A stretch of 64,000 nt of DNA from a virus: the UHGV virus genome UHGV-0390448. One strand, 5' to 3'. The notes beneath the pieces were generated by a model. The model did no database searches, was not told the origin of the DNA, and was given only the letters and a program-made list of their open reading frames with translations. Numbering within the stretch: the stretch's first letter is position 1; the number at the start of each line of letters is the position of its first letter. Made by a program: the position numbers and the translations under genes. Below are positions 1 through 64,000 of the stretch, piece after piece.

Positions 1-247
1 CTTGTCCGGAGGCTTCCGGAGGCACATTTGGTACGCCTCCTGGGGCATCCTGCGCCGCGCCAACGATTAAAGGTCGGCGCGTGTCTATCCTGCCTTTAGC
101 ATCCAGATAAGGAAATTCGACCCAGACTAAATCGCCGCTGACTGTAGGTGTAAAGGCGTTACCGATAGGCATTTGATACTCTGCCCATGGGAGGTCTTCA
201 TCCGGTACACCGTTCCAGTCAGGCAGTATGCGGACCTGCGCTCGCAT
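1..247 (-). CDS. Partial phage structural protein; ATG at 245-247, C-terminus beyond window start
   Basis: Minus-strand frame open from 247 to position 1 with no in-frame stop (checked by hand); same operon direction as downstream structural genes. Not in ORF track because truncated. Confidence 0.4.
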   Translation of the reverse strand, partial: MRAQVRILPDWNGVPDEDLPWAEYQMPIGNAFTPTVSGDLVWVEFPYLDAKGRIDTRRPLIVGAAQDAPGGVPNVPPEASGQ

Positions 248-291
248 AAGTCCGGCAGGGTGTTTGGTCCCTACGATTTGCGCTCTGCGTT

Positions 292-1272
292 TCACTGGTT
301 GGGTACTCCTAATATCATTCGTGTTGTATAGCCGATCCGGTCTTCAAAATGGGCTACGTTTTTCACCAGCAGCTTACGAGGCAACGATTCGTCCAGCTTA
401 TTTTCCTGGTCGTAACGATACACGAGGATCTCAATAACCATTCCCGGCGTGATGTCGGGATTACCCGCGACCTCAATATCCATTTTGGGTACGAGCGACA
501 ATTGCATATTGCGCAGAGTTTCCATATCCGGATCGGATATATAGCGTATTGGAAGTGAGCTATCGCCATATTCGACATAGCCTTCAGTCATTGAATAGCC
601 GGTAAATCGATACTGAGTATTTGCCGTAACGGCATACTCTTGCTGTATAAGCCTCATTTTTGAAATCGTGTATTCTGCCCTGGGGTTGTTCCCTTCATAG
701 GTGAATGATGATTTAGCTTTCATAAGGTCAGCTAATGTATAAAAGTTAAACTGACCACGGCAGGCCCAGCATAAAGCGCCTTTGTCGCGGGCCATTTCAG
801 ATAGCATTTTGGAGGGTTTTTCCCCGGCGGAAAGATGGTACGTACAGCTTCGTTTCAATGCGCTGGAGGAAACTTTCAGTGTACCGGTATACGTCTTGAA
901 AATGGTATCAGGCGTTTTGTTTGTATGCAGGTTAGCCCGTAGAGCGGGGATCTTAAATATCCGAACGTCTTCACTGACTGCAATGACCGTAATGACATCA
1001 CCAGCCAGCACCGCAGATGTTACGAAAAAAGTTGTTTTAAACGTGCCTGAATTGCCTTGTGGATCACCCATCTCTGCAACCAGTGCTGCGCCGTATTTTG
1101 TTTTCCAGTCATCAATTATGGTGCCGGTAATATCGTGAATTTCCAGTTTCAGCAATGGTGCACGCAGGTTTGCCTTTTCCACATATACGGCAGTGAATAT
1201 CCACTCCCTGGGCACTTTGTTTCCGTTGATGGTAACGGACTGTAGAAAGTATTGCTGTAGCTCCTGGGACAT
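292..1272 (-). CDS. Phage virion structural protein (tail or baseplate region), family not recognised
   Basis: 326-aa ORF, tightly packed with neighbours 1276-2043 and 2040-2912 on the same strand. Confidence 0.6.
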   Translation of the reverse strand: MSQELQQYFLQSVTINGNKVPREWIFTAVYVEKANLRAPLLKLEIHDITGTIIDDWKTKYGAALVAEMGDPQGNSGTFKTTFFVTSAVLAGDVITVIAVSEDVRIFKIPALRANLHTNKTPDTIFKTYTGTLKVSSSALKRSCTYHLSAGEKPSKMLSEMARDKGALCWACRGQFNFYTLADLMKAKSSFTYEGNNPRAEYTISKMRLIQQEYAVTANTQYRFTGYSMTEGYVEYGDSSLPIRYISDPDMETLRNMQLSLVPKMDIEVAGNPDITPGMVIEILVYRYDQENKLDESLPRKLLVKNVAHFEDRIGYTTRMILGVPNQ

Positions 1273-1275
1273 GGC

Positions 1276-2043
1276 TTACCCCATTCTCAGAGAGGTTTCA
1301 GTAATAATTCGTTTCGCGTCCAGCTCCCAGGCCGTGATCACGTCTGCTATAACACTAATTGCCGTTTGTGCAGCATAAATACGCTCTTCCCCAATTGGGG
1401 CTGAAACATCAGTAAAACTGATGTCTTTAGCATCCTGAATCGCGCAAATTAGCGGGACGGGTACTCGTACCAGCGGGGTTGTTGCTGCAAACTGCGTTCC
1501 TGCCATCAAGCGAAGACGTGCTCCTAGCGAATTACACATCAGACTCATGGTCGCCTTATCCGTCGCCATTAACGTAACGTCATACGTCAGATTTGCCTGG
1601 GTGTATTCCAGGGCTACTAAAGGCATACCGCTGCCAGGTTCGCAGAAGTGATCACAGCTTTTGCGGTCTATCTGCTGGTCATTGTTGATATAGCTGATAT
1701 CCATTGAGCGCGAGATATTAATCAGAGGGAGCGCATCGCGATTAATGTTCGGATTCTCTGGCTTTCTCCCTTGCCCGGCATTAGCACGGCGAACCGCTTT
1801 AAGGAACTCGACCGCGTTATCAAAACGGGCAACATAAACACGTTCTGCTGGTGGGCGACTCAGGAATGATGCAAAGCGCCTTTCTTCTTTTGCTGGTTCC
1901 ACCAGCGTTACGTCAGAAAAAATGTCGCTGATTAGCGTAGCAAAAGCGTTATCCACTCTTTCCAGACCAGTTGTCTGGAATTTTCCAGTACGCGTTGTCT
2001 GCCACTCGCCAATGCGGGACAGTAGAGTTTTGTTAGGTGTCAT
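1276..2043 (-). CDS. Phage structural/morphogenesis protein, unknown family
   Basis: 255-aa ORF; 4-nt gap to downstream gene and 4-nt overlap with upstream gene. Confidence 0.6.
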   Translation of the reverse strand: MTPNKTLLSRIGEWQTTRTGKFQTTGLERVDNAFATLISDIFSDVTLVEPAKEERRFASFLSRPPAERVYVARFDNAVEFLKAVRRANAGQGRKPENPNINRDALPLINISRSMDISYINNDQQIDRKSCDHFCEPGSGMPLVALEYTQANLTYDVTLMATDKATMSLMCNSLGARLRLMAGTQFAATTPLVRVPVPLICAIQDAKDISFTDVSAPIGEERIYAAQTAISVIADVITAWELDAKRIITETSLRMG

Positions 2044-2912
2044 TCGATCACTCCGTTTTGAGTGGTATCAAAGTTCCTGGCCGGGATGCAGTAATAAAGG
2101 GAACCAACGTGTTGTGTTCCGTAGCTGAAGATTCGATGCACGTACCACCAGCGGCGGGCGAGGCCATTCGCCATTTCTTCGTTCCATTCCAGGATTGAAC
2201 CAACAGGTACGTTGTTTGCAGCAATACGCAGGATTAGCACTTCATCAGCAAGACCATCCTGTTCTCCATCGGCATCAATGGCATGAAACGAATCCCTTCC
2301 GTCCGGGTTATCCAGGACGTATACGATTTCCGGTTCCAGATAGGTAAGCTCACGCTGGTTGTTGTCCAGTTGCGTGAAAGACTCTTCACCTGTTTCATCG
2401 TTTACGACGCCATAGGTGCCATCAGCCGGGCGATATAAAAGCGCCTCGAATGCGTCAGGGCTTGATTCAATAATGAGCATCCAATCGGCGCGGATCTGGT
2501 CGTTGAACGCTTTGTGTCCGTTATATCGGGTTTTAAGCTGCTGGTTTGGTTGTCTGTTAGCGAGCGATGCCGGTAGGGGGGCGATGTCAGGTTCAATCAC
2601 TTCCGTAACAGAGTCACCAGCATTATCAGGCCAATTATCATGGCGGCTATCTGCTTCGGTGGCAGCGTGTTCTTCCAGAATACTGAATGGCCCTGTACTG
2701 ACCTTCCCATTTTCCGTTGTGCTTCCTTCATTCGCTTCAACCGTCGTTGTCTCTTCTCTCTGCGTGCTGTCATGTTCTGTTCCCTTTCTCATCAGGCTTG
2801 CATCATCAGCAAACCATTCATCAAAACGGCCCATAAGCGTCCTCAAAGGTCGATTTATCAGGTATCGAGGGGCATTGTCAGGAGATTGTGATTTCAATTC
2901 ATATCCCAGCAT
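2040..2912 (-). CDS. Phage protein, acidic, unknown function
   Basis: 290-aa ORF, first gene of the minus-strand block ending at window start. Confidence 0.55.
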   Translation of the reverse strand: MLGYELKSQSPDNAPRYLINRPLRTLMGRFDEWFADDASLMRKGTEHDSTQREETTTVEANEGSTTENGKVSTGPFSILEEHAATEADSRHDNWPDNAGDSVTEVIEPDIAPLPASLANRQPNQQLKTRYNGHKAFNDQIRADWMLIIESSPDAFEALLYRPADGTYGVVNDETGEESFTQLDNNQRELTYLEPEIVYVLDNPDGRDSFHAIDADGEQDGLADEVLILRIAANNVPVGSILEWNEEMANGLARRWWYVHRIFSYGTQHVGSLYYCIPARNFDTTQNGVIE

Positions 2913-2950
2913 GGGACTAAAGTGCTTTACATTGTCCCATATTGGGACTA
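2904..2950. promoter_or_regulatory. TGGGAC-containing inverted and direct repeats upstream of higB; candidate operator
   Basis: atgggac (2911-2917) and gtcccat (2934-2940) form an inverted repeat; ttgggacta repeats at 2942-2950; 30-70 bp upstream of the higB start. Confidence 0.35.
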
Positions 2951-2978
2951 CTATACTTTCAGAGAGAAGGAATCTGTG

Positions 2979-3281
2979 ATGAAAATAATTTCGGTAAAAA
3001 CACTAAGGGATTTCTGGGCGAAGAATCCCGATGCAGAACAGCCATTAAAGGCATGGGTTGATGAAGCAACAAAGGCTGACTGGAAAAATCCGGCTGAGAT
3101 CAAAGAACAGTACCGGACAGCCAGCATCCTTAAAAACAGGCGCGTGGTGTTCAATATTAAGGGAAATGATTACAGGTTAATTGTCGCAATTGCTTATCAG
3201 CGAGGATGGATGTTCGTTAAGTTTATTGGAACACATAAGGAATACGATGCCATTGACGCGGATACAATAGAACTGGAGTAA
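2979..3281 (+). CDS. higB: Type II toxin HigB family (RelE-fold mRNA interferase)
   Basis: About 100-aa product from internal ATG (MKIISVKTLRDFW...), followed 4 nt later by an HTH antitoxin; sequence pattern matches HigB-family toxins from memory. Confidence 0.75.
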   Translation: MKIISVKTLRDFWAKNPDAEQPLKAWVDEATKADWKNPAEIKEQYRTASILKNRRVVFNIKGNDYRLIVAIAYQRGWMFVKFIGTHKEYDAIDADTIELE

Positions 3282-3284
3282 ATC

Positions 3285-3644
3285 ATGAACATTAAACCTA
3301 TCCGTACAGAACAAGATTATGAGGCCGCACTGCGTGCGGTCGAACCGATGTTCGATAACGAACCGGAAATGAACACCCCGGAAGGTGATTTCTTTGAGGT
3401 CATGTGTCTTCTCATTGAGGAGTACGAGAAAAAACATTACCCAATTGAGCCACCATCACCTATTGAAGCCATTAAATTCCGCATGGAACAGCAAGGGCTG
3501 ACCGTGAAGGATCTGGAACCGGCAATTGGTAAGTCAAACCGTGTTTACGAAGTGCTAAATGGAACACGAAATTTAACGTTACCTATGATTCGTCGTTTAC
3601 ATTCCCAGTTTGGCATTCCTCTTGAAAGTTTGGTTGGTGTATGA
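3285..3644 (+). CDS. higA: HigA-family antitoxin, XRE-type HTH in C-terminal half
   Basis: 119 aa; HTH-like segment LTVKDLEPAIGKSNRVYEVLNG; immediately downstream of higB. Confidence 0.75.
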   Translation: MNIKPIRTEQDYEAALRAVEPMFDNEPEMNTPEGDFFEVMCLLIEEYEKKHYPIEPPSPIEAIKFRMEQQGLTVKDLEPAIGKSNRVYEVLNGTRNLTLPMIRRLHSQFGIPLESLVGV

Positions 3645-3646
3645 GT

Positions 3647-3675
3647 TCGGCGGTCTGTATGACCGCCTTTGTTGT
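3647..3675 (+). terminator. Rho-independent terminator after higBA
   Basis: ggcggtc-tgtat-gaccgcc hairpin followed by tttgttgt. Confidence 0.55.
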
Positions 3676-3678
3676 CAA

Positions 3679-4875
3679 TCAAGAACCTTTCTTCACGTAC
3701 TCCATAAACATTTTTTCAGCTTGCTCAGGTGACGTTCCTGTCATGACCAGCGCATCAATGAACGCTTGCTTCTTCAGTGCGAATTGATCGGCAAGGCGTT
3801 GCTGAAGCTCCTTGTTTTTCTGTTTCTCACGTTGCAAGGCTGCTTCTTTTGCTGCTGCCCGTTTTTTTTGTGCATCGGACAACTTTCTGGCCCTGGTCAG
3901 CTGGTCACGTAGCTTGTCAATCTTGCCGTTGTCCTTTGCCAGTTTTGTGCTTAAAGCGGCCTGGCGTTTCTGATAGAGCTTCCATTCACGTTTAGCTGCC
4001 TCAACATTCGTTTTGCTGCTACGGTTTCGATTGAACGCCTTCTCGTCTTCTTTTGTGAAGTGTTTTGTCGTGCGGCGGCGATCGTCACCAAAGGCAACTT
4101 GCGTTGCAGCTTTTTGCAGGGCGCGAGCAATACTCATCTGCCAACTGGCAGACTGTAGTCGTGTCATTGAGTGGATCACATGTTTACAGGCGACGCCTTG
4201 CAGCTTAGGGTTGCGAACTTTTGGATAGGCGTATTCTTTTGGCGGGGCCAGGGCAAAGTTACCCGCAGTGGCGATGTAGCGATACCAGTATTGATGGCGA
4301 CCGCAGTCACAGTCGAAAGACACTCGCCCGGCACACAGTGATTTTGTGACTTTCAGGGCTGATTTATCATCTTCTGCGATGTCATCGACCATCTGATCCC
4401 ATTCTTCAAAACGTACCCGGACAATGTGGTGCTGGTGAACGGATATATCGGACGCTTCCACTCGGATATTAATCACATTGTGACGAAGAGATACGGGCGT
4501 AGCTCTTTTGATACCAGAACCGTCGTCTACGGCGTTATTTGCTCGCTTAATATCGATAGCCTGGCTGGACGCTACCAGTTGTGCGTATGTGATGCCAGCC
4601 GTCTTGCTGTCATATTTTTCGCGTGCTTTGCTTCGCAGCTTTTCGAAGCCTTTCAGATCGTCACGCGTAAAGAACGTGCCGCCTTTCTTTTTCCCCAGCT
4701 TAAGAATGTCTTCGGCTGATTTATTCCTAAGCCTGCCCGGCGTGAGTGTCCTGTGCGCCTGGCGGCGTTTGCGGTTTTGCTCTTTCCTGATGAGTTCAAA
4801 TACGCGTGTGAAATCCTTAGAGGACAGACCGTTAGTGATATATCGCCCGTCCTGATTTTTCAGGAAGTCAGGCAT
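3679..4875 (-). CDS. Hypothetical 398-aa protein with SWIM-like CxC...CxH zinc-finger motif and lysine-rich coiled-coil C-terminus
   Basis: Motif FDCDCGRH...GVACKHVIH; overlaps upstream gene 4868-5197 by 8 nt (operon). Confidence 0.6.
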   Translation of the reverse strand: MPDFLKNQDGRYITNGLSSKDFTRVFELIRKEQNRKRRQAHRTLTPGRLRNKSAEDILKLGKKKGGTFFTRDDLKGFEKLRSKAREKYDSKTAGITYAQLVASSQAIDIKRANNAVDDGSGIKRATPVSLRHNVINIRVEASDISVHQHHIVRVRFEEWDQMVDDIAEDDKSALKVTKSLCAGRVSFDCDCGRHQYWYRYIATAGNFALAPPKEYAYPKVRNPKLQGVACKHVIHSMTRLQSASWQMSIARALQKAATQVAFGDDRRRTTKHFTKEDEKAFNRNRSSKTNVEAAKREWKLYQKRQAALSTKLAKDNGKIDKLRDQLTRARKLSDAQKKRAAAKEAALQREKQKNKELQQRLADQFALKKQAFIDALVMTGTSPEQAEKMFMEYVKKGS

Positions 4876-5197
4876 TTTCTATCTCCGGTGCCGAGCCAGC
4901 GTAATCGCGAATCTTGTTTCTTAGCCATGCTGCGTCAGGAAGAGTTAACGTTGTCCCTACCGGCATTTCTTCCATTTCTGACTCATGGCCCACCAGCACG
5001 CGAAATACCCAGCGCAAATCAGCATTGCCATAGGCGCGATAGGCCGCCAGGTCTGAGCGATAAACCTCATCAATTTTTATCGTGTACTGGAAATTATCGG
5101 AGTGATACTCCGATACCCGCTTGATCATCTCCTGATGGAATAGTGCGCGCAGCACATCGTCTTCAATGCATCGATCGTCGAGCCTGCTGTAACTCAT
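4868..5197 (-). CDS. Small protein with tail-protein-X-like (LysM-like) C-terminal region
   Basis: 109 aa; C-terminal pattern RSDLAAYRAYG...VGTTLTLPD resembles P2 gpX-type LysM-like domain (recalled, not searched). Confidence 0.45.
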   Translation of the reverse strand: MSYSRLDDRCIEDDVLRALFHQEMIKRVSEYHSDNFQYTIKIDEVYRSDLAAYRAYGNADLRWVFRVLVGHESEMEEMPVGTTLTLPDAAWLRNKIRDYAGSAPEIENA

Positions 5198-5289
5198 AAC
5201 AGTTCCTCACAGTCATAACCTGTGGGGAACTGTATGCAGGGTGTGAAATGCGGGAAAGCAGCGTCACCTGGCCTGGTGACGCTGTAAAA

Positions 5290-5571
5290 TTATGCGTGGG
5301 AAAATAATGGACGGATGTTTGGGCGAGCGGTTTGCGAAGCAACCCAAAGCTCATACTGGGATTGCATACCGGTCCACATTTCGGCACTGGTTCCAAGAGC
5401 GGACTCCAGACGAAGTGCCATATCAGCAGAAATACCTGTTTTTTCGTTCAGAATTCGGGAAAGTGCCGTGCGAGTAATGCCTAATGCAGCAGCTGCGTCT
5501 GTGACTGACATGTCTCCCAAATATTCACGAAGAACCGCGCCTGGATGCGCGGGATTATGCATACGACTCAT
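5290..5571 (-). CDS. HigA-family HTH antitoxin-like protein
   Basis: 93 aa starting [18 protein letters not shown], the characteristic N-terminus of HigA-type antidote proteins; 4-nt overlap with upstream HTH gene. Confidence 0.65.
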
Positions 5572-5867
5572 ATGTGGAAAGCAACCCGTTTACCGGTTGG
5601 CAATTCAACGTCCAGACTCAACTTTCCACCCATAGCCTCAACGTAACGTTTAAGCGTTGCTACTTTCAAGTCATTGCCTCGTTGTTCAAGTTTTGTGATG
5701 GCTGGTTGACTAATTCCCATCGCATCGGCAACTGTTTTTTGTGATAACTGAAGCTCCTCTCTCAACATCTGCAATCCGACTTCCAGAATCATTTCATCAG
5801 CCTGCTCTTTGATACGAGCTTGGCTTTCAGGGGATTGCGCAGCAATAACTTCTCTTAGAGTTCTCAT
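5568..5867 (-). CDS. XRE-family HTH protein, probable antitoxin of adjacent RelE/ParE toxin
   Basis: 99 aa; HTH segment [22 protein letters not shown]; start overlaps toxin stop by 1 nt. Confidence 0.65.
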
Positions 5868-6214
5868 TATTTTTTCTCAAGTTCTGCAAGATGGTTGGAA
5901 AATTCGTCGTCTGCAATCCGTATCATTCTTTCGTAGAACTTTTTATCGTTACTCTTATCTCCGGCGCACAGGATTATGGCTTGCCTTACCGGATCAAATG
6001 CGAAGAATGCTCTGATAGGGCGACCAGCGTACTGAATCCGTAACTCCTTCATGTTTTTATGGCGTGAGCCTTTAACTGTGTCGGCATATGGCCTTGATAA
6101 TGAAGGGCCATATGTTTCCAGATTGATCAGGTCAACCAGGATTTTTTCTTTTAATGCAGGTTCCTGTTCCTGGAACCATTCATCAAAAATTTTTCCAAAA
6201 TAAATTTGCCACAT
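5867..6214 (-). CDS. RelE/ParE-superfamily toxin (Gp49-like addiction module killer)
   Basis: 115 aa; toxin-first arrangement followed by HTH partner; perfect palindrome upstream. Confidence 0.65.
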   Translation of the reverse strand: MWQIYFGKIFDEWFQEQEPALKEKILVDLINLETYGPSLSRPYADTVKGSRHKNMKELRIQYAGRPIRAFFAFDPVRQAIILCAGDKSNDKKFYERMIRIADDEFSNHLAELEKK

Positions 6215-6250
6215 AGTTATTCAAAATCCTTTTTAATAAACTACATGTTA

Positions 6251-6285
6251 TAAACTACAGGTTATATCATATAACCTGTAGTTTA
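6251..6285. promoter_or_regulatory. Perfect 17-1-17 palindrome, candidate autoregulatory operator of the RelE/ParE locus
   Basis: taaactacaggttatat-c-atataacctgtagttta; lies 37-70 bp upstream of the toxin start; adjacent direct repeat of aaactaca. Confidence 0.6.
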
Positions 6286-6319
6286 TATTTTCAAGGCCAT
6301 TTTTTATTCGATTTAGCAT

Positions 6320-6973
6320 TTAAAGTATCACGGTATCCTCATCAACTTCTTTCCCTGCCAGTGACTTTGGCTGGGAGGCTGCTGCTTTAACCTTCTCATG
6401 CCCAATAATGGACAGGAACGAGGCCATTATCCCTGCTTTGTTTTCTTTCTCTACCGCTCCTGTCATTTGTTTCAGGTAATCCGCGCTGGCAACATTGTGG
6501 TATACCGTTGCATAGCAGCACAGAATCATCAGGATGTGCTCTGGTCGGATATCTTGCCAGTTAACTCGATAAACCTCTTCACCGTTGCCGTTGTATTCGG
6601 TATCGACGATAGAGTCGGGGATCTCAAATGCCCCTTTGTTCTTGTCAGGCAGGGATAGCAGCCTTTGTAGTTTCAGCTCCCGGTATCTTTCCATGCCGAC
6701 AATGATCGCCGCTCTGCCGTCGGCGTGCCGTGTTTTTAATGTTACCTGACTGGCACCTGTACCGGCTGAAATGGTTGGCGTGATTTCGTCAACCAGCACC
6801 TTAAATTCACTTTTACGCAGCTCGGCAATTGCTGGTGGAATTTTTCGTTTTTGTTCAATAGCAGATGCAGGGAGCGGCTTTACTTTGTCAATTACAAGCG
6901 CGCCGTCTTTCAGGACTGCCGTAGCCATCAGCGGCTTGTTAGTCGAAAGGCTGAATATTGCGATCTTTTGCAT
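6320..6973 (-). CDS. Hypothetical protein, 217 aa
   Basis: ORF with strong hairpin-T7 element just upstream of its start; no family recognised. Confidence 0.5.
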   Translation of the reverse strand: MQKIAIFSLSTNKPLMATAVLKDGALVIDKVKPLPASAIEQKRKIPPAIAELRKSEFKVLVDEITPTISAGTGASQVTLKTRHADGRAAIIVGMERYRELKLQRLLSLPDKNKGAFEIPDSIVDTEYNGNGEEVYRVNWQDIRPEHILMILCCYATVYHNVASADYLKQMTGAVEKENKAGIMASFLSIIGHEKVKAAASQPKSLAGKEVDEDTVIL

Positions 6974-6998
6974 GGCTTTTACTCCACGATAGCAGGCA

Positions 6999-7031
6999 CA
7001 AAAAAAGGCCGCACATGGCGGCCTGCTTTGG
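6999..7031 (-). terminator. Rho-independent terminator, minus-strand orientation
   Basis: ggccgc-acatg-gcggcc stem with a 7-8 nt A-run on the plus strand, equivalent to a U-run on the minus strand. Confidence 0.5.
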
Positions 7032-7238
7032 CGTTATGACTCCCTACCGCGCATCGGCTGAAAGTTAGTCGTCAAAAGAACCTTCAACGGGAGCCGTTTG
7101 CGTAATGGATTTTGTCCAGATTGTGATTTCCAGAATAGTGTCAACAATTTTTTTGAATTTTTTATTCGCTCTGAATTTGGCCTAGGTCATTTTGGCGTAG
7201 ATGTTTGCTTTTGTAACATAAAGCTTCAGTTTGTTTAC

Positions 7239-7862
7239 ATGAAGGATGGTTTTGTGAAGTTAAGGGTTTTGGGAGCAGTGCTCGCGGTTATATTGGGGGG
7301 AGTTTCTCTTAATGCTGCCTATGCAGGCGCGTTACCTGCAAAGTATGAGGCTGGGCTGAAGGTGTTACGAAACGCCAAAACAAACTATACGCCTGATGAA
7401 GTTTCAAACTATTGCCAGAAAGAAAATATCCCACTGAAACCTGTAGAGCCATTCTTTAAAAGCAACATAGAGTTCTGTGTATTTGCGTATGCAGCAGATG
7501 AAACAGGAAAGGCCATACAAAAGACAGGGTATTCCACCAAAGACACAATGTCAGTGTTAAGTAACGGCGTGTTGCAGTTTGAGCTTTATCGTCAGCAAGG
7601 AATGGGAGATCTATTGCAGCCTTTGTATGGTCTAGCATTGGTGCCGGAAGGTCAGCAGTTTCTGATCAAAAAAGGCCTCATGAGGCAGGAAGATGTAGCT
7701 GGTTTCGATGCCATCGTTGCCTATGAAAAACAACTCAAGGAACAGCGCAATAAAAAACCATCTGCCTCATGCGTGCAAAGCAAAACAGCAGAATACAGCG
7801 CAGTGGCTGGGCCTTTAGCCCCACAAATGGCAGAGCAATGGTGTAAACAATACGGGCAATAA
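7239..7862 (+). CDS. Secreted protein with N-terminal signal peptide (moron)
   Basis: Start chosen at internal ATG (MKDGFVKLRVLGAVLAVILGGVSLNAAYA...); the track ORF begins earlier at 7098. Confidence 0.55.
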   Translation: MKDGFVKLRVLGAVLAVILGGVSLNAAYAGALPAKYEAGLKVLRNAKTNYTPDEVSNYCQKENIPLKPVEPFFKSNIEFCVFAYAADETGKAIQKTGYSTKDTMSVLSNGVLQFELYRQQGMGDLLQPLYGLALVPEGQQFLIKKGLMRQEDVAGFDAIVAYEKQLKEQRNKKPSASCVQSKTAEYSAVAGPLAPQMAEQWCKQYGQ

Positions 7863-7882
7863 GTTACGCAGCGGAGGCAGAA

Positions 7883-8275
7883 TTGAAAAGATTAGCTATT
7901 GCTTTATTGGCAGCTTTCCCTTTGATCGCTCACGCCGGGAATTTACAAGTGAAGTGCGGTAGGTTTGATATAAAAATCTATCCGAACGCCATATTTCTGA
8001 ATGGGAATAAGGTCGATAACGCGCACCGGAAAACTGAATCTGACGTAATGAGCTATGTGTTCCAGGAGTATGCCGAGATGGGGGGAACTTACACGTTGTA
8101 CTCGCTGGATGTTCCATCTCGCGGTGATATGACGTTATCTCATCAATGGCAGAACGCCGATGGCGAAGCTCTGCGCGAGGTTAAAACAGAAAAATGTGGC
8201 ACTTTCCATTCTTTTAAAGGGAAAGCGCCCAATGTTAAATCTACGCTTGAAAAACAGCGTGCTGGTGAGCTTTAA
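7883..8275 (+). CDS. Secreted protein with signal peptide, TTG start
   Basis: MKRLAIALLAAFPLIAHA signal-like N-terminus; ggagg RBS 6-10 nt upstream of the TTG. Confidence 0.55.
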   Translation: MKRLAIALLAAFPLIAHAGNLQVKCGRFDIKIYPNAIFLNGNKVDNAHRKTESDVMSYVFQEYAEMGGTYTLYSLDVPSRGDMTLSHQWQNADGEALREVKTEKCGTFHSFKGKAPNVKSTLEKQRAGEL

Positions 8276-8610
8276 ACCCCTTTAATCACGGAGATTTCGT
8301 TTCCCGCACGATAGCGGCGGGGAACGGAACTCTCCATCAGGTCACGAATTACTCCCGCTTCACGCAGTTCCTCTGTCTCCCAGTATCTGTTTGTCACCAG
8401 GTCAAGGCTGGCAATGACTTTATGCCGGTCATTCGGCATTGCTTCTTTTTCAGCCATTATCATCAGTGAGAACTCTTCATCCAGTAGAATTTGATACCAG
8501 ACTTTTGACAGTTCCAACTCTCTAATGAGGGTGAAGCGCCGCTCAATTGTGGCAGCAGAATAAGTGAAATCTATTTTTTTGGTGGCATACATTTTGCTGT
8601 GTCCGGTCAC
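8272..8610 (-). CDS. Hypothetical protein, 112 aa
   Basis: ORF only. Confidence 0.4.
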   Translation of the reverse strand: MTGHSKMYATKKIDFTYSAATIERRFTLIRELELSKVWYQILLDEEFSLMIMAEKEAMPNDRHKVIASLDLVTNRYWETEELREAGVIRDLMESSVPRRYRAGNEISVIKGV

Positions 8611-8649
8611 TTAGTAGTTAAAGCCCCGGCATGACCGGGGCAAAAGCTA

Positions 8650-9576
8650 TTAACTAATAATCCAGTCGGTTGCTGCTACATCTTCTGGCTGCAAATCAAT
8701 CGCACAGATCTTACCGTCGCGAATGGTGCGCCAGTTTTTCCGTGAGCCTCTTTCGGGCCATACCCAGACACTTTCAGGCCAGGATGCTCGACGGCATACG
8801 GTTGCATACCCTGTTTTAATCTTCTCTCTGGCGGTATGCAACGACAGGTTTGCCTTTGGACTTTCAGGCACAGGATGGTGAATGGCCTGAAATAGCCCCA
8901 TCCTGGGATGATACCAGCGTTTGTTACGTGGTTCTGCCTCCGACATAACCTGCTTAAAGGCTTTCCGGAAGGGGGCCAGGGCCACAATGGAACGTCGCGC
9001 AAGCAAACCGTCGGGAGTTAAAAACTCATGCGTATCAGTGGGTATCCGGTAAGCGTTGACCAGGTTACGGCATTTGGCTTCAGTCAGGCCACATTTCGCC
9101 GCCAACTGGCGGTAGCCAATGTAGCCTTCCGGAATATTGCCTTTCTTGATCTGCTCGACGGTTTCAGCGACTTTGGACACTTGTGCCGATACTTCGGCTA
9201 CCTGGGCATTAACAGCGTTGATCCGGCGTTCATGCTCAAGATGCATTTGCGCCATTTCAGCCAGGATTTCGGCTTTTGATTTTAACGGTCCCCTGGCATT
9301 CTCCAGTTCGCGCCAGCGGTCCACCAGCCGGGCGGTGAATTCCGGAGAGAGCTGTGCGACGACAATGATACTATCGCGCTTGCCTTGCTCGCCTTCGAAG
9401 ACGTAATAGCTCGCCGGGCGGCCTGCGGTGGGCTTTTCCTCAATTTGAGGAAAAGATATTACGCCCCGTTCCGCCAGGTGTTCAATGGTGCGTTTAACGT
9501 TATCAGGGCGCTTACCTACCAGTTCCGCGATCTCAATGCTGGTCATTGTCGCTTTTTGAGAGATGGACAGATTCAT
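8650..9576 (-). CDS. Phage regulatory protein, Rha family (antirepressor-like), copy 1, intact
   Basis: N-terminal MTSIEIAELVGKRPDNVKRTIE matches the Rha/Bro-N pattern; paralog of 50112-51016. Confidence 0.7.
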   Translation of the reverse strand: MNLSISQKATMTSIEIAELVGKRPDNVKRTIEHLAERGVISFPQIEEKPTAGRPASYYVFEGEQGKRDSIIVVAQLSPEFTARLVDRWRELENARGPLKSKAEILAEMAQMHLEHERRINAVNAQVAEVSAQVSKVAETVEQIKKGNIPEGYIGYRQLAAKCGLTEAKCRNLVNAYRIPTDTHEFLTPDGLLARRSIVALAPFRKAFKQVMSEAEPRNKRWYHPRMGLFQAIHHPVPESPKANLSLHTAREKIKTGYATVCRRASWPESVWVWPERGSRKNWRTIRDGKICAIDLQPEDVAATDWIIS

Positions 9577-9791
9577 CAGTGCACCTCCACGCAGTTCATC
9601 GGCAGATTCCAGTAATTGAGGATCTCCATCGCATCAAGAGTGAAGCGAGCAGCAAAAATGCAGGGTTCTTCGGGAAGGTATGAGCGCGCTTCTGCTTCGG
9701 TAGCTGCCATGACGCAGATGTAGAGGTGTTTTTGGCAGGAATAGAAACGCCAGATAAATTCAGAATGAGTTGGGGTAGGGATAGTAGCCAT
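9576..9791 (-). CDS. Ash-like small protein, paralog of 51016-51240
   Basis: 71 aa; shares EFIWRF and AATE-EAR motifs with the second copy; start-stop overlap with the Rha gene. Confidence 0.45.
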   Translation of the reverse strand: MATIPTPTHSEFIWRFYSCQKHLYICVMAATEAEARSYLPEEPCIFAARFTLDAMEILNYWNLPMNCVEVH

Positions 9792-10594
9792 ATTGGCAGC
9801 CTCCTTTGACTAAGTTAAGGAGCTACCGCGTGAGGTTCCAATCTCAATGGCGGTAGCACTGACTGGGTTGGAACTACCGGCGTCAAAGGGAACCGGCCTG
9901 CCTTTCGGCAGCCCAGCCAGCACTACCATTGATCTCTGAGCTAAACGCTAAGTATGGCTGTGCGATGGCATGACACAAAAAAAGACGCTTTCGGCGTCTG
10001 TGTCGCCTTTGACATTATCCGGGGTTCCAATCCCGGCACCCGTTTTTCTAAGGTGCCGTAGAAATATACCCCACGATAATGCCTGGGCGCAACAGTCTGT
10101 ATTTTTATGCTTTGGAGGATTTCTTCCGGGCTTGTTTGCAAGCGTAGGCCATTGCTTTAGCTTTCACTTCATCCAGCTTTCCGGTGATCACTTCTTTTCC
10201 GAGAGTGACAAACCAGTCATAGCAACCGCCAGTGATGTTCTGGATTTGAAAGTTGAGGTAGCGAACGGTCATTTTGACACCCCCAGCGCGAGTAAAGAAT
10301 GCAGATTATCGCGTGAGTGGCGGACAATGAGTGATGGGGAAAGACAGTAGTTGTTCATAGTGTAGTGACTCCTTGCTTTCGGAGCCGCCATCGACTGTTC
10401 CACGGTCTGGTGGCGGCGCAATAAAGGCTGGAACACCGTGAGTCAACGGGGGCTTTTCAGCCACCTATATTGCACCGCCATTGGTATGGCGGCGGCAATC
10501 ATACGAAAAACCAAACGGTTTGTCTCAAAAAGTTGACCGGTGTACCAATCGGTTGTGAATGTACAACGGTGAATTTCACAATTCAACTTAAAAT

Positions 10595-10601
10595 GTTAGA
10601 A
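10595..10601. promoter_or_regulatory. gttagaa half-site of the recurrent operator motif
   Basis: atgttagaaaactaattt; at the 3' end of the ref-like gene. Confidence 0.35.
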
Positions 10602-10603
10602 AA

Positions 10604-11221
10604 CTAATTTATTAATTCAGTCACCATCTGATACAACGTCATTTCATCAGCATTGTGCCGCCTGAAATCTGCTTTGCCGCCTATTTTTCCATCAGCATGA
10701 ACAGGGACCAACCAGGGGTATTGCTCGCGTATCTCTGCTGGCGCTGCGTGTTGATGGTGCCATTTACACAAAGGGAGAACGTATTTATGCGCGTTCTCTG
10801 CCGTTCTCCCGAAGATGTGGTGCAGGGATACCACAGGGCTATGCTGTCCGTGCATATGGCAGGCAATGCAGGGGAGGGCACCGATGGCAGTTTGTATCCG
10901 GCGCTCATCTGCTGTGAGTGTTCTGCCTTTCAGGCCGCGTGACGCGCGAGTTTTTTTGACAGGAGCAGAAGCGGCCTTCTCTTTTCTTCGCTGTTCATAT
11001 TGCTTCGCTTTTTCAATTTTCTTTTGCCGATATTCAGGCGATGCGGCTTTTTCTCGCGCACGCTGCTGCTGGCGTTGAGCTTGCTGAAGACGTTTTGCCC
11101 TTTGTTCCTCCCGCCATTTCGGATCAGCCAGTTTTTGCAGGGCTTTTTGTGTCTGTTTCTCCCAATAGCTTTGCTTCATAGAAATACCCGGTTTGTCTAC
11201 ATCGCCGCTATGGTTGATCAA
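10604..11221 (-). CDS. ref: Ref-like HNH endonuclease (recombination enhancement function)
   Basis: Highly basic, low-complexity N-terminal half plus C-terminal CIACHMHGQH...CKWHHQH HNH-like motif, as in P1 Ref. Start may be the internal ATG at 11179 rather than the TTG at 11221. Confidence 0.6.
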   Translation of the reverse strand: MINHSGDVDKPGISMKQSYWEKQTQKALQKLADPKWREEQRAKRLQQAQRQQQRAREKAASPEYRQKKIEKAKQYEQRRKEKAASAPVKKTRASRGLKGRTLTADERRIQTAIGALPCIACHMHGQHSPVVSLHHIFGRTAENAHKYVLPLCKWHHQHAAPAEIREQYPWLVPVHADGKIGGKADFRRHNADEMTLYQMVTELIN

Positions 11222-11222
11222 A

Positions 11223-11256
11223 TGTGTTAGAAAATCAAAATTGATTTTCTAACACA
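11223..11256. promoter_or_regulatory. 34-bp palindromic operator (gttagaa-N14-ttctaac) upstream of ref
   Basis: tgtgttagaaaatcaaaattgattttctaacaca, 16-bp perfect arms. Confidence 0.6.
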
Positions 11257-11296
11257 AAATGAAGATACTTTTTTTCATACGCTATATCAGGAGGTC

Positions 11297-11452
11297 ATGA
11301 TGCTTGTCGCAATAAGTGCAATCCACCAGCAATCCGGTACAGAAATTGGGTTGCTATATGCCCTGTTTTTCACTGTCCTGGCGTTGTTTGAGCTGGGCAT
11401 TGAACTCTTTGCTCTCATCAACTTTTGCGTAACGTTCCTGGGGAAACTTTGA
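11297..11452 (+). CDS. Small hydrophobic protein (51 aa), translationally coupled to the next gene
   Basis: caggagg RBS; predicted MMLVAISAIHQQSGTEIGLLYALFFTVLALFELGIELFALINFCVTFLGKL; stop overlaps next ATG (tgATGg). Below the ORF-track size cutoff. Confidence 0.35.
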   Translation: MMLVAISAIHQQSGTEIGLLYALFFTVLALFELGIELFALINFCVTFLGKL

Positions 11453-12063
11453 TGGCTATACGCATTATGAAAATTTACATCGCGGGTCCGATGACTGGTT
11501 ATCCCGACTACAACCGCACAGCGTTTTTTTCGAAAGCAAAAGAGCTGATGGAGGCAGGGCATATTGTTCTGAATCCGGCGCTGTTACCTGCTGGCCTCTG
11601 CCAGAGCGAATATATGGATATTTGCCTTGCTATGGTGCGTTCGGCTAATGCGGTCTATTTGCTCAAGGGGTGGGAGGAATCAGTTGGCGCTCGTGCAGAG
11701 CACGAGCTGGCTCAAAAGCTGGGGCTGAATGTAATTTATGAGTCACCAACCAACATTGAATGCCAGGTTGCTCCGCATATTTACCGGGAACTGGTCAATG
11801 CACTGCGTGATATCGCTGCTGTATATCACGGCACAGAACAGCTTCGTGAGCGTTTAGCCCATACCATTTCCTATTACCTGTCTGCATCTCATGAGCACAA
11901 GCTCCGTCAGAAGGTAATGATCAAATTTATCATGAGGTTATCGAAATCCCTGGCAAACGCCGATCCAAAGAATCCATTACCGAAAGAGGCAATGAATTAC
12001 CTGAAGTCCTGCAACATTGTTTCTGAAGATGGCGTTCTTTTGGTTAGAAGGAGTTCTGCGTGA
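11452..12063 (+). CDS. DUF4406-like (nucleoside 2-deoxyribosyltransferase-like) protein
   Basis: MKIYIAGPMTGYPDYNRTAF N-terminal pattern; start chosen at the ATG coupled to the upstream small ORF (track ORF begins at 11425). Confidence 0.5.
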   Translation: MAIRIMKIYIAGPMTGYPDYNRTAFFSKAKELMEAGHIVLNPALLPAGLCQSEYMDICLAMVRSANAVYLLKGWEESVGARAEHELAQKLGLNVIYESPTNIECQVAPHIYRELVNALRDIAAVYHGTEQLRERLAHTISYYLSASHEHKLRQKVMIKFIMRLSKSLANADPKNPLPKEAMNYLKSCNIVSEDGVLLVRRSSA

Positions 12064-12377
12064 GCTGGCGGGGATGGGGAAGGGCAGAAATCATGATACT
12101 CCGCCAGTGCGCCGGGACTATGACAGTCGAGGGTATTGGGAGACTGATCGGGCGTACCGGTGGTGCTGTCAGGACTAAAGCGCGGCAATTGCGGATCAGC
12201 ATGATTCTGAAAGGTGACTTTCACCAGTCAGCCAAATACCGGCAGAGCGATATAGAGCTGGCGCGGCAGCTTCATCAGTGTGGCGTTCCCCGCCGTGAGA
12301 TCGCAGAAAAACTCGAAATGCCCCTGGGCATGATTAATCAGTACGTTTATTTCGAAAGGAGAGTGCATGAAGTCTGA
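12060..12377 (+). CDS. Hypothetical protein
   Basis: ORF in a plus-strand array with overlapping stop-start junctions. Confidence 0.45.
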   Translation: MSWRGWGRAEIMILRQCAGTMTVEGIGRLIGRTGGAVRTKARQLRISMILKGDFHQSAKYRQSDIELARQLHQCGVPRREIAEKLEMPLGMINQYVYFERRVHEV

Positions 12378-12870
12378 AGGTTTAACGCCCGCACAACTGG
12401 CAGAGCGTAACGCTGAGTATGTAACGGAAATTTCCCGACTTGAGAAAGAGCGCGCGGCGCTGGCGGCGGAGAATGCACTTGCTCGTAAAGCTGTTCAGGC
12501 ATTCTGTGATGTTGTTGGCGACAACACTGAGATTATCTCCGAGTTGGTTGGGCGAGATGGCGTTCTGGTTATTTTGGAGGCCATGAAAGTAACAGGAAAT
12601 ATGCCAGCCACCGACGCTTTCCTGGCTGAAATACGTGCGGAGGCACGCAACGAGGGGATTAACTACACCGCAAGCCGCCTTGCTGCCGCTTTCAACCACG
12701 GATTTATCAATAAGTCTTTACGTGAAGTTTTCGACGTTACACGCATGATTCTGTCAGCGAAAGAAGAGTTGGCTAATGAACTGCACCCAATTGATGGCCT
12801 GTCCGGTGAATATGCGGAGAAATCCCTTGAAGAATGGGCGGAACAGATTCGCAAAGGAGTTCAGTCATGA
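12367..12870 (+). CDS. Hypothetical protein with ERAALAAENA coiled-coil motif (Ea22/Ead-like)
   Basis: 167 aa; motif recurs in 13841-14548 and 18117-19251. Confidence 0.5.
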   Translation: MKSEGLTPAQLAERNAEYVTEISRLEKERAALAAENALARKAVQAFCDVVGDNTEIISELVGRDGVLVILEAMKVTGNMPATDAFLAEIRAEARNEGINYTASRLAAAFNHGFINKSLREVFDVTRMILSAKEELANELHPIDGLSGEYAEKSLEEWAEQIRKGVQS

Positions 12871-13100
12871 GCATCCGAACTGAACATGGATTTGGTCCGT
12901 CAACGGTCGAAGTCGAATGGCTTGATGATTGCCCTAAGTGCCAGCACGGCAAAGCCAAGGTAACAGGATGGTCGGTAACCAAAGATTCTTTGTGGGCGGG
13001 TGATGAGGCCGTCTGTTCCAAATGCGGTCACAAAGGTGAAATCGATGCTGATGGAGAGAATGCCTGGGTGGAATGGGACGAAATCGAGGAGGCACAATGA
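12867..13100 (+). CDS. Small zinc-ribbon protein
   Basis: Two Cys pairs (CPKC...CSKCGH); internal start MSIRTEH. Confidence 0.45.
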   Translation: MSIRTEHGFGPSTVEVEWLDDCPKCQHGKAKVTGWSVTKDSLWAGDEAVCSKCGHKGEIDADGENAWVEWDEIEEAQ

Positions 13101-13519
13101 GCAACATCGACATCGATACACTGGCGCTGCGTGAGGCGGCAGAAGCAATAAAAATAGCAGCCACACCACAAAAATTGCTGGCATTTCGTATGAAAGTCAC
13201 ACCTCAGGTTGTGCTGGCACTGCTGGATGAACGGGAAAGAAACCAGCAATACATCAAACGCCGTGACCAGGAGAACGAGGATATTGCGCTAACGGTAGGG
13301 AAGCTGCGCGTTGAGCTTGAAGCAGAAAAACAGCGGGCAAAGGTTCTATTTATGGAAAATGCTCGGCTTAAGTCAGGCATAGCCGGTCTGATACACCTCG
13401 GTATTCGATATGCAGATGTTGAGGTCATGAAAATTGCTGGAGATGCCCAGCTTTCTACCCCATGCACTGACAGCATCATAAACAGCATTGCAACAGGCAT
13501 TCGCATCAAAGGAGAGTGA
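13097..13519 (+). CDS. Hypothetical protein
   Basis: ORF; internal start MSNIDIDT. Confidence 0.45.
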
Positions 13520-13520
13520 G

Positions 13521-13844
13521 ATGACCACATCGCATTCTGCAATCACCCAGGAAAAAGTATTTCGCTTGCTCGAACGTCTGGAGGCGCTCGCCACGGAGGA
13601 GGATATATCCCCGGAGATGCTGGTCGAGTGCAGCCGTGTGATATTGCGTCGCAAGAACGACATCGCGCGGCTGACATCTGGCGCACCATCCGTATCAGCC
13701 AGTCCAACGCTTTATTGCAGCTTCTGCAACAAATCCCAGCACACCGTTAAAAAGTTAATTGCCGGGGACAACGTTTTCATCTGCAACGAGTGCGTGAAAG
13801 ATTGCAACAACATTATCCAGGAAGAGCAAAGGGAATCAGCATGA
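13521..13844 (+). CDS. Small protein with ClpX-type C4 zinc-finger-like C-terminus
   Basis: C-terminal [39 protein letters not shown] closely resembles the ClpX N-terminal zinc-binding domain; aggagag RBS. Confidence 0.55.
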
Positions 13845-14548
13845 AATTTTCCAAATTTTCTGAGTTGGTGAATCGTATTTTGTCCAACAACCACAGCCAT
13901 CGTCGCGATATGGATGTAACGATCGTTGTTCATTCGCCTGGCAGCATTGGTTCAACACCTTCAGTTGAGGTTCAGTCAATTCACGCTGGTTTTGATTGGG
14001 ATTCCGGGAAAGTGCTGATTTTCCCAGCACAGCCACTGACCACGCTAACACCAGAACAGATTACTGATATCACGGATAGTGTGCGCAAAGGTCAGTCTTG
14101 GCACGCATACCAGGAATACAAGAAGCATAAAGAGCAGTTGGAAAAATTGTCGATTGAACTGGATGCTGCAAGACGGCGCATTACAGAACTGGAGAGCGAA
14201 CGCGCGGTGCTGGCGGCGGAGAATGCGGAGCTGAAGTCTGTGCACCCTCAACCATTCGGAGCTGAGATGATGAAGGCTCTTGATGCGTATGAGAAGCATC
14301 AGGATGAAGTGCCAGAGACTGGAATGCTCAATGCATTTTTCATCTTGCGCGACAGCATCCGTGTTGAAACCCCAGCCACCGACTCTTTCCTGTCTGAAGT
14401 GCGGGCGCAGGGGGTGGAAATGTTTGCACAGAAATGTAACTCAAAATCCGCACAGTCGCTTGCATCTGATATACGCGATAACTGGAAACTACTCGGTGAA
14501 CATGCAACTGACTTTGCCGATGAGCTTCGAAGAGGAAGCAGCAAGTGA
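13841..14548 (+). CDS. Hypothetical protein with Ea22-like coiled coil
   Basis: [16 protein letters not shown] motif. Confidence 0.5.
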
Positions 14549-14820
14549 ATATCGACACGACAATAACGATCGATACGCTCCTAAATTCCGGTCTGGCACT
14601 TCTCGGTTGGCTTTACATCATGTCCCGTACATGGCGATGGCTGGGTTCCATTTTCCTGAAACAGTGGAAAAAACGGCGCAAACAGGAACTACGCCAGAAG
14701 GCATTAGAAGCGTTCTATGACGCATTTGAACTTGGCAGCATTGAACCAGGCACAACAGCGAGGATAGCGACAAAAGGCGACCTGATGATAGTGATGTTCA
14801 GACAGGAGAAAACAAAATGA
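14545..14820 (+). CDS. Hypothetical small protein, one TM segment
   Basis: ORF; hydrophobic stretch LALLGWLYIM. Confidence 0.4.
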   Translation: MNIDTTITIDTLLNSGLALLGWLYIMSRTWRWLGSIFLKQWKKRRKQELRQKALEAFYDAFELGSIEPGTTARIATKGDLMIVMFRQEKTK

Positions 14821-15041
14821 CAGAACAGACGATGACAAATCGCGAACTTGTTGATGCCGCGATTGAACTTGCTGGCGATTTTTATTCCATGATGGGTTAC
14901 GAGCATCGACCTGGTTTTAAGTATTGGGAGTCACCGCATCCCCAAGAACAACAGGTGTTTGAAATGGCCTGCCGTGCTTTTGAGGTTATTCGCGGTTCTG
15001 ATGTGATGGACGCCGTTGCCGACTTGGAGGATGAAGAGTGA
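14817..15041 (+). CDS. Hypothetical small protein
   Basis: ORF only. Confidence 0.4.
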   Translation: MTEQTMTNRELVDAAIELAGDFYSMMGYEHRPGFKYWESPHPQEQQVFEMACRAFEVIRGSDVMDAVADLEDEE

Positions 15042-15349
15042 GCATCATTGTAGAAATGCCGGTAGAACGTGATGAATATGGCTGCTGGACACATCCGGAG
15101 TATGAAAAGTTTTGTGCAGGGCGTGAATATATTTCAACGGAAGAATTTGACGCATGGTTGAAGGCAAATAATCTTCAGTGGACCATCCAAACTATGGATG
15201 AAGATGATTTTAATCTGGACGCAGATGGTCCCGATATTGCCGCCTGGGAACCGGAGCGACCAGAGGGCGAAGGCTGGTTTGTTGGCTCTATTCATGACAC
15301 TGAAGATGGTCCGGTTTGTGTCTGGCTGCGGGAGAAGGTTGCCGCATGA
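15038..15349 (+). CDS. Hypothetical small protein
   Basis: ORF only. Confidence 0.4.
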
Positions 15350-16032
15350 CCCAGGTGCTGCATGAAGTGAATTTATATAGCCGTATTGATGGTTCAGGCT
15401 ACAGAAACATATGGGTTGTTGGTGATTTGCACGGTTGCTACACCCTACTTATGAATGAACTCCATCGTGTGGATTTTGACCCTACACAGGATTTACTGAT
15501 ATCGGTTGGCGACCTTATCGATCGCGGCACCGAAAATGTTGAATGCCTGGAGCTATTGCAGATGCCCTGGTTTCGGTCGGTTATGGGAAACCACGAGCGA
15601 TTAATGATCGATGCGTTAAGTCCCGCAGGCAACGTGAATAACTGGCTAATGAATGGTGGTCAATGGTTCTTCATGCTGGACGCTGATCGGGAAATATTAG
15701 CCAGGGCGCTGGTGGAGCTGGTAAGACGTTTGCCCTATATCATTGAGTTGAACACCGGGCATGAAACTATCGTTATAGCCCATGCCGACTATCCTGATAA
15801 CGAATACCAGTTTGGTAAACCTGTTAGCGATCTCAATGTTACCTGGCGGCGTGAGCGATTTTATGACGCGGTTGATGGTGTTGGTGGAATGATCACTGGC
15901 GCAGATAGCTTTATTTTCGGGCATACGCCAGTAAACAGCCCGAAATCTTTCTGGAACCAGCACTACATAGACACTGGCGCGGTTTTTTGCGGAAATCTGA
16001 CGCTAAAGCAGGTGAAGGGAGGGCAGTTGTAA
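15346..16032 (+). CDS. Serine/threonine protein phosphatase (lambda-phosphatase-like metallophosphoesterase)
   Basis: GDLHGC, GDLIDRG and GNHE motifs; internal ATG start with gagaagg RBS. Confidence 0.7.
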
Positions 16033-16064
16033 TCCTGAACACATCGTTTATGCACTCAAAATGA

Positions 16065-16094
16065 TGTTAGAATATTGATTTTAATTTTCTAACA
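16065..16094. promoter_or_regulatory. Operator site gttagaa-N14-ttctaac
   Basis: tgttagaatattgattttaattttctaaca; about 45 bp upstream of gene 16137-17132. Confidence 0.55.
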
Positions 16095-16136
16095 GATTAT
16101 TTTACCGCTCGGAACAAAACAGAGTCGGTATACATT

Positions 16137-17132
16137 ATGAGTGCAATAATCACACCTCATTTCGTAAACGGAGCTGGTGTGGCTGTCTTTCCGGTAGACA
16201 AGCCCACCAGTAACTACATTGGCGCAGGTCGCCGTTTCATTATCTCTCCACTTCCGCGTGAACAGGCTGAAAACACGCCAGATGGCGTAGTGGATCTGAA
16301 TTATTCGCTGGTTGCCAACCAGTCTCTGAAACCGTTTTTTCAAAGCGAGCGCGTATTTAACGCGTTGGGCGGTGAAGATTCGCTTGTTCATTGGGTAAGT
16401 TCCAATATCCACGATTGCCAGGCGCACGATAAGCGCGATTGCAGCCACCAGCTAACCACTCATTTCTATAACGGCTCTGCCGTTCGCCTGTGCTGGAAGC
16501 ATGATGCGGAATACATGATGAAGGGGTACGGCAAGCTGGACGACCAGTTATCCCTGAATCGTGCCAACTGGGTTATGAACTGGGCTGCGAGCGAGTTAAA
16601 ACTACCGCCAGAACGCGATCTGAGCATGGTTGAACTCACTTTTTGGGCCATTCGCCGGAATCTGAAAGACGAGCTGCCAGATGAAGCCGGTCGCATTGCA
16701 TTTTGTCAGCCAAAACAGGAAATCCCTACCGGCACACTGAAAGAATCGGATATCACCTGGGAGCACAGCACCCGTGAGCTGGTGGACATAACCGCAGAGC
16801 AGATCGTCAACCTGTCTGTAGATGAGGATTCCGGCCTGCTGTATATGCGCCGACCAAAAGCGGTTCTCGGTAAAAGCCCGGCTTATCTCCGGTTTGTGAT
16901 TTCTCGTCCGTGCATCGGATGCGGTGGCAAAGTTAATCACCCGTTCATGTACCGCGCCCGCTCGTTAAACGAACACGATCGCTGGGCCGTTCCTCTTTGC
17001 GATGAATGCGCCAGAAGCGCAGAAAACGATGTCCGGGCATGGGAAAAAACACATGGCATACGCCTTTACGTAGCCGCTAACCAGCTTTTCGACTTCGCCA
17101 TCGAGCGCGGAGTGATCACGTTCAATAACTGA
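16137..17132 (+). CDS. Hypothetical protein with C-terminal Cys cluster (CIGCGG...CDEC)
   Basis: 331 aa, preceded by an operator site. Confidence 0.5.
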   Translation: MSAIITPHFVNGAGVAVFPVDKPTSNYIGAGRRFIISPLPREQAENTPDGVVDLNYSLVANQSLKPFFQSERVFNALGGEDSLVHWVSSNIHDCQAHDKRDCSHQLTTHFYNGSAVRLCWKHDAEYMMKGYGKLDDQLSLNRANWVMNWAASELKLPPERDLSMVELTFWAIRRNLKDELPDEAGRIAFCQPKQEIPTGTLKESDITWEHSTRELVDITAEQIVNLSVDEDSGLLYMRRPKAVLGKSPAYLRFVISRPCIGCGGKVNHPFMYRARSLNEHDRWAVPLCDECARSAENDVRAWEKTHGIRLYVAANQLFDFAIERGVITFNN

Positions 17133-17136
17133 TGGA

Positions 17137-17871
17137 GTGGATCAAAAAATGAAAGAACGCGGGATGATTTTTAACGATGAAATGGTCCGGGCCATCCTCG
17201 AAGGAAGAAAAACGCAGACTCGCCGACCTGTAAAAAATGTCAGGGCCGATAACTGCCTAGTTATCCGTAAACCGACAAAGAAACGCAATGGTGTCTATAC
17301 CCACGTTATGGATGCACCTGAACATGGTTTATGCCCGTTCGGTAACGTTGGTGATCGCATATGGGTCCGTGAAGCGTGGGCGATATTAGGCAATGAGGAT
17401 GGTTGCAGTGTGGACTGGAACGACAACCTTTGTCGTGGCGATGAGAAGAACGCAGCAAGGATTTATCGGGCCAGTTGCGAGCAAAAGCCTGGTGATTACG
17501 GCTTATGGTCGATACCCGATGATGCCGACTGGAAACCTCACACTGTGAATGAAAAGTTTGATGGCGGGTGGTGTCCATCAATTCACATGCCGCGATGGGC
17601 ATCACGCATTCTGTTGGAGATTACCAACGTGCGCGTTGAGCGGTTGAACGATATCAGCGAATGCGATGCAGGGGCTGAGGGCGTTCCGCCTGCTGGAAGT
17701 TTGCTTCCTGATTACCCGGAAACATTCCTTACTCCCAAGGGGGATTTCGCAATGGCCAAGGTTGCGTTCCAGCGTCTGTGGGAATCCATCTATGGTGAAG
17801 AAAGCTGGAACACTAATCCCTGGGTATGGGTAATCGAGTTTAAGCGTATTCAGGGGGCAACCTGTGAGTGA
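17137..17871 (+). CDS. Hypothetical phage protein (possible ASCH/PUA-like fold; uncertain)
   Basis: N-terminal MVRAILEGRKTQTRR and GDRIWVREAW pattern. Confidence 0.45.
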   Translation: MDQKMKERGMIFNDEMVRAILEGRKTQTRRPVKNVRADNCLVIRKPTKKRNGVYTHVMDAPEHGLCPFGNVGDRIWVREAWAILGNEDGCSVDWNDNLCRGDEKNAARIYRASCEQKPGDYGLWSIPDDADWKPHTVNEKFDGGWCPSIHMPRWASRILLEITNVRVERLNDISECDAGAEGVPPAGSLLPDYPETFLTPKGDFAMAKVAFQRLWESIYGEESWNTNPWVWVIEFKRIQGATCE

Positions 17872-18130
17872 GTCAAAATGCCAAATTAATGGCAACAAGA
17901 TAGAACCGTGCGCGGCGTTGGCACAATCCCTGGAGCATGACGCTGAATACACGACGCGAAAAGGTCTGCTGAAATACAAAATCTATAACCATGCATTAAT
18001 TCATTCACAAGACCTGATCATGCTGCGGTCAGGCGAGTTTTCTAAATCGCCGATTCGAATTTCATTTTGCCCGTTCTGTGGTGAAAGTCTGAAAACGTGG
18101 GAAGCGGAGGCAACCAGTGAGCAAAATTAA
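17864..18130 (+). CDS. Hypothetical small protein
   Basis: ORF only. Confidence 0.4.
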   Translation: MSESKCQINGNKIEPCAALAQSLEHDAEYTTRKGLLKYKIYNHALIHSQDLIMLRSGEFSKSPIRISFCPFCGESLKTWEAEATSEQN

Positions 18131-18575
18131 CTATCAAGAACTGCGCGAGGCGGCGGAACAGGCAACGCAAGATGAATGGGTAGCATATATTTTGCCGGGT
18201 CATAACGGCATTTATCCTGCGCGCACGTCTGAGGGTAGGCATTGCGGATACTTTATTGACTGGCCTGGCATTGATGGACAAAGGAATGCTGGTGCTAATG
18301 CCCGTTATATCGCGGCTATCCCACCAAAAGTTGCGCTGGCACTCCTGGGCGAAATTAAGCGCCTGGAAGACACAAATATTGATGCCATGTGCCGAATTGC
18401 AGAACTGGAGAGCAATCGCGCGACGCTGGCGGCGGAGCAGCGTATTCAGATTGCAATAAATGAACTGGTTGCTCTGGCCCCGTGCCTGGATAAAAGAGCG
18501 ATGGATGCACTCTCTGTGACTGTGGTGCACCTGTATAAACTGATTAATAAGGAGGCAACCAGTGAGCGAAATTAA
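18117..18575 (+). CDS. Ead/Ea22-like protein, paralog A
   Basis: MSKINYQELREAAEQATQ N-terminus, paralogous to 18562-19251. Confidence 0.5.
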   Translation: MSKINYQELREAAEQATQDEWVAYILPGHNGIYPARTSEGRHCGYFIDWPGIDGQRNAGANARYIAAIPPKVALALLGEIKRLEDTNIDAMCRIAELESNRATLAAEQRIQIAINELVALAPCLDKRAMDALSVTVVHLYKLINKEATSERN

Positions 18576-19251
18576 TTACCAGGCACTGCGTGAGGCGGCA
18601 GTGAAAGCAACGTGGGGAGACTGGGACTCATATAAACCACACCGTGGCGCACGTGGTTATGAGGTCCGACTAAGTAGTCAGGCCATTGCGCAACACGTTC
18701 TGAAAAACAACGCTGAATTTATTGCTGCCTTTAATCCAAAGGTTGCTTTGGCACTACTGGATGAGATCAACGCATTAGAGGAAACGCGTATCAACGATGT
18801 TTGCCGTATTGCGGAACTAACAAAACAACTGGAGTCGGCAAAATCAAAACTCAACGAGCAGCGCGAGCTTTACGAGGGAGTAATCGCGGATGGAGGTAAG
18901 CGCATAGCAGAACTGGAAAAACAATGCGCTGAATCGGAGCGAAAAGCATTAAGCAACTTTGAAGAGTGTGCTGCGATGGCTGAACGTATCGAAGAGTTGG
19001 AGCAGGCCAACACAAGACAGGACGCCAATATAAACCACCAGCAGGAGGGCGTGACTCAATCAGTCACCCGATACATATATCACTACAACGCAGTGAATGG
19101 TTCTGACTCTATGTCTGGAATTGCGCGGTTAAGTTTCATGATCAAATCACAATCTGACCTTGAAGAACTTAAAAGCGCGCTTAGGAATATTGGTGGTTTC
19201 CGTGCGAAAGCAATTAACTCTCTTTCATATCTTGGATGTGAGGAAGAATAG
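18562..19251 (+). CDS. Ead/Ea22-like protein, paralog B
   Basis: MSEINYQALREAAVKATW N-terminus. Confidence 0.5.
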   Translation: MSEINYQALREAAVKATWGDWDSYKPHRGARGYEVRLSSQAIAQHVLKNNAEFIAAFNPKVALALLDEINALEETRINDVCRIAELTKQLESAKSKLNEQRELYEGVIADGGKRIAELEKQCAESERKALSNFEECAAMAERIEELEQANTRQDANINHQQEGVTQSVTRYIYHYNAVNGSDSMSGIARLSFMIKSQSDLEELKSALRNIGGFRAKAINSLSYLGCEEE

Positions 19252-19257
19252 CAAACG

Positions 19258-19791
19258 ATGAAAAAAGGATTTAAAGATAATTTCGGTGCAGCGCAAAACA
19301 CTGGAGAAATCATTGACGCATTTAATGGGGAGGAAATGCCCACTTTATTCAGAAAAGAATATCCGCGAAAGAGTAGAGCAATAGAATTGCTGTTTATCAT
19401 TCTGTTTTTCGTGTTGCTGATACCAATAGCCTCAATATTAGTGACTGTTCTAATGGGAAGAGTATTTGAACCGTTAGTTGAACTGTATATCGATATAGTG
19501 TGGACCCCATTCAGGAAGCTACACAATAAAATTAACCCACATAAGGAAACAGATATGGCAACTTTGACAAAAGAAGATCGTTTTACCAAAAAACAAATCG
19601 CCGAGGCAAAAATCCTCGATAACAACGGAACCTACTTCATCAACGGTTCTATTCTTCCTGTTTATATCAATGAGGATGGAGACACTTACCTTATTGAAGA
19701 GTACGAAAAAGGCGAGCCGAGCGAACACCTCATTAAAGATTTGTTCGCGGATGGCGTTATTGTTGCGGTTAATCCAATCGGATACAACTGA
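19258..19791 (+). CDS. Hypothetical membrane protein
   Basis: TM segment LLFIILFFVLLIPIASILVTVLMG. Confidence 0.45.
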   Translation: MKKGFKDNFGAAQNTGEIIDAFNGEEMPTLFRKEYPRKSRAIELLFIILFFVLLIPIASILVTVLMGRVFEPLVELYIDIVWTPFRKLHNKINPHKETDMATLTKEDRFTKKQIAEAKILDNNGTYFINGSILPVYINEDGDTYLIEEYEKGEPSEHLIKDLFADGVIVAVNPIGYN

Positions 19792-19801
19792 GGCATAATT
19801 T

Positions 19802-20182
19802 ATGACCACTTTAACCGACAAAGAACTGATTAAAGAAATCAAAGAGCGCATAGGCAGTCTGGACGTGCGAGACGATATTGAGCGCCGTGCTTATGAAATT
19901 GCTCTGGCATCACTGGAAGCAGAGCCGGTGGCGTGGCTTCATTCAGACAATGGCTTAGGTATTCCGGCAATAACGAGGAGTAAAAACATTGCTGACAGTT
20001 GGTTATCAAAGGGTTGGTATGTTCAGCCGCTATATATAGCCAAGCCAGTGCCAGTTGTACCGGAAGAAAAACCAATGCCTAACCCTCTTAGCAGGTACGC
20101 GGTTGATGCTGTTGCCGCTATTGCAGAGGTGAGAGGCTGGAACGCCTGTCGTGCCGCCATGCTTCATGGTAAAGGAGAGTGA
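19802..20182 (+). CDS. Hypothetical protein
   Basis: ORF only. Confidence 0.45.
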   Translation: MTTLTDKELIKEIKERIGSLDVRDDIERRAYEIALASLEAEPVAWLHSDNGLGIPAITRSKNIADSWLSKGWYVQPLYIAKPVPVVPEEKPMPNPLSRYAVDAVAAIAEVRGWNACRAAMLHGKGE

Positions 20183-20183
20183 T

Positions 20184-20393
20184 ATGGCTATTGCCGCAAG
20201 TTACACCATGCATCTCTATTGTGACTGCCGCCAGTGTACGGAAGGTGTATATCCAGTGCCAGACTTCGGTGAGTATATCGGTACGTCATGGTCTGGCTGT
20301 GCAAAAGAGGCACGTAAGGATGGCTGGCGAATAAGCAAAGACAAAACACGTGCTTTTGCGCCAGGGCATAAAGTTTTAAGGATTAACAAATGA
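20184..20393 (+). CDS. Hypothetical small Cys-rich protein
   Basis: Internal ATG with aaaggagag RBS; CDCRQC motif. Confidence 0.45.
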   Translation: MAIAASYTMHLYCDCRQCTEGVYPVPDFGEYIGTSWSGCAKEARKDGWRISKDKTRAFAPGHKVLRINK

Positions 20394-21328
20394 CCACTAT
20401 TACCAAAGAGTTCACCAAAGAGCAGTTGATTGAGCAGGCTAAGAAGAATATTGAGGTTCTTCGAGTTGCGGTGGAAAGAGTCCCAGGCGCTTATGATGCG
20501 GCGGTTATTCATCTCAAGCTGGCTGAAATTACGCTGGCATCGCTGGAAGCAGAGCCTGTTCTGTATCAGTCCTGCACACGCCCCACCTGGAATAGCGGAG
20601 TTCCGTGGACGGAATGGAAAGAACGTAGTCGTGAGGGCTACGAAGACGATTTGCGCTTTACAGACACGCCTGACCATGCCGGTTGGATAAACAAATGTCG
20701 AAAACTATATACCACTCCGCCAGCACCGATAGCGTTAGAGGCCATTGAAAACGCAATTGAATATATCCGCAGTATCGCTTTTCACATCGATGAAGACGAT
20801 TACCACGGCAAGCATATTGCGTATTTCATGCGACAAGCACTGGTCTGGCTGGAAGGGCATTCATGCAGCAACGACAGACAGGGTAAAGCCGAGAATCAAC
20901 CAGTACGCGGCAACCAGACTGCCGAATCCAATCGCGGTAATGAGTGGACCGGCAATCCTGATATTGATAACGCCATCATCATGCTCGATCGCATAGATAC
21001 GCTGGAAAGTTGCGATGATGACCGTATTGAGGCGGTTAAGGCTGTTTTGCGTAGACTGGCTGGCAACTATCCGGTAACTCCGGATGGTTGGATAAGCTGT
21101 AGTGAGCGAATGCCAGAAATGGGAGAGCGACAATGCTATGTGTTAGCAGCTGACTTTAAAAACAACTACCCACCAAACATCCCCAACACTCAGGTCGGCG
21201 TATATGGCGACTGGTTTAATGATGGCAATCCCACTTGGGATGACGGTGATGGCGAAGACCTGTATCTCAAAGAGGTAACCCACTGGATGCGGCTACCGGA
21301 ACCGCCGCAGGAGGTTAACCGTGGCTAA
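20390..21328 (+). CDS. Phage protein with C-terminal DUF551-like domain
   Basis: C-terminal VTHWMRLPEPP pattern. Confidence 0.5.
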   Translation: MTTITKEFTKEQLIEQAKKNIEVLRVAVERVPGAYDAAVIHLKLAEITLASLEAEPVLYQSCTRPTWNSGVPWTEWKERSREGYEDDLRFTDTPDHAGWINKCRKLYTTPPAPIALEAIENAIEYIRSIAFHIDEDDYHGKHIAYFMRQALVWLEGHSCSNDRQGKAENQPVRGNQTAESNRGNEWTGNPDIDNAIIMLDRIDTLESCDDDRIEAVKAVLRRLAGNYPVTPDGWISCSERMPEMGERQCYVLAADFKNNYPPNIPNTQVGVYGDWFNDGNPTWDDGDGEDLYLKEVTHWMRLPEPPQEVNRG

Positions 21329-21504
21329 CCTGCAACTTATCCTCAAAGGTGAAAAGATTTGAGGATTCGCATCATTAATAACACCGACAAGCATCCGGAA
21401 GATTATTTGGATTGCTCGTTAGCAGAGCGCGTGGAATTGATATAAGAAAATCTCCGCACATCGGCAACACACAGCTAAATATGTTCGCAATAAAGGGTAA
21501 ATCA

Positions 21505-21906
21505 ATGGCTAAATTTCGGAGAACTATTATTTTTCTGGCAATGTTATCTGCCTGCCATTTATCACATGCATCGGTTATTGTTGCAACCGCCGCAACAACG
21601 GCAGCAATTAGCGCCTCAGCCGCAAGCGAGCAGGAGCAACGCACTGCAATCAATGCATCCGCAAATACTACCACTGTAGCAGTCACGCAAGATAAGCCAA
21701 ATATAGGCTTTGTTACTTGCGGAAAACGGTATGGAGAGACGGTCGGTTCTCTTGGTTGCGCAGTGTGGCATGACGAACGAGCAGAAATTCCGTGGAAATC
21801 ATGGCCTGGTTACATTCTTGGCGAAAAGATACCCACCAGCTATGAAGTAAATGCTATTTCGTTCGATCAATATAACAGAGTCGCAACGGTCTACTTTTCT
21901 TATTAA
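21505..21906 (+). CDS. Secreted protein with signal peptide
   Basis: MAKFRRTIIFLAMLSACHLSHA; aaggg RBS; track ORF begins earlier at 21412. Confidence 0.5.
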   Translation: MAKFRRTIIFLAMLSACHLSHASVIVATAATTAAISASAASEQEQRTAINASANTTTVAVTQDKPNIGFVTCGKRYGETVGSLGCAVWHDERAEIPWKSWPGYILGEKIPTSYEVNAISFDQYNRVATVYFSY

Positions 21907-21912
21907 CACGGA

Positions 21913-22212
21913 GTGATTATGTGGCGCGGTAATAATCATGGCAGAAGCCATATGATACTTACCGAATATAAGCTAGACCACAAAACCAATAAATCACGCT
22001 CAGTATATTTGCTTCGGCACAATAGCCGCGTAAGGAATACCGTGCTGGAGCAAAATCTGACCGTTGAAATGGATAATTTCGGGAATTTCAGGCCAACAAT
22101 ATCGCTTGATGATTTCCCACGTGGTTTAAGCGAAAGAGAAGCAATGCTGAAATTAGCAGAATGGCTACAAAGATTGAGTATTGTTATTGAAGATAACTGG
22201 AGTCAACCATAA
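21913..22212 (+). CDS. Hypothetical protein
   Basis: ORF only. Confidence 0.4.
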   Translation: MIMWRGNNHGRSHMILTEYKLDHKTNKSRSVYLLRHNSRVRNTVLEQNLTVEMDNFGNFRPTISLDDFPRGLSEREAMLKLAEWLQRLSIVIEDNWSQP

Positions 22213-22388
22213 TGAAAAACAGAAAGAAATTTTGGATTACTTTTTTGTTTGTATGCCTTTGTGGTTTATTTATTTTATTAGCTGGTGGTGTTAAATGGGG
22301 TACGGTGGGGTGTGGTTTTTGGAGCGGGGTTACTCTTTTCGCAGCCTGGCTTATTGCCAACTTTGAGTCAGGCGGAGGGTATTGGTAA
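22212..22388 (+). CDS. Small membrane protein (58 aa), candidate
   Basis: ATG overlaps upstream stop (taATG); two hydrophobic segments. Below the ORF-track cutoff. Confidence 0.3.
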   Translation: MKNRKKFWITFLFVCLCGLFILLAGGVKWGTVGCGFWSGVTLFAAWLIANFESGGGYW

Positions 22389-22408
22389 GTGGTCTTATTC
22401 CCCACTTC

Positions 22409-22460
22409 ATAACGGATATCACTCTCGTGATAACGGATATTCCAATTTTGATAACGGATA
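22409..22460. repeat. Three direct repeats of ATAACGGATA at 21-bp phasing
   Basis: Copies at about 22409, 22430 and 22451, just upstream of the ATG at 22468. Confidence 0.55.
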
Positions 22461-22467
22461 AGGCCAA

Positions 22468-22677
22468 ATGAAGCATTTTTTAAGACTGGCATTTGTTCTG
22501 GCGCTATTTGCTCCTCCGGCTGCAATGGCTGGAGAACAGCAACATTGCACAAAAGAGAATGAACACCCTTTCATCGTTATTCAATGTGATGACGGAACGG
22601 TGACAGTAGTTAATGTAAGGGATAAACGTGCAGCCGTATGCCGTAAAGGCGAACCATGCAAGGAAATAAAACTATGA
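22468..22677 (+). CDS. Small secreted Cys-containing protein
   Basis: MKHFLRLAFVLALFAPPAAMA signal peptide; 69 aa. Confidence 0.5.
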   Translation: MKHFLRLAFVLALFAPPAAMAGEQQHCTKENEHPFIVIQCDDGTVTVVNVRDKRAAVCRKGEPCKEIKL

Positions 22678-23471
22678 CTAAAATCACTAAATTTCGCATA
22701 TCAGAGATTATTGCACGCATCGAAATGTATGGACACGGCGCTGGATACACGGCAGATGAGGTATTGGAGCTTGCCCAAATAGCGTTAGCAACCTGCAAAG
22801 ACGGTGAGAGTATAAAGCTGATTGACTTGTTGGTGCTGGAGCTGCCAAAGCGTGGAGGGTGGCCTGATGATGTGCTCGATTGTCGCATGGTTAGAGAGGA
22901 CTGCTGTGAACCATCATATGGTTTCTTTGCTTTTGGCTCTGATCCAGCGAAAAGCCCGCGTGGGCGCAATTTTTGCCTTGAGGTCAGGCTTCCGATAAGT
23001 AACCTTGATCGCGAGGAATACACGGAAATAATTTCGCGCAAACAATACGAAGAGGCTCTTGAAGCATCCAATAAGTTAAATTTTGAGCAATGGCTGGGGC
23101 AACAACGCGAAAAAATCGACCTGGACTGCGGTTGTGTGTCTACTGAAACATTCATGCACTGGCTGCGAGTAGCCTATGAATCTGGCAACCGTCTGGATAC
23201 TCATCCACAAGAGGTGCCGAAGCCAAGAGTAAGCACAACTCTGGAAAGGAGCTATCTTGAAACTGCATTAAAGATTAAGGCAGGCCATACGCTAGGCGTC
23301 ATTGATGCCATGTTGGTTCATGAAATGGCGAAGGCTTTACTACCAGAAATTCCCGCGAATACGCCTACGCAAGTTCTGGCGCTAATGAACCAACACAATC
23401 TGCCCAGGGAAGCATTCTGGTGCTTTGACCATGAACAGTGGAGATACTCATGCTATGAATGCCGGTATTAA
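22674..23471 (+). CDS. Hypothetical protein
   Basis: ORF; internal start MTKITKF with aggaaa RBS. Confidence 0.5.
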   Translation: MTKITKFRISEIIARIEMYGHGAGYTADEVLELAQIALATCKDGESIKLIDLLVLELPKRGGWPDDVLDCRMVREDCCEPSYGFFAFGSDPAKSPRGRNFCLEVRLPISNLDREEYTEIISRKQYEEALEASNKLNFEQWLGQQREKIDLDCGCVSTETFMHWLRVAYESGNRLDTHPQEVPKPRVSTTLERSYLETALKIKAGHTLGVIDAMLVHEMAKALLPEIPANTPTQVLALMNQHNLPREAFWCFDHEQWRYSCYECRY

Positions 23472-23527
23472 TGATGACTGGTGAGCTTGTAGTTCTGGCT
23501 ACCCGCAGTACCCCTGGTTACTACAAA

Positions 23528-23878
23528 TCATTGTAGTGGGTGGCATTTAACGAAATCGATCACCCTATCCTGAACTTCAGAAAGAAGGGCTTTTTCACGC
23601 GCCAGGACGTCAGGATATTGACGTTCTGGCCTTACCAGATGCCGGAGCTTCCCATTAAGCAGAATGGCCTCAGAAAACACTTTTACGCTGTGCTTTATCC
23701 CCTCTGTTTCACTTTTCAGCGTCAAAATAAAGCGCAATTGCTTATTAGCCTGATTCAGATTCAATACACGAATTTGCAGTTCGTCTATGCTGTTTCGCAA
23801 TGGGATTGATGCCACCACACTGGTGCAGTCTCTGATTGTCTGAATTGAACGGCTAACATTGAGAACGTTATTGTGCAT
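23528..23878 (-). CDS. Hypothetical protein
   Basis: ORF only; lone minus-strand gene in a plus-strand block. Confidence 0.35.
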   Translation of the reverse strand: MHNNVLNVSRSIQTIRDCTSVVASIPLRNSIDELQIRVLNLNQANKQLRFILTLKSETEGIKHSVKVFSEAILLNGKLRHLVRPERQYPDVLAREKALLSEVQDRVIDFVKCHPLQ

Positions 23879-23910
23879 GTGCCTGATCCACTAACTCCTG
23901 GAGGTTTCTT

Positions 23911-24162
23911 GTGTCAGATCGAAATATAGCAGCTAAAAGCCAGGAAGAGCGAGACAAGGTGAACGTAGACCTTGCCGCCAGCGGCGTTGCTTACAAAGAA
24001 CGGCTGAATATACCTGTGATTGCAGAGCAGGTGGCCCGTGAGCAACCGGAAAACCTGCGCGCATATTTCATGGAACGGCTACGGCACTACCGGCAGTTAA
24101 GCCTCCAGTTGCCAAAAGGGAGCGATCCGGTGTATCAGAACGAGGATGCACCAAAAAAATAA
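23911..24162 (+). CDS. Hypothetical protein, GTG start
   Basis: ggagg RBS before the GTG. Confidence 0.4.
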
Positions 24163-24187
24163 CGGCAAGATGGGGGAGACATTAAAC

Positions 24188-24538
24188 ATGCTTAACTATC
24201 ACGACAACACGCGTTCTATGCAGACAATCCGCACCAATACAGCGGTGGTTGATAGCTTTCCTGTACATACCCAAGGCCGTGAAGATACCGTGGAAGTGCG
24301 ACGCATGTTGTGTCGCCGGTCACCAGGCCACCAGCACTTCATCGTAACGTTTAAAAGCGATGTAGAGCGCGCCGAAAAAATCTCTAACTCCACATCTCTG
24401 GTTAAGCCGTTGGCGGAGGTTATTGTGCGCAACAATAAGGCGCGCTTTGTCCTTGAGGAGCATCATTCTGATTTTAATGAAAAAATCGAGTCAAGCATTT
24501 TGCAATATATGAATGGCACGTTCACGCCACCAATGTGA
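24188..24538 (+). CDS. Hypothetical protein
   Basis: Internal ATG with gggggaga RBS. Confidence 0.45.
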   Translation: MLNYHDNTRSMQTIRTNTAVVDSFPVHTQGREDTVEVRRMLCRRSPGHQHFIVTFKSDVERAEKISNSTSLVKPLAEVIVRNNKARFVLEEHHSDFNEKIESSILQYMNGTFTPPM

Positions 24539-24637
24539 TTAGCCCCCAGCGTGGCGCGCGTACAAACCCCGCTTTCACAAACTATGCCTTTTCAATGTAT
24601 ACTGTATGAATAAACAGTATTATTGAGGTAAAACGCT

Positions 24638-25027
24638 ATGGGCTTCCCTTCTCCTGCGGCGGATTATGCAGAGAGCCGTATTTCTCTTGATCAGCAACTA
24701 ATCAGACATCCTTCAGCAACCTACTTCATGCGGGCGGCAGACAGCCATCACCGTGAGGGAATATTGCAGGGTGCTTTGCTGGTGGTTGATTCCTCACTTA
24801 CTCCGGTTGATGGTTCACTGCTTATATGCGCTATGGAGGGGGAATATCGCGTAAAAAGATACCGGAAGTATCCGCGCCAGCACCTGGAGGATTTAAGAAC
24901 CGGGAAGAAAGAGGCGTTACCAGTAGATGACGATGGATACACGGGCAGTAATGCTGTTTTTGGTGTGATCACTCATGTCATCAATGATGCCCGAAGTGGG
25001 GAATTTGATGATTGTCCGGTGATTTAA
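24638..25027 (+). CDS. humD: HumD, UmuD-prime-like SOS mutagenesis protein
   Basis: GFPSPAADYAE...HPSATYF UmuD-family pattern; sits immediately before phd-doc as in P1. Confidence 0.7.
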   Translation: MGFPSPAADYAESRISLDQQLIRHPSATYFMRAADSHHREGILQGALLVVDSSLTPVDGSLLICAMEGEYRVKRYRKYPRQHLEDLRTGKKEALPVDDDGYTGSNAVFGVITHVINDARSGEFDDCPVI

Positions 25028-25099
25028 GCTGCAAAGTGCTGGTGCTTTATGCCTGTGAAGTTTATAGTTGTGTACACATAACGAGTACACGAGGTGTTT

Positions 25100-25321
25100 A
25101 TGCAATCCATTAACTTCCGTACCGCGCGCGGCAACCTTTCTGAAGTGCTCAACAATGTTGAAGCCGGGGAAGAGGTTGAAATCACCCGCAGAGGCCGTGA
25201 GCCAGCAGTAATTGTCAACAAGGCTACTTTTGAAGCCTACAAAAAAGCGGCGCTGGATGCCGAATTTGCATCCCTGTTTGACACTCTGGACTCCACCAAC
25301 AAGGAACTGGTTAACCGATAA
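25100..25321 (+). CDS. phd: Phd antitoxin (prevent-host-death)
   Basis: [39 protein letters not shown] is essentially the P1 Phd sequence as I recall it. Confidence 0.85.
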
Positions 25322-25701
25322 TGAGGCATATATCACCGGAAGAACTTATTGCGCTTCATGATGCGAATATAAACCGCTACGGCGGCCTGCCGGGAATGTC
25401 AGATCCGGGTAGGGCAGAGGCCATTATCGGGAGAGTTCAGGCCAGAGTTGCCTACGAAGAGATCACCGACCTTTTCGAAGTCTCCGCCACCTACCTGGTG
25501 GCTACTGCGAGAGGGCATATATTCAATGATGCCAATAAGCGTACCGCGCTAAACAGTGCGCTGCTATTTCTACGCCGTAACGGTATACAGGTATATGATT
25601 CTCCCGTGCTGGTGGAACTTGCGGTTGGGGCTGCAACTGGTGAAATCCCCGTATCTTCAGTAGCGGAGAAACTACGTGAACTATATGGTTCCAATATTTG
25701 A
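25321..25701 (+). CDS. doc: Doc toxin (death-on-curing, Fic-fold kinase)
   Basis: [48 protein letters not shown] matches P1 Doc. Confidence 0.85.
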
Positions 25702-25734
25702 AAAGAAGCCCGCTCAACCAGGCGGGCTTCCTAC
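25701..25734. terminator. Hairpin between convergent doc and 25737-26843
   Basis: gaagcccgc-tcaaccag-gcgggcttc; T-run on the minus-strand side. Confidence 0.5.
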
Positions 25735-25736
25735 TA

Positions 25737-26843
25737 TCACTCAATGATTTTTTCTGCTGTCAGCCAGCTAATTTCTTGCCTGTCTTTCGGCGGTTTTAGC
25801 ATGTGGGCGTATTCAGCGACATTCTCCCACGGAATTGTTTTTGCCCACTCAACGATAGCATTGTGATCTGCAGTGAAGAGTGGAATGGTGTGCGATTTCA
25901 ACCACTCTAATGTTGTAACGCCATGTTTTTTTGCGTGGTGCTGTGCATGATGCCGGGCTATCACTTGTAATGGCATTGTCCATTCACTACCATCAGGCAT
26001 CGAAAAGCGCATTGTTTTCGGCATATCTGATTCAAGAACAGCCTCCCGAATACCCGGGAACTCACCAAGAACCATGCGACGGTAATCATCGCCGATTTTA
26101 CCACCATACATTTCTGCAATCCCATCAAGATAATCTTGAGTAAGCAGAGGTGATTCTTCTGCGTTCAGCTTGATGGCTGTATAAATACCACATGGATTTT
26201 CTTCAGTTTTTGCACGACCATGATGGGAATCGTAAAAGTGTCCATGTTCCTCCTCTGGAGGAGCGGACATTAAAAGTATACGTGAATCGTCACTCACTAA
26301 AGATGCTCTTAACATCCCGAATAGCCGATAGCTTACAAGAGCCGCGTCCATAACAATGATCAAAAGATGTTCAGCATAATATCCGGCTACATCTTCCTCA
26401 TAATTTAGGCGATATGGTTTAATTTCGCAGCCCCAAGATTTTTGGTAACGATGATTGAGGCCATTTTGGTCGATTTGAAAATACTCTCCCAGTAATGGCG
26501 CTTTTGTATTAGCTTTCTCCCAATACATATTCATGAGTGAGAGAGTTACCATTCCATTACGCTCAAAGTCTGGAGCGACCATGACCGTTTTAGACTCAGG
26601 CATCAGGATCGTATAAAGGATACAAATGATAGCCAGAGCAGACTTATGTCCTATCCCAGTCGGTGTGGTAACGCTGACTGCTGAACCTTTTTGTTGAATC
26701 GCTTCAACAATTAATTTTTGCTGGTGGGTTAACTTAACCCCCATCAACTCTTCTGCTGCTAATGCCCAGTCATGGCTATATTTGCTTACCAGCTCTCTCC
26801 ACTCTGGTAATTCGGTGATGTTTTTAGGCGTCAGCATCAGCAT
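25737..26843 (-). CDS. Terminase-large-subunit-like ATPase paralog with degenerate Walker motifs
   Basis: Aligns by eye to PacB-like 32192-33700: TGIGHKSALAI vs SGHGTGKSSLTA; HLLIIVMDAA vs HLLLILDEAS; HFYDSHHGRAKTEENP vs YFYESHHSRAKAEGNP. Only 368 aa. Confidence 0.6.
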   Translation of the reverse strand: MLMLTPKNITELPEWRELVSKYSHDWALAAEELMGVKLTHQQKLIVEAIQQKGSAVSVTTPTGIGHKSALAIICILYTILMPESKTVMVAPDFERNGMVTLSLMNMYWEKANTKAPLLGEYFQIDQNGLNHRYQKSWGCEIKPYRLNYEEDVAGYYAEHLLIIVMDAALVSYRLFGMLRASLVSDDSRILLMSAPPEEEHGHFYDSHHGRAKTEENPCGIYTAIKLNAEESPLLTQDYLDGIAEMYGGKIGDDYRRMVLGEFPGIREAVLESDMPKTMRFSMPDGSEWTMPLQVIARHHAQHHAKKHGVTTLEWLKSHTIPLFTADHNAIVEWAKTIPWENVAEYAHMLKPPKDRQEISWLTAEKIIE

Positions 26844-27630
26844 CCTCCGCTACCTCTGCCTCCACATCTGCCGCGACTTCATCGGACTGTTCTTCTTTGG
26901 CCTGTTCTGCAATCGCCGCACGGCATTTCGCCCTGGCTGTAGCGATAGCCTCAACTTTCACGTCATTAGGAATACTTGAGGTGACATACATATCCAGTTC
27001 TTCAGCACGGAATACTGTTTTGCCCAGGAATTCATCAAGCATCCAGGTTAAGGAAAAGTCGCAGGAAATCAGGTCTACTTCGCCTTCCGCGCCGTTTGGG
27101 AAATGGATAAATATCTGTTTGCCCAGGCCAAGCACGCGACAAGCAGCCATCATTACTGCAAGTTCCAGGTCTTTGTTTTCACCTGCTACTGGTTGATCCA
27201 CACCAGTAATAGTGCCGTTCAAATGGATATTATATGGCTGATATTTAGAGATACGTTCTACACGCCATGTGCCGGTTAAGGTTCCCTGGCGGAAGATTAT
27301 CGGCGTGACCGAAAGCGACAGCTCTCGAATGAGTTGTTGCGCTATGGCTGGGTCATACAGGGGATCTAACGCGATGCATCCATAAGACTGCGCCAGTTCA
27401 AACAATTCTTCCTGTGTGCACTGAATGCCTCTTGCCGTAATAAAACGTCTGACTCCCGTTTTTCCGTCACGCCAGATAGCAATGCCATTCTCACTATCTA
27501 ACTCTTCGTCTAAGCCCAGGTATGTAAGGATGGTTCGCTCAATGGTGGCAAAGGGCAGGGACATATCATCGTTTACATCCACCAGCAGGCCGTTACGCAG
27601 GCGATATTGAATGTTTTTGGTATTTTCCAC
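26824..27630 (-). CDS. Hypothetical protein with acidic C-terminal tail
   Basis: 268 aa; overlaps the downstream gene start. Confidence 0.5.
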   Translation of the reverse strand: MENTKNIQYRLRNGLLVDVNDDMSLPFATIERTILTYLGLDEELDSENGIAIWRDGKTGVRRFITARGIQCTQEELFELAQSYGCIALDPLYDPAIAQQLIRELSLSVTPIIFRQGTLTGTWRVERISKYQPYNIHLNGTITGVDQPVAGENKDLELAVMMAACRVLGLGKQIFIHFPNGAEGEVDLISCDFSLTWMLDEFLGKTVFRAEELDMYVTSSIPNDVKVEAIATARAKCRAAIAEQAKEEQSDEVAADVEAEVAEDADADA

Positions 27631-27636
27631 GTTAAA

Positions 27637-28299
27637 TCACTCCACAACAAACCAGTCACAGGCCAGCAGGTCGCCAACTGAAGGCACCCACGGAACAACT
27701 ACACCTTGTGCATTTTTTAAGGCGAAATAAGCACCATACGGAACGAGGTCGCCGGGGAAATATCCCTTAATGGCTTCCATTCGTGCCGGGTACTGTCCTT
27801 CAGGAACCAGCCAGCAGAATTGGTTTTCGCCGTTCCACCCGCGTCGAGCAACTTTCTTGCCATCCTTCAGCCACATCAGCGCGTCAGAAAAGTCGGCTGC
27901 TTCAAGGTCGATTTCTTCTTGTAGAGTAGCGATACCGCCAGCAGAAATAGTTACGTCCCTGGCTGTAATGAATGTCACCCCATTGTGACCTTCAATGCTG
28001 AGCAATGTCCCATTTTCGAAGGCGTCGTTAACCCGGCTATAGCATTTTTCAAATGCTTTCTCTGGCACATAGACCAGATAGCCATTTTCAGCAGTGACGA
28101 GATATCCTCCTATTTGCGGGCGGAATTTTTCCAAGAACACACCATCAACACGAAGCGTCATTCCTTTTGGCTCAACGACTTCGATACTGCCAAAAATGGG
28201 CGCATAATCTTCGCCGACAATAACAATATCTTTGATTTTCGATGCCCGAATGATGCTGTGGCATTTGTATTTGGGGAACACCTGAAAAGTGCTGACCAT
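27637..28299 (-). CDS. Phage protein with DUF2829-like C-terminal domain
   Basis: C-terminal MWLKDGKKVARRGW...DLLACDWFVVE pattern. Confidence 0.45.
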   Translation of the reverse strand: MVSTFQVFPKYKCHSIIRASKIKDIVIVGEDYAPIFGSIEVVEPKGMTLRVDGVFLEKFRPQIGGYLVTAENGYLVYVPEKAFEKCYSRVNDAFENGTLLSIEGHNGVTFITARDVTISAGGIATLQEEIDLEAADFSDALMWLKDGKKVARRGWNGENQFCWLVPEGQYPARMEAIKGYFPGDLVPYGAYFALKNAQGVVVPWVPSVGDLLACDWFVVE

Positions 28300-28313
28300 A
28301 ATCCTTCCTCTAC

Positions 28314-28808
28314 TTAAAACTTTTCGTACTGAAGCGGTGTACGCTTGATTTCAACGCGGCCTTCCGATGTGCTACCAAAACCACCAGCACCTCGCTCTGT
28401 TTCATCGAGTTCATCAACTTCTACCAGCGATACCGGTTCAACACGCTCAAAAATGCCTTGCATGACCGCCATTCCAGGCTTGAGGCAAACACCTTCACCA
28501 CCGGGATCTGTAATCAGTTTTGCCATGATTTCACCGCGATAATCGGCGTCGATAATTCCTACGCAGTTAGCCAGGCGCGTATGCTTTTTGCAGCCCAATC
28601 CGGAACGAGGATAAAGTTTCAGACACCAACCAGGAGGGATCGCCATAGCGAGGCCGGTATGCACCCACCAGCTTGAGGAAATAGCGCCATTGCTATCGAT
28701 ACCAGGCGTTATTTCAACAGCAACAAAATCCATCGCCGCCGATCCGGCGGTGGCGTAAACGGGGAGTTTTGCCGCCGGATGAAGGCGTTTCACTTTCACG
28801 TTAATCAT
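28314..28808 (-). CDS. dut: dUTP diphosphatase (trimeric dUTPase)
   Basis: RSGLG, IIDADYRGE and GGFGSTS motifs. Confidence 0.7.
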   Translation of the reverse strand: MINVKVKRLHPAAKLPVYATAGSAAMDFVAVEITPGIDSNGAISSSWWVHTGLAMAIPPGWCLKLYPRSGLGCKKHTRLANCVGIIDADYRGEIMAKLITDPGGEGVCLKPGMAVMQGIFERVEPVSLVEVDELDETERGAGGFGSTSEGRVEIKRTPLQYEKF

Positions 28809-29293
28809 TGCTTTTTAGCTCTCCGGGTAAATGTATAAATCCGGCGTTTGATATGCGGAGCGGTCGGAACGGAGACGCAGGTATTCTCGATAACACCTTG
28901 CTCCTCCAGCGATCGCACAGCACGCAAGAACTGTGATGCATCGCCACCGCCAGATAGCCAGAATTTGCGGGCATAGACGCTGCCATTACGGATAATTTCT
29001 GCGATCACCCGCGCTTGCGTCTGGCTTTCTCGATAGCCAAAGAGTTCTCTTGCCTCTCCTTGTGGGATAGCCAACTGATAGCCTTTCCCGCTACGGTGAC
29101 GGACAAAACCGTGAGCAATGAGGTTCTTCAGCTCATTTCGGGTGCGGATACACCCGTACTCAGGGAACTGTGTGTTGATATCACCAGGCTTATGCCATTC
29201 ATCAGGGCTATCAGCCAGGAGGGACAGAAGTTTCCCTGACAGCTCAGGATTAGTGGTTGGATAGCAGTTCAGGGATGGGTAGTAAGTTTTCAT
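28805..29293 (-). CDS. Hypothetical protein
   Basis: ORF with overlapping junctions on both sides. Confidence 0.5.
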   Translation of the reverse strand: MKTYYPSLNCYPTTNPELSGKLLSLLADSPDEWHKPGDINTQFPEYGCIRTRNELKNLIAHGFVRHRSGKGYQLAIPQGEARELFGYRESQTQARVIAEIIRNGSVYARKFWLSGGGDASQFLRAVRSLEEQGVIENTCVSVPTAPHIKRRIYTFTRRAKKQ

Positions 29294-29634
29294 TTGCGCC
29301 CCCTTGCCGGATAGCGCCCGGCATTTGCATCAGGGGCAATGAAGCCGCTGGTGGGGCGAGTGAAAACATGGTTAATTTTCTCGGTCATAGCGCGATAATT
29401 TTCCTGATAGTGGGCCAGGAGTTTTTCAGCAGCAATGACGGTTACTTTCCGGACGTAGCGTTCAGCTTCCTCCAGATTTCGCCAGTTTTTTTCGAGGGTA
29501 AACACGGGAACGGCATCAAGTCCGGTCATAACACCGAACACCACGACCGCCTGGTCGCGCTTAACGCCCGCAGTGAAGGTTATGGTGTAACCGTCAACAG
29601 TGAAGCGTTTTGATTCCGTAATACGATTGTGCAA
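29290..29634 (-). CDS. Hypothetical protein, first gene downstream of cre
   Basis: 114 aa; occupies the position of P1 cra. Confidence 0.45.
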   Translation of the reverse strand: MHNRITESKRFTVDGYTITFTAGVKRDQAVVVFGVMTGLDAVPVFTLEKNWRNLEEAERYVRKVTVIAAEKLLAHYQENYRAMTEKINHVFTRPTSGFIAPDANAGRYPARGRK

Positions 29635-29692
29635 AGTACCCTCCGCAATAGGCGAGGGTACTTTACATTAAAATGCACTGTCTAAAAAGATT

Positions 29693-29699
29693 GTTAGAA
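29693..29699. promoter_or_regulatory. gttagaa half-site at the 3' end of cre
   Basis: ttgttagaaaattaattcagg. Confidence 0.3.
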
Positions 29700-29706
29700 A
29701 ATTAAT

Positions 29707-30735
29707 TCAGGAATCCATCAGGCGACTATTTGCACCAACGGATGCCCCGCTACGGCGCAAATATCGCATAAGTGTTTCGGGCTTTTTCCATGTGCCTTCC
29801 TGCATGATCTCGACCATTGACACCTGTTTCTCAGCCATATCAATTGCCGCACCAACACGCGCACTATGACCTGTCCACGTCCGGTATCTTCCTTTGTTCG
29901 GCGTGGCATCTCGCTTATTCAGCAATCCCCAGGCATCGCTGAATATTTTCTCCATCGCAGGAGCAGTAAGAGGCGTTGTCGTGATTCTGGCTTTATTACT
30001 GCGGTGTATTGGCGGGAATAGCACCGCGTCCGGATGTTCACGAAGTCCGGACACCTCCAGCCAGTCGTTTAGCACGGCGGTAGTGCAACGAGAAAGCACC
30101 TTATCAAGTCCGGCGGCGGTCGTGATGGTCTTCGTGTGTGAAATATGCAGCGTTACAGTGTCACCTGTTTGGTCCAGATCTCCGACACGGATGCGCGAGA
30201 TTTCTGACATACGCATCAGGGTATTGTATGCCACGAAGAGAAACGCCCGATTGCGCAGGTCCACCAGCCGCTCGGAACGGGACAGCAATACGTCGAGCAA
30301 TTTCAGATCATCCCACCGCAACGGTATAGCCTGGCCTGTACGCTCGCCTTTTTCCGTTGCCGCTTCGCGCCGGATGCGCCGCATGGCCAGAGATACACTT
30401 TTATCGTCTGACAGCGGCGGTAGGCCGCATTGCGAAAGCAGCATGTTAAGCATGGCATAGTGCTTATCAATGGTGGTCGAAGCCAGATCGGCTTCATGCA
30501 ACTGGAGAAGATACTCGCGGGCCATTTCCGGCGTAATCGGGAACCAGGGGCGCTGGCGCGAATTACACCACCGCGCCCAGGAATGAAAGACCAGACGGAG
30601 ATCACGAAGTGTATTTGGGGCATAAGCTCCCTGGTCGTTCATGAACTGCATAAAGTTTTTTGCAGCTTCCTGGTATTCGGTGCCAATATCGCGCAGAAAA
30701 CCGCCAGAACCGCCGGAGATAACTAGTTCACCCAT
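29707..30735 (-). CDS. cre: Cre-like tyrosine site-specific recombinase
   Basis: 342 aa; blocks WFPITPEMAREYLLQL, AYNTLMRMSEISRIRVGDL and WTGHSARVGAAIDMA align to P1 Cre (WFPAEPEDVRDYLLYL, AYNTLLRIAEIARIRVKDI, WSGHSARVGAARDMA). Confidence 0.85.
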   Translation of the reverse strand: MGELVISGGSGGFLRDIGTEYQEAAKNFMQFMNDQGAYAPNTLRDLRLVFHSWARWCNSRQRPWFPITPEMAREYLLQLHEADLASTTIDKHYAMLNMLLSQCGLPPLSDDKSVSLAMRRIRREAATEKGERTGQAIPLRWDDLKLLDVLLSRSERLVDLRNRAFLFVAYNTLMRMSEISRIRVGDLDQTGDTVTLHISHTKTITTAAGLDKVLSRCTTAVLNDWLEVSGLREHPDAVLFPPIHRSNKARITTTPLTAPAMEKIFSDAWGLLNKRDATPNKGRYRTWTGHSARVGAAIDMAEKQVSMVEIMQEGTWKKPETLMRYLRRSGASVGANSRLMDS

Positions 30736-30886
30736 GAAACTATTAAACCTCTATATACAGATGACGCTACGTGAAAAATAGAAAACTGACAGGGTAGTTA
30801 TAAGTTAATTTTCAAAATTCAAGCCTTTGATTCGAGGCATGATTTTTCATCCTTGTCAATACTACCTGTTTACTGGAGATTATAGC

Positions 30887-30920
30887 CTAACTTTAAATAA
30901 TGCCAATTATTTAAAGTTAG
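30887..30920. other. lox-like recombination site, 13-bp inverted arms with 8-bp asymmetric spacer
   Basis: ctaactttaaata-atgccaat-tatttaaagttag; arms 9/13 identical to loxP, spacer begins ATG like loxP; about 150 bp upstream of the cre-like start. Confidence 0.6.
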
Positions 30921-31089
30921 AAATCGGGACTTTTTTCCCAAAAAAACACCGGCAAGATCACTTCGCAAATCTGTCAGCCATGCGGTAGCCGTTTCCTGGT
31001 TACATTTTCTAATAGGAACAATCAAAAAAAAGCGGTTTTATCCTTTACTCACCTTGTTATTCAGCATAAATTTGTCACAGGACTTTTAT

Positions 31090-31096
31090 GTTAGAA
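31090..31096. promoter_or_regulatory. gttagaa half-site about 20 bp upstream of the candidate repressor gene
   Basis: atgttagaaaactaaat. Confidence 0.4.
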
Positions 31097-31116
31097 AACT
31101 AAATCGAGTAGGAATA

Positions 31117-32154
31117 ATGAGTAAGAAGTCGATCGAGAATGAGTACAAACGGTTCCTGCAAACCGCTGAACGGTGGAAAGAGCTGGTGGTCGCAAACTCT
31201 GTTTTCCATGATACCAGTTACGTTGGCGAGGAATTTCGCCATGTTGCATTAACACATGATCCGGCTGTATTAGAAGAAGCTGAAAAATGCATAGCCGAAT
31301 GGAAAGCCTTTGTTGATCTGTGTCGCAAGGATGATGACAAAGCCTCAAACATTGTTGAGTCGGTTTATTTACCGATCCCATTCATTGTTGAGGATACTAA
31401 TCAGAGTACGCATATCGTTATGCAAAGCGCAACCACAACGAGAACATTTACGCGCGAAGACCTGCTGAAAAAATACGATAAAACTATAAAGAAAAGCATG
31501 AAAAACAGGATCTTTTCACAGGTTGTCGGTGCGCTTGAAGAAGAACGCAGATTCTTCGCCGCAGAACGTGAGGGCGAGGTATACCGCGCAAGAAAAGAAG
31601 GTTATACCGATGTGGTGATTACCACCAATATCGAGGGCAACAATGGACTTTCACGCTTCAGAGTGGGTACGCACGGTGCGCTGATCTTTGCAAAAAAAGC
31701 AAACACAGAGATTCCCGTTGTTAACAACGTTGGTGAGCGCCGCACCCTTACCATTTACACTGGCATTAAACCGCTTCCGTGCGGACTTCTCGGCGAATTT
31801 GACCTTTATCGGGTTCGTGACCTGGAAAAGCAGCAGCCAAGCTATGTCGTGAAGTCATATATCCTGAGAAACATTGATATCCGCAATCAGAGTTTAAAAA
31901 ACAAATCAGAGAAAATGCTGTCCGAAGCCGATCCAGCCATACACCAGATCGTTAGCCGGAAAATTCAAGAAGCTAAAGATGCAATGGCAAGGCTGGATAA
32001 AATGGACCTGGAACTACTGGAAGTTATGATTGCCTCCGGCGATGACCTGACAGGCATCCGCCTTACTGAAGCCAGGAAAAAATACGGTAAAAGCGTTGAA
32101 GAACGCTATGGGTACACATTCACACAAACGATGTACGCGGCAAAACTCTGGTAA
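31117..32154 (+). CDS. Candidate immunity repressor, positional analogue of P1 c1; family not recognised
   Basis: 346 aa from MSKKSIENEY; convergent with pacB and between pacB and lox, where P1 has c1; own terminator. No similarity to P1 C1 recognised from memory. Confidence 0.5.
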   Translation: MSKKSIENEYKRFLQTAERWKELVVANSVFHDTSYVGEEFRHVALTHDPAVLEEAEKCIAEWKAFVDLCRKDDDKASNIVESVYLPIPFIVEDTNQSTHIVMQSATTTRTFTREDLLKKYDKTIKKSMKNRIFSQVVGALEEERRFFAAEREGEVYRARKEGYTDVVITTNIEGNNGLSRFRVGTHGALIFAKKANTEIPVVNNVGERRTLTIYTGIKPLPCGLLGEFDLYRVRDLEKQQPSYVVKSYILRNIDIRNQSLKNKSEKMLSEADPAIHQIVSRKIQEAKDAMARLDKMDLELLEVMIASGDDLTGIRLTEARKKYGKSVEERYGYTFTQTMYAAKLW

Positions 32155-32170
32155 TCGCAAGCCACCCACA

Positions 32171-32194
32171 AGCCCCGAATCGCCGGGGCTTTTA
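32171..32194 (+). terminator. Rho-independent terminator after the candidate repressor
   Basis: agccccg-aatcgc-cggggct followed by tttt. Confidence 0.55.
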
Positions 32195-33700
32195 AATGTC
32201 AATATCAGGAATATCCACTTCTGCCAACACCTGATCGCGGAATGTTGCTAGTTCTGCGCCAATGTCTTCATTAGCAGGCACGTAATCCACCAGCATAGTG
32301 AAGCAGTAGGTATCCCATCTGTCCGGCGACTTGATGTTTAACTTCTGCCGCATGTGCTCCTTGCGCATCATCGCCACCTTCCCTTCTTCGTTAAGCATAT
32401 ACGGGATTTTTGATGCCTGATCGGCAGTTTTGGGGTCACTATCGATACGCATACGCCCTGATTTAATGGCATCCCCTGCCATAATATTGGCGTAAGCACG
32501 CTGATTGACAAAGCGTTCTCTGTCTCTTAGCGCAAACATAGGTTTACCCCAACGGATGCGAACGGGATTAGCACCACGGCGGACAAGCTGCGCACACGTA
32601 TCTGAACCAAAGCCATCAGCATCCACAGCAATGGTGATGTTCGGGTATTTATCAGGAGTGCATTCGTTATAGATAAAGTCGGCAAAAGCCAACGGGTCCA
32701 TAGTGCCTGGCATCTCCAGTATCTTAAAGTTCACAACACGTCGTTTCTCACGATAACCGGATACTTTGCATATATTGAGCACCGATTTGTCGCGACCATT
32801 ACCGACGTCAGCGGTCGCTACCCAGCCCCAATCTTTCTCCAGCAACACTTTACGCCGTGCGGCGCGGTCGCACTCATCACGACCAAGCAAATACCCGTTA
32901 ATTGCACGCGGGAACTGGCCCAGCACCTTAACCATGTACTCCAGCGAATCCCTGCCGCCGTACTCCAGCAATTTCTCACGAATAAAGCTCGGTTCAACGA
33001 ATGGAGATTCTTCAGAGTTAAGGACTATTGCCGTCCAGACTCCTTCCGGATTGCCTTCTGCCTTTGCCCTTGAATGGTGGGATTCATAAAAGTAACCGCT
33101 TGGACGCGTAGGCTGGGAAAGCATGAGCATACGGTTATCTTTCTGCGTTAACGCCCCCGTCATGACGTTAATCGCCTTATCTGATATGCCCGATGCTTCA
33201 TCAAGGATTAGCAGTAAATGCTCCGCGTGCTCCCCCGCCAGTGCCTCTTCGTTACCGAGTCGATAACCTTTACAGAGCACTTCCCATATCCCTTTACGGG
33301 AACGCTCATAAAACATGGTGTCAGACAGGACAAAATAGGTCTGTAACCAGCCGTGGCGCTTAACAGCATTCGCCCAAAACTGTTTCACGTATTTGAATAC
33401 GCCTGTTTTTACCTGGCCTATTTTGTTCGCAACAATAATGACGCGGGCGTCGGGGAACAGGATCATAAAAATTAGTAGCAACATCGCGGTAAGGGACGAC
33501 TTACCCGTTCCGTGTCCGGACGTAACGGTCGTCCTGCTCCCCGTCTCCTGCACTGACTGAATGATCTGCTGCTGCTGGTGGGAGGGGAACATCCCAAAAA
33601 TATCGACAACCGCCTGGGTAAAGTTGTATCGATACCTGATAACCATATCGCGCCAACGTGGATCACTGGTGACGCACTTAATCTTACGACCACCAGCCAT
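32192..33700 (-). CDS. pacB: Terminase large subunit (PacB-like)
   Basis: Walker A-like TSGHGTGKSS, Walker B LLLILDEASGI; 502 aa; follows pacA. Confidence 0.8.
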   Translation of the reverse strand: MAGGRKIKCVTSDPRWRDMVIRYRYNFTQAVVDIFGMFPSHQQQQIIQSVQETGSRTTVTSGHGTGKSSLTAMLLLIFMILFPDARVIIVANKIGQVKTGVFKYVKQFWANAVKRHGWLQTYFVLSDTMFYERSRKGIWEVLCKGYRLGNEEALAGEHAEHLLLILDEASGISDKAINVMTGALTQKDNRMLMLSQPTRPSGYFYESHHSRAKAEGNPEGVWTAIVLNSEESPFVEPSFIREKLLEYGGRDSLEYMVKVLGQFPRAINGYLLGRDECDRAARRKVLLEKDWGWVATADVGNGRDKSVLNICKVSGYREKRRVVNFKILEMPGTMDPLAFADFIYNECTPDKYPNITIAVDADGFGSDTCAQLVRRGANPVRIRWGKPMFALRDRERFVNQRAYANIMAGDAIKSGRMRIDSDPKTADQASKIPYMLNEEGKVAMMRKEHMRQKLNIKSPDRWDTYCFTMLVDYVPANEDIGAELATFRDQVLAEVDIPDIDI

Positions 33701-35064
33701 TAGTCATCCTCCGGCTGGTCTATCGCAATCTCGTCATCTACAGCATCAAAACCGGTATCCCCCGCGTCATAATCACCGTAGATATCAGCCGTGGCGGAAG
33801 GGTCTATATTCAGGTCTTCATCATTGGCCTCAAATTCACCGGCTTTACGTTCTCCGTTCCGGTCGTAATCCCCCATCCCAAGCCTATCAACGATTTTCGC
33901 TACTTCAGCCCGGCGTTGTGCAAGCCATTGTGGGAGTCCAGCTTGTTGCTCGGCAAACTGCTTCGCCTCTTTATCCAGTTGCTCATCATCAACATCGTTA
34001 ACGTCAGAAACCGGAGGCTCCAGAAGTGAGATCGCTTTTGCCGCTCGTGCCGCCAGGATAGCCGGGACACTGACGCCCTGCCGCTCGATATATTCAGCAA
34101 CGCCTATATCGTCCAGCTCCTCGCGCTCACGCATACGTATAGCGGCGGCGATAACTCTGGCGGCGCGTGCGTCAGCGCCAATGCGATACTCAATCTCTTT
34201 GCCACGCTGCTCGGCTTGCAGGCGAGTAATCGCCAGTTTTTCTCTGGCCTCAGCCTCTCTGAATGCCTGCTGGCGCGCGCCCTGCGCAAGTTTTTCATCC
34301 CCCTGGCGTAGCTTCTGCTCGGTCTGGTAGATGGCAGCCAACCTACTGATAAAGTCATTCATGTAGTAGGCCGCATCGCTTATTAGGCCGAGAAGACGCT
34401 GCCCTGGGTGCATTCCCTCTGGCTGTGTATCGCCGAGGGCGTCAATCTCTTCCTGTAGTCGTTCCGCTTCCTGGTCAACGATGGCCTGATACTGAATTGC
34501 TCGTTCCTGCGCCATCTGTATCGCAAGTCGTAAATGTTCAGTCGCGCCGTTCTTCATCATCTCACGGGCGACGTTGGTGGCAGGCAAAGTGGCGCTTTGA
34601 GCTGATGAGTCAGGGATCATTTGCAATGATCCCTTGTTTCGTTGGGCTTTTTCGCTGCTTTTAGGGATCATTTCCCCCATTTCATCACAAAATGATCCCC
34701 TTACATCCTTGTGTATCTTATTGTTATTACTTGGCTTTTCTTTGTGATCCGCATTTTGTTTTTGCGGCATGGCGCGGAATCGTCCACCAGCTAACGATTT
34801 GTCAGTTTTTGTAAATTCTGTGCTTTTATCAGCCTTTTTTTGCTCTTTTTTTGGGCTTGTGGCGCTACTTTTTGCGCGCTGTTTTGTACTTTTCCCGGCA
34901 GCCTTAGCTTTCGCTTTAACCTCGTTTTTTTTCATATTGAGATGCTTTCTGGCGGTGTTAAAGCTGAGGTCATGCTGCTCGCAATATTCTTTTATGGTGA
35001 TCCCGGTTTCTTCTCTTAACTCCAGGAACTTAGCTCGATGCGCTTCCCAGTTAATTAACGTCAT
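33700..35064 (-). CDS. pacA: Terminase small subunit (PacA-like); contains pac-like repeats
   Basis: Position upstream of pacB with start-stop overlap; N-terminal HTH-like region; internal GATC repeat cluster. Confidence 0.6.
   Translation of the reverse strand: MTLINWEAHRAKFLELREETGITIKEYCEQHDLSFNTARKHLNMKKNEVKAKAKAAGKSTKQRAKSSATSPKKEQKKADKSTEFTKTDKSLAGGRFRAMPQKQNADHKEKPSNNNKIHKDVRGSFCDEMGEMIPKSSEKAQRNKGSLQMIPDSSAQSATLPATNVAREMMKNGATEHLRLAIQMAQERAIQYQAIVDQEAERLQEEIDALGDTQPEGMHPGQRLLGLISDAAYYMNDFISRLAAIYQTEQKLRQGDEKLAQGARQQAFREAEAREKLAITRLQAEQRGKEIEYRIGADARAARVIAAAIRMREREELDDIGVAEYIERQGVSVPAILAARAAKAISLLEPPVSDVNDVDDEQLDKEAKQFAEQQAGLPQWLAQRRAEVAKIVDRLGMGDYDRNGERKAGEFEANDEDLNIDPSATADIYGDYDAGDTGFDAVDDEIAIDQPEDD
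34612..34700. other. Candidate pac site: four GATC-centred heptamers as two inverted pairs
   Basis: agggatcatt/aatgatccc at about 34612-34633 and again at about 34664-34699, inside pacA; P1 pac is built from Dam-site hexamer repeats within pacA. Confidence 0.45.
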
Positions 35065-35453
35065 AGGGAAGCCTCACGTTTTTTCACAGCGGCGTTCCAT
35101 AGCTGGTTAGTCATCGCCACCAACTGACGCTGCTCCTTTCGTAATTGAGCTTCTATCTTTCGGTTGGTGTTTTTCACCAACAGCCGACCGAATTCAGGAG
35201 TGCGCCCGCGCACCTTGAACTGGTATCCATTCAGGCCATGTAGCCAATATTTCCGGGGGTATACGCGGTCGTCTATTTCGCAAATGGCACGACTGGAACG
35301 AACAAAAAAACGTATGATGTTATTTACGTTTACGCGCGACACATGAAGGTGAGGATATTGTGCTTTTGCACGGCTGGTGATTTCGGTGACCGTCAGATAG
35401 CAGTCAGCCCTGATCATGATATCCGCTATTTCGGCGCTACTGATTTGCTCCAT
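35061..35453 (-). CDS. Hypothetical protein at the position of P1 lpa (late promoter activator); unverified
   Basis: 130 aa immediately upstream of pacA; degenerate operator site upstream. Confidence 0.35.
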   Translation of the reverse strand: MEQISSAEIADIMIRADCYLTVTEITSRAKAQYPHLHVSRVNVNNIIRFFVRSSRAICEIDDRVYPRKYWLHGLNGYQFKVRGRTPEFGRLLVKNTNRKIEAQLRKEQRQLVAMTNQLWNAAVKKREASL

Positions 35454-35530
35454 TTATCCCCCGGATAGAAAAAGACCGAGGGGATGATAATCAGCTTGTT
35501 AATACTGAGAAGACTGTCAAAAACATGATG

Positions 35531-35558
35531 TATTAGAAAATTAATATTAACTTACTAA
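35531..35558. promoter_or_regulatory. Degenerate operator site attagaa-N14-tactaac
   Basis: Same 7-14-7 spacing; upstream of 35061-35453. Confidence 0.4.
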
Positions 35559-35560
35559 CA

Positions 35561-35944
35561 CTACCAGCGGGATAAACGAACAACATGCTTAACTTTTGCC
35601 TCCCACTTCCCTTTATGTTTGTTGATCACCGCCTGCGCCATCTTCAGACTGGCTTCAAAATCGGCTTTTCGACCACTATTGCCCACCAGCAACGCTCCGT
35701 CTATTTCGGGTAAGCATAAGTAATCCTGCTCGACGGTAAGCGGCATTGATGATGTAACCTGGCAGGCTTTCCATCTGAAGCGTATGCGCACACTCCTGAC
35801 TGACATCACGACATAACCTGATATTGTGCTCTTGTGTCCGGCGTCTGTGCGTGTAGCCTTGCATGATGTTATCTTGCAGGTGATGATGTCCCAACCAATG
35901 TGCATCGCATCCTCAATGCGTAATTTAGTAGCCTCGTACATCAA
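35561..35944 (-). CDS. Hypothetical protein
   Basis: ORF only. Confidence 0.45.
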   Translation of the reverse strand: MMYEATKLRIEDAMHIGWDIITCKITSCKATRTDAGHKSTISGYVVMSVRSVRIRFRWKACQVTSSMPLTVEQDYLCLPEIDGALLVGNSGRKADFEASLKMAQAVINKHKGKWEAKVKHVVRLSRW

Positions 35945-36516
35945 AAAACCTCCCAGTCAGTAGCGATAATATCGACACCAGTTGCAAACCAGTCTGTCTG
36001 CGCCTGTAAATCCCCATTCATCATTACCAGGCGAGGCATAACCATCACATCACAACCTTCAACAATATCGAATGCCTCTTCCGGCAGGAATTCGACGAGC
36101 TTTTCTTTGCTGCCAACACTGCCACGGAGCATCGATATATAGCTCCCTTTAGGCCATGATGTTCGCCGGGCATCAAGCCCCTTCATCATCCAGTAAAAGG
36201 CCGATGAGAACGGGATGTTCTTTTTGGCGATGAGCACGTTATTCGCTTCTGTGTACTTCAGGAACTTAACTAACCTTACCATCGACTCGGATAACGCAAT
36301 GTACGGCTCATGATTGATTGCTGACACGCTTACGCCGTGCAGTCCAACACTTACCACTGTCATATCACCGTTCTGTGCGGTTTCGATGTTGACGCCTTTA
36401 CGAACTAACGCTGCATAAAGCTCCTCGCGCTTTTGCGTCCAGCATTCTCGTCGCCCTATAAAGTCACTCAAAACGAGATCATCTTCTGAATACGCGTTAT
36501 CGTTCGCCGTTAACAT
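35941..36516 (-). CDS. Hypothetical protein, possible DUF2829-like C-terminus
   Basis: C-terminal DWFATGVDIIATDWEVF. Confidence 0.45.
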   Translation of the reverse strand: MLTANDNAYSEDDLVLSDFIGRRECWTQKREELYAALVRKGVNIETAQNGDMTVVSVGLHGVSVSAINHEPYIALSESMVRLVKFLKYTEANNVLIAKKNIPFSSAFYWMMKGLDARRTSWPKGSYISMLRGSVGSKEKLVEFLPEEAFDIVEGCDVMVMPRLVMMNGDLQAQTDWFATGVDIIATDWEVF

Positions 36517-36970
36517 AACGTCTCCTTTTTTACACGCGCGACTATCCCCCGGCTGAACCGGTAGTGACGTCGTAAATTCGTATTAATTAAGGGTTACAGC
36601 CTGAGCGGCTATATGATGAATTGAAAGGAGTTGTGGCGGTGGTGCCTCCACCTGCCAGGTTAGCCACGCCCGGCGACGACACTTATCAGAACGTAGTGAA
36701 TGAAAATGGCTTCGTCACGAGCGCATAGCCGCAATTACCACAACGGAGAAGGCGCTCGTATTAATTAAACACCTTTTCCTGTTGTACGCCGTGCTATTCC
36801 GGCTGTCACACCGAATCGCCAGGATGGTGAGTCCCTGAGTCCGCTACCCTACCAACGGTGACTTGCACATTCCGGCTACCTGATGTGCCCATGCAGTGTT
36901 AGTAAGGCACCTAACAGCTACACCAGACCGCTAACGACGCATGTGCCATACGCCGTGTTACAACCAAATG

Positions 36971-37046
36971 TGGTGGCCCCTACCGGACTTGAACCGGTGA
37001 CCGTGCGATTATGAGTCGCCCGCTCTAACCACTGAGCTAAAGGGCC
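36971..37046 (-). tRNA. tRNA with CAU anticodon, most similar to tRNA-Ile2 (lysidine type); Met not excluded
   Basis: Reverse complement GGCCCTTTAGCTCAGTGGTTAGAGCGGGCGACTCATAATCGC...GGTTCAAGTCCGGTAGGGGCCACCA resembles E. coli ileX; CCA encoded. Confidence 0.8.
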
Positions 37047-37063
37047 AGATTACTGTTAATTAC

Positions 37064-37192
37064 GCTTACGCTTTTTGCCAGAACCGCGTAAGGCTTTTGC
37101 CGCTTGCTCTACCCCGTATGCAACCACCAGCAGAAACAATAATGTCCACTCCGGGTTTTTATCGGCAAACGCCCAAAAATCCATCACTTGCA
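37064..37192 (-). CDS. Small membrane peptide (about 42 aa) inside the tRNA operon, candidate
   Basis: aaggtgg RBS 7 nt before ATG; predicted MDFWAFADKNPEWTLLFLLVVAYGVEQAAKALRGSGKKRKRN. Below the ORF-track cutoff. Confidence 0.4.
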
Positions 37193-37474
37193 GCCACCTT
37201 TTAAGACAAACGCCATTGCTGTTAGGTTGCGGTGCCGGGTGCCTCCCGGTGACGTTAACCAGTTAACAATTAACGCCGGATCACTTATGGATTCTCGTTA
37301 CGCCAGTAAAAAGACCACCTTTACTGTTTTAACTGTTCCGCGTGCGCTTAGCCGCATTCACCGCAATGGTAAGAGCATTTGGCTGACTGGGCGGCGATGA
37401 CGCCTGTACGCATTTGGTGATCCGGTTCTGCTTCCGGCATTCGCTTAATTAGCCAAATACTCTTAACGTTGCGA

Positions 37475-37561
37475 TGGCGGAGAGTAATGGAATCGAACCA
37501 TCATCGCTTGGGCGACGGGACGGTTTTCAAGACCGCTTGAGCACCATGCTCCCTACTCTCC
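37475..37561 (-). tRNA. Atypical type-II tRNA, Ser-like (UGA anticodon)
   Basis: Anticodon arm GCGGT-CTTGAAA-ACCGT as in E. coli serT, long variable arm, T-loop TTCGATT, CCA encoded; D-arm non-canonical. Confidence 0.5.
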
Positions 37562-37719
37562 AGTGATTGTGGTGGTCGGTGCTGATCTCCGACTGCGCCT
37601 CTTTTTTTCATAGCCCATAAGGCCGGTCAGTGCGCTTGATGACTGAGGCATCGATATTTACTACGCCGCCTCGTTGCCATAGGGCGGACTTGCGCGCCAG
37701 CAACGCGCATTCACCACAA

Positions 37720-37793
37720 CGGTAAGGGTACTTCGTAGGGATTCGAACCCTCTGCCAAGCACGGCGATCTCCGACGTCGCAAAATACCCTTAC
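37720..37793 (-). other. tRNA-like fragment: perfect T-arm inside a 10-bp inverted repeat, no acceptor pairing or CCA
   Basis: GGTAAGGGTA...AGGG-TTCGAAT-CCCT...TACCCTTACC on the minus strand; cannot be folded into a canonical cloverleaf. Confidence 0.3.
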
Positions 37794-37802
37794 CTGTTGT
37801 GT

Positions 37803-37878
37803 TGGTGCCGGTTAACGGACTCGAACCGCTGACATCCTGCTTACAAGGCAGGCGCTCTACCAACTGAGCTAAACCGGC
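37803..37878 (-). tRNA. tRNA-Thr (UGU)
   Basis: GCCGGTTTAGCTCAGTTGGTAGAGCGCCTGCCTTGTAAGCAGG...GGTTCGAGTCCGTTAACCGGCACCA; canonical cloverleaf. Confidence 0.85.
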
Positions 37879-37882
37879 AATT

Positions 37883-37969
37883 TGGTGGGGAGTGATGGAG
37901 TCGAACCATCCGAGTCGCAATGACAGTAGATTTACAGTCTACCCCGCTACCCCTACGGACTAACTCCCC
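37883..37969 (-). tRNA. Type-II tRNA, Tyr-like (GUA anticodon), atypical D-arm
   Basis: Anticodon arm GTAGA-CTGTAAA-TCTAC, long variable arm, T-arm GATGG-TTCGACT-CCATC, CCA encoded. Confidence 0.55.
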
Positions 37970-37974
37970 TAAAT

Positions 37975-38051
37975 TGGCGATGGTGGGTGGATTCGAACCA
38001 CCGACCGACAGCTTAGAAGGCTGCTGCTCTATCCTACTGAGCTACACCATC
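37975..38051 (-). tRNA. tRNA-Arg (UCU)
   Basis: GATGGTGTAGCTCAGTAGGATAGAGCAGCAGCCTTCTAAGCTG...GGTTCGAATCCACCCACCATCGCCA; resembles E. coli argU. Confidence 0.8.
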
Positions 38052-39366
38052 ACTTGCCGGGTACGTCTCCGGCGAGGGCTTCCACCTCCGTATGCTTTTC
38101 GGCGCACCGCGCCCTGGCTGCAATTCGGTAACAGGGGATACACAACCCTGGCTTCCAGCGTGATTAGCGCCTTCAGCATGACGGGATATACCCGTTACAA
38201 GACATTATTCCAGAAAGCCATTAACCAATGGCTGTTACGCGGGAAGGACGTAACAGGTAAGGGCGCTGACCAGAAAGACCTGACCCTTCTCATTCATCTG
38301 GTTAATCACACCGGCGCCCTTGCCTGTTATGCCTCCCCGTTCCCTAATACACAGACGGGGACACTCTGCGGTCGATTTTTTGACGGGGGACGACTCATAC
38401 CCCGTGGCGTCAGGCTTCTTAGGCCGCTACCATCATCAGATCATCGTTTGCATTTACTTTAATGGTCGGGTTCTAAACCGCCGCAAAGTCGCTAACCATG
38501 ACGAAAACACTGAAAAAACACCCACCCGAAGGTGGGCAAATATCCCACTCGCGGTATTGCCACTTAGGCGTATGGTCAACCTGGCAACTCGGTGTCCTCA
38601 ACGGGGAAGGAATAACCCCGCCATACTTACCGCCGCGCCTGTCGCGGTTATCGCTACGTATCAACATAAAAGCCGACTGCCTGAGCAAGATTCACTTTCA
38701 AAGGCCCGCAGAAAGGAATCCATAGTCGGCTTTTATCTTGAAGCGGCTCTCTCTCCGCCCGTCACCGTCCTATCCCGGTTGTCGCGTTTGCCACGCCAGC
38801 CGTAACGAGGTTTAAAGTCTTTTCACGTTTTCATCACTCGACTGCCGTCTATGGCTGTTCGTTGCAGCGGGGGTGCCTCCCCCTGGGGATATCCCCGGCC
38901 TTACCCCCATTCTTTCAAAACACAATGCAAGGCCACATCCGCATAGGTGCATTACCGCAACGTTAAGGAGACTCAGAGTCAGCAAAATAAGAGGAAAACC
39001 CAACTCTGCGCCTCCTTAACGTTGAGGATGTGCACTGATGATGACCCGATGCAGCCTGGCCCACTTAACATACTCACTGCCAGATCATCATCAATGAACA
39101 CCTTAAAAAGACCTTCCGTGGCTCAAGTCACTGTCGTTTACTCCGTAAAATGCTCTCGCTGAAACCACTTTACGCACTAAACCTGCCGGGCATGTATTTG
39201 CACGGTGCCGGAGCTTTCCCTTACCTTAAAATTTACTTTCTAACACTTAAGTTTGTTTGATGCTGGTGGGGGAAGACAATGAAGTGACTATCAAACCCGC
39301 AAGCGACATGGGAAGCTCCCCACCAGCACGAAAAATTCTATGTTAAGTTAATTCCATAATCAACAT
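38052..39366 (-). other. About 1.3-kb ORF-free, inverted-repeat-rich region between the tRNA cluster and an operator site; candidate transcribed leader or structured ncRNA
   Basis: Only short, overlapping, low-complexity ORFs in all frames; long-range inverted repeats, e.g. acgttaaggag/ctccttaacgt (about 38959-39022), tgatgatga/tcatcatca (about 39036-39095), aaaagccgact/agtcggctttt (about 38670-38733). Confidence 0.25.
39238..39244. promoter_or_regulatory. ttctaac half-site
   Basis: tttactttctaacacttaag. Confidence 0.3.
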
Positions 39367-39394
39367 GTTAGAAAGATAATTTTAGTTTTCTAAC
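39367..39394. promoter_or_regulatory. Operator site gttagaa-N14-ttctaac
   Basis: atgttagaaagataattttagttttctaacac; between the 3' end of 39398-40606 and the ORF-free region; positioned to control minus-strand transcription into the tRNA cluster. Confidence 0.55.
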
Positions 39395-39397
39395 ACA

Positions 39398-40606
39398 TTA
39401 TTTCCCGTAAAGATTTTCAACTCCACCGTTCTTCTTATCCCACTCGTTCGCCCATACCCGGCAAGCATCAATTATTTCCTGACGTCGATCGCCCTGCATG
39501 AACGGAATGCTTTCATGAAAGCTGCTTGGAATGCAGGCCACACTGAACACTGTATCAAACTCAGTCTGCTTGATTGCCTCCAACGTCTCTGGACGCATTT
39601 TCAATTCGTCGATCGGTGCATCCTTAGAGTCCATAATCCGGCGATGTAAGCGTGGAAAATCCGTTTCAAGGTACGCCATAATTTTATCTGCCAGACATTC
39701 GTCTATGTCGGTATTCCAGTCAGTTTCGAAGCCAGGAATTCGGTAGTAAAGCGGCGCTCCCCATACTGACGGGATCACATCCATCGTCAGCAGGCGGCTG
39801 GTTCTGATTTGCTGATGGTAATTTGCCGTCAGCAACGCTTCGCCACGTTGCCCAGTCTCCGCGACCAGACCATGCGGAAACTCATGGATATAGGCAATAG
39901 CTTCTCTTCCGTCATACATTAGCGGGAATGTCTCTGGCCTTTGCCCCATGCCACAGGCGCGATTCAGATCATGACCAAGCTCTGAGCACTCTCGTTTCAA
40001 TGTTTCAATAATGCTCTGCGCCGCTGCTAACTTTTTACGCAGTGTGACGAGTTCGCCTTGATACTCAACGCATTGCTGATTTAGCTTGGTTAAACGCTCT
40101 TTTAGTTCCCGACGCTCTCTTTTCAGCGTGCGGTTATCTTTCTCCGCAACATCCAGTCGTTTTGTCAGGCTTGGCGGATAGTCTTTTTTGTAACGACTCA
40201 AATCGACTTCAGCAGATTTGCGCAGTGTATTTGCCTGCTCAAGACGCGCCTCCAGATTGCCGATCTCATTACGCATATTCGCGGCAAATTGATTAACAGC
40301 ATCCCCCAGGCTTTCAACTGTCGCTGATACACCAGTGACTTGAGAAAAACGGATCAAGCCATCATTAACGGCTTGCTGATATTCCTCAAACTGATCCACC
40401 AGCTTATTGTAATCAACTGCCCCATCATCAAGGAGCTGGTTGATTTCCGCCACCAGGTTATCTGTAGTGGCAATGACGCTCTCATGCAGTCGCTTTGACA
40501 GGTCATCGCCCGGATTTCGTTTCTGTATAAGCGCGATTTGTGTCCGCAGCGTTTCAATTGCGGTTGAGATGATCTCCAGGCTTGATGATTCTACTTGCTG
40601 ACTCAT
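39398..40606 (-). CDS. Hypothetical 402-aa protein, N-terminal coiled coil plus C-terminal globular domain
   Basis: Single-gene unit: half-site upstream, terminator further upstream, full operator site downstream. Confidence 0.55.
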   Translation of the reverse strand: MSQQVESSSLEIISTAIETLRTQIALIQKRNPGDDLSKRLHESVIATTDNLVAEINQLLDDGAVDYNKLVDQFEEYQQAVNDGLIRFSQVTGVSATVESLGDAVNQFAANMRNEIGNLEARLEQANTLRKSAEVDLSRYKKDYPPSLTKRLDVAEKDNRTLKRERRELKERLTKLNQQCVEYQGELVTLRKKLAAAQSIIETLKRECSELGHDLNRACGMGQRPETFPLMYDGREAIAYIHEFPHGLVAETGQRGEALLTANYHQQIRTSRLLTMDVIPSVWGAPLYYRIPGFETDWNTDIDECLADKIMAYLETDFPRLHRRIMDSKDAPIDELKMRPETLEAIKQTEFDTVFSVACIPSSFHESIPFMQGDRRQEIIDACRVWANEWDKKNGGVENLYGK

Positions 40607-40632
40607 GTTTGTTCCCTTTCTTGAAATTAGTT

Positions 40633-40639
40633 TTCTAAC
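40633..40639. promoter_or_regulatory. ttctaac half-site in the promoter region of 39398-40606
   Basis: Minus-strand reading atgttagaaaactaattt, same as the sites at 10595 and 31090. Confidence 0.4.
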
Positions 40640-40682
40640 ATATTTTATTAGTATGCAATTTCAATAAAAAGACTCAGGCAAC

Positions 40683-40709
40683 AAAAAACCCGCCAACTGG
40701 CGGGTTTAT
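40683..40709. terminator. Bidirectional rho-independent terminator
   Basis: aaaaaa-cccgcc-aact-ggcggg-ttt. Confidence 0.6.
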
Positions 40710-40715
40710 GACCGT

Positions 40716-41042
40716 TTAGACGTGTTGGAGTAGCATGTATGCCATATAAATCAAAGCTATCAGTACGACAACTACCTCTGAAATTCTAAGCGCGCGCTTT
40801 ACTATCTGCCGCTCACCGTGGGGTATACCATCCGAGTATTCCTGATCCGTCATTTTCCCCAGCCAGCTTACCGATAACAGAGCTGCATTCTCACTCATCT
40901 CAAGTTCACTTACGGCCTCTCGTATAAGTGGAGCGGTTACTTTCCTGGAAGCAACTTTCATAGTTATGCTTCTGGTTCTTCCGGCGTCATCAGCAAACGT
41001 CAGATTTACGTGGTGTTTTCTGCTCAATGAACAAACTCCCAA
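40716..41042 (-). CDS. Small tail-anchored membrane protein
   Basis: C-terminal TM VVVVLIALIYMAYMLL; real start may be the internal Met (MKVASRK). Confidence 0.4.
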   Translation of the reverse strand: MGVCSLSRKHHVNLTFADDAGRTRSITMKVASRKVTAPLIREAVSELEMSENAALLSVSWLGKMTDQEYSDGIPHGERQIVKRALRISEVVVVLIALIYMAYMLLQHV

Positions 41043-41224
41043 TCATTGGCTTTCGCGCTTTCCGGGGTAATGCATACCTTGTCGCCGGTAACTATGTTTC
41101 GAGCCTCTAATGCCCCATCATCCATCTTTTTAAGCTCTATACAGAAAGAATGAGGCCATGAGCAGCGACGAGCAACAACGTTAGCACCGGCAGGGATAAG
41201 TTCAGCCACGTTAAGTAAACGCAA
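41024..41224 (-). CDS. Hypothetical small protein
   Basis: 66-aa ORF overlapping the downstream gene start. Confidence 0.35.
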   Translation of the reverse strand: MRLLNVAELIPAGANVVARRCSWPHSFCIELKKMDDGALEARNIVTGDKVCITPESAKANDWEFVH

Positions 41225-41238
41225 AACGATTTCTCCGT

Positions 41239-41685
41239 TTAATCAAGATTTACATATTCCGTGATAGCTTTTATGGCTTCATCGGCACTGCGCGCCTCAA
41301 AGCAGTAATAGCCTGCTTCCGTGAGGCGGGTCATCCAGACGAGCTGTTCGGGAGTCAGACGGTTTCTCCCGTGCTTCATCTCAATGCGCATTCCGTGATA
41401 CCCACCACGAGCAAGGTCAATAGAAAGGTCCGGATAGCCCTTCTTCTGACCTTCTGCCACCATCTTAATGGCTGTCCTTTTGCCTCTCAGGCCGCCGTTC
41501 GGTGTTGAGTGTGTGTGTTCATACACGTATCGCATGTTGCGATACAGCCAATCCAGAACGCGAACCTGTTCGTAATGTTCGTAATTCCTTTTTAGTAAGT
41601 CAGGATTTCTTTCTAACTCTCTTAGTGCAGCAGCGTGCGGGGATATTTCAGAATACGCACTATGATGCCTGCGTCTTCGCATCAA
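41239..41685 (-). CDS. VRR-NUC domain nuclease
   Basis: KGYPDLSI...RIEMKHGRNRLTPEQ pattern of PD-(D/E)xK VRR-NUC proteins; operator half-site at its start. Confidence 0.6.
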   Translation of the reverse strand: MMRRRRHHSAYSEISPHAAALRELERNPDLLKRNYEHYEQVRVLDWLYRNMRYVYEHTHSTPNGGLRGKRTAIKMVAEGQKKGYPDLSIDLARGGYHGMRIEMKHGRNRLTPEQLVWMTRLTEAGYYCFEARSADEAIKAITEYVNLD

Positions 41686-41687
41686 AT

Positions 41688-41694
41688 TTCTAAC
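41688..41694. promoter_or_regulatory. ttctaac half-site immediately upstream of the VRR-NUC gene
   Basis: atcaaatttctaacacaaac. Confidence 0.35.
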
Positions 41695-41871
41695 ACAAAC
41701 TTCCTGAAATCATGATCACGATAATAACAAGAGCGTTAGTTTTATCAAAACCGGGTGAAATACTACTAAAGAGATAGGCGGATGCAACAGGTCGGACTTG
41801 TTTTTAGAGTAAATGGTGATGCGGGTCAACAAGCCGGGTAAATTGTATGTCATTTACCCAACTTGTTATTT

Positions 41872-42132
41872 TTAATGGTTTATTTTATCCGGTTCGTTAA
41901 TTTCTGTAACCGCCTTGTCGATAGCGATCATCCATCCTTCATAGGATAAATCATCAACAAGGCCCACCAGCTTATCGTCAGTGTGCGGAAAATAAATCCA
42001 TCCCCATTTCGAAGGGTTTTCTATATGCCGCAGGGTAAATACCCGCTTATAACGGTGGTATTCAAGGGCGTATCCCTTCCCTTGTGAGTACGCTTTTAAG
42101 TCGTCGATCGTAAACCTACGATTCTTTCGCAT
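41872..42132 (-). CDS. Hypothetical small protein
   Basis: 86 aa; 3-nt gap to upstream gene. Confidence 0.45.
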   Translation of the reverse strand: MRKNRRFTIDDLKAYSQGKGYALEYHRYKRVFTLRHIENPSKWGWIYFPHTDDKLVGLVDDLSYEGWMIAIDKAVTEINEPDKINH

Positions 42133-42134
42133 AG

Positions 42135-42569
42135 CTACCCCATGATTCGATATTTCTCTATCGACTCGTCGTAACTTGTGTACACGTATGGCTCTGTATC
42201 ATCAGCATAAGGCGCGACTTCCAGAGCATGAACGGGATTGTATACCGCGTCATTTTCCAGGCGATCGCTCGAATACAGATGCCCGGCTAAAACCGTAAGC
42301 GCCGGGCGACTCATTTTGTAGATCTCTGCCACATCACTATCTACAACTTGTCCAAATGATATGTCGCCGCGCTCCAGCAATAACGTTTTAAGCGCAGGCC
42401 ACCACGGGCCATAAAGGTGATAAAGCTGTGGATCTCGTTTCAGCCTTTCCACCATACCATCCAGATATGCATCCAGAAACGCCTCTTCACTCCTGCCATT
42501 GAGCGCCTGCGGCAAAATATCCTCAAGGTAGGATTCCGTCGGTTTTACAGTGTCAATTAATGTCGTCAT
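42135..42569 (-). CDS. Hypothetical protein, first gene downstream of the DarB-like gene
   Basis: 144 aa. Confidence 0.5.
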   Translation of the reverse strand: MTTLIDTVKPTESYLEDILPQALNGRSEEAFLDAYLDGMVERLKRDPQLYHLYGPWWPALKTLLLERGDISFGQVVDSDVAEIYKMSRPALTVLAGHLYSSDRLENDAVYNPVHALEVAPYADDTEPYVYTSYDESIEKYRIMG

Positions 42570-42605
42570 TCAAATCCGGCCCCGGCTGGGGCCGCTCCTT
42601 ATCTG

Positions 42606-45600
42606 TTAAGCCGCATCGGCGATTATTTTACGCAATTCATCTACCGAGTAACGCGTAGATACCATCCACGCCGGACGGTCAAAGTCCACATCCGCGACCG
42701 GATTCACTTCAAAATTCCAGAAACGCCCGCCAATCTTCTTAATCGCGTCTTTGGCGTTCCGTATTGTCGAGGAACCTGGTTGGTCGGCAATGAGATAAAC
42801 CGCGCCAACGTCCTCGCTGACGCTCCACCAGCGCCCGCGAACACGCGCCTTAGCGCGAATAGGCTTATCATTAACCACAATGATATAGTCATCATTCGCC
42901 GCTTCATCAGCTCTGGCTTCAGCCTCTGCCGCCTGCTCTTCTCTTTTGCTTTCAGCCTGTTCAAGCCTTTCCGCGATCTCTGATTCGGTGGCCCCGCCGT
43001 TTTTCAGCGATACAAAGTCTTGCCACGTTGCTGATTTGAGCGCATCCGGCAACTCATTCACATAGTCACCGTCTTTCAACTCACGGGCGCGGCGGGTAGC
43101 CATTTCTACCAGGCGATTAACAGAAACAGCATCAGCAAAATCGTCCTTACTAATGTGTTTTTCATCAAATGCATTGATGACAGCCCCCACCTTAATCCAC
43201 TGTGCTGCCGGTGATTCCAGGGGGTTATCAGCCTGGACAATGGCGAGTTTCGCTCCATCTACCCCATTATTCGCCAACTGTTCCAGTGCCGCCCATCCAT
43301 CTGCATCACTGAGTGATTTATATTGCTCAAACAATGCATCGCGCCAGGCCACCAGCGCAGAACGTGTTTTTTCGATCTTCGTCTTAATTTTCGCGATCTT
43401 GACCTGATTAAACATCCGTTCAATATCATCGATATTGCTAAAGGCTTTCATCCTGCCCTTGAATAAACGGTATGCCAGCACGGTCCTCCAGAATGATTCC
43501 AGACCTTCTCCGGACGGTTTGCGGAACAAGCTAAGAATATCTTCAGAAGTGACTTTATTAAGCGAACGACCTGACAGACCACGCCCAGCCATCCAGTTTT
43601 CGAACTCCTGGGCAACATCATCCATCGTTGCCTGTGCGCCCCATGCCTGCATTCCCTGGATGTAATCATACCCATACAATGCCTGGAGGAATCCCTCACC
43701 GTCCACGATATTCAGCGGGTTATCACTGGCTTGTATTTTTGCCACTTCACGCTTCAGCGCCTCATCGTTGCCATCTGGATATATCCATCGTTCAGGTGCT
43801 ATATCCGATGCTCGCCCGATTTTTTGGCCTATCACGCCATCATAGGCCGATGACAGCGCGATCTGACCATCATCTGTGCGATATGCCCAGTATTTAATAG
43901 CTGACCCACCGCCCCATGCATTACCAGGTTTACCAGCAATAACATTCATTACCCCATTGCGAATAGCATCATAGAACTGATCGCGAGTAAGTATTGTTGA
44001 TAGCTGGTGGCACTGAACACCACGCGCAGCCGTTGCGCGCGATTCAGCTACCCCCTCTTCAAAAGTTACCGCTTCAATCACAGAGTCAAACGGCAATGTA
44101 ACGATTGACCCTGGTGATCGAGCGTAACGACTTGCTCTATCCAGCCAGGCGATACGGCAGATGTACTGTGCTTTTTCACCGTCAATTTTTTCCACCCGGA
44201 CAATCGCTGTTGTTTCGCGATCATCAATGACTGCACGGTAATAACTACCTTTATGCAACAGGATATTCTTGTCAGTGCGCATATATTCCTGTGGGTTCTG
44301 AATAACATCGATACTGATATCCAGCACACCAGACTTAATAGCGCGCTCCACATCACCACGAGAGCGTTTCATTATGGTATCCGCGTCTTTTGCCCTGGTG
44401 ATCGCAAACCGCAGCACCCGCGCACGTTTTCTGTAGCTACTCAACTGCTCAAGCGCGTATTTTTGCCCATTCCTGTTCGTGCCCGCTTTTATCAGGTCGT
44501 CAAGATTGCGCTGGTAATACTCTATCTGTTCCATCGCGCTTTTCAGTTCTGTCTCCATCATGCCGATATCTTTTCCAGCGGCGTTTGCCGCTTTCAGGTA
44601 GATATCGAGAGCATTGTTGGCCTCGCGCTGTGCTTTCAGTTTCAGACGTTCTTCACGCTCTTGCGCCTGGCGAGCCATGATTGCGCGGCGTTCTTCCGGG
44701 TTTGCCGCCAGCATAATGGCGCGTTCATCAGCATCATCCGCATCACCATTGGCGATCTCTGACATGTCGGAGGTCATCACCATCTTGATCCAGTCTTTCT
44801 TACGTTTCAGCGTATCCAGACGGAAGTCGTCGAATGTGCCTTTGCCACAATAGTAGTGAACATTGACCTTCTCTTGCGGTGAACCTACGCGCGCACCGCG
44901 CCCATTTCGTTGGTCGATACTGGCTGGTGTCCAGGGTAGTGTCAGGTGGTGGATATCGGTTGTCCCGATATGCAGGTTAATACCTACTTCAGCCTTCTTG
45001 TTACAGATAATGATGCGCGTGCGCCCTTCGTTATAGTCGGCGGCAATGCCTTCCATACCCTCAAGGCCAGCATCATTTTTAGCTGAGAGATAATCCTCAT
45101 ATTGGGCAAGTTTGCTGTAGTAGGTTTCCCATGCCCCTTCTTTGTATTCACCGTTTTTATTCGGAGTAGGTTCAGTCGGCTTATTCACCTTCTTCAGCTT
45201 GATGCCGCCAGCCTGGCTAACGGTCGTCGCATTGATAATGCCTATCTCCTGCTCCGGCATTTGCAGTGCACTGGCGATAATACGGCGCAGCTTCTGGTGC
45301 TGGGCTTTTTCATCAATGAAGACAATTTGTTTACCGTTCTTCAGACCTTCACGAAGGTTTTCGATCAGCGCGGCATACTTCGGCGGGATGGGGTGTGATA
45401 CCTGCTGCAGATCAATCCCGGCGGCAGCAATGGCCTTCAGTATTTCAGCTTCCAGTTCAATGCTGGCACGTATTTCAACATGCGCCGGATGTTCACTAAA
45501 GGTGGTCTTCACTACCTTACTGGTGCGCGTACTAACCAGCCCACCAGCGCCGTCTTCTTCGGCCTCGTCTGCATCATCTGCCACTTTACCGCCAGCTACT

Positions 45601-48600
45601 TTTGGCAGGGCATCAGCAATAGCTTTTACCTTGTCTGCAAGCTCAACGGGGAACTGGAATGTAATCGCACTGGCATACAGATCCGGATCTATAGCAACCT
45701 TATCCATGTCGCGGATGATGGAGAAGATGAAATCATCCGGTTTTTCGTTTGTGATATGCCCGTTTTCATCAACCGTCAGCGCATCTTTACTACTTAACTC
45801 CTGTGCACGCTTACGAAGCTCTTCATAAGCAGCCTCCTGCTCCCCTGTCATCGGGATCTGCAAGGTATTCTCGACAATATCAGGGATTTTAACCGTCGCC
45901 CCGACGTCCGCAGCAGTCTTCAGAGTAGTCCAGCGATGGAAAATACCACGCAGGCCATCAAGGTTCTGGAAGCCAACCAGCCCCTGCTTCTCTTCCACTT
46001 CCCCGGAAATTTTCTGGACCTGAACTGTGGCTGTTTTGCCAAACACACGAACGAAATCATCAGGCGTAATGATGCCCATGCGCATCCACTCTTCCTGCGG
46101 AATGACAGTAGACAGCATGTTGAAGGCATCAATCGGACTGTTCACCAGCGGAGTTGCCGTCAGCATGACTACACCACGCCCGTTGTTGCGTTTCATCATG
46201 TACGCAGCTTTTACAGCCATGTCGCGGGCCATCTTGGATACTGCCGGGTTAGGCAAATATGCCAGTTGTCCCGCTTCACGCCCGGCATTAAAGGAGTTGC
46301 GGTAGTTATGCCCCTCGTCGGCAATCACGCTATCGAAGTTCATATCCTCAAAGTACGGGATATTCTGCTTCTTCGTTGTACCGGTATTCGCGGCCTGATC
46401 CTTAATCTTGTTCTTCTTCTGCGCATCACGGTGTTTACCAGACGCCAGGTCAAGACGCCCCATTTCCACAGCATTAAAGACAGCTTGCTGTGAGTTCTCC
46501 TCGATGGTTTTTTCTCGTAGCGGGATAGACGCGAATTGTTCTTTTGTCATGATGACCGTTCGCCAATTTGACGACGGGATCATGTTCATGCGCTGAACGA
46601 TAACGGCGCTGGCGGACTCTTTCACAACATTTCTGGTAAGAGGCTGCCCGTTACTGTCGAGGCGGGGTTCGCCATTTTCATCAAGCACCGGCGCGGTCAG
46701 AATATTGCCGTCTTCATCACGAACTTCATCCAGACCGATAAACATCATATTGGCGAAGGCATCAGCACTGTAGAAGCTCTGTGCCTCGTGATACCAGTTC
46801 TGATAAACCGCCTTCGGAACAACAATACACGTGCGTTTAGTGCGGCCTGTTTCGAAGTTATACGCCTCAAGCGCAAGCGCGGTCGTGGTTTTACCCAGCC
46901 CGGTACCAAATCCCATGATGCCGCGCCCATCTTCTGACAAGCGCCGAACTTCTTCATTCTGATAAGTCAGAGGAATGCGCTTTCCACTAATCCCTTCCAG
47001 GCCAAGCGGTGCGTTAGAGTGCGTGAACGGAATGAAGCCATTGAATGCGTCGTTATACTCGCGGGCTATCTGATCCGCCTGCGGGTGGGTGCGTAACCAG
47101 TCGTTAAAACTAACTTCCAGTTGAGCAATTTTATCCAGGTACTCGTTAGCGTTCTGCCCACGCGGTTTAACACCGTTCAGGTAGTTTTCTAACTGGTTCA
47201 GGAAGCCGTCTTTATTGTTGGCCTTCTTGAACTCATTCCCGTTTTTGCCGTTTACGGTTCGTAGCTGATAGCCGGTAAATACCCCGTCCTTACCTTCGTA
47301 ATCGTCCGGAGATACCAGAATGCCATCGACGACCTTCAGATCAGGTTCAGTGTACTTAAACTCGTCATAGCCCTGCTCTGCCAGGAACTCTTTTATCAAG
47401 CGGCGATCCAGCCAGCGGGCGTTCAGATTAACGGTGACTTTATTTAGTGGCGTGAAAATGCGTTTCTCTTCGATTTTCGCCAACTGACGCTCAAAGTTCG
47501 ATTTCTGCTCACCTGTTGACGCATCACGCCAGCCCATCAGCAATGCTGTTTTGGTTGCAATATCGCCGCTGGTGGCGCGGTCCATCGGCAGCAGGCAGCC
47601 ATACCCATCAATAGCGATATCATCAAATTTCGCCAGGTATTCAAGGGCCGCGTCGTCGTCCTCTGGCAGTTCACCAGCAAACGCCTCACGAAAGTCGCCC
47701 AGCGTTATAGGATTAAGGGCTACATCACTGAAAAGATGTGCTATCACTTGTTCCGGACGTGTAAAGTCAATACCGGCAGCACCATCCGTTACATCAAGTC
47801 GCCCTGCCAGAAGGTCAGAAGTGGAACCATCCTGTTTCACGTTGCCAGTGAACGTCATCCAGTTTTTAGCTCCAGCTTCTGCAAGCCCATTCAGCTTAAT
47901 CGCGTGCGGTGGTCCATACTTCGCAACTTCTGCTGCCGCCAGGCGGGATGCATCTGCCAGTTTGTCATCAACGTTCACCCCCAGGTTACGCAAATCAAGT
48001 GCCTTGTTGATCAACTGCCCTATCAACGCACCGCGCATAACGCGCTCCCTATCTTTTTCTCGCTGTTTGCCAGCAAAGCGAATCATTGCTGCCACTTCAT
48101 CACTGACAACCGATGGATAGTCGGACGCGATCGCCGATATCTGGTCCCATGACAAAGCCAGAATCCCGTTTGTTGACTGGAACGCGATCTGCAGATCGCC
48201 AAACGTCGAAACACCATATCGACTTACATCAAGCGCGGAGGATTTGGTTGTCGTGTCCTTAACCCATTTCAGGCCATCAAACTCATGCCAGATACCGCCT
48301 ACAAGGCGCTTATCCCCTACTTTTGCGCCCTGCCATGCCTGGGTAGTTACTCCGAGCAAATCCCAATTAATACGGCTTTCAAAGCGGCGTGATAGAGCGG
48401 TTTTCATCGACTCATTGGATACACGGCCATCCTTTTTCACCACCAGGGTATTGCGGAAGCTGGTGCGTTCCATGTCGCCATAAACAAATCGCTTCCCTTC
48501 GGTTGTAAACCATTTCCCTTTGAGGAAGGAATCCCAAAGGACGTTTGCCGATTTGAGCGTTGCATCATCCGTGTCGGGGATCATCTCCAGGAAGGTTTCC

Positions 48601-49457
48601 GGGTGTTTACGCAATACCCATACGTCCACCACGGTATCTGTACCGGATTCGCTGAACGTACCAGAAGGCATACGATGCGCGCCCAAAAATTCCGCCTTAC
48701 GGCTGACTTTATCGCGCAATTTTTTGTATTTCGTACCATCGGTCATGCCATTCGGCACCACCAATACAATTAGTCCACCAGGCTTAACCTTGTCGATCGT
48801 GCGCAGCACAAAGTAATTGCCAACGTTCTTCTCGTTTGCATATGCCGGATCAAGCCCGGCGACACCGGAACGCCCTTCACCAAACGGTACGTTACCAACA
48901 GCGTGATCATACATTGCGTCTTTCGCCGCCAGCGCCTCAAACGCCCCGATATTCACATCGTCTTCCGGGTGCAAAAGCTGGTTTATTCGACCGGAAATCG
49001 GAGACAGTTCGGCGCTGGTCATTATCATGCCCTGCCGTTTTGTCTCCTGGAAAATACCTGTGCCTGCTGACGGTTCCAGTACGTGACCGCTATCAATACC
49101 GTAGTCGCCGAAGAGATCCCATATACCTTCTGCCATAAACTGTGGCGTATAGTATTCGTATTGGCTGCCCTCACCATCTGTCAGGCCGCCTTCACCGGTA
49201 TACCCGGCAAGAATCTGGCGCTGTTCGTCAGTTAATTTCGCCCCATCGAAGCCGGGCGGAAGGGAATTAAGAAGATCTACTGCGGCGTTGTTTGCTGCCC
49301 GGCGTGTTTTCTGAATACTGACGCCATCGACTTTCTTAACGCCAAAGGTCACTACAGCTCGCGGTTTATGCAACCGACTAACAATTTCAATCAGCGCCCC
49401 AATGCTGGTGGCCTGGCTAATTGAATCAATTATTTTGTCCAAAGGAAGCCCCCTCAA
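42606..49457 (-). CDS. darB: DarB-like giant virion antirestriction protein (N6-adenine methyltransferase plus SF2 helicase)
   Basis: 2283 aa; MTase motifs VLEPSAGTGIF and GNVPFG; helicase motifs GFGTGLGKTTTA, ADEGHNYRNS, MLTATPLVNS; size and domain order match P1 DarB (about 2255 aa). Confidence 0.75.
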   Translation of the reverse strand: MRGLPLDKIIDSISQATSIGALIEIVSRLHKPRAVVTFGVKKVDGVSIQKTRRAANNAAVDLLNSLPPGFDGAKLTDEQRQILAGYTGEGGLTDGEGSQYEYYTPQFMAEGIWDLFGDYGIDSGHVLEPSAGTGIFQETKRQGMIMTSAELSPISGRINQLLHPEDDVNIGAFEALAAKDAMYDHAVGNVPFGEGRSGVAGLDPAYANEKNVGNYFVLRTIDKVKPGGLIVLVVPNGMTDGTKYKKLRDKVSRKAEFLGAHRMPSGTFSESGTDTVVDVWVLRKHPETFLEMIPDTDDATLKSANVLWDSFLKGKWFTTEGKRFVYGDMERTSFRNTLVVKKDGRVSNESMKTALSRRFESRINWDLLGVTTQAWQGAKVGDKRLVGGIWHEFDGLKWVKDTTTKSSALDVSRYGVSTFGDLQIAFQSTNGILALSWDQISAIASDYPSVVSDEVAAMIRFAGKQREKDRERVMRGALIGQLINKALDLRNLGVNVDDKLADASRLAAAEVAKYGPPHAIKLNGLAEAGAKNWMTFTGNVKQDGSTSDLLAGRLDVTDGAAGIDFTRPEQVIAHLFSDVALNPITLGDFREAFAGELPEDDDAALEYLAKFDDIAIDGYGCLLPMDRATSGDIATKTALLMGWRDASTGEQKSNFERQLAKIEEKRIFTPLNKVTVNLNARWLDRRLIKEFLAEQGYDEFKYTEPDLKVVDGILVSPDDYEGKDGVFTGYQLRTVNGKNGNEFKKANNKDGFLNQLENYLNGVKPRGQNANEYLDKIAQLEVSFNDWLRTHPQADQIAREYNDAFNGFIPFTHSNAPLGLEGISGKRIPLTYQNEEVRRLSEDGRGIMGFGTGLGKTTTALALEAYNFETGRTKRTCIVVPKAVYQNWYHEAQSFYSADAFANMMFIGLDEVRDEDGNILTAPVLDENGEPRLDSNGQPLTRNVVKESASAVIVQRMNMIPSSNWRTVIMTKEQFASIPLREKTIEENSQQAVFNAVEMGRLDLASGKHRDAQKKNKIKDQAANTGTTKKQNIPYFEDMNFDSVIADEGHNYRNSFNAGREAGQLAYLPNPAVSKMARDMAVKAAYMMKRNNGRGVVMLTATPLVNSPIDAFNMLSTVIPQEEWMRMGIITPDDFVRVFGKTATVQVQKISGEVEEKQGLVGFQNLDGLRGIFHRWTTLKTAADVGATVKIPDIVENTLQIPMTGEQEAAYEELRKRAQELSSKDALTVDENGHITNEKPDDFIFSIIRDMDKVAIDPDLYASAITFQFPVELADKVKAIADALPKVAGGKVADDADEAEEDGAGGLVSTRTSKVVKTTFSEHPAHVEIRASIELEAEILKAIAAAGIDLQQVSHPIPPKYAALIENLREGLKNGKQIVFIDEKAQHQKLRRIIASALQMPEQEIGIINATTVSQAGGIKLKKVNKPTEPTPNKNGEYKEGAWETYYSKLAQYEDYLSAKNDAGLEGMEGIAADYNEGRTRIIICNKKAEVGINLHIGTTDIHHLTLPWTPASIDQRNGRGARVGSPQEKVNVHYYCGKGTFDDFRLDTLKRKKDWIKMVMTSDMSEIANGDADDADERAIMLAANPEERRAIMARQAQEREERLKLKAQREANNALDIYLKAANAAGKDIGMMETELKSAMEQIEYYQRNLDDLIKAGTNRNGQKYALEQLSSYRKRARVLRFAITRAKDADTIMKRSRGDVERAIKSGVLDISIDVIQNPQEYMRTDKNILLHKGSYYRAVIDDRETTAIVRVEKIDGEKAQYICRIAWLDRASRYARSPGSIVTLPFDSVIEAVTFEEGVAESRATAARGVQCHQLSTILTRDQFYDAIRNGVMNVIAGKPGNAWGGGSAIKYWAYRTDDGQIALSSAYDGVIGQKIGRASDIAPERWIYPDGNDEALKREVAKIQASDNPLNIVDGEGFLQALYGYDYIQGMQAWGAQATMDDVAQEFENWMAGRGLSGRSLNKVTSEDILSLFRKPSGEGLESFWRTVLAYRLFKGRMKAFSNIDDIERMFNQVKIAKIKTKIEKTRSALVAWRDALFEQYKSLSDADGWAALEQLANNGVDGAKLAIVQADNPLESPAAQWIKVGAVINAFDEKHISKDDFADAVSVNRLVEMATRRARELKDGDYVNELPDALKSATWQDFVSLKNGGATESEIAERLEQAESKREEQAAEAEARADEAANDDYIIVVNDKPIRAKARVRGRWWSVSEDVGAVYLIADQPGSSTIRNAKDAIKKIGGRFWNFEVNPVADVDFDRPAWMVSTRYSVDELRKIIADAA

Positions 49458-49594
49458 AACCGTTAAATCCGCCTTAAGCGGTTCGGTTTGAGAGGGTATG
49501 GAGAATGTTATTTTCAGGGATGAACGACACTACCGTCAAAATCACATACTCACCATAGTTTGCCTACTTATTAACCCATGAGCGGGAGAAATAT

Positions 49595-50080
49595 ATGGCA
49601 AACATTGAACCTCGCTGGCTTATTGAGGCCCGTAAAAATATTGGAGTCACCGAAATAAAAGGAGCGAAACACAATCCTGAGATCGTTCAGTTCTGGCGGG
49701 ATATTAAGCGCAGCGGAATTAAAGACGACGAAACGCCGTGGTGCGCTGCATTTGTTGGTGCAATGCTGGAACGTGTAGGTATCCGCTCAACAAGATTTGA
49801 GTCGGCAAAATCCTATCTGGATTGGGGCGAGAAATTAGATACACCGGCATACGGATGTATCGTTGTATTTACTCGCGCAGGCGGTGGGCATGTAGGCTTT
49901 GTTGTCGGACGCCGCGCCAATGGCGATCTGCTTGTCTTGGGTGGGAACCAGGGGGATGCTGTTAATATTCGCGCATTCCCAACATCAAGAGTGTCTGGCT
50001 ATCGCTGGCCTGCTGGCGAACCACGCAATACAGCTCTGTTACCAGTCGGAGACGCAGCAACCTCAACTAATGAGGCATAA
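49595..50080 (+). CDS. CHAP/NlpC-P60-like cysteine peptidase (TIGR02594-like), putative cell-wall hydrolase
   Basis: Conserved Cys (PWCAAFV) and His (GGGHVGFVVG) spacing; lone plus-strand gene. Confidence 0.5.
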   Translation: MANIEPRWLIEARKNIGVTEIKGAKHNPEIVQFWRDIKRSGIKDDETPWCAAFVGAMLERVGIRSTRFESAKSYLDWGEKLDTPAYGCIVVFTRAGGGHVGFVVGRRANGDLLVLGGNQGDAVNIRAFPTSRVSGYRWPAGEPRNTALLPVGDAATSTNEA

Positions 50081-50103
50081 AAAAGCCCCGGCCTGGCCGG
50101 GGC
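50081..50103 (-). terminator. GC-rich hairpin with U-run on the minus strand
   Basis: gccccggcc-t-ggccggggc preceded by aaaa on the plus strand. Confidence 0.45.
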
Positions 50104-50111
50104 ATCACACT

Positions 50112-51016
50112 TCAAGTTACGATCCAATCATTACCGACTGCATCCGCCGTCGATAAATCGACTTCCCGGATCTGGTATCCATTAACACAAAACCATCCAG
50201 TAGTAGAGCTATTATCAGGCCAGACCCATACACCAACACTCCATGCTTTACGGCGGCACACTTCAGCCTGTCCTTCCCTGATTTTTTTTACCGCCTGCAT
50301 GATGTCCATCACTCGCCTCCCCAACCGATCACCTGGAATTGTCCCATCCTTGGGTGATACCAGCGTTTTCCTCGGTGTTCAGCCTCCGACATCATCAGGT
50401 TAAAGGCATTCATGAAGGGAGATAAGGCCACAATAGTACGACGCGACAATACCCCCTCTGGCGTCAAAAACTCATGCGTATCAGTGGGTATCCGGTAAGC
50501 GTTGACCAGGTTGCGGCATTTGGCTTCAGTCAGGCCGCATTTTGCCGCCAACTGGCGGTAGCCAATGTAGCCTTCCGGAATATTGCCTTTCTTGATCTGC
50601 TCGACGGTTTCAGCAACCTGGCTAACCTTTGACTCAACAACATGAAGCCGCTTTTGCTGCTGAACTGCATTTGCAGCCATTGCAGCGATCATCTCTATTT
50701 CGGTCAACGGCTGGCGTACTTGTTCTTCCAGTTCGCGCCAGCGGTCCACCAGCCGGGCGGTGAATTCGGGAGAGAGCTGCGCGACGACGATAATGCTATC
50801 GCGCTTGCCTTGCTCGCCTTCGAAGACGTAAGCCTCAACACTACGTCGTAGTCCTAAGTTATTGATTTTTTCGAAAACCTCAATTTGAGGACGAACAATA
50901 ACGCCACCTTTGGCTAATGTCTCAATAGTGCGTTTCACATTGTCATGACGTTTTCCCACCAGCTCCGCAATCTCAATGCTGGTCATTGATGGTTTTTCGA
51001 GAATGCAGATATCCAT
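50112..51016 (-). pseudogene. Rha-family regulatory gene, copy 2, split into two overlapping ORFs by a frameshift
   Basis: ORFs 50309-51016 (235 aa) and 50112-50324 (70 aa) together align to the intact 308-aa copy at 8650-9576; frame switch falls just after the shared WYHPRMG-FQ motif, near 50325-50345. Confidence 0.5.
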
Positions 51017-51240
51017 CAGTGAGCCTCCGCAATGCAGGGATTAGTAATATTGCGATACCAGGGGTTAGTGTTTGGTTGTGGGGAAGTAGAGAAACGACCA
51101 GTGAGCACGCCATACTGATCAGGGATCAGAGAACGGGCTTCTTTTTCAGTTGCGGCAATTGCGAAGTGATCGCAGTGTTTTTGCAGGGAGTGAAAACGCC
51201 AGATGAATTCTGGACGTGAGCAAGGATTGGCATTAACCAT
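51016..51240 (-). CDS. Ash-like small protein, copy 2
   Basis: 74 aa; paralog of 9576-9791. Confidence 0.45.
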   Translation of the reverse strand: MVNANPCSRPEFIWRFHSLQKHCDHFAIAATEKEARSLIPDQYGVLTGRFSTSPQPNTNPWYRNITNPCIAEAH

Positions 51241-51570
51241 AGTTACGGCCTCACTAACAGGTTTAACAACCTGCTACCCGCTGCTAAACAGGTGGCAGGA
51301 CGTGACGGGGTTAGCAGACTGGCGTTAGTGAAACCAGCAGGCCGAAGCCTCCCCATCACGCCCCACCATAATTTGGGCGTAACGCGGTTTTACGGACACA
51401 AAAATACCGCAATATCGGATATCTGCGGTTGTCCGCACTAACATTCAGGCTGCTAAACCCGGTCGCAGAATTTGCTACGACGGCATGAATATAAGCCTGA
51501 ACATTAGAAAGATCAACAGAATTTTTATCAGATGCTGTTTTTTAGTGACGATATAAATCATACATTCTTG

Positions 51571-51598
51571 ATTAGAAACATCAATTTAATTTTCTAAC
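51571..51598. promoter_or_regulatory. Operator site attagaa-N14-ttctaac upstream of the Ash-Rha module
   Basis: gattagaaacatcaatttaattttctaacat; about 330 bp upstream of the Ash start. Confidence 0.5.
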
Positions 51599-51656
51599 AT
51601 ACATTTTCGAGCGATGAAATTCCCGCCGCACGGTTATTGTACAGTCAATCGCAACA

Positions 51657-52616
51657 TCATCCCCGAAAGCCCTCCGGAATTGACCAGTCTTCCCGGTCAA
51701 ATTCAGACCGATAGCCACGCTGTTTCATCAGGTCAAATGCTTCATTGATGGTTGCACATCCCTGGGAAGCAGAATAATCCATAGAGAAATCCAGGGCGCT
51801 GGATCGTTTGGGCTTATTCACTGTGGTAGCACTACGTAACCATGCAAATTTTTTTGCCAGTTTTTCAGCGGTACGATACAGAGCCTGCCGTTTTGCGAAC
51901 CCCTCGTCTGAACGACGCTTTGCAGCTCTCGCTTTTGCCGCCGCCAAACAGTGGTTGGTATGTTCTTCCCTGATTACTGTTTTTTTATCCAGCAAGCCAT
52001 TATCCGCTTGAGAACTATCTGCTGGTGAAGCCTTTGGCTGAACCGCGCATGATCTTTCTCTTCTTTTGGCTATAGAGTGACTCTTATTTTCTATTGGCTG
52101 TTCATTTTGAACATGGGGGGACTTGTTCAATTTGAACAGGGGGTGCCCAGTTTCAAAAAAATAACGAACCTTTGAAATCAACTGCTTAACCAGTTTTGTG
52201 GCGTTGGCAAATTTGATGCCCTGCTTACTCCCTATCTCCATTGCTACATGAATGAAGTGGAGAAATTGTGTTGTAAACCGGTACACGTTACACACCTGAG
52301 CATTGTTATTCGCTACCTGATGCTGCTTAACAAGCATTCCGCACTTCGTCGCTTCAGTAAATGCCCGGCGCACAGTAGAAATACTGCGTCCTGTAATCTC
52401 GGACATATCAGCATATGAGCGACGGATCATGTATTCATCGGTAGCTCCTGCCAGGTTGGCGAACTCGGCAATAATGGCGCTATGTGAAGGGGAAAGAAAA
52501 CCGCTATGACGAGCAAAAAAACTCAACTGATGACCTTTGATTTTTTTGTGGTATTCAGTGTTGTTTTTATACTCAGAAGTGTTGAAAGTAACTGAAACTG
52601 AATTTAAAATACTCAC
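51657..52616 (-). CDS. Putative replication initiator (RepL-like, winged-helix); tentative
   Basis: 319 aa; HTH-like segment EITGRSISTVRRAFTEATKCGMLVK; operator half-site in its leader, as for the C1-controlled kilA-repL replicon of P1. Confidence 0.35.
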   Translation of the reverse strand: MSILNSVSVTFNTSEYKNNTEYHKKIKGHQLSFFARHSGFLSPSHSAIIAEFANLAGATDEYMIRRSYADMSEITGRSISTVRRAFTEATKCGMLVKQHQVANNNAQVCNVYRFTTQFLHFIHVAMEIGSKQGIKFANATKLVKQLISKVRYFFETGHPLFKLNKSPHVQNEQPIENKSHSIAKRRERSCAVQPKASPADSSQADNGLLDKKTVIREEHTNHCLAAAKARAAKRRSDEGFAKRQALYRTAEKLAKKFAWLRSATTVNKPKRSSALDFSMDYSASQGCATINEAFDLMKQRGYRSEFDREDWSIPEGFRG

Positions 52617-52677
52617 CAGATAGTTCCGTGAAAAATCTATCTACCGTATAAATCTATGCCAGTGGATTTATACACCC

Positions 52678-52710
52678 AAAAGCCGCTACTCAGCGGCTTT
52701 TGCTTTTTTT
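52678..52710 (+). terminator. Plus-strand rho-independent terminator inside the Rep-like leader
   Basis: agccgct-actc-agcggct followed by tttgcttttttt; no plus-strand CDS upstream. Confidence 0.45.
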
Positions 52711-52789
52711 GGCAGTCGCTACCGGAGCAGTGACCGCGATCCTACTCGATCACGTGCCGTCGGATCAACAGTGTATAAAAACACACTGT

Positions 52790-52796
52790 GTTAGAA
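52790..52796. promoter_or_regulatory. gttagaa half-site upstream of the Rep-like gene
   Basis: ctgtgttagaaaattaagc. Confidence 0.4.
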
Positions 52797-52815
52797 AATT
52801 AAGCTAGCTTTTAGC

Positions 52816-53814
52816 TCACATCCTCTTAGACACAAAGATCAGCGGAGTCACCGTCTTGTTCTCTTTCACCGGTATTTCTTGTTGTTTATTGGCTGATATT
52901 GGCAGACCATAAGTGGCATTAGCCCCCAGGGATTCAAGCATCGCTGCGACAATGCGTGCATCATCCTCTGACTGCATACGGCAGAGCGCCCGGCGCTGTT
53001 CTGCGCTGATAAAAACAGGCATTTCCTGGATAGCATCACGCAAAATACGGCGGCATTTCTTCGCGTTCTCCCCCTGGCTTTCCATCATCGCGGCCTGGTC
53101 GCGTAGTTTGTCGCGAAGCTGCATATTTTCCACTTCAAGATGTATCAGTTCCGACTCCAGAACTTCACGTTGTGCTGATTCGAGTATGGCTTGCTGACTC
53201 TTCATTGCTGAAAAGTGGTGAACCAGATCCGTAGCAGCATTATCGGTAAAACCTTGTTCGATAAGTGCCGCATGAATCGCCGCGTCGCGTTCTTCTGCTG
53301 ATTCAAGCATCAGGCTTTTCTTGTCGAGGCTGATATAGTTAGGCACAGTTACGTAATCAAAACCGTGAAAAGACTTTACCAGGGATACAGAGTAATCTGG
53401 ACCAGATGTAGCCCATGACCAACCACCTGCGCCAGAATTAATCATACCCTGAACAATACGTCCGGTGTCCGTATCCAGTATTTCCTGTGTATGGGTAACA
53501 ATGCCGTTGTCGTCAATTGAAATATCGATAGTCCTGTTTGACGGCACGTTCTCCAATACAACAGGCTTCCCATCTACCATCACAACAGAGACTTCCGGCA
53601 AGTCCAGGCTTTTCGTTTTGTTATAGTGCATCGCCCGGCGACCATGACCGTAATAACCATACATCTCACCCAGTGCGATACGCTCTTTTGTTTCTGGCGA
53701 GTTGAATGTGTCTCGTACCGACTGGATAACGTAATTGCGATTGTTCTGAGGTGTGTGTTTGCGGATTTTCTCTACCAGGGAGAAGCGATCCGTAACGGTA
53801 TTCAGTGATTGCAT
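52816..53814 (-). CDS. Putative head maturation protease or scaffold (Pro-like); tentative
   Basis: 332 aa, directly downstream of the portal-like gene; coiled-coil C-terminal half. Confidence 0.35.
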   Translation of the reverse strand: MQSLNTVTDRFSLVEKIRKHTPQNNRNYVIQSVRDTFNSPETKERIALGEMYGYYGHGRRAMHYNKTKSLDLPEVSVVMVDGKPVVLENVPSNRTIDISIDDNGIVTHTQEILDTDTGRIVQGMINSGAGGWSWATSGPDYSVSLVKSFHGFDYVTVPNYISLDKKSLMLESAEERDAAIHAALIEQGFTDNAATDLVHHFSAMKSQQAILESAQREVLESELIHLEVENMQLRDKLRDQAAMMESQGENAKKCRRILRDAIQEMPVFISAEQRRALCRMQSEDDARIVAAMLESLGANATYGLPISANKQQEIPVKENKTVTPLIFVSKRM

Positions 53815-53827
53815 TATTTCCCTCCGG

Positions 53828-55513
53828 TTAATTATTGCTCATCACAAATTTTGCAAAGTTGATTAATTGTTCTTGCGTCCAGTTTTCCGGATCGTCACCG
53901 GACGACAACGGCGCGGATTCGTACATACCATGCTCGTTGTTTTGCTCTGATTCATTCGCCTTAAACTCTTTGATCATTACGTTGAGAGTGTCATCGTCGA
54001 TACGAAGCTGTTCGGTGAACAGATAACGCATAAACGCGTCGCTACCCGCCAGTTTCGGGTTGTTCTGGATCTGGTCCATTATTTGCGAGATGACAGCTAC
54101 GAAGTTGGCGCGCGCATCCAGCTCTCGGTTTTCCTCTTCCTGGATAGCTGTGTTCATTGAGTTGAATTGCACGTCATAAGGACGGTTTTTTTCGGTGTAA
54201 ACCTTCCCGTATTTATAAGCGAGGTGAATGTCATGAAGCCGATAAATAGTCCGCTGGGCGGCCTGTCTGATCCAGTTCGCGCGTAATGCGGCCTGGATAG
54301 CTGTTTGCTGCCAACCGCCTTCTCCAAGTCCACCACTCATCTGATCAGCCCAGCCAAGCATTGTTGCGTCAATACCGAGGCTTGCCGCGAGCTGTCGGAG
54401 ATGAAACATAACGTCTTCGATACCACTGATATCTGCGGGTATAGATTGCGTATCAATGGTGATCCCGTTCTTCCCATCCCCCATGACAGGTATCAGATGG
54501 TTAAGTACAGATGGGAGAGCATTAGAATTAATCGACCGTTGCGCTACGAGGTCGCTATGACGCTTCAGTGCCTGGCTGACCCCGCGCGTATAATTCGCCG
54601 CGTTTACCGGATCTATCGTGTTCGTTGTGAGTGCAATCAGGCGATCAATTTTTGCAGCGTTGTTTCGCGTTGCTTTCAGCGCAGCAAGCGCGGCACATAA
54701 ATTCAGGTAGGGTTCATAACTGTATTCAAGAAACGACGTACCGTAGTTCTGCGTCTCCATTAACGGCTTGTCCTGCTGTTCACTAAGCAAGGAATAGCCG
54801 TTAGTGCCGTAAGTTACTGGCATTACTTTATGCTGAGGCGTCCAGTACGGGTTTTTCATGGAAACCAGATTCCACGGTTCGGTTATAACTCTGCGCAAAG
54901 TATGCGTATCCAGAATGTAATCGCCGCTGAATCCGACAAGTTGGCTACCGCGATAAAACTCCTGAACGAAATGAGGGAGCGTGTAATAGCTCGACTCAAT
55001 TCCAGTTATCCCCTTCCCTTGCTCTGCATATGGACGGATATACGACACACCGAAAATAGCCATGATCATGGCCCACGATGGAAGGCCATCATTAATCATT
55101 GAGCTTAAATCAGCGGTCAATTCCTCACATCGACTTACAGCCTCCTTATCCGCCCCATTTTTCGGAGCGAGAATAAATGCGAGGCCTGTTTTTTTTGATG
55201 GAGCCAGAGAATGCGCAATGTGAATGTTTAATGCTGTGGAGATAGTCGGACTTTTCGCCATCGTCTCCAGTATGTTGTATTTTTGCAGGCGGTCACTCGG
55301 TAATTCTGCCGATATAGATACTGTATCCGCCGCGCTTGTCATGCCATCGCTATTGCTCCCCAGGATGCCAGGACGCAAGGCGGACAGGCCAGAACGAGCA
55401 ACGACGCTATGCCCGCTCGCAAATACGACCGGATCGGCAGGCGTAACATCACCACCGCTGAAGGCTTTCTTCAATGCCGACAGAAAGCCCTTGTTTTTGT
55501 CTTTCGTTGCCAT
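53828..55513 (-). CDS. Putative portal protein (Prt-like); tentative
   Basis: 561 aa, acidic C-terminus, followed by a protease/scaffold-like gene. Confidence 0.4.
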   Translation of the reverse strand: MATKDKNKGFLSALKKAFSGGDVTPADPVVFASGHSVVARSGLSALRPGILGSNSDGMTSAADTVSISAELPSDRLQKYNILETMAKSPTISTALNIHIAHSLAPSKKTGLAFILAPKNGADKEAVSRCEELTADLSSMINDGLPSWAMIMAIFGVSYIRPYAEQGKGITGIESSYYTLPHFVQEFYRGSQLVGFSGDYILDTHTLRRVITEPWNLVSMKNPYWTPQHKVMPVTYGTNGYSLLSEQQDKPLMETQNYGTSFLEYSYEPYLNLCAALAALKATRNNAAKIDRLIALTTNTIDPVNAANYTRGVSQALKRHSDLVAQRSINSNALPSVLNHLIPVMGDGKNGITIDTQSIPADISGIEDVMFHLRQLAASLGIDATMLGWADQMSGGLGEGGWQQTAIQAALRANWIRQAAQRTIYRLHDIHLAYKYGKVYTEKNRPYDVQFNSMNTAIQEEENRELDARANFVAVISQIMDQIQNNPKLAGSDAFMRYLFTEQLRIDDDTLNVMIKEFKANESEQNNEHGMYESAPLSSGDDPENWTQEQLINFAKFVMSNN

Positions 55514-55745
55514 GATTCACCGCAAAAGGTTTCCGATTTCGTGGCAGCTTATCCAGTGTGTGATTTCATCAGTAATTTTTCGTTGTTTTCACCATATGCT
55601 GATGTTTTTTCATATGCGGAAATGCTTTTCCAAAAACGCAACAACCAAACAAAGAAGTCATGTTTATAAACATTTTTGTTGTGTTTTATATCTTTCGTGT
55701 TACTATTCTTGCCGCCCATGATGGATAAATTGCATAAGGAAACTT

Positions 55746-55928
55746 GTGAAGTATTCAGAGTTCAAACGCTGGTTAATCCAGCAAGGGGCAGAGTTCAGGA
55801 AAGCGCCTGGTGGCGGCAGTCATCAGAAAGTGAACCTGAACGGAAAGCGGTCGGTTTTCCCGGACCACGGTTCAAAGGAAATGCCTGAACCGCTACGCAA
55901 GAAAATAATGAAGGACCTGGGGCTTTAA
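55746..55928 (+). CDS. hicA: HicA toxin
   Basis: MKYSEFKRWLIQQGAEF...GGGSHQKV...FPDHGSKEMPEPLRKKIMKDLGL; close to E. coli HicA. Confidence 0.8.
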   Translation: MKYSEFKRWLIQQGAEFRKAPGGGSHQKVNLNGKRSVFPDHGSKEMPEPLRKKIMKDLGL

Positions 55929-55958
55929 GCCCCAGCCTTTTTCACTAGGAGCTTCTCT

Positions 55959-56390
55959 ATGTTTAACTATCCGGTAAAACTGGAGCGCGACGACAAAACC
56001 GGCGCGTATGTCGTATCATGCCGCGACCTACCATTGTTTAATTCCGTGGGTGACTCAGTTGAAGAAGCGTTGCTTGAGGCTGGTTATGGATTGGTCGCAG
56101 CGGTTGCGATTGAGATTGAAGAACGCCGACCTGTTCCCACTGGTAGCGAGCCAAAAGAAGGTGAGTACGTTGTCTCTTTGCCAGTGCTACCAGCAATGAA
56201 GGCTGCACTCCACAACGCGATGATAGAAACCGGCACACGCAAAGCAGAGTTGGCGCGCAAACTCGGCAAAAATGGAACACAGATTGATCGGCTTCTCGAC
56301 GTCGAACATTCATCGAAAGTTGAAACTGTCGAGCTGGCACTGCATCAACTGAATAAAAATATCGCCGTATCTGTCACACCAATGCGGTGA
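55959..56390 (+). CDS. hicB: HicB antitoxin with C-terminal HTH
   Basis: 143 aa; RNase-H-like N-terminal part and C-terminal TRKAELARKLGKNGTQIDRL HTH. Confidence 0.8.
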   Translation: MFNYPVKLERDDKTGAYVVSCRDLPLFNSVGDSVEEALLEAGYGLVAAVAIEIEERRPVPTGSEPKEGEYVVSLPVLPAMKAALHNAMIETGTRKAELARKLGKNGTQIDRLLDVEHSSKVETVELALHQLNKNIAVSVTPMR

Positions 56391-56502
56391 CTGCTCCCCG
56401 CCCTGGCTGGGCGAGGATTTACGGGGTATTTGTTAAAAACGCTCTATTCAAAGAAGAAATACCGAATCCCCCGGAGGTTATCCGGGGTGTCCGGTCGCCA
56501 GG

Positions 56503-57888
56503 TCAGGTTTCCAGCCCAAAATCGCTTTGTTCTGTTTTGGCTTCGAACATCGTGAAGTTAAGCCCTTTCCCCTCTCCATGTTCCAGTTCAATCTCATTAG
56601 AAACAGCGGTCAAAATACTACGTAGATCGACATCTCCACCGCCGAACATATCGCCCAACGCCTGCTGTTTATGAATCAGTTCGTCGTTGATTTTTTGTGC
56701 CATTTTTTTGAATGCAGCCCCCATGCGCTTCGCGCTTCGATTATTTGCCACGATGAATAGCGCCAACGCCTCAGCTTCCGGCGTGCTATCACCGAAGAGT
56801 CCGCGCTGGGCTATCACCTCTTCCACCGCCTGACCGTTATCTTTGGCTTCACGAACAAGGTTAATCGCATCCTGGAGTGCTGCTATAGCCTGTTTATCCA
56901 GGCCGTTCACCTGCTCTATACCATCAACCAGACCAGTTACAGCATCATGATGTGCATCGCCAGAAATCGACTGCATTTGCGCAAAGTCACTGGCTGCTGT
57001 ATTAAGCGCGGTCAGGATATTGCGCATTTCCGGATCCGGTTCTTCCGCCACAAGCCGAACAAGTCGCTCATCCTTATAGGCTTTGGCAAAAATCGCATTC
57101 TGAATGCGATCGATAAGCTGTTTCGTTGGACGTCCATCGGCTGTAAGCAAACCTGCCGTCGCGGTATCGCCTATTTCGTGCAAAAACGCACGAATAAACG
57201 CATCATTGGACCGCGCCAGTAGATTGCCATCATCTGAAGGATTAAATAGCGCCATGACGCTCTCAGTGAGAAATTGCGCATCCGCATACGCTTTCTCACT
57301 TGCAGCCATCTCTTGCAGATCGCTGATGTTTGAGTCGCGTGCAAATTGAGCACGATCAACGTCAGTGAGGCGCTCGCGAACCAGTACAGGCATCACCATT
57401 GCCCTGACGTCTTCGGGATTAAGGCCAAACTCTTTAGCGTGATCGATAAGATATTGTCGGTAATCTTCAGCCTGCCCTTGTTCATAAGCACGCCAGATTC
57501 CCATGCTTCGACCATTACCAGACTCAACGACATTATCCGGACCAACAATCGGGGAACCATGACTACTCATACCCGAATCAGTGAGTTGTGCCGGGCGTAA
57601 ATTGGCGGCGATACGGTTAACCTGGAGCTTACTTGACAGTCGGGTGCGATCGCGAGGCTGGAGTTCCTCCGGAAATGACGGATTTATACTTCCGTCCAGG
57701 TTGTTAGAAATGATGAGCTTTTTGGCATCAATAACCTTGAACGCTGTTTTAACTTCGTCGCCTTTGCTGGTGACGACATAGCTGCTACGCCCCAACTTCG
57801 TCTCTTGCTTTTCAAGAGATGACACCACAGCGATAACCCCCTCAATGTTCGCTGCGGCTAGAAGTGCTGATGTTACGTTTTGAGTCAC
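56503..57888 (-). CDS. Hypothetical virion-associated protein (possibly Dar/Ddr-like by context)
   Basis: 461 aa; last gene of the minus-strand block that starts at the tail fibre. Confidence 0.5.
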   Translation of the reverse strand: MTQNVTSALLAAANIEGVIAVVSSLEKQETKLGRSSYVVTSKGDEVKTAFKVIDAKKLIISNNLDGSINPSFPEELQPRDRTRLSSKLQVNRIAANLRPAQLTDSGMSSHGSPIVGPDNVVESGNGRSMGIWRAYEQGQAEDYRQYLIDHAKEFGLNPEDVRAMVMPVLVRERLTDVDRAQFARDSNISDLQEMAASEKAYADAQFLTESVMALFNPSDDGNLLARSNDAFIRAFLHEIGDTATAGLLTADGRPTKQLIDRIQNAIFAKAYKDERLVRLVAEEPDPEMRNILTALNTAASDFAQMQSISGDAHHDAVTGLVDGIEQVNGLDKQAIAALQDAINLVREAKDNGQAVEEVIAQRGLFGDSTPEAEALALFIVANNRSAKRMGAAFKKMAQKINDELIHKQQALGDMFGGGDVDLRSILTAVSNEIELEHGEGKGLNFTMFEAKTEQSDFGLET

Positions 57889-57979
57889 AATTAACCACCT
57901 TTCTGTAAAAAAGGCAGTGTAAAAAGTGTGTTATTTCGCTGACTATTTTAAGAAGAAAGGGGCATTCTGCCCCTCTCTT

Positions 57980-58351
57980 TTACGCTGCATACCCGTTAGC
58001 TGAAACCCAGTTTACGGTCTGTTCTTTGGCCTGGTCGAGTGTCAAAAATTCACCAATATATTGAGATATGCCTCTCAAAGCATCGATGAACTCCATTTGT
58101 GATGATTTAGTAAATGCACCACTAAGGAAGTCAACAACAATTTTAGGCGTTTCTTGTGCCGCCGGTTGCACTTCCTCTTCTTGCTGTTGCGCTGGATTAT
58201 TCGATGAACCAAGCCCCAGCTTCATCATCACTTCAACTATCCGCACGCCAATAGTGACACGTTGTACCGCAGTCGCGCTTTTTTGCGCTGACATCAGCTC
58301 AGACAGTTCTTTGCCTAAGCTAAGGCGCTCCGTTACTGATATTTTCACCAC
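57980..58351 (-). CDS. Hypothetical protein
   Basis: 123 aa; overlaps upstream gene by 7 nt. Confidence 0.45.
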   Translation of the reverse strand: MVKISVTERLSLGKELSELMSAQKSATAVQRVTIGVRIVEVMMKLGLGSSNNPAQQQEEEVQPAAQETPKIVVDFLSGAFTKSSQMEFIDALRGISQYIGEFLTLDQAKEQTVNWVSANGYAA

Positions 58352-60303
58352 ACGCCCCCTTGTTGTATCTCTGCCAAAATGTTGATCAGGTGATCGGCTG
58401 CCGCACCAACAAGTGACTCGTTCTCATCATATCGACCTGCGTTGATAAGAACATTAGCTGCCTCCTGAATGCGATCAAACTCCGCTCTAATCACCGTCAA
58501 ATCACGGGACGTAAACTGCAACGGCACGGATTTCAGATATTCCAGCGCACTGTCCGCCTCCTGATCAGCCTCACTAACGACTGGCCCATCTGAACCTGTA
58601 TCAGATTCTTGGGGGGATTCAGGTTCAGACTCAGGTACTGGTACTGGTTCTGGTACTGCTTCCGGTGCCTGATCTAATGTCTGTTCAGCTTCGACTACTT
58701 CTGATTGATTCTGAAGCGCGTCATAGATATCCATTATAAAAAGGTTCTCCCCATCTCCAAGTGGATAAGCGACGTTAGGAAATGCTTTGCGGAAGAGGAT
58801 TTTTATCTGCGCCTTAAAGGTTTTCAAGTCGCTTCCAAACAGATCAACATAGCCATCAATATGGTTCGACATACTGGACGCAACCAATTCGCCTGCAATC
58901 TCTTTCAATTCATCGTCACCAGGGAGATATAGCAACTCGTACTGACTGACTTCTTCGTCTGTCAGTTTGCGGTCATACGTAATGATTCCGTGACGAGCAT
59001 ATTCGTAATACGGATCAGCCTGATCAGGACGGTCAAGTACAGCTTTATTTCCTTCAGGAACCGCACCAACACCCGCCGGGCGAGATTGGAGCGCATAGCG
59101 ATATTTACCAACCTCCAGGGGATCAGGATGTGATTCTGGTTGTGGCTCCTGTTCAGGCTGCGGCTGATCAGTTGGCTCAGGCTGGCCCGGCAACACATCC
59201 ACTTTGTATTGATCAGCATTATGTTCACGATAGGCTTTAAGTAATTTGGTTGCAGCGTCCGCTGAACTCCCACCTTTAACAGCACTGACATCAATACTGA
59301 AATTGCCTTCTGGTGCCTCAATCGTGACAAAGCTATCACTGCCTGACGTGACATACTTAACTACAGCACCATTATCCAGCGTTGTTTGGCCTTCTGTAGC
59401 AAGATTATGTTTTATGTGTCGCAGTTGATCATTGAAGGCACGCTCTTTAGTTCCTTGGCTCTTAGCTGACAATAAATTATCGCGTTTAGCCTGCAATTCC
59501 GCGTTAAGGGCTTTTTGTGCGTCTAATTTATTCTGCATATCATTGAGTGTTGAGCGTTTCTCTGCCAGCCTCCGCTGTGCGTCTTCAACCTGCTCAATCA
59601 GCACAGAACGTTCTTCTGCCAGCTTGTCGGCTTCATTGAGATACCCCTCAATATCAGCCTTCATTTTGTCCTGGCGCTCCTTTGCTTTTTTGAATTTTGC
59701 ACTATTACGCTCAATGAGGTTAGAAAGCGCCTGGCATACCTGGCTCAGAGATACATCACGCCCACCGATTGGCGCAACAACATGCGTAACGTTTCTTTTG
59801 TTAAGAAGAAACTGAAACGCAACCAGCTCGTCATCCCCTTTAATTCTTGTGCCGTCTGCGGTTGGAGAATGGAAAATTATGCTTGTCGTTTGCCCATCGG
59901 TTAGAGGTATTTGTGCTGTTACAACAGGGATATTTGCAACCCGGCGCACGCGCCCAATGATTGCCCCACCGATACTATTACGTCCGTCTTCATATTCACC
60001 TGCCTCATCCGTACCCGCAGCAATGTCAGTGCCATTCAGGCCGCGATTAAGCGCCCGGACGAATGCTCGCATTGTTTGCGCTAACCGCAATTTTGTTGTG
60101 GTTATAGCTTCGAACATTGCCTCATTGGTAGTTACCAAAATTTCGTTGCCCATATAGGCCAGCTCGATATCCTCCAGAGTCGCAGGCTCGATAAGTAAAT
60201 CATCCTCGGTGATATCTTCCGCCACCCAACGATTAGGCGTATATCCAGTGAGCGTATCTGCAAAAGTGGACTGGATATTTATTCGAATAGGTTTCTTTAT
60301 CAT
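58345..60303 (-). CDS. Large hypothetical virion protein, DarA-like by size and context; unverified
   Basis: 652 aa (P1 DarA is about 640 aa); lies downstream of the holin-like pair; coiled-coil and Pro/Glu-rich linkers. Confidence 0.5.
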   Translation of the reverse strand: MIKKPIRINIQSTFADTLTGYTPNRWVAEDITEDDLLIEPATLEDIELAYMGNEILVTTNEAMFEAITTTKLRLAQTMRAFVRALNRGLNGTDIAAGTDEAGEYEDGRNSIGGAIIGRVRRVANIPVVTAQIPLTDGQTTSIIFHSPTADGTRIKGDDELVAFQFLLNKRNVTHVVAPIGGRDVSLSQVCQALSNLIERNSAKFKKAKERQDKMKADIEGYLNEADKLAEERSVLIEQVEDAQRRLAEKRSTLNDMQNKLDAQKALNAELQAKRDNLLSAKSQGTKERAFNDQLRHIKHNLATEGQTTLDNGAVVKYVTSGSDSFVTIEAPEGNFSIDVSAVKGGSSADAATKLLKAYREHNADQYKVDVLPGQPEPTDQPQPEQEPQPESHPDPLEVGKYRYALQSRPAGVGAVPEGNKAVLDRPDQADPYYEYARHGIITYDRKLTDEEVSQYELLYLPGDDELKEIAGELVASSMSNHIDGYVDLFGSDLKTFKAQIKILFRKAFPNVAYPLGDGENLFIMDIYDALQNQSEVVEAEQTLDQAPEAVPEPVPVPESEPESPQESDTGSDGPVVSEADQEADSALEYLKSVPLQFTSRDLTVIRAEFDRIQEAANVLINAGRYDENESLVGAAADHLINILAEIQQGGVW

Positions 60304-60941
60304 GCATCTTCCTCCAGGCGCGCTATTTCTTCTTTCAATACGCGAGTTTTCGCCAGTTCCTGCGCCATCTCGGTTCTAATGATTTCAGTTTCTCTTGTTG
60401 CGCGGTCTGAATTACCTTGCACCTGATTTAATTTTTCTTTGGCCCTTTCAATATCCTCGCGGATCGCATCGCGAGATTCCTTTGCCTCTGCTAGTTTCTG
60501 CGCATTGGACTTAACGCCTTTTATTTTCTTATTCCCATCATCAATATCTTTCGCCGCACGAGCTAACTTACGCGCCAATGATTTCTGAAATGATGATGCG
60601 CCTTTATTAAATAAAGCAGCCAGTGATTGCCCTAAAGCCGTCAGCGTTTTAACAGGCTTGAAAGGAACAATTTTTCCGTTCAGTTTTACACCAGAAATAT
60701 CACCAGTATCATTAACCTGAACGTCCATCGTCTGCTCATCGATTCCGATAAGGGTAAACGTGCGCGTCATGATCCCGTCTTTCTTCCTGCCATTACTGGC
60801 GGGGATCACCCTCGCTATCTTGTAGCCTCCTTTACCGATTTCTTTGACGAGTTTTGCCAGCCCCTTTTCGTTTAACTCATCATAATTAAGAAGAACATAA
60901 TTAGACTTATTTGACATTCCAGTCTCCTTCACACTTTTCAA
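60300..60941 (-). CDS. Hypothetical protein with coiled-coil C-terminus
   Basis: 213 aa. Confidence 0.5.
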   Translation of the reverse strand: MKSVKETGMSNKSNYVLLNYDELNEKGLAKLVKEIGKGGYKIARVIPASNGRKKDGIMTRTFTLIGIDEQTMDVQVNDTGDISGVKLNGKIVPFKPVKTLTALGQSLAALFNKGASSFQKSLARKLARAAKDIDDGNKKIKGVKSNAQKLAEAKESRDAIREDIERAKEKLNQVQGNSDRATRETEIIRTEMAQELAKTRVLKEEIARLEEDA

Positions 60942-61353
60942 TCATAAACTGGCGTTCTATGCAGTCATTGATAGGGAAAATGCGATAAAGCGGATTCAGG
61001 CGGCAATTACCGTTAGTCAATGTGACCTTAAGATCCCACTTCGCTGGCTCAAGATATTTCGTGTCGATGAGCAAATATTCTTCTCTCTCACCACGTTTTG
61101 ATGCGTCAACTGGTCTTGTTTTCCCCGAAATAACCACAGATGGATTTTTCAAGTCCTGCAACCAATATTCGATTTGTGCATTGCTTACCCAGCTTCGCTT
61201 AACGCGAAGCGACACAGGAAACGCTATAGCAGACTCTTTCACTACAGCTTCGCCAATGCTCAAAATATCAACACTTTTGCGACGAAATAAGAAACGGTCA
61301 ATAACGGCAACAAATGCCATGATAAAAATGAAATAATTTCCAAAGTCACCCAT
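60907..61353 (-). CDS. Membrane-anchored protein, LydB-like antiholin candidate
   Basis: N-terminal TM YFIFIMAFVAVI; 148 aa, immediately after the holin-like gene. Confidence 0.35.
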   Translation of the reverse strand: MGDFGNYFIFIMAFVAVIDRFLFRRKSVDILSIGEAVVKESAIAFPVSLRVKRSWVSNAQIEYWLQDLKNPSVVISGKTRPVDASKRGEREEYLLIDTKYLEPAKWDLKVTLTNGNCRLNPLYRIFPINDCIERQFMIEKCEGDWNVK

Positions 61354-61679
61354 TACTTCTCTCCACCTTTTCCCCCACTCGCTATTACGCTCAAGAGATT
61401 CAAGACGTTACTAGCTCTGGACTTCAAGCCCTGTAAAATTTCACTTCCGTTGTTACTGGCAATCAGAACAACGCAGTAAATGATGCCTTCCGGCCATTCA
61501 TAGCTATCAGCCACCCAAAACCCCGCAAGCCCGGCAGTTACCGCAGTAAACAATTCACTCGCGAGGTTGAGCAGTGACGCAGAAATGCGCCCGTCTCTAA
61601 CTCCGAGAAGGAATACGCCGGTTCCACTCAGCAGGGATGTTATGACTGCTACAGCCAGATTTTCATAATCTGCAAACAT
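61353..61679 (-). CDS. Putative holin (LydA-like)
   Basis: 108 aa with three hydrophobic segments and a charged C-terminus. Confidence 0.45.
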   Translation of the reverse strand: MFADYENLAVAVITSLLSGTGVFLLGVRDGRISASLLNLASELFTAVTAGLAGFWVADSYEWPEGIIYCVVLIASNNGSEILQGLKSRASNVLNLLSVIASGGKGGEK

Positions 61680-61761
61680 ACCCCTCCAGAAATGACGTTT
61701 AACGCGGCTTCAACTTATCCAGTTTGTTATTTCCCGACTAAATGCCATTCACACAAAATGG

Positions 61762-62010
61762 ATGCATATGATGGCCCGGTGGTCCGTAAACCTCGTCACT
61801 CAGAGCGTGGAGGATGCCAAACTCGCGTATCAACAAAATGGTCCAAACACGGCTTTAAAGAGAAATACGCTTGAATGCGCAAGATGTGAGCTGATTCTTG
61901 AGGACAAAATGATGACATGTGAGTCTTCACAAGCGTCATTCAGTGAATATAATGCCCCCCTCTCAGATACTACTAACTGGGTGTTCATTATGCCCGCCGT
62001 CATTGACTAG
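61762..62010 (+). CDS. Hypothetical small protein
   Basis: ORF whose stop lies in the loop of a strong plus-strand terminator; start uncertain. Confidence 0.35.
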   Translation: MHMMARWSVNLVTQSVEDAKLAYQQNGPNTALKRNTLECARCELILEDKMMTCESSQASFSEYNAPLSDTTNWVFIMPAVID

Positions 62011-62026
62011 ACGGCGGGCTTTTTTT
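61992..62026 (+). terminator. Rho-independent terminator
   Basis: gcccgccgt-(10-nt loop)-acggcgggc followed by ttttttt. Confidence 0.55.
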
Positions 62027-62141
62027 GTGTCGAAGGACAGCATTGCTCAAAAAAATCACAAAACTGCACGCTAATGAAGCCCTCAACAAAAGAGGGCTTG
62101 AAATATCAAAAAAACAGTGCTGATTGGATTGTTATGATTGT

Positions 62142-62564
62142 TTATGCAGGCATCTCAGGCCATGAGATATCTGCATCAACAGAAGTGTCAACTCTATTAA
62201 GAAGAACTCTATACCTCTTTAACTTTGTCAACATTTCTATTTCCTCATCAGTGGCAATATCCATATCAACAGCATCCTGAAGCGTTGATATTTTTATGCT
62301 CACATCATTAATAAGACTACTTTTGGTGTTTTCAGCAATGCTGACTCTATCCTCTAAGCTCATAGGTTGTGGGTCAGATAACATTGGATAACCATCGCCA
62401 TTTGCAATTATTATTTTCCCATTGCCATACCCTGATAACAATTCATCATATAAGTCATCAGGTATATGTACAGCATCGGACGGCCATGAACCGTTTTTAT
62501 CGTAATCTTCTTTTAGTCTATCGTCGTAGAAACCACCAGTATCTTTGCTGTAATACTTTGCCAT
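62142..62564 (-). CDS. Tail fibre assembly chaperone (Tfa)
   Basis: C-terminal LKRYRVLLNRVDTSVDADISWPEMP matches the conserved Tfa C-terminus; directly downstream of the tail fibre gene. Confidence 0.7.
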   Translation of the reverse strand: MAKYYSKDTGGFYDDRLKEDYDKNGSWPSDAVHIPDDLYDELLSGYGNGKIIIANGDGYPMLSDPQPMSLEDRVSIAENTKSSLINDVSIKISTLQDAVDMDIATDEEIEMLTKLKRYRVLLNRVDTSVDADISWPEMPA

Positions 62565-62595
62565 TTAAAAACCTTCATTCTAATTAACTATATTT

Positions 62596-64000
62596 TTAAT
62601 ACCCATAAGCAACATACTGTGCATATACTTTATCAGTGGAGCTACTTTTTACTGTAAAACCAGTGGCTGAGTTGTTGTATGTATAAAGAATTGCATTAAC
62701 AGCATTCCCGCTATTAGGTGAAATCACAACTACCGCACACGCCTCAGGAAAAGCAGTCGGAAATTTAACTACGCTTCCTGGAGTAACAGCCGCTATAATC
62801 CCCCACTGCATCATCACCTTAGTTGATGTATCCTTATGCCATCCATGAATGTTAGCATATGCAGTGTTTTTAGCCTGATATTTTGTGTTGAAATTACTAT
62901 AGTTACCAGGGGTAATCTGACCAACGGCAGATAAATTCCCCATAACCCTTACATGACCATCAGCACGTCCTAATTCTACGCGACCATCACCGCCATCTAT
63001 CTTTAATGGAGTGTAAACGACATCACCATTAACATTTTGCCCAGTGGTTGATATCTGGAAACTATATCCAGTATTAGTTATTAGGAATCCATAGTTATTA
63101 TTATAAGTTAGGCGTATAGCATTTTGGCTGCTGGATATAATTTCACCGGTAACAGTACCACCTGTTGTTGGTAACGCACCAACATGACTTGCCGTTAATG
63201 TGATATCTGCAGAACCATCAAAAGCCACGCCACTTATTTTTCTGGCAGTTTTTAACTTTGTAGCTGTAGCTGCATTGCCACTTGTATTTTGATTCCCGGC
63301 AATATTAACGCCCGGAAGATTGATGTTTGCTGAACCATCAAACGAAACCCCGCCTATTGTGCGTGCTGTTTGCAGTTTTGTGGCAGTTGCAGCATTACCG
63401 GTAGTGCTCTGATTGCCTGTTTTATTCACGCCCGGCAGGTCGATGTTTGCGGTGCCATTAAATGAAACACCACCAATAGTTCTTGCCGTTTGTAATTTCG
63501 TTGCAGACGCCGCGTTTCCGGTTGTGTTCTGGTTGCCCGTGGTATTTACACCAGGGATGGAATCTTTCGATGTGTAGACCTGCGCCCACTCAGACCAACT
63601 AGCTGTATCAGTATCTCGTCGCGAACGTACATGTACAGGCGCATGAGCACCACTTGTACCGCTCCAACCTATGAACAACTCGCCTTCACCAGCGGCTGTT
63701 GCGCCCTTAAGATGAAGCACATTCCCGTAAGCAGAAGGATAGCCGTTGTTGTACGCCTCATACATCTGCAATCCAGTGGTAGCACCTTGCGTTGTACTGG
63801 TGAGCGCAGTAACACGCCCTCTGGACGTAATTGTTGGTATCGAAATGTTCGCAGAACCATCAAAGTTAACACCGTTGATTGTGCGGGCTGTTTGCAGTTT
63901 TGTAGCGGTTGCAGCATTACCTGTTGTGTTCTGGTTACCAGCAATGTTCACACCCGGCAGGTTGATATTGGCGCTGCCATCAAATGCCACCCCGCCGATT
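62596..64000 (-). CDS. Tail fibre protein, 5'-truncated at window end, with tandem peptide repeats
   Basis: At least six copies of a roughly 29-aa unit (PGVNxxGNQxTTGNAATATKLQTARTIxGVSFDGSANI); reading frame is still open at position 64000. Confidence 0.75.
   Translation of the reverse strand, partial: IGGVAFDGSANINLPGVNIAGNQNTTGNAATATKLQTARTINGVNFDGSANISIPTITSRGRVTALTSTTQGATTGLQMYEAYNNGYPSAYGNVLHLKGATAAGEGELFIGWSGTSGAHAPVHVRSRRDTDTASWSEWAQVYTSKDSIPGVNTTGNQNTTGNAASATKLQTARTIGGVSFNGTANIDLPGVNKTGNQSTTGNAATATKLQTARTIGGVSFDGSANINLPGVNIAGNQNTSGNAATATKLKTARKISGVAFDGSADITLTASHVGALPTTGGTVTGEIISSSQNAIRLTYNNNYGFLITNTGYSFQISTTGQNVNGDVVYTPLKIDGGDGRVELGRADGHVRVMGNLSAVGQITPGNYSNFNTKYQAKNTAYANIHGWHKDTSTKVMMQWGIIAAVTPGSVVKFPTAFPEACAVVVISPNSGNAVNAILYTYNNSATGFTVKSSSTDKVYAQYVAYGY

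Follow-up and report, generated by a model that had tools for sequence, protein, structure and literature searches.

Large terminases are hallmark enzymes of tailed phages and are regarded as invariant, essential, and present in a single copy, and the question raised by the locus described here is why the virus genome UHGV-0390448, a P1/D6-like phage-plasmid of E. coli, should carry, besides an intact pacB, a second gene for a PacB-like protein from which the catalytic residues have disappeared. The window, i.e., the whole stretch of 64,000 nucleotides that was analyzed, encodes this protein, which we call pseudo-PacB, on the minus strand as an intact ORF (25737..26843; 368 amino acyl residues from the first ATG at 26843, stop codon at 25737..25739). 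The ATG at 26837 is likely the true start, giving 366 residues, because a ribosome-binding site (GGAGG) lies at a fitting distance of 6 nt 5' of it and because homologs in related plasmids in RefSeq begin at the equivalent start and are annotated with 366 residues. The resident PacB of the window (32192..33700, minus strand; 502 residues), which lies outside the gene cassette discussed below, served as reference for comparison. It possesses canonical GHGTGKS and LDEAS motifs as well as the nuclease half, matches phrog_2 (terminase large subunit) and phrog_5902, and is preceded by a PacA-like gene (33700..35064).

The closest homolog of pseudo-PacB is PacB. Homology extends over the N-terminal 262 residues or so, with E values from 1e-43 to 6e-49 and 34-37% identity to the PacBs of P1 and of the window. 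In BLASTP, residues 7-263 are 34% identical to the resident PacB (E 6e-49), and in tblastn residues 4-270 are 36.6% identical to P1 PacB, the range for the PacBs of P1, P7, and RCS47 being 36.6-36.9%. The AlphaFold2 model of pseudo-PacB has block-mean pLDDT values of 84-98 for residues 11-260, and the best Foldseek matches are the TerL ATPase domains of P74-26, T4 gp17, and Sf6 (E 5e-9 to 1e-7), besides that of D6E, with a probability of 1.00. According to this model, the N-terminal domain (residues 1-262; 26058..26843, minus strand) has the ASCE P-loop ATPase fold of TerL proteins. Sequence blocks common to PacB and pseudo-PacB comprise the N-terminal helices with the Q motif and residues 188-263, which include the motifs S.P, G.FY.SHH, and GG..Y..G.FP. 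The sequence-only reading of this DNA had seen a separate gene with a PacB-type ATPase domain, and on this point the alignments and the predicted fold bear it out.

What distinguishes pseudo-PacB from PacB is the loss of the Walker A lysine, of the Walker B Asp-Glu dyad, and of the RNase H-like nuclease domain. The degenerate Walker A motif TPTGIGHKS (26640..26666, minus strand) corresponds to SGHGTGKSS in PacB and sits in a strand-loop-helix element of the model, as a P-loop should. An insertion in the P-loop (GIGHKS versus GTGKS) had been proposed initially, and this has to be revised, since the BLAST and MAFFT alignments are both gapless here; His therefore occupies the position of the PacB lysine, by substitution or shift and not by a clean insertion. 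The degenerate Walker B motif HLLIIVMDAA (26340..26369, minus strand) aligns with HLLLILDEAS of PacB. Here the earlier comparison of MDAA with LDEA was right in that the Asp-Glu dyad is gone, but it was shifted by one residue: in the gapless alignment, Asp is replaced by Met and Glu by Asp. These changes are not a peculiarity of one allele. Whereas all 27 PacB relatives (27/27) keep GHGTGK[ST] and hhhhDE, the lysine of Walker A is lost in every paralog, with His, Gln, Arg, or Glu in its place and Cys or Thr in more distant relatives. The alleles of pseudo-PacB display GIGHKS, GIGQKT, GIGRPQ, GIGRAP, or GIGETS, a stand-alone relative from Citrobacter has GIGCKH, and a protein in which the domains are joined in reverse order (P0076) has GSGTGTTT. 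The Walker B dyad reads MD in the window and TE, AE, VD, VN, IN, or PN elsewhere, i.e., Met, Thr, Ala, Val, Ile, or Pro in the Asp column and Asp, Glu, or Asn in the Glu column. As the catalytic positions are kept in no allele of the family, the view that both Walker motifs are destroyed and that the protein is catalytically compromised is strengthened; pseudo-PacB is neither unrelated to terminases nor in possession of the conserved Walker residues. The adenine-binding Gln (Q42) and the glycines of the P-loop are invariant, and for this reason nucleotide binding may persist.

The nuclease domain of PacB is missing as well, as had been recognized from the sequence. Calling the protein truncated is misleading though, because pseudo-PacB, which ends at residue 368, has a conserved domain of about 105 residues in place of the nuclease (residues 263-368; 25740..26057, minus strand), which belongs to an unrelated family of small domains and has no match to a nuclease fold. 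We refer to it as the MPDGS-W domain after its motif, MPDGSxWxVP...IA..RA..YA...DT.PLF...EI.DWA.NNM.W.DV. A phmmer search of the library yields 207 representatives, mostly stand-alone proteins of about 100 residues, and wherever the genomic context was inspected, they proved to be genes of phages or phage-plasmids. The C-terminal domain of pseudo-PacB matches the C-terminus of phrog_17928 (E 1.2e-14) and belongs to the same family as ORF36 of Xanthomonas phage CP2 and gp35 of Cronobacter phage JK004; a profile search (E 5e-32) finds a single copy in the window. Searches in Pfam and PDB gave no match for the domain, its likeness to known recombination or replication folds is nil, and its predicted fold is that of BFVD models of uncharacterized phage proteins. 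Other partners to which it is fused are DUF1351-like coiled coils, Zn ribbons, and Lar-like domains, whereas a terminase-derived partner is encountered only in P1-like elements. In P0076 the terminase-like and MPDGS-W domains are joined in the opposite order, by an independent fusion. The family is acidic (median pI 4.7), and the N-terminal domain of pseudo-PacB has a pI of 5.3 versus 9.1 for the ATPase domain of PacB. The acidic N-terminal domain fits a loss of DNA handling, as a partial trend only, since two stand-alone pseudo-PacBs are basic; the charge shift was therefore discarded as proof of lost DNA binding.

In summary of these features, pseudo-PacB is a pseudoenzyme in which the ATPase fold is kept while lysine has disappeared from Walker A, aspartate from Walker B, and the nuclease domain altogether. 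Loss of ATP hydrolysis, of DNA translocation, and of pac cleavage is predicted, and the protein is probably a non-catalytic binder.

Selection acts very unevenly along the gene. The C-terminal domain, with dN/dS of about 0.05-0.08, is under strong purifying selection, and residues 181-262 have dN/dS values of 0.14-0.35. Between them and residues 1-59 lies a hypervariable core (residues 60-180; 26304..26666, minus strand), which reaches from the P-loop to just past Walker B and for which dN/dS is 0.6-0.8 in pairs with the window allele and 0.3 in other pairs. Comparison with plasmid pEC361_3 illustrates this: identity is 52% at residues 60-120 and 70% at residues 121-180 (dN/dS about 0.6), and it amounts to 100% for residues 1-59, 98% for the C-terminal domain, 99% for the neighboring IsaA, and 100% for PacB. 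The core thus seems to be under relaxed or diversifying selection, and its variability could result from plain relaxation after catalysis was lost and not from an arms race.

On a broader scale, pseudo-PacB evolves far faster than PacB. Identity between its alleles falls to about 50% (49-51%) where the resident PacBs are 92-100% identical, e.g., N-terminal domains are 51% identical where PacBs are 92% identical, which indicates that there is no co-evolution with the resident pacase. In a neighbor-joining tree, from which the Citrobacter stand-alone relative was left out (it shares the TTPxGIG motif and the same degenerate sites), the paralogs group in one clade, and all P1-type PacBs, those of enterobacteria as well as those of Vibrio, fall outside it. 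An origin as a recent duplicate of the resident pacB is thereby ruled out. Pseudo-PacB matches phrog_5902 (E 4e-127), a family that lumps pseudo-PacBs carrying the VTTPxGIG motif with PacB. Some database members are labeled 'terminase large subunit' (MH422554, MH445380), and such labels on pseudo-PacBs can cause errors when phages are typed or packaging modules are to be detected.

Pseudo-PacB is an accessory gene of P1/D6-like phage-plasmids. Its conservation among P1-like genomes, a point raised by the sequence-only reading, is partial: it is carried by 163 of the 789 PLSDB plasmids that match the query, mostly through PacB, and P1, P7, D6, and the majority of P1-like plasmids lack it. Seventeen IMG/VR contigs carry it too, and the alleles of these plasmids and contigs are deeply diverged. 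Every ORF examined is intact, and the sequence clusters have 100, 122, and 392 members. Reduced forms are seen as well, P0006 and P0007 being shorter and L004 having a frameshifted C-terminus. Near-identical DNA was not encountered in the phage collection searched; relatives came to light solely in protein comparisons or in collections of plasmids. Sequence searches with pseudo-PacB and IsaA in Pfam, NCBIfam, PADLOC, and PDB gave zero matches, and in PADLOC-DB v2 no match at E<=0.1 was obtained for pseudo-PacB, the IsaA-like protein, the Tad2-like protein, or two neighboring ORFs.

The gene is not adjacent to pacA/pacB and is the last of a recurrent, optional, and mosaic cassette of three genes, all encoded on the minus strand in the window. 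The first encodes a Tad2-like (DUF2829) protein of 220 residues (27637..28299; Pfam PF11195, E 1.6e-22), a separate protein resembling in sequence the sponge proteins of the Tad2 type (Thoeris anti-defence 2), from which it differs by an extra N-terminal domain. The second, directly upstream of pseudo-PacB, encodes an IsaA homolog of 268 residues with an acidic C-terminal tail (26824..27630; pI 4.4), which is 47% identical to P1 IsaA over 262 residues (E 4e-86) and matches phrog_2326 (E 2e-124); like the MPDGS-W domain, it is without a relative of known fold. The stop of isaA overlaps the start of pseudo-PacB by 14-20 nt, and this overlap is conserved among relatives. Upstream sequence is available for 16 IMG/VR loci, and in each of them an IsaA homolog immediately precedes pseudo-PacB, as it does in 5 further loci from plasmid or phage records. 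The Tad2-like gene precedes isaA in 15 of 16 IMG/VR loci and is also present in the IncY P1-type context. Unlike these elements, P1 has isaA without pseudo-PacB, and P1 isaA is non-essential (PMC10695390). Alleles of the three cassette genes reassort while the backbones are mostly 90-100% identical, and with this free reassortment the idea that IsaA co-varies with the pseudo-PacB alleles was dropped. Two further candidate relationships were rejected for want of similarity, namely IsaA as a paralog of PacA and P1 IsaB as a remnant of pseudo-PacB cut by IS1.

Two genomic sites are occupied by the cassette. In the window it lies beside cre/dut, with dut, a homolog of the theta subunit of Pol III, and a humD-like gene as neighbors, and in Punavirus elements it lies in the ssb-hxr interval; a third site harbors a stand-alone relative. 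In Punavirus plasmids, pseudo-PacB is placed exactly at the position of IS1 in P1, with isaA on one side and hxr on the other, in a slot downstream of ssb, which has a C1 operator, and adjoining the dar antirestriction operon. Within the window, no match was found to the P1 C1-operator consensus or to a P1 late-promoter motif built from LPpac and LPlyz, and the sole site in a sigma-70 scan is a consensus promoter upstream of cre. On the 3' side, the gene had been described as convergent on phd-doc, and this holds for the window, where doc ends at its stop codon at 25701 and a GC-rich hairpin (GCCCGC...GCGGGC; 25708..25723, no strand assigned) in the 35-nt gap is likely a bidirectional terminator for doc and pseudo-PacB. 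The arrangement is not conserved, however, as 7 of 17 related loci in IMG/VR have no phd-doc beside pseudo-PacB.

How might such a protein act? Without catalytic residues and nuclease, pseudo-PacB would be able neither to power packaging nor to cut pac. It would rather act stoichiometrically, as a structural mimic of the ATPase domain of large terminases, occupying a partner that ordinarily engages this domain, and the conserved C-terminal domain would provide a second contact or an effector. A partner from the host or from a rival element seems likelier than the pacase of the phage itself, because the gene is dispensable, the variation among its alleles does not follow that of the resident PacA/PacB, counter-defence genes adjoin it, and the P1-type slot is preceded by the C1-repressed ssb promoter. 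Candidate partners would be, in the host, an immune receptor that senses terminases or, in a P1-like phage competing with the element, PacA, PacB, or the portal protein. A role in conflict, be it with the host or between phages, is, on balance, slightly favored, while the entire chain, i.e., a stoichiometric TerL mimic that binds a partner from the host or a rival element, is proposed tentatively and has somewhat less than even chances. Considerably more speculative is the specific version in which pseudo-PacB would be a weapon or a shield, either as an early decoy or blocker for the immune receptors Avs1-3 or as a dominant-negative subunit poisoning the pacase of rival P1-like phage-plasmids, with the C-terminal domain as effector or oligomerization blocker and the hypervariable core as arms-race interface.

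A narrower explanation is that pseudo-PacB serves solely in anti-defence against Avs1-3, an inert TerL look-alike made early that would load these sensors or block their oligomerization before PacB appears late. Large terminases are the main proteins detected by this bacterial pattern-recognition immunity. Avs1-3 recognize the large-terminase fold through direct binding (PMC13581612), and the model of pseudo-PacB retains the fold of the TerL ATPase. The Tad2-like gene provides an anti-Thoeris-type neighbor, in Punavirus the early ssb promoter, which C1 controls, lies ahead of pseudo-PacB while pacA/pacB are on a late promoter, and the hypervariability surrounds the former active site. In the Avs3-terminase structure of Gao et al. 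from 2022, however, recognition reportedly proceeds via active-site residues of the ATPase, bound ATP, and the nuclease domain. These contacted features are all missing from pseudo-PacB, so that their loss may serve to avoid detection instead of making a decoy. Anti-Avs proteins known so far are unrelated to terminases, and the mechanism would accordingly be new. We consider it unlikely in this form.

Equally unlikely, in our view, is a function in DNA replication, recombination, or end protection, in which the function would reside in the C-terminal domain, with the terminase-like domain as a scaffold for DNA or protein. Genes for ssb, ref, a ban/DnaB-like helicase, and Erf with a RecE-like exonuclease adjoin the module, stand-alone pseudo-PacBs, or stand-alone copies of the C-terminal domain, and the window neighbors dut, the Pol III theta homolog, and the humD-like gene point in the same direction. 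Yet DNA-metabolism and anti-defence genes are intermixed in early regions of phages, and hence the neighborhood alone does not discriminate between such functions. Moreover, the acidity of the N-terminal domain, of the C-terminal family, and of IsaA is unlike that of DNA-binding proteins, and the known recombination and replication folds are not matched.

The sequence-only reading had also considered a packaging regulator, and a dead paralog might indeed join or cap PacA/PacB and in this way time pac cleavage or headful packaging. That PacB is the closest homolog and that the N-terminal helices and residues 188-263 are conserved in both proteins would be in line with this. The optional nature of a gene that P1, P7, and D6 do without, and the divergence of its alleles against a nearly constant PacB, disfavor a regulator of the own pacase; in addition, the gene lies away from pacA/pacB, and its P1-type slot belongs to an early and not a late operon. 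We therefore regard this possibility as rather improbable. The other two functions suggested by the sequence-only reading, a decoy and interference between phages, agree with the data.

It is more improbable still that pseudo-PacB has stayed active as an NTPase by way of an unusual P-loop, in which the lysine one position downstream (GIGHKS) substitutes for the lost one. In the window allele, K67-S68 do follow just after the displaced position and D166 lies beside the Walker B strand, and the invariance of Q42 and of the P-loop glycines would suit such an enzyme. Alleles with GIGRPQ, GIGRAP, or GIGETS, however, have no lysine at either position, VN, IN, or PN dyads occur, and these genes are intact and conserved elsewhere; the high dN/dS of the region in pairs with the window allele also argues against it. 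Finally, a decaying, functionless remnant of a terminase gene that was once duplicated or captured, to which the loss of the catalytic motifs, the relaxed constraint on the core, and the shorter or frameshifted forms might point, is very improbable and already largely refuted by the dN/dS results, i.e., by the strong purifying selection on the C-terminal domain and on residues 181-262, and is further opposed by full-length intact ORFs in plasmids and IMG/VR contigs with deeply diverged alleles, by the conserved isaA overlap, and by the independent reverse-order fusion.

For the preferred reading of pseudo-PacB as a stoichiometric mimic, the nearest functional parallel is an inhibitor encoded by PLE, a satellite of Vibrio cholerae; this protein, Gpi, binds the large terminase of phage ICP1 (Boyd & Seed 2024, PMC11417361). 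Gpi sets a precedent for a mobile element with a small non-enzymatic protein that acts on a packaging motor by binding, which is the type of mechanism considered for pseudo-PacB. In contrast to pseudo-PacB, Gpi is not derived from a terminase, there is no kinship in sequence or fold between the two, and target and phenotype of Gpi are demonstrated whereas those of pseudo-PacB are deduced. In the literature searched, neither a second or inactive PacB nor a terminase-like anti-defence protein is described. With pseudo-PacB, a catalytically dead terminase derivative is kept as optional cargo, fused in both orders to an uncharacterized small domain, beside a Tad2-like gene and in a recombination hot spot of phage-plasmids that are clinically widespread in E. 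coli and Salmonella. Should pseudo-PacB prove to be a mimic, it would be the first pseudoenzyme of terminase origin to take part in conflicts of phages with their hosts or with each other, and it would offer a way to approach what IsaA and the MPDGS-W domain family do.

The ORF at 25737..26843 (-), here called pseudo-PacB, is intact and encodes 368 aa. The product probably consists of 366 aa, since a Shine-Dalgarno sequence GGAGG suits the third codon (ATG at 26837) and relatives are annotated from this codon in RefSeq. Residues 7-263 are 34% identical to the resident PacB (E 6e-49), with two one-residue gaps, both away from the Walker motifs, and residues 4-270 are 36.6% identical to PacB of phage P1. 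An AlphaFold2 model has block-mean pLDDT values of 84-98 across residues 11-260, and its top PDB matches are the large-terminase ATPase domains of P74-26, T4, and Sf6. With this similarity, a TerL ATPase fold, and degenerate motifs, the sequence-only reading was correct in describing a terminase paralog with altered Walker motifs. Databases label such proteins 'hypothetical protein' or, wrongly, 'terminase large subunit', the latter in phage records MH422554.1 (16006..17100) and MH445380.1 despite the lack of catalytic motifs and of a nuclease domain, and phrog_5902 (PHROG) groups pseudo-PacB together with genuine PacB.

The P-loop reads TPTGIGHKS in pseudo-PacB versus SGHGTGKSS in the window's PacB, and the Walker B strand HLLIIVMDAA versus HLLLILDEAS. 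The P-loop is indeed altered, but the proposed insertion disappears, as programs align the motif without a gap and place His in the Lys column. Similarly, the catalytic Glu is missing, although the programs' alignment differs from the one suggested and puts Met-Asp on the Asp-Glu dyad. GHGTGK[ST] and hhhhDE are kept in all 27 PacB relatives retrieved, which span Escherichia to Photobacterium and more distant contigs. Across pseudo-PacB alleles, the P-loop occurs as GIGHKS, GIGQKT, GIGRPQ, GIGRAP, or GIGETS and the Walker B dyad as MD, TE, AE, VD, VN, or IN; a stand-alone relative from Citrobacter has GIGCKH and PN, and a reverse-order fusion has GSGTGTTT at the P-loop. As no catalytic residue is conserved across the group, the loss of ATPase chemistry appears to be a property of the whole family and not an accident of a single sequence. 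The adenine-contacting Gln (Q42) and both P-loop glycines are invariant in the paralogs, which may therefore still bind nucleotide.

The nuclease domain is absent, as had been stated, but pseudo-PacB is not simply truncated, because residues 263-368 (25740..26057 (-)) form a separate conserved domain. At E<=1e-3, this family is sizeable, with 207 relatives (cluster representatives, including P0067-P0214) among 1.84 billion representative proteins, mostly stand-alone and about 100 aa long, sharing the motifs MPDGSxWxVP, IAxxRA, PLF, and DWA..M.W.DV. Proteins of phrog_17928 (~500 aa) end in the same domain, which elsewhere is fused to Zn-ribbon or Lar-like segments; some members are joined to DUF1351-like coiled-coil parts. 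The domain was not found in Pfam or NCBIfam and the family has no fold neighbour in the PDB. Where the context of relatives was examined, they lie in early replication or recombination regions, both in phages and in phage-plasmids.

The window covers part of a P1/D6-like phage-plasmid from E. coli (~90 kb) and encodes PacA (33700..35064) and PacB (32192..33700), a Cre-like recombinase, phd-doc, a humD-like protein, Pol III theta, and a DarB-like giant ORF (42606..49457 (-); 2283 aa), which combines an N6-adenine methylase and an SNF2/ResIII helicase segment like the P1 antirestriction protein DarB. The 7 kb around pseudo-PacB match 1,489 plasmids from Escherichia and Salmonella, mostly non-mobilizable, with 95% identity to pEC361_3. 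Directly upstream, overlapping by 14-20 nt, lies an IsaA homolog (26824..27630 (-)), preceded by a Tad2-like (DUF2829) gene (27637..28299 (-)). The name IsaA derives solely from the position beside IS1 in P1. The window's homolog is 47% identical to P1 IsaA (E 4e-86) and has a strongly acidic C-terminal tail. P1 IsaA was non-essential in a CRISPRi screen and its function is not known (PMC10695390). Tad2-like proteins (anti-Thoeris-type) are encoded twice in the window; the one at 27637..28299 (-) has an additional N-terminal domain of ~135 aa, and over the C-terminal 110 aa it matches a copy in an IncY P1-type plasmid at 100% identity, while adjacent genes there reach only 42-59%, while the homolog of the other (35941..36516 (-)) is named 'MW1434 family type I TA system toxin' in RefSeq.

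Each of the 16 IMG/VR loci with upstream sequence has an IsaA homolog immediately before the paralog, as do five other loci taken from plasmid and phage records; of the 16, 15 also have a Tad2-like gene. In Punavirus-type elements, this cassette occupies a second site, between ssb and hxr, the very slot that holds isaA-IS1-isaB in P1. At a third site, in Citrobacter freundii plasmid NZ_CP114569 (L014, 4474..5265), a stand-alone 263-aa pseudo-PacB (39% identical to PacB; Walker B ICPNAN), lacking C-terminal domain and IsaA neighbour, directly follows the ref nuclease gene. In the reverse-order fusion (GCA_024867085.4; L005, 6001..6741), a 'MPDGS-W' domain like that of pseudo-PacB precedes the PacB-like domain. 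A Tn3-family transposase gene cuts the fusion gene short, and genes for AbiH and a RecA-dependent nuclease are close by. Phd-doc, towards which pseudo-PacB had been described as convergent, is not a conserved neighbour; the module (25094..25701 (+)) is itself a variable insert, and in 7 of 17 related IMG/VR loci (L022-L024, L027, L029, L030, and L008) no doc was found and a humD-like gene lies directly 3' of the paralog. Only 163 of 789 plasmids matching the query, most of them via PacB, carry a full-length paralog, and P1, P7, and D6 lack pseudo-PacB. IsaA is much more widespread than the paralog, with homologs in 481 PLSDB plasmids.

In the P1-type slot, the cassette lies downstream of ssb, whose promoter bears a C1 operator, suggesting early, repressor-controlled expression there. 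No P1-type operators or late promoters were found in the window. Between cre and six tightly packed downstream genes, a 72-nt gap (29634..29707 (-)) contains the hairpin GTACCCTC...GAGGGTAC as well as a hexamer, TACCCT, whose sequence equals the -10 of P1 LPpac; the P1 -22 box is missing.

The main alternative to the role in conflict favoured below is one in DNA metabolism, as ssb, ref, ban, and Erf/RecE are found close to the module or to C-domain relatives. Against this, the proteins of the module are acidic: the N-domain (residues 1-262) has a pI of 5.3, compared with 9.1 in PacB, IsaA has one of 4.4, and the C-domain family has a median pI of 4.7.

Nei-Gojobori dN/dS values indicate purifying selection on the C-domain (0.05-0.08), IsaA (0.10-0.17), and paralog residues 181-262 (0.14-0.35); the stretch that starts at the P-loop and ends shortly beyond Walker B (residues 60-180) gives 0.6-0.8 when the window allele is one of the pair. 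Between the window and pEC361_3, identity is 100% for PacB, 99% for IsaA, and, within the paralog, 100% over residues 1-59 and 98% over the C-domain, whereas residues 60-120 share only 52%; compared with pS143-4, the N-domain is 51% identical and PacB 92%. Alleles of Tad2-like, IsaA, and paralog genes reassort across backbones mostly 90-100% identical, and a neighbour-joining tree, to be read with a long-branch caveat, gathers all paralogs into a single clade that excludes the PacBs of enterobacteria and Vibrio. Together, these patterns mark pseudo-PacB as an old and mosaic gene that is functional and independent of the resident pacase. That it regulates its own pacase is argued against, since it is optional and does not co-evolve with PacB.

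In pseudo-PacB, the terminase-fold domain is non-catalytic and a conserved, uncharacterized domain replaces the nuclease; the gene belongs to an optional, mobile, recombining cassette. Likely early expression, together with a Tad2-like gene and a dar operon in the neighbourhood, favours a role in counter-defence or competition, in which pseudo-PacB would act by binding, mimicking the PacB ATPase domain. Two specific versions of such a conflict have precedents: the large-terminase fold is sensed by the immune receptors Avs1-3 (PMC13581612), and satellites inhibit TerL through binding, as Gpi does (PMC11417361). Known anti-Avs proteins are unrelated to terminases. In the literature searched, no published description of the paralog was found. 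Although a function is so far only proposed, pseudo-PacB is genuinely a pseudo-terminase, is conserved, and has a domain architecture that is new.

What the first reader, a model, noticed from the sequence alone, without database searches (positions are those of the whole stretch)
30887..30920. Heterospecific lox-like site paired with a divergent Cre homologue
A 34-bp site with perfect 13-bp inverted arms around an 8-bp asymmetric spacer (ctaactttaaata-atgccaat-tatttaaagttag) sits about 150 bp upstream of a 342-aa Cre homologue (29707-30735). Arms share 9 of 13 positions with loxP and the spacer starts ATG like loxP, but the sequences differ enough that this is probably a distinct Cre/lox specificity. 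That could be useful as an orthogonal recombination pair.
Basis: partly seen in the sequence, partly recalled or inferred. Interest (0 to 1): 0.7.

Follow-up and report, generated by a model that had tools for sequence, protein, structure and literature searches.

The report
Known Dre recombinase and rox site
The palindrome is the exact rox site and the gene beside it is a natural variant (94% identical) of Dre recombinase from phage D6, a Cre/loxP-like pair described in 2004 and already widely used as an orthogonal genome-engineering tool, so the finding is real but not new.

Summary
Window 30887-30920 holds a perfect palindrome, more exactly 15-nt arms around a 4-nt centre (GCCA). Its inner 32 bp (30888-30919) are identical, base for base, to wild-type rox, the target of Dre recombinase of phage D6. 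The ORF at 29707-30735 (- strand, 342 aa) is 94% identical to D6 Dre without gaps. It keeps the catalytic residues R175, K202, H290, R293, W316 and Y325, and the three residues (R44, P259, K263) that published work links to rox rather than loxP recognition. Gene order (dre, rox, c1, pacB, pacA) matches D6. The window is a D6-like E. coli phage-plasmid, about 86% identical to D6 in DNA and 99.4% identical to plasmid NZ_CP069647. The exact protein is already public on 144 contigs. Rox occurs once per replicon in 130 plasmid records and in 113 of 5,426 complete E. coli genomes. One small extra: three Dre clades (89-94% identical to D6 Dre) share an invariant rox, and a near-consensus promoter (TTGGCA in the rox centre, 16 nt, TATAAT) reads into dre and is conserved. 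That suggests Dre represses its own gene, which is untested.

The parts
30888..30919 (+). rox, the 32-bp recombination target of Dre (TAACTTTAAATAATGCCAATTATTTAAAGTTA)
   Evidence: Identical to the misc_recomb 'rox' feature of D6 record AY753669 and to the published wild-type roxP oligonucleotide (PMC4777119). It is exact in all 29 related loci read.
30887..30920 (.). The outermost C/G pair is not part of the conserved site.
   Evidence: The outer pair is C...T in D6 and A...G or C...G in the third clade, so it is not conserved.
29707..30735 (-). dre allele: a Cre-like tyrosine recombinase of 342 aa
   Evidence: 322 of 342 residues identical to D6 Dre AAV84949 with no gaps. Matches Cre structures at E 4e-72. 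Pfam Phage_integrase plus the SAM-like N-terminal domain. Catalytic R175, K202, H290, R293, W316 and Y325 are present. Specificity residues R44, P259 and K263 are present. The exact sequence is public on 144 contigs.
30879..30906 (-). Candidate sigma-70 promoter reading into dre: -35 TTGGCA (30906-30901, the rox centre), a 16-nt spacer (the left rox arm plus GGC), and -10 TATAAT (30884-30879)
   Evidence: An 11 of 12 consensus match. TATAAT is kept at the same spacing in 9 of 10 flank haplotypes while the 3-nt linker and the downstream sequence vary. Function is inferred, not shown.
31117..32154 (+). c1 prophage repressor homologue (345 aa), transcribed divergently from dre
   Evidence: 277 of 345 residues (80%) identical to D6 C1. 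Weak, sub-threshold match to NCBIfam phage_rep_C1. Same position as in D6.
32192..33700 (-). pacB (terminase large subunit) homologue
   Evidence: A 502-aa ORF, the same size and position as D6 pacB. The D6 immC record aligns across window 28504-35751 (H76).
33700..35064 (-). pacA (terminase small subunit) homologue
   Evidence: A 454-aa ORF, the same size and position as D6 pacA (H76). It contains no P1-type TGATCR hexamers.

Best explanation
This is the Dre/rox site-specific recombination module of a D6-like E. coli phage-plasmid, carrying a natural allele of Dre. By homology with Cre/loxP, one Dre monomer binds each inverted arm of rox. Two rox sites synapse in a Dre tetramer. Tyr325, assisted by R175, K202, H290, R293 and W316, cleaves and exchanges one pair of strands and then the other through a Holliday intermediate within the central crossover region. 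The asymmetric centre (GCCA) gives the site its direction, and no accessory factors are needed. In the element's life cycle the single rox copy most likely does what lox does in P1: it resolves plasmid-prophage dimers into monomers so they can be partitioned, and it circularises terminally redundant virion DNA after injection. Shown here: identity of the site, orthology of the protein, retention of the catalytic and specificity residues, synteny, a single copy per replicon, and absolute conservation of the site. Shown in the literature for D6 Dre: recombination at rox and orthogonality to Cre. Inferred: that this 94% allele is active on rox, and the life-cycle roles.
For: The 32-bp core equals annotated D6 rox and published roxP. 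The protein is 94% identical to Dre over its full length. The catalytic hexad is intact, as listed for Dre in PMC4777119. The Dre-type residues at Cre positions 43, 259 and 263 (R, P, K), which suffice to give Cre activity on rox (PMC4957104), are present. None of the 20 substitutions relative to D6 Dre falls on those or on the other Cre contact positions I checked. The order dre, rox, c1, pacB, pacA and the 152-nt spacing between rox and the dre ATG match D6 and 18 other loci. Rox is invariant, while the flanks fall to 82% (left) and 55% (right) identity between clades, c1 falls to 76% in DNA, and three Dre clades differ by 6-11% in protein. There is one copy per record in 130 plasmids and 113 E. 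coli genomes, 111 of 114 places on plasmids. The P1 record annotates cre as 'cyclization recombinase' next to lox.
Against: No activity data exist for this allele. Of its 20 substitutions, 15 lie in the N-terminal DNA-binding domain (residues 1-102), and their effect is untested. The pac site could not be located: no P1-type hexamer cluster was found, and pac is not annotated in the D6 records. So the claim that rox falls within the terminal redundancy of some virions rests on analogy with P1 only. The viral loci were retrieved by exact match to rox, so their invariance is partly by selection. The plasmid and E. coli hits came from BLAST, and the six plasmid and E. coli loci I read, including three hits with mismatches in the 48-nt query, all carried an exact rox.
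Confidence: 0.93

Rival explanations
1. The window allele is a new specificity, distinct from both Cre and Dre: the 20 substitutions have shifted its target, making it a third orthogonal pair.
For: There are 20 substitutions, 15 of them in the N-terminal domain that contacts DNA in Cre. The protein forms its own clade together with L007 and L014.
Against: The adjacent site is identical to rox at all 32 positions. The three published specificity residues are Dre-type. A still more divergent clade (89% identical) also keeps the same rox. Even Panto, at 52% identity, cross-recombines rox.
Confidence: 0.03
2. The palindrome is mainly a transcriptional element (an operator or a hairpin terminator between dre and c1), and recombination is incidental.
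For: A near-consensus promoter overlaps the site. The site lies in a divergent regulatory region between dre and c1.
Against: The same 32 bp are an experimentally established recombination target. The hairpin is A+T-rich and was not called as a terminator. A promoter or operator role is compatible with the recombination role and does not replace it.
Confidence: 0.03
3. It is a decaying remnant: the module is no longer functional in this element.
For: None directly. Some dre-rox copies sit in IS26/IS1-bounded fragments on resistance plasmids, where the phage context is lost.
Against: The ORF is intact at 342 aa with all catalytic residues. The site is perfect. The exact protein is seen on 144 contigs. 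The full D6-like context is present in the window.
Confidence: 0.01

Closest known systems
Dre/rox of Escherichia phage D6 (Sauer and McDermott 2004; GenBank AY753669, MF356679)
   Same: An identical 32-bp rox. A 342-aa recombinase that is 94% identical, with no gaps. The same 152-nt spacing between site and gene. The same neighbours: dut, orf3 and orf2 on one side, c1, pacB and pacA on the other.
   Different: There are 20 amino-acid substitutions (15 in residues 1-102). The base just outside the right arm is G rather than T, which extends the palindrome to 15+15. The 130 nt to the right of rox are essentially unrelated (55% identity). The C1 repressor is only 80% identical, so this may be a different immunity type.
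Cre/loxP of phage P1
   Same: The same fold family and catalytic residues, with about 40% identity (139 of 342). A 34-bp-class palindromic site with 9 of 13 arm positions shared. A single site next to the recombinase gene in a plasmid prophage.
   Different: The site sequence and the specificity residues differ (K43/R259/G263 in Cre against R/P/K here). The asymmetric centre is 4 bp rather than 8 bp. Here the site lies 152 nt from the gene, with no cra gene in between and a candidate promoter overlapping the site. P1 has about 420 nt, cra, and three promoters, none of which overlaps lox.
Panto/pox (Pantoea sp.; Karimova et al. 2016, PMC4957104)
   Same: A Cre-type recombinase whose site differs from rox at one arm position and four spacer positions. 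It shares the R/P/K specificity residues and cross-recombines rox.
   Different: It is only 52% identical to Dre, whereas the window protein is 94% identical and has rox itself.

Membership tests
Dre/rox system (phage D6 type) | Target site is the 32-bp rox sequence TAACTTTAAATAATGCCAATTATTTAAAGTTA | tested here: met
   Exact match at 30888-30919, checked against annotated D6 rox and published roxP.
Dre/rox system (phage D6 type) | Recombinase is orthologous to D6 Dre (full length, collinear, high identity) | tested here: met
   322 of 342 identical, 0 gaps.
Dre/rox system (phage D6 type) | Dre-type specificity residues at Cre positions 43, 259 and 263 (R, P, K) | tested here: met
   R44, P259 and K263 in the window protein. 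Their role is described in PMC4957104.
Dre/rox system (phage D6 type) | Genomic position: site between dre and c1, next to pacB and pacA, one copy per replicon | tested here: met
   One place per record.
Dre/rox system (phage D6 type) | Recombines rox x rox and does not recombine loxP | not testable with these tools
   Shown for D6 Dre in the literature. Needs a reporter assay for this allele.
Cre-like tyrosine recombinases | Catalytic residues R-K-H-R-W-Y (Cre R173, K201, H289, R292, W315, Y324) | tested here: met
   R175, K202, H290, R293, W316 and Y325.
Cre-like tyrosine recombinases | Two-domain architecture: SAM-like N-terminal domain plus phage-integrase catalytic domain, homologous to Cre over the full length | tested here: met
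   PF02899 (25.9 bits, cut-off 22.3) and PF00589 (61.7 bits, cut-off 27.1). Residues 22-341 align to Cre 21-340 at E 4e-72.
Cre/loxP of P1 (same specificity) | loxP site (ATAACTTCGTATA-N8-TATACGAAGTTAT) | tested here: not met
   No match in the window with up to 3 mismatches. The site shares 21 of 34 positions with loxP.
Cre/loxP of P1 (same specificity) | Cre-type DNA-recognition residues K43, R259, G263 | tested here: not met
   R, P and K instead.

The most novel reading that the evidence does not exclude
Rox doubles as the core of the dre promoter. The -35 hexamer TTGGCA is the asymmetric centre of rox, the left arm fills the 16-nt spacer, and a conserved TATAAT lies 3 nt beyond the site. 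Dre bound to rox would then shut off its own transcription. This would be an autoregulatory layout not annotated for P1 cre, whose three promoters all lie clear of lox. It would also add a second constraint that could help explain why the 32 bp are invariant across three Dre clades.
Probability: 0.35. Interest if true: 0.3.

Novelty: already known. Interest (0 to 1): 0.1.

Why it matters
It matters little as a discovery. Dre/rox has been known since 2004 and is a standard orthogonal partner to Cre/loxP in mice, zebrafish, yeast and bacteria. The result does show that the first-stage reader can recognise a real heterospecific recombinase and site pair from raw sequence. Three modest points come out of the check. 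First, natural Dre alleles differing by 6-11% all keep the same rox, so they form a ready-made panel of variants for anyone optimising Dre. Second, rox is an island of absolute conservation in an otherwise fast-diverging regulatory region. Third, a conserved promoter overlapping rox hints at Dre autoregulation, and it means that native D6 sequence extending a few bases beyond rox on the dre side would carry a complete bacterial promoter.

Tried and rejected
1. I looked for a canonical loxP in the window (arms with up to 3 mismatches) and found none.
2. I looked for extra rox sites or half-sites. Only the two arms themselves matched, plus one 2-mismatch hit at 63097-63110, which is within chance expectation.
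3. I tried to locate a P1-type pac site (a cluster of TGATCA/G Dam hexamers) in pacA to support the cyclization role. There are no hexamers at all in 33700-35064, and pac is not annotated in either D6 record. The pac position therefore remains unknown.
4. I tried to read Sauer and McDermott 2004 (DOI and PMC534624), the D6 genome paper (PMC5800970) and the P1 genome paper (PMC523184). None is held, so I could not check whether the rox-overlapping promoter has already been described.
5. I considered rox as a hairpin terminator. It was not called as one, and it is A+T-rich.
6. I considered the 11 of 12 promoter match as significant on its own. It is not: the window has 2 such sites against 1.2 expected. 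The argument rests on position, strand and conservation.
7. I considered rox as a mosaic breakpoint between clades. The divergence actually surrounds rox on both sides, leaving a conserved island. Only L016 clearly combines a D6-type left side with a different right side, so this remains a hint only.
8. The large protein-database searches, structure prediction and fold searches were not needed and were not run.

Full report
**Observation.** The site is unique in the window at up to 3 mismatches and absent from 100 shuffles. Only three places in the 64 kb have perfect inverted arms of 13 nt or more within 10 nt of each other. The comparison with loxP is also as stated: 9 of 13 positions in each arm and ATG at the start of the spacer, 21 of 34 overall. 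The neighbouring ORF at 29707-30735 (- strand) encodes 342 aa.

**Identification.** A megablast of 29600-31200 against phage records hit only Escherichia phage D6. The annotated features under the match were 'dre: tyrosine recombinase', 'c1: phage repressor protein' and 'region of crossover (rox) site for Dre recombinase'. Alignment with D6 record AY753669 shows that the inner 32 bp (30888-30919) are identical to the annotated rox. The same 32-mer is given as the wild-type roxP oligonucleotide in PMC4777119. The protein is 322 of 342 (94%) identical to D6 Dre without gaps, and it matches Cre crystal-structure sequences at E about 4e-72 over residues 22-341. Pfam finds the phage-integrase catalytic domain and the SAM-like N-terminal domain, both above their cut-offs. 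In a three-way alignment the Cre catalytic residues R173, K201, H289, R292, W315 and Y324 correspond to R175, K202, H290, R293, W316 and Y325. PMC4777119 lists five of these (all but the lysine) for Dre at the same numbering.

**Specificity.** Karimova et al. (PMC4957104) showed that changing Cre K43, R259 and G263 to the Dre/Panto residues R, P and K gives Cre activity on rox. The window protein has R44, P259 and K263. Of the 20 differences from D6 Dre, 15 lie in residues 1-102 and 5 in the C-terminal domain. None falls on the catalytic residues, on the three specificity positions, or on the other Cre contact positions that I checked from my own knowledge of the Cre-loxP structure. There is no loxP in the window.

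**Context.** The order dre, rox, c1, pacB, pacA is that of D6, and the D6 immC record aligns across window 28504-35751. The C1 homologue (31117-32154) is 80% identical to D6 C1. The window as a whole is a D6-like phage-plasmid. It is about 86% identical to D6 in DNA where it aligns, with P1-like patches, and this locus is 99.4% identical to E. coli plasmid NZ_CP069647. The exact protein is already in public databases under generic names such as 'tyrosine-type recombinase/integrase'. It has been seen on 144 contigs and sits in a 90%-identity cluster of 845 members.

**Distribution and conservation.**
- The rox 32-mer occurs in 21 IMG/VR contigs.
- A 48-nt query centred on it hits 130 PLSDB plasmids, mostly non-mobilizable replicons of about 90 kb from Escherichia, Salmonella and Shigella.
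- The same query hits 113 of 5,426 complete E. coli genomes. There is nearly always one copy per record, and 111 of 114 places are on plasmids.
- In every locus with enough flank, a 342-aa dre begins 152 nt from rox.
- Two protein clades appear among the viral contigs: the D6 type and the window type, 94% identical to each other.
- A third clade, about 89% identical to D6 Dre, appears on resistance plasmids.
- All three clades sit next to the identical 32 bp.
- Between the D6-type and window-type clades, the 150 nt to the left of rox are 82% identical, the 200 nt to the right 55%, and the c1 region 76%.
- Rox plus about 10 nt on the dre side therefore forms an island of complete conservation in the most divergent part of the locus.
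- BLAST hits with mismatches in the 48-nt query carry them in the flanks, not in rox.
- The outermost C/G pair that makes 15-nt arms here is not conserved, so the functional site is the 32 bp.

**Mechanism.** From the established mechanism of Cre-type tyrosine recombinases and the published work on Dre:
- One monomer binds each arm.
- Two sites synapse in a tetramer.
- The tyrosine (Y325) cleaves and exchanges strands in two steps through a Holliday junction.
- The asymmetric centre sets the direction of the site.

Mutational mapping suggests that the functional crossover region of rox extends beyond the 4-bp centre and is about as long as that of loxP.

For the element itself, a single site next to the recombinase gene on a low-copy plasmid prophage fits the two roles known for Cre/lox in P1. 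These are dimer resolution before partition, and circularisation of terminally redundant virion DNA. The basis is my own knowledge of the P1 literature, plus the P1 record, which annotates cre as 'cyclization recombinase'. I could not support the circularisation role further. The P1-type pac hexamers are absent from pacA, and pac is not annotated in the D6 records.

**One additional observation.** On the dre strand, the centre of rox reads TTGGCA. Sixteen nucleotides further on, 3 nt beyond the end of rox, lies TATAAT. Together they match the sigma-70 consensus at 11 of 12 positions. Such matches are not rare across the whole window (2 found, 1.2 expected). However, this one is on the right strand, about 145 nt upstream of the dre ATG. 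Its TATAAT is retained at the same spacing in 9 of 10 flank haplotypes across all three clades, while the 3-nt linker (ggc, agc, gac, tca, gta) and the sequence beyond it vary. In P1 the three annotated cre promoters lie between lox and cre, and none overlaps lox. A Dre dimer on rox would cover the -35 hexamer and the spacer of this promoter, so autorepression is a reasonable hypothesis. It is untested, and I could not check whether the original D6 papers already describe it.

**Verdict.** The window carries a natural allele of Dre with the canonical rox. Novelty: already known. Interest: low.

Noticed in passing
L026 2820-4035, L027 2820-4035, L028 2821-4036, L030 328-1543: A third Dre clade (about 89% identical to D6 Dre) with an exact rox sits in short fragments bounded by IS26, IS1 or IS30 on large resistance or conjugative plasmids: IncC/IncFIB (214 kb), IncFIB (49 kb), IncX3/IncY with NDM (102 kb) and a 183-kb plasmid. 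The dre-rox module therefore also travels outside intact phage-plasmids.
   Followed up: partly
window 30921-31050 compared with L001 2737-2880; L016: Immediately to the right of rox, the window type and the D6 type are essentially unrelated for about 130 nt (55% identity). Locus L016 combines a D6-type dre side (97%) with a third type of right flank and c1. This is compatible with exchange at or near rox between co-resident elements, as lox does in P1 crosses, but rox is a conserved island rather than a clean boundary.
   Followed up: partly
window 31117-32154: The C1 repressor homologue is only 80% identical in protein (76% in DNA) to D6 C1, and at least one further c1 type exists among relatives (L016, L009). 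These D6-like phage-plasmids may fall into several immunity types.
   Followed up: partly
window 36971-38051 (- strand): A cluster of five tRNA genes (Met-CAT, Ser-TGA, Thr-TGT, Tyr-GTA, Arg-TCT) on the phage-plasmid.
   Followed up: no
window 9846-9933, 9978-10056, 51288-51373, 51442-51494 (all - strand): There are two separate C4 antisense RNA genes in one window. One is followed by an isrK-like sRNA and the other by the c4 a1/b1 target element (Rfam, all above gathering score). This would mean two immI-type antirepressor control modules.
   Followed up: no
window 6248-6288 and 11223-11256: Two other long perfect palindromes: ATAAACTACAGGTTATAT-CA-ATATAACCTGTAGTTTAT, and TGTGTTAGAAAATCAA-AA-TTGATTTTCTAACACA just upstream of an ORF that starts near 11298. 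They may be operators or other protein-binding sites.
   Followed up: no
window 33700-35064: pacA contains no TGATCA/G hexamers at all, so the Dam-methylation-controlled pac site architecture of P1 is not present at the equivalent place. The pac site of this lineage is unidentified.
   Followed up: partly
window 30736-30860: The roughly 100 nt directly upstream of the dre start codon (the presumed 5' leader) are conserved between clades more strongly than the flanking intergenic DNA. They include an invariant TTGACA at 30840-30835 (- strand) with no obvious -10 partner.
   Followed up: no
window 20171-25692: This segment is about 95% identical to P1-type phages (RCS47, P1, SJ46), carrying humD and phd/doc-type genes, whereas the rest of the window is D6-like at about 86%. 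The backbone is therefore a mosaic.
   Followed up: no

Follow-up and report, generated by a model that had tools for sequence, protein, structure and literature searches.

The gene at positions 31117-32154 of the window, by which we mean the whole 64,000-nucleotide stretch of virus genome UHGV-0390448 analyzed in this study, is very probably the orthologue of c1 of phage D6, encoding a distant homologue of the C1 repressors of phages P1 and P7 and a putative repressor of lytic functions that would bind operators of about 17 bp. The window is a D6-like phage-plasmid, a plasmid prophage of E. coli, and a D6-type c1 has previously been named as such both in GenBank and by the NCBI pipeline. The preliminary description of this locus had placed an immunity repressor at the c1 position, and this assignment is supported by synteny, by homology, and by the distribution of operator-like sites. 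It had also found no recognizable similarity to C1, a view that did not survive direct sequence comparison. The gene was delimited as follows:

31117-32154, + strand: c1 gene of the D6 type, 345 aa, assigned by homology, profiles, and structural model

The open reading frame comprises 345 codons, from the ATG at 31117 to the last sense codon before the stop codon at 32152-32154. The reading frame reported previously is thus real, and its length of 346 amino acids has to be corrected to 345, because the stop codon had been counted. A TTG at 31054 is an alternative start that would lengthen the open reading frame. The ATG at 31117 is preceded by AGGA at 31110-31113, and the sequence MSKK, which begins at this ATG, forms the N-terminus in all homologues.

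A tblastn search against phage genomes found phage D6 only, with 80.3% identity over the full length of 345 residues, C-terminal extension included, that is, with an amino acid divergence of 20%. The D6 orthologue (AAV84948.1 / ASR76322.1) is annotated as 'c1: phage repressor protein; similar to the C1 repressor of phage P1' in AY753669 and as 'prophage repressor' in MF356679. A sequence identical to that of the window protein over all 345 amino acids is deposited at NCBI as 'phage repressor protein [Escherichia coli]' and occurs on 111 contigs. Residues 1-345 matched positions 2-347 of the profile of PHROG 1678 (E 9.8e-159), a family that carries no function label; the protein therefore belongs to this D6-type family with its C-terminal extension of ~100 amino acids included. 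Of the public records, that of an E. coli plasmid of pig-faecal origin (NZ_AP027414.1, 99.3% identity) comes closest, and 195 PLSDB plasmids, mostly from Escherichia, Salmonella, and Shigella, match the c1 region.

The relationship to P1 C1 was apparent from a plain BLASTP comparison, which aligned 241 collinear residues at 21% identity (E 1e-7). The NCBIfam model NF041318 (phage_rep_C1) matched residues 9-244 with an E-value of 1.7e-5 and a score of 24.5 bits, compared to an equivalog cut-off of 500 bits and to the 607.5 bits reached by P1 C1 itself. As this score lies far below the cut-off, the D6-type C1 is no equivalog of P1 C1 but forms a separate subfamily, and its function is carried over from P1 C1 at an identity of 21%. 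Alignment by hhalign of two profiles, one built from ten D6-type proteins and the other from twelve of the P1 type, gave a probability of 97.4% and an E-value of 9.4e-12 over 230 columns, pairing residues 6-240 with residues 7-245 of P1 C1. The profile search against P1 C1 that had been recommended as a check consequently uncovered a diverged C1, and since both the profile and the BLASTP matches are significant, the very outcome that the preliminary description had named as speaking against its reading was obtained. When the D6-type profile was run exhaustively against 1.84 billion representatives by hmmsearch, 87 proteins were retrieved. These form a continuum of relatives with lengths of 250-290 and 340-380 amino acids, and the same search reached the P1-type C1 P0026 at an E-value of 9.4e-7. 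Precomputed annotations assign Pfam PF27008 (Phage_P7_repressor_C1) to the D6-type and the P1-type families alike. The local copy of Pfam yielded no match for the window protein and none for P1 C1 either, and sequence profile searches of the PDB found no relative. With similarity to P1 C1 extending across the family core, the protein is a member of the P1/P7 C1 repressor family.

The alternative raised previously, namely that an analogous repressor evolutionarily unrelated to P1 C1 has replaced c1, could draw on the low pairwise identity of 21%, the missing match in the local Pfam copy, an operator consensus unlike that of P1, the missing coi, imcA, and imcB genes (the latter two points are detailed below), and a length exceeding that of P1 C1 by 62 residues. 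Against these stand a collinear similarity of ~235 residues that is significant by four independent methods (BLASTP, NF041318, hhalign, and hmmsearch), the common assignment to PF27008, and structural models that match the same single fold in the PDB. The reading as an unrelated replacement is thereby refuted, and we regard it as exceedingly improbable.

The core homologous to P1 C1 spans residues ~6-240 of the 345-residue protein. Residues ~233-345 constitute a helical C-terminal extension, which P1 C1 does not have. Conservation extends through these ~100 residues, some of which, between 253 and 343, are invariant, and the model shows two long helices (233-270 and 273-307) followed by three short ones. 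In the D6 type this structured extension takes the place of the last ~40 residues of P1 C1, the final ones of which are predicted with low confidence. Searched alone, the extension had no sequence match in Pfam or the PDB.

Compared to the D6 gene, c1 showed a dN/dS of 0.11, with values of 0.11 for the core and 0.07-0.11 for the C-terminal part. As judged from these ratios, the gene is under purifying selection. Across its relatives, down to 42% identity, 72 positions are invariant. These values bear on the notion that c1 might be a decaying, non-functional remnant of a defective plasmid prophage. Nothing specific speaks for it, beyond the fact that many D6-like plasmids are uncharacterized and that truncated variants exist (PMC6799933). 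The open reading frame in the window is intact and of full length, and the low dN/dS, the invariant positions, the identical protein on 111 contigs, and the conserved operators all argue for a functional gene. A remnant is accordingly given hardly any weight, and the gene is discussed below as a functional c1.

The surroundings of c1 include the following two elements in its immediate vicinity:

30888-30919, no strand assigned: rox recombination site, 32 bp with 13-6-13 palindromic arms, TAACTTTAAATAATGCCAATTATTTAAAGTTA, placed by the annotated position in D6 and by alignment
32170-32191, + strand: probable terminator hairpin, AAGCCCCG-loop-CGGGGCUU with an 8-bp stem, then UUAAAU

The pacB gene (32192-33700, - strand) is convergent with c1, as had been described, and is followed by pacA (33700-35064, - strand) and lpa (35061-35453, - strand). 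On the other side lies a gene for a Cre-like recombinase (29707-30735, - strand), the product of which is 94% identical to Dre of D6. The position of c1 between pacB and a recombination site was thus recognized correctly; the site itself, given as lox, is rox, because TAACTTTAAATAATGCCAATTATTTAAAGTTA aligns with the rox site of D6 and the recombinase is 94% identical to Dre, which makes the element D6-like rather than P1-like. TAACTTTAAATAATGCCAATTATTTAAAGTTA also aligns with three relatives (L006-L008) and occupies the same place as the rox annotation in the D6 records. The site at 30888-30919 is the target of the adjoining Dre-like recombinase and lies at the border of immC. The window, P1, and D6 share the order lpa-pacA-pacB, c1, recombination site, recombinase, and c1 thereby lies in immC, convergent with pacB and adjoining a Cre-type recombination site.

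The hairpin at 32170-32191 occupies the space between the stop codons of the convergent c1 and pacB genes. It has a folding energy of -17.4 kcal/mol (z -2.96), and none of 200 shuffled sequences folded equally well. The hairpin was not flagged by a consensus and pattern scan for terminators, because its U-run lies partly within the stem. It is probably an intrinsic terminator common to c1 and pacB, so that the terminator ascribed to c1 in the preliminary description exists downstream of the gene, although probably not for c1 alone.

No homologue of coi, imcA, or imcB was detected in the window or in D6 by tblastn with P1 Coi, ImcA, and ImcB (best E-values from 0.08 to >1), in agreement with the earlier observation that open reading frames of the corresponding sizes are not evident. 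There is no room for these genes between rox and c1, because the ATG lies only ~200 bp away from rox. Downstream of ulx, at the place of lxc in P1, an open reading frame of 85 amino acids (41878-42132, - strand) was found; its product shows no similarity to P1 Lxc (E 5.7). In a D6-like Salmonella plasmid, C1 and two c4/icd regions have been reported and no Lxc was detected (PMC6799933). Since Coi is absent and a homologue of Lxc is not recognized, the regulation of the repressor must differ from that in P1, and the gene content is evidence that D6-type immunity would work without Coi.

The P1 operator consensus ATTGCTCTAATAAATTT had no match in the window, even with up to 3 mismatches allowed. 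A search for repeats revealed a family of 30-bp palindromes, TGTTAGAAAAT-N8-ATTTTCTAACA. Its half-site TGTTAGAAAAT, with at most one mismatch, was observed 15 times compared to 1.64 expected, a number reached in none of 100 shuffles. The information content runs past the 11-bp seed to ~17 bp, which yields the consensus TGTTAGAAAAYTAAWWT. All 15 motif sites lie in non-coding DNA, which makes up 11% of the window; one of them was scored as coding solely through the use of the TTG upstream of c1 by the ORF caller. The 7.2 kb of intergenic DNA harbor 12 motif sites compared to 0.19 in shuffles. D6 carries the same motif at 14 sites. Compared directly, the P1 and D6-type consensus sequences agree at no more than 9 of 17 positions, which is uninformative for AT-rich sequences, and no relatedness of the two operators is therefore claimed. 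As the motif differs from that of P1, the element is probably heteroimmune to P1.

Two sites and a putative promoter lie directly upstream of c1:

31089-31105, + strand: proximal operator-like site, TGTTAGAAAACTAAATC, a motif match conserved in L006-L008
30998-31014, - strand: distal operator-like site, TATTAGAAAATGTAACC, a motif match
31044-31072, + strand: putative c1 promoter, with -35 TTTACT at 31044-31049, a 17-bp spacer, and -10 TAAATT at 31067-31072

The half-site noted earlier about 20 bp upstream of the gene, TGTTAGAAAAC at 31089-31099, proved to be real: it ends 17 nt before the ATG and belongs to the enriched motif. The sequence of the proximal site is identical in D6 (199-215). The distal site lies 85 bp from the proximal one and in the opposite orientation; it is a good match in the window and degenerate in D6. 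Both the proximal (+) and the distal (-) sites are kept in L006, L007, and L008, with spacings of 85, 85, and 97 bp, and the repressors of these relatives are only 43-49% identical to the window repressor. The promoter was read by eye and agrees with the consensus at 8 of 12 positions, which is below the scan threshold of 9/12. Both hexamers are conserved in the alignment with D6, L006, and L007. TTTACT/TAAATT is probably the c1 promoter, and would be a weak one. It follows from this assignment that the proximal operator would sit between the -10 hexamer and the ribosome-binding site, and it is probably an autoregulatory operator.

Operator-like sites were also found across the remainder of the window:

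35531-35562, no strand assigned: site upstream of lpa, the gene of the late-gene activator; positional analogue of Olpa of P1
11225-11254, no strand assigned: bivalent site in the form of a perfect 30-bp palindrome, flanked by ref (-) and a divergent early operon (+)
51570-51599, no strand assigned: bivalent site upstream of the second module of c4 antisense RNA, icd, and antirepressor
10594-10610, + strand: single site at the head of the first c4/icd/antirepressor module; it abuts the ref stop codon
52789-52805, + strand: single site ~170 bp upstream of repL, the gene of the lytic replication initiator
29692-29708, + strand: single site that follows the dre stop codon, ahead of the orf117-orf116-dut operon; its position is kept in L006-L008
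16065-16094: operator-like site before pdcB
40630 and 41685: operator-like sites before pmgS and where pmgM begins
39235 and 39366-39395: operator-like sites in non-coding DNA immediately below the stop codon of pmgS, which 39366-39395 abuts

The Rfam family C4 (RF01695) matched at 9846-9933 and 51288-51373, and c4-a1b1 matched at 51442-51494. Behind each c4 match lie icd and a homologue of an antirepressor gene, and an operator-like site precedes each; the window thus contains an immI region with c4 antisense RNA, icd, and antirepressor.

For P1, the consensus ATTGCTCTAATAAATTT, an asymmetric operator, and 22 dispersed operators have been described, and its C1 controls RepL and Lpa (PMC8546580); the P1 record annotates C1 operators at lpa (Olpa) and at c1. 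The window likewise holds many dispersed asymmetric sites of ~17 bp at early promoters, including those of lpa, repL, and c1. In both systems the sites occur singly or as inward-facing, overlapping pairs of 17-mers, which span 28 bp in Oc1ab of P1 and 30 bp in the window. P1 has five operators upstream of c1, compared to two in the window. From this placement, we infer that the TGTTAGAAAAYTAAWWT sites are operators of the D6-type C1. An interpretation of the motif as an Lpa-dependent late-promoter element was also considered and rejected, as nothing resembling TGTTAGAAAA occurs in the LPpac region of P1, and as the sites are found before lpa, repL, c1, ref, and the c4 modules, and not before pacA.

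The window protein was modeled with AlphaFold2 from an alignment of 74 sequences, with a mean pLDDT of 94 and a pTM of 0.79. Among the structures in the PDB, Foldseek returned one significant family, E. coli Tus (PDB 1ECR and 4XR0; PF05472), with E-values of 5e-8 to 1e-6 and a probability of 1.00; the next match had an E-value of 0.2. The model of a P1-type C1 (P0012, 98% identical to P1 C1; pLDDT 90) gave Tus as its only match as well (E 3.5e-9, TM ~0.45). The TM-scores of the C1 models against Tus were 0.34-0.47, and the D6-type and P1-type models share the same order of secondary-structure elements. The structure prediction for a DNA-binding fold that had been suggested as a check thus yielded a Tus-like fold for the window protein. 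A recognizable helix-turn-helix DNA-binding domain of the CI/Cro type was not found in the D6-type C1.

At the level of sequence, the window protein had no match to Pfam Ter (PF05472), the Tus family. Comparison of C1 with Tus by hhalign gave probabilities of 11.7% and 9.6% in a consistent register. Pfam Ter was the most recurrent weak match among 72 family members, of which two reach it (best E 0.012), and a PDB profile search with the C1 family profile did not retrieve Tus. Because the sequence support lies below threshold, the likeness of C1 and Tus is called one at the level of the fold, which may stem from homology or from convergence. The Ter site of Tus is asymmetric and is occupied by a monomer, and P1 C1 is likewise reported to bind an asymmetric operator as a monomer. 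A Tus-like fold would explain such monomeric binding. On the strength of the models, we tentatively consider that the C1 family, P1 and D6 types together, might be built on the Tus fold, as a monomeric clamp that reads an asymmetric site with beta-strands and is possibly a relative of Tus, and that the extension of the D6 type, as a helical hairpin, might join repressors at bivalent 30-bp operators and at the conserved pair of sites spaced by 85 bp upstream of c1; this proposal is put forward as a serious possibility, somewhat short of an even chance. No paper linking C1 with Tus was found in the literature searched; the Pfam/InterPro entry of PF27008 may note the connection.

The role of Tus is the arrest of replication forks, whereas that of C1 is transcriptional repression, and the structural match gives rise to a further alternative: the protein could be a C1 homologue whose main job is a different one, for example a Tus-like polar block of forks or helicases on the plasmid prophage, or the TGTTAGAAAA sites could belong to another factor. 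Apart from Tus being the only structural relative, the location of some sites at the 3' ends of genes (10594, which abuts the ref stop, and 39366-39395, which abuts the pmgS stop) would agree with this. However, for P1 C1, which belongs to the same family, transcriptional repression is established, and its dispersed operators number 22 (PMC8546580). In the window, sites precede lpa, repL, c1, and the c4 modules; among these targets, lpa and c1 have C1 operators in P1, where C1 also controls repL. Sites that face either way and form palindromes do not fit polar fork traps. A different role of the protein, or a different owner of the sites, is for these reasons considered unlikely.

The preferred interpretation remains that of a transcriptional repressor with its own set of operators. 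By analogy with P1, C1 is predicted to bind the asymmetric TGTTAGAAAAYTAAWWT operators of ~17 bp, present singly or as inverted pairs of 30 bp, through a DNA-binding core with a Tus-like two-domain alpha/beta fold instead of a helix-turn-helix. Binding would silence lpa, repL, ref together with the divergent early operon, and the two c4-icd-antirepressor modules. Its own promoter would be repressed via the proximal operator, possibly aided by the distal site, which would amount to negative autoregulation. The spacing of 85 bp between the two operators corresponds to about eight helical turns, and the C-terminal helical extension may pair repressors on bivalent or distant operators. Homology, synteny, the enrichment and placement of the motif, purifying selection, and the predicted fold are shown in this study, and from them it is inferred that the protein would bind the motif, act as a repressor, regulate itself, and use its extension in this way; a literature search found no published experiments on the window protein or on D6 C1.

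In comparison with known systems, the window protein is closest to D6 C1, which lies at the same place between pacB and rox/dre in a genome carrying the same motif throughout. P1/P7 C1 shares the homologous core of ~235 residues, the locus, the predicted fold, and dispersed operators of ~17 bp, among them operators at lpa and at the c1 promoter; the operators themselves follow different consensus sequences, TGTTAGAAAAYTAAWWT in the window and ATTGCTCTAATAAATTT in P1.

As c1 is already named in GenBank and NCBI, the points that might merit further attention are the predicted Tus-like fold of the C1 family and the map of D6-type operators. The operator consensus and the site map would apply to D6-type immunity on the D6-like plasmids, which occur frequently in E. 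coli, Salmonella, and Shigella. If true, the placement of C1 on the Tus fold would also account for the asymmetric operators of P1 C1 (PMC8546580).

An exhaustive profile search divided the C1 family into two size classes (alignments A4 and A5; family proteins P0032-P0115). The shorter proteins (~250–290 amino acids) resemble P1 C1, and the longer ones (~340–380 amino acids) carry the D6-type helical C-terminal extension. For a few long members the profile match stops at position ~260–310, so the C-termini of these proteins differ. In the numbering of the 345-residue window protein, W62, P88, R159, and G187 are invariant, and F13, R41, P86, A105, and R157 nearly so. The residues R41, R157, and R159 are located in predicted beta-strands.

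The site beside c1, taken for lox in the preliminary description, was identified as rox, the target of the D6 recombinase Dre, and is adjoined by a dre-like gene. The following features were found there:

30888-30919: rox recombination site
29707-30735, minus strand: Dre-like recombinase gene, product 94% identical to D6 Dre
30906..30879, minus strand: near-consensus sigma-70 promoter, TTGGCA-16-TATAAT (11/12 matches)

The promoter partly overlaps rox and is directed toward dre. Judged by site and recombinase sequence, the recombination system of the element is Dre/rox, not Cre/loxP.

Repeats were also detected elsewhere in the window:

63203-63999: ~155-nt repeat, four copies, 61–79% identity to the reference copy
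12414-12471, 14164-14221, 18380-18437: short direct repeats, early-gene region
18106-18189 / 18551-18634: short direct repeats, early-gene region

Three copies of the ~155-nt repeat are in tandem with 120-nt spacing; the fourth lies ~400 nt beyond, close to the window end, and the region matches the D6 tail-fibre/cin-invertible segment. The early-region repeats (58–84 nt, 64–79% identical) share the motif ...GCGCTGGCGGCGGAG and suggest small genes paralogous to one another.

At the position of the P1 gene for the corepressor Lxc (82 amino acids), the window has the following reading frame:

41878-42132, minus strand: 85-amino-acid ORF, directly downstream of ulx

Similarity to Lxc was not detectable by BLASTP (E 5.7), and among phage records the ORF is present in D6 only. 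It may be a non-homologous occupant of the lxc place or a strongly diverged Lxc.

The ~1.3 kb from the tRNA cluster to the pmgS stop (38100-39400), where no gene is annotated in D6, contains the last three of these features:

36974-38051, minus strand: four clustered tRNA genes (Rfam RF00005), counterpart of the D6 tRNA region
39235-39245, minus strand: monovalent C1 operator-like site
39366-39395: bivalent operator-like site
38942-38979 / 39003-39040: 38-nt inverted repeat

Leftward transcription, either of the tRNA/tciA region or of an unannotated RNA, may be under the control of these operator-like sites.

Four RNA elements were located:

9846-9933, minus strand: C4 antisense RNA gene (Rfam RF01695, 77 bits)
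51288-51373, minus strand: C4 antisense RNA gene (RF01695, 70 bits)
51442-51494, minus strand: c4-a1b1 target element
9978-10056, minus strand: isrK-like sRNA

The element thus contains two immI-like c4-icd-antirepressor modules, in part duplicated (8886-9761 versus 50332-51210, 70–95% identical), each preceded by a C1 operator-like site.

Follow-up and report, generated by a model that had tools for sequence, protein, structure and literature searches.

The question raised by this locus is whether a cluster of GATC-containing repeats, located inside a pacA-like gene, is the site at which packaging of the phage genome starts. A sequence-only reading had drawn attention to four copies of GGGATCA/TGATCCC forming two inverted pairs at 34612-34700, had likened them to the pac site of phage P1 and had proposed a packaging initiation site built from a different repeat unit. 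The positions given below are those of the window, i.e. the whole 64-kb stretch of DNA that was analysed.

Gene context and sequence of the repeats

The window is a D6-like phage-plasmid of E. coli and its gene context (lpa, pacA, pacB, c1, rox and recombinase) is of the P1/D6 type. The features surrounding the cluster are as follows.

29707-30735: Cre/Dre-family recombinase
30887-30920, no strand assigned: rox-type recombination site, a perfect 15-nt inverted repeat with a 4-nt spacer
32192-33700, minus strand: pacB, large terminase (pacase B subunit), 502 aa, directly downstream of pacA, at a position homologous to that of D6 pacB
33700-35064, minus strand: pacA, small terminase (pacase A subunit), 454 aa, holding the cluster in a disordered linker (codons 46-160)
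35061-35453, minus strand: lpa, late promoter activator (PF25716 BPP1_LPA, E = 4e-50), directly upstream of pacA as in P1 and D6

The rox-type site, which corresponds to lox of P1, adjoins the tyrosine recombinase; going from pacA through pacB it is reached 3.7 kb past the cluster, and the D6 annotation has rox at the corresponding location. A Pfam search of PacA and PacB returned no family match. The cluster occupies nt 316-453 of the 1365 nt of pacA, i.e. the 5' third of an intact and conserved reading frame. The corresponding PacA segment links the N-terminal helix-turn-helix (HTH) to the helical body, and residues 46-160 are predicted by AlphaFold2 to be disordered (pLDDT below 50).

The four copies are present as described, with GGGATCA on the plus strand at 34613-34619 and 34664-34670 and its complement TGATCCC at 34627-34633 and 34693-34699, which gives a span of 87 bp within the 33700-35064 reading frame. 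The inverted pairing is equally borne out, since 10 of 10 nt are complementary in every forward/reverse pair. The heptamer, found at all four sites, is nevertheless too short a unit: the four copies have a 10-nt core in common (AGGGATCATTT twice and AATGATCCC(T) twice), the full unit is GGGATCATT(T) and the true repeat measures 9-10 nt. The extent was also underestimated, as the site comprises at least five elements and reaches 34752. In gene order, the elements and two further sites of the same gene are the following.

34997-35005, minus strand: unit-like site upstream of the repeats, CGGGATCAC, within the sequence coding for the HTH, GATC at gene nt 63
34798-34818, minus strand: conserved DNA island, gene strand GAATTTACAAAAACTGACAAA, peptide EFTKTD, within an otherwise divergent linker
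34744-34752, minus strand: repeat element 1, GATC at gene nt 316, gene strand GCGGATCAC, encoding A-D-H; a weaker match to the unit
34690-34701, minus strand: repeat element 2, GATC at gene nt 368, gene strand AGGGGATCATTT, encoding R-G-S-F
34663-34673, minus strand: repeat element 3, GATC at gene nt 396, gene strand AAATGATCCCT, encoding E-M-I-P
34625-34634, minus strand: repeat element 4, GATC at gene nt 434, gene strand AGGGATCATT, encoding K-G-S-L
34612-34622, minus strand: repeat element 5, the last in gene order, GATC at gene nt 447, gene strand AAATGATCCCT (plus strand AGGGATCATTT), encoding Q-M-I-P

Five GATC units, four of them alike over 9-10 nt, are thus contained in 141 bp. They follow one another in the order F, F-R, F-R with spacings of 52, 28, 38 and 13 bp, and elements 4 and 5 constitute a perfect 10-nt inverted pair. 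Elsewhere in the window other GATC clusters occur, one of which packs three GATCs into 26 bp (52738-52765).

The density of GATC alone is not significant, five GATCs per 150 bp being reached somewhere in the window in ~25% of random placements; the significance of the cluster comes instead from the shared extended unit and from the conservation of the sites. The 9-mer GGGATCWTT is present four times in the 64-kb window against ~1 expected, with all four copies in the cluster and none elsewhere. When 1000 dinucleotide-preserving shuffles were scored for the largest number of distinct sites carrying one GATC-containing heptamer within 90 bp, the maximum was 2 in 958 shuffles, 3 in 42 and never 4. 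Because no shuffle out of 1000 matched the observed arrangement, and because of the conservation described below, a chance origin of the four-copy cluster is excluded.

Conservation of the GATC sites at the DNA level

Relatives of PacA were collected by tblastn against plasmids and by contig look-ups; a scan using one genome per species yielded no confirmed PacA loci. The GATCs at nt 63, 316, 368, 396, 434 and 447 are identical in the pacA genes of the D6 type, of which seven were compared, and those situated elsewhere in the gene differ. Among three D6-type lineages, the linker has a nucleotide identity of 59-63% and only 11% of its 4-nt windows are invariant, whereas its GATCs are invariant at five of five sites (p ~1.8e-5). 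GATC is the sole tetramer for which every linker occurrence is conserved in these three lineages. Wobble bases inside GATC are invariant in seven of seven cases, against one of six for the adjacent ones (Fisher p = 0.005). The tetranucleotide also outlives changes of the encoded residues (RGSF to RRSL; KGSL to EGSS or QRSS; GII in another register), and the different dipeptides DH, GS, MI, KI, DL and DQ all encode one DNA unit. In the sublineage of the window, 14 of 271 columns vary and none of them falls in the motif cores. The GATCs of the cluster are therefore under purifying selection at the DNA level, independently of the protein code.

The conservation extends to the K-type relatives, i.e. 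the D6-related phage-plasmids of Klebsiella, Raoultella and Enterobacter, whose pacA products share 43-56% protein identity with that of the window. The GGGATCWTT unit is theirs as well, and three of the five sites (34694, 34666 and 34615 in the window) persist by position in six K-type lineages despite a linker identity of 46-55% with only 3% of the 4-nt windows invariant. Counterparts of the window sites 34746 and 34628 are missing in these relatives, which differ from the window in being bipartite in the manner of P1, an additional left cluster of 2-3 units at 12-bp spacing lying ~170 bp upstream.

The individual elements are retained to different depths. Element 1 is restricted to the D6-type genes, where it is invariant (7/7) while the neighbouring His wobble base varies (CAC/CAT). 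The GATC of element 2 is kept in D6 despite a Gly to Arg replacement (GGA to AGA), in all K-type lineages and, in a shifted codon register, in lineage P0013. Element 3 is the deepest-conserved site, with a GATC aligned to it in P0025, in a Citrobacter relative and in every D6-type and K-type lineage. Element 4 is specific to the D6 type; D6 (EGSS) and Shigella/E. fergusonii (QRSS) retain its GATC in spite of the residue changes, and the K-type relatives have none there. The GATC of element 5 is invariant in the seven D6-type pacA genes and in the six K-type lineages.

Over 14 lineages including P1, the linker holds 5.7 times as many GATCs per unit length as the remainder of pacA (83 versus 41 sites; nominal p ~3e-21, the pooled p-values overstating independence because the lineages are phylogenetically related). 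As a control, the other 23 tetramers of the same composition reach at most 1.23-fold. The feature follows pacA across relatives down to ~22% protein identity. The bases around GATC are constrained inside the linker only, GATCs outside it having diverse flanks: position -1 is G at 61 of the 65 linker sites of the clade made of the D6-type, K-type and P0025-26 lineages (13/15 at D6-type sites), and in P1 and the Pantoea group, which carry TGATCA, it is T on both halves. In the clade with the asymmetric unit, the recognition helix of the PacA HTH bears Lys in 15/15 cases, against Arg in 4/4 of the TGATCA-type PacAs. The truncated PacA entries P0020 and P0024, considered as possible physical DNA ends at pac, turned out to be frameshifted or split genes with no contig break at the cluster.

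There are two further sites of note in pacA. Across D6-type and K-type lineages the core of the island, TTACA.A...TGAC, hardly varies, and its Thr (ACA) and Asp (GAC) codons are fixed. The K-type relatives have it flanked by the left and right GATC clusters, at ~50 bp from the former, a place comparable to that of the P1 cut site, and one may speculate that it is a candidate region for cleavage or for an accessory factor. An 8-mer common to the P1 cut region (TTGTCAGT) and to the reverse complement of the island was discarded as evidence and is to be taken as a coincidence or a lead, since only TGTCA is kept across relatives. At the upstream site (34997-35005), GGG ATC is fixed in all D6-type genes and the next wobble base varies (ACC/ACT/ACG); the K-type genes lack the site and yet have the G-I-T peptide in their product. 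This site may belong to the cluster as a distal element or may be incidental.

Relation to the pac site of P1 and to phage D6

The pac site of P1 was reportedly studied by Sternberg and Coulby (1987 and 1990) and by Skorupski and coworkers (1994). It is made of GATC hexamers, TGATCA/G, four plus three in number, which are located inside pacA and flank the mapped cleavage positions; the hexamers cover pacA nt 195-229 and 325-348 and the cuts are at nt 276-284 (PMC10028697; P1 record). In P1, an experiment of the kind that recodes such GATCs synonymously gave a ~9-fold drop (PMC10028697). The comparison with P1 drawn by the sequence-only reading is thus correct as regards the GATC hexamers within pacA, and the cluster of the window occupies the equivalent part of the gene. 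In both elements the repeats lie in the linker that follows the N-terminal HTH, in the same region of the alignment (nt 195-348 of 1194 in P1), consist of multiple short units each centred on a Dam GATC, and have pacB adjoining. A Cre/lox-type site is found downstream in both cases, at ~4.0 kb from pac in P1 and 3.7 kb from the cluster in the window. Both element families also encode their own Dam-class methylase. For the family of the window, a D12-class enzyme (PF02086, E ~1e-53 to 1e-56) is encoded by D6 (orf63) and by plasmid pEC361_3, the closest plasmid relative of the window (99% identical), in which the gene is located ~3 kb beyond the left edge of the window; none lies within the 64-kb window itself.

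The arrangement of the repeats departs from the bipartite 4+3 layout of P1. P1 PacA and the PacA of the window share only ~21% protein identity. As had been proposed, the repeat unit differs and is clade-specific: the P1 unit is quasi-palindromic (TGATCA/G) and that of the window, GGGATC(A/T)TT, is asymmetric. In P1, 4+3 elements surround a central cut region of ~90 bp, whereas the window has five elements in a compact 141-bp array; the left cluster is absent from the window and from the D6-type genes, which display a single array whose first unit is followed by a 52-bp gap. Finally, P1 has an IHF site and none is recognisable in the window. A scan with WATCAANNNNTTR at ≤1 mismatch recovered the annotated P1 site and found none in the window, D6 and most relatives, which carries little weight, IHF sites being degenerate.

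Phage D6 (AY753669, MF356679) is much closer. Its pacA is orthologous, with a protein identity of 74%, and carries the six D6-type GATCs in the same orientations; the gene order lpa-pacA-pacB-c1-rox-dre is that of the window. Identity is 78% over pacA at the DNA level and ~62% over the linker. The flanks are less uniform in D6 (GAGATCATT, GGGATCTTC) than in the sublineage of the window, where four copies are identical over 9-10 nt. In the two D6 GenBank records rox and cix are annotated and pac is not. In the open literature that was searched, no description of a D6-type pac was found.

Function of the cluster

The repeats are real, are not due to chance, belong to the same gene region as the mapped pac of P1 and have a unit of their own in this clade. 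Their role as the packaging initiation site is supported in every part that can be computed, the selection acting on the GATCs at the DNA level included, and it is from these data that we infer the pac function. By sequence and by analogy with P1, the cluster is most probably the pac site, the start of headful packaging of a D6-like phage-plasmid, of the P1 type in a variant form. Such a pac would, with good likelihood, comprise five or more copies of the asymmetric and Dam-methylatable unit (G)GGGATC(A/T)TT, some in one orientation and some in the other, in the part of pacA that encodes the disordered linker.

Among the other explanations, a Dam/SeqA-responsive element of regulation or sequestration, which would time pacA/pacB expression or mark the replication status with pac located elsewhere, survives best and is nevertheless improbable. 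The conservation of GATC proves a selection for Dam sites and not for packaging, the two-cluster geometry of P1 is absent, there are further GATC clusters in the window, and a precedent exists in P1, where Dam sites at other places of the genome serve in regulation. Against this explanation, the flanks GGG...WTT are constrained too, which implies a sequence-specific reader and not Dam/SeqA alone, no sigma-70-like promoter is found in or near the cluster, and the window has no further copy of the extended unit. The position is, moreover, homologous to that of the mapped P1 pac and the feature tracks pacA to the most distant relatives.

It is very unlikely that the inverted repeats act as an RNA or cruciform DNA structure controlling translation or mRNA stability. 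The 181-nt RNA does fold better than its shuffles (z = -2.95; 0/200 as good), elements 4 and 5 would form a perfect 10-bp stem with a 3-nt loop, and eight pairs of the consensus fold have changes on both sides. However, covariation contributes next to nothing (-0.36 of -31.96 kcal/mol), and the paired cores that do not vary are the motif copies themselves. Many units in the relatives and in P1 are in direct orientation with a ~12-bp periodicity and so cannot pair (six GATCs at nt 154-214 in Pantoea; F-F-F in the left cluster of Enterobacter), and it is GATC with its flanks that is conserved family-wide, the pairing partner being not. A scan for promoters and terminators at the cluster gave no promoter, and the lone 'terminator' match was the palindrome itself.

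Slightly less probable again is a repeated PacA peptide motif, [RK]GS[FL] ... [EQ]MIP, selected at the protein level with the GATCs as a by-product. The repeats do translate into two copies of GS[FL] and MIP, the sole conserved islands of the linker alignment; yet the region is predicted to be disordered, GATC is kept where these peptides change or shift register, its synonymous bases are fixed when the neighbouring ones vary, and six different dipeptides encode the same DNA unit. A replication-origin-like array of Dam heptamers, for which the GATC-containing heptamer repeats of the P1 plasmid origin (oriR) are a precedent, or a chance assembly, to which the ordinary GATC density would be no obstacle, has next to no credibility, since the cluster sits in an intact conserved gene, the D6 replication genes are elsewhere, the cluster has neither tandem iterons nor DnaA boxes (6.6 loose matches would be expected in 64 kb and three occur, the closest of them at 35080), and the shuffles and the conservation speak against chance.

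If the cluster is a pac site, PacA binding, methylation dependence, cleavage position and packaging direction may be deduced from P1. The GATCs would be methylated by the host Dam and by the Dam-family methylase of the element, after which PacA, through its N-terminal HTH and together with PacB, would bind the repeats. The pacase would then cut near the repeats and packaging would run toward pacB, c1 and rox. The terminal redundancy of the first headful would carry two rox sites, so that a Dre-type recombinase could cyclise the genome. The P1 model of a cut between two clusters is not simply transferable because, unlike P1 and the K-type relatives, the window has no second cluster ~100-170 bp away.

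A more far-reaching and rather doubtful proposal is that the D6 clade has a mechanistically distinct version of pac, defined jointly by an asymmetric unit, a one-sided site and linker peptides dictated by the DNA. In such a version, the asymmetric 9-bp GGGATCWTT in convergent pairs may be read by the Lys-bearing recognition helix of the PacA HTH. The ancestral left cluster may have been lost in the D6 type and new sites gained instead, which would leave a compact, one-sided site where a cut between two clusters as in P1 is impossible. The only conserved linker peptides, DH, GSF and MIP, may likewise be dictated by cis-acting DNA and not by protein function, in which case a DNA signal would clearly have left its imprint on a protein sequence.

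The advance is incremental, P1 having provided the concept of a Dam-dependent pac within pacA as early as the 1980s. D6-like phage-plasmids are frequent in E. coli, Salmonella and Shigella, with ~110 plasmid records matching at the DNA level; they often travel with resistance plasmids, and pac is unannotated for them. A defined pac with its own unit would predict the pseudo-pac sites of hosts and plasmids that would serve in generalised transduction, and could be used for D6-based phagemids or delivery vectors orthogonal to P1. The natural series formed by TGATCA and GGGATCWTT units, in bipartite and compact sites, would bear on the evolution of small-terminase specificity and of Dam-gated packaging. 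The locus would also illustrate neatly how a DNA signal acting in cis can restrict the residues that a disordered stretch of protein carries.

Gene context and repeat array

The cluster is located in an ORF whose product shares 74% identity with PacA of phage D6 (78% at the DNA level) and merely ~21% with P1 PacA. On account of this similarity and of the pacB, lpa, c1-like, rox and recombinase neighbours, the window is part of a D6-like phage-plasmid. The rox-type palindrome, rox being the D6 counterpart of P1 lox, sits between the recombinase gene and the c1-like ORF, at the place of the annotated rox of D6.

Features around the cluster
29707-30735, minus strand: tyrosine recombinase of the Cre/Dre family, downstream of pacB
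30887-30920: rox-type site, perfect 15-nt inverted repeat with a 4-nt spacer, CTAACTTTAAATAAT-n4-ATTATTTAAAGTTAG
31054-32154: c1-like ORF, downstream of pacB
32192-33700: pacB, directly downstream of pacA
33700-35064, minus strand: pacA ORF holding the cluster, 454 aa
34613 and 34664, plus strand: GGGATCA (sequence scan)
34627 and 34693: TGATCCC, complement of GGGATCA (sequence scan)
34612 and 34663: 10-nt form AGGGATCATTT, two copies
34625 and 34691: 10-nt form AATGATCCC, two copies
34744-34752, gene strand: fifth, weaker unit GCGGATCAC
34798-34818, gene strand: DNA island GAATTTACAAAAACTGACAAA, synonymous positions conserved in D6-type and K-type genes
34997-35005 (gene nt 63): extra unit-like GGGATCAC, fixed only in the D6 type
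35061-35453: lpa (PF25716), directly upstream of pacA

The window's sublineage is a minority (7 plasmids at 97-99% identity versus 103 at D6-like distance); of 5426 complete E. coli genomes, 17 carry it, each time in single copy on a plasmid of ~90 kb. A D12-class Dam methylase (PF02086, E ~1e-53 to 1e-56) is encoded by D6 (orf63) and by the 99% identical plasmid pEC361_3; the gene is absent from the window and is located ~3 kb past its left edge. Elsewhere in the window, an ORF of 2283 aa (42606-49457, minus strand) matches in position the D6 darB gene (defence against restriction) and is accompanied by DarA-like (58345-60303) and DdrB-like (56503-57888) ORFs; since all three were found, the P1-type anti-restriction module is conserved in this element.

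The sequence scan and the identity to D6 PacA confirmed the four GGGATCA/TGATCCC copies at 34612-34700 inside a pacA-like gene. The sequence-only reading had taken a heptamer as the unit; the repeat is present, and the 100% complementarity over 10 nt of all forward/reverse combinations of AGGGATCATTT and AATGATCCC copies reveals a longer true unit of 9-10 nt. That interval does contain four units, and the array extends beyond it to 34752, with at least five elements. In gene orientation (F, forward; R, reverse), the layout is F(316), F(368), R(396), F(434), R(447), successive units being 52, 28, 38 and 13 bp apart. The 64-kb window contains four copies of the 9-mer GGGATCWTT, against ~1 expected, all of them inside the cluster. 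When distinct sites of one GATC-containing heptamer within 90 bp were counted in 1000 dinucleotide-preserving shuffles, the maximum was two copies in 958 and three in 42, and four distinct copies were never observed (0/1000). GATC density by itself is ordinary, 5 per 150 bp being reached in ~25% of random placements.

Two other GATC groupings were observed. The heptamer pair at 60770-60808 (TGATCCC 60770, GGGATCA 60802, 32 bp apart) has flanks that do not fit the extended unit GGGATCWTT and is probably due to chance. At 52738-52765 (and 52837), three GATCs within 26 bp (CGCGATCC, TCGATCAC, CGGATCAA) lie in the intergenic region between a repL-like ORF (51657-52616) and a protease-like ORF (52816-53814). 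A terminator-like hairpin (~52680-52710) immediately precedes them, and the palindrome AACAGTGT...ACACTGTGTT is adjacent. Their flanks are unlike the pac unit, and lytic replication may be controlled by, or start from, this region in a Dam-sensitive manner.

Conservation of the GATC sites among pacA genes

The comparison took in pacA DNA from D6, P1, nine plasmids and seven contigs, 18 further elements in all, whose proteins are ~22-99% identical to that of the window. The seven D6-type genes, those of D6, the window and close relatives, all carry GATC at nt 63, 316, 368, 396, 434 and 447, and the GATCs in the remainder of the gene vary by lineage. In the linker, the segment between the N-terminal HTH and the helical body (nt 140-480), three D6-type lineages are 59-63% identical at the DNA level with 42% invariant columns; 11% of the 4-nt windows are invariant versus 5/5 GATCs (p ~1.8e-5), and GATC is the sole linker tetramer with every occurrence conserved. 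Six lineages of the K-type (Klebsiella/Raoultella/Enterobacter relatives) keep GATC at the positions of three of the five sites, those at window 34694, 34666 and 34615; their linker is 46-55% identical, and the invariant share of its 4-nt windows is just 3%. Inside the sublineage of the window itself, variation affects 14 of 271 columns, none of them in a motif core.

When 14 lineages, P1 among them, were pooled, the linker contained 83 GATCs in 4.9 kb and the remainder of pacA 41 in 13.8 kb, a 5.7-fold higher density in the linker; the pooled p-value of this comparison overstates independence, the lineages being akin. Linker enrichment was at most 1.23-fold for the 23 remaining tetramers of equal base composition. 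Once oriented, the GATCs in the linkers of D6-type, K-type and P0025/26 genes (the last being further PacA lineages of this clade) yield (G)GGGATC(A/T)TT(T) as consensus, and 61 of the 65 sites have G at -1; the flanks of GATCs beyond the linker are unconstrained. In P1 and the Pantoea/Leclercia/Citrobacter group the unit is TGATCA, both halves of which have T at -1. The repeat unit is clade-specific.

Three of the collected loci deserve mention. The RefSeq annotation of pEC361_3 (NZ_AP027414.1) takes an internal Met as the pacA start (CDS 694-1665 in locus coordinates), so that the annotated gene begins after the pac-like cluster; the full 454-codon ORF is intact nonetheless. The pacA of pMUB-MIN14-1 (NZ_CP069647.1) is broken up by two single-nucleotide deletions within homopolymers, reflecting a defective gene or a sequencing error, and all motif cores are intact. 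The most regular array of the family is that of Pantoea agglomerans plasmid pMMD61212-C_C, where six TGATCA-type GATC units with an exact 12-bp period (pacA nt 154-214) encode an (S/N/G)DH-type peptide repeat; it would be a good substrate to test PacA binding to units on one helix face.

Alternative explanations and the PacA linker

An RNA structure formed by the inverted repeats is compatible with a stable fold (z = -2.95); it is nevertheless unlikely, the covariation term being just -0.36 kcal/mol and numerous relatives carrying direct-orientation units that are unable to pair. A Dam/SeqA element unrelated to packaging is improbable: the flanks of the unit are constrained, which points to a reader with sequence specificity, and the cluster lies at a place homologous to that of P1's mapped pac, which points to packaging.

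That the repeats are a by-product of a protein repeat in PacA is contradicted by the codon analysis. Wobble bases within GATC never change (0/7) whereas those directly outside do (5/6; Fisher p = 0.005), and GATC survives amino-acid replacement, as in GGA TCA to AGA TCA (RGSF to RRSL) and in KGSL/EGSS/QRSS; one relative retains it in another codon register. The predicted disorder of the linker also argues against this explanation. AlphaFold2, run on an alignment of 17 sequences, predicted with confidence an N-terminal domain of three helices (residues 1-45) and, starting at residue 163, a long helical body; residues 46-160 came out without structure (pLDDT <50). Because the linker is predicted to be unstructured, its conserved peptide islands (DH, GS[FL], [KM]IP) would be best explained as the DNA unit translated in differing frames and orientations.

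A Dam-regulated promoter is unsupported, no sigma-70-like promoter having been found and the lone "terminator" match being the palindrome itself. An origin-type array was excluded, DnaA boxes and iterons being absent.

Comparison with P1 pac and packaging

P1 pac is a 161-bp segment within pacA with seven TGATCA/G repeats containing Dam sites (HEX4 and HEX3); IHF and HU are involved, and methylation gates cleavage (primary literature as reviewed in PMC10028697). The same paper demonstrates that synonymous mutation of the hexamers reduces P1 packaging ~9-fold. Between the two hexamer groups of the P1 record (pacA nt 195, 202, 214 and 229; nt 325, 337 and 348) lie an IHF site, annotated at nt 256-268, and the cleavage positions, mapped to nt 276-284. 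The proposal of a pac site as in P1 pacA with a different unit (GGGATCWTT versus TGATCA) is supported by position and conservation, which argue for a P1-type pac site in variant form. The layouts differ: the window array is compact, whereas that of P1 is bipartite, as are those of the K-type relatives (2-3 units on the left, frequently at 12-bp spacing, then ~170 bp and a right group F-F-R-R). The D6 type appears to have shed the left group and acquired the nt 316 and nt 434 units. The sequence scan, at up to one mismatch, revealed no IHF-like site. The D6 GenBank records, in which rox and cix are annotated, contain no pac feature, and no description of a D6-type pac was found in the open literature searched, a coverage outside which the D6 genome paper lies.

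The island at 34798-34818 lies between the two K-type GATC groups and upstream of all five D6-type units, ~50 bp from the K-type left cluster, a distance similar to that from P1 HEX4 to the cut site. Its reverse complement has TTGTCAGT in common with the P1 cleavage region, TGTCA alone being conserved family-wide. This island is a speculative candidate for the cut region or for a site of an accessory protein.

One HTH column alone, residue 40 (window 34945-34947, motif NTAR-K/R-xL), splits the two unit classes: Lys in 15/15 PacAs with the GGGATCWTT unit and Arg in 4/4 with TGATCA (P1, Pantoea, Leclercia and Citrobacter). Located in the presumptive recognition helix, it is a candidate specificity determinant, only a lead as it is confounded with phylogeny.

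By analogy with P1, we infer PacA binding, methylation dependence, a cleavage position and a packaging direction at the cluster. In P1, packaging towards lox gives the terminal redundancy that allows recombinase-mediated cyclisation. Going from pacA towards pacB, the rox-type site is reached 3.7 kb after the cluster (~4 kb from pac to lox in P1), which fits packaging towards rox; following P1 logic, packaging would proceed from the cluster towards rox and the resulting terminal redundancy would permit recombinase-mediated cyclisation. The specialist interest of the site is moderate, and its practical value lies in understanding and engineering transduction by D6-like phage-plasmids.
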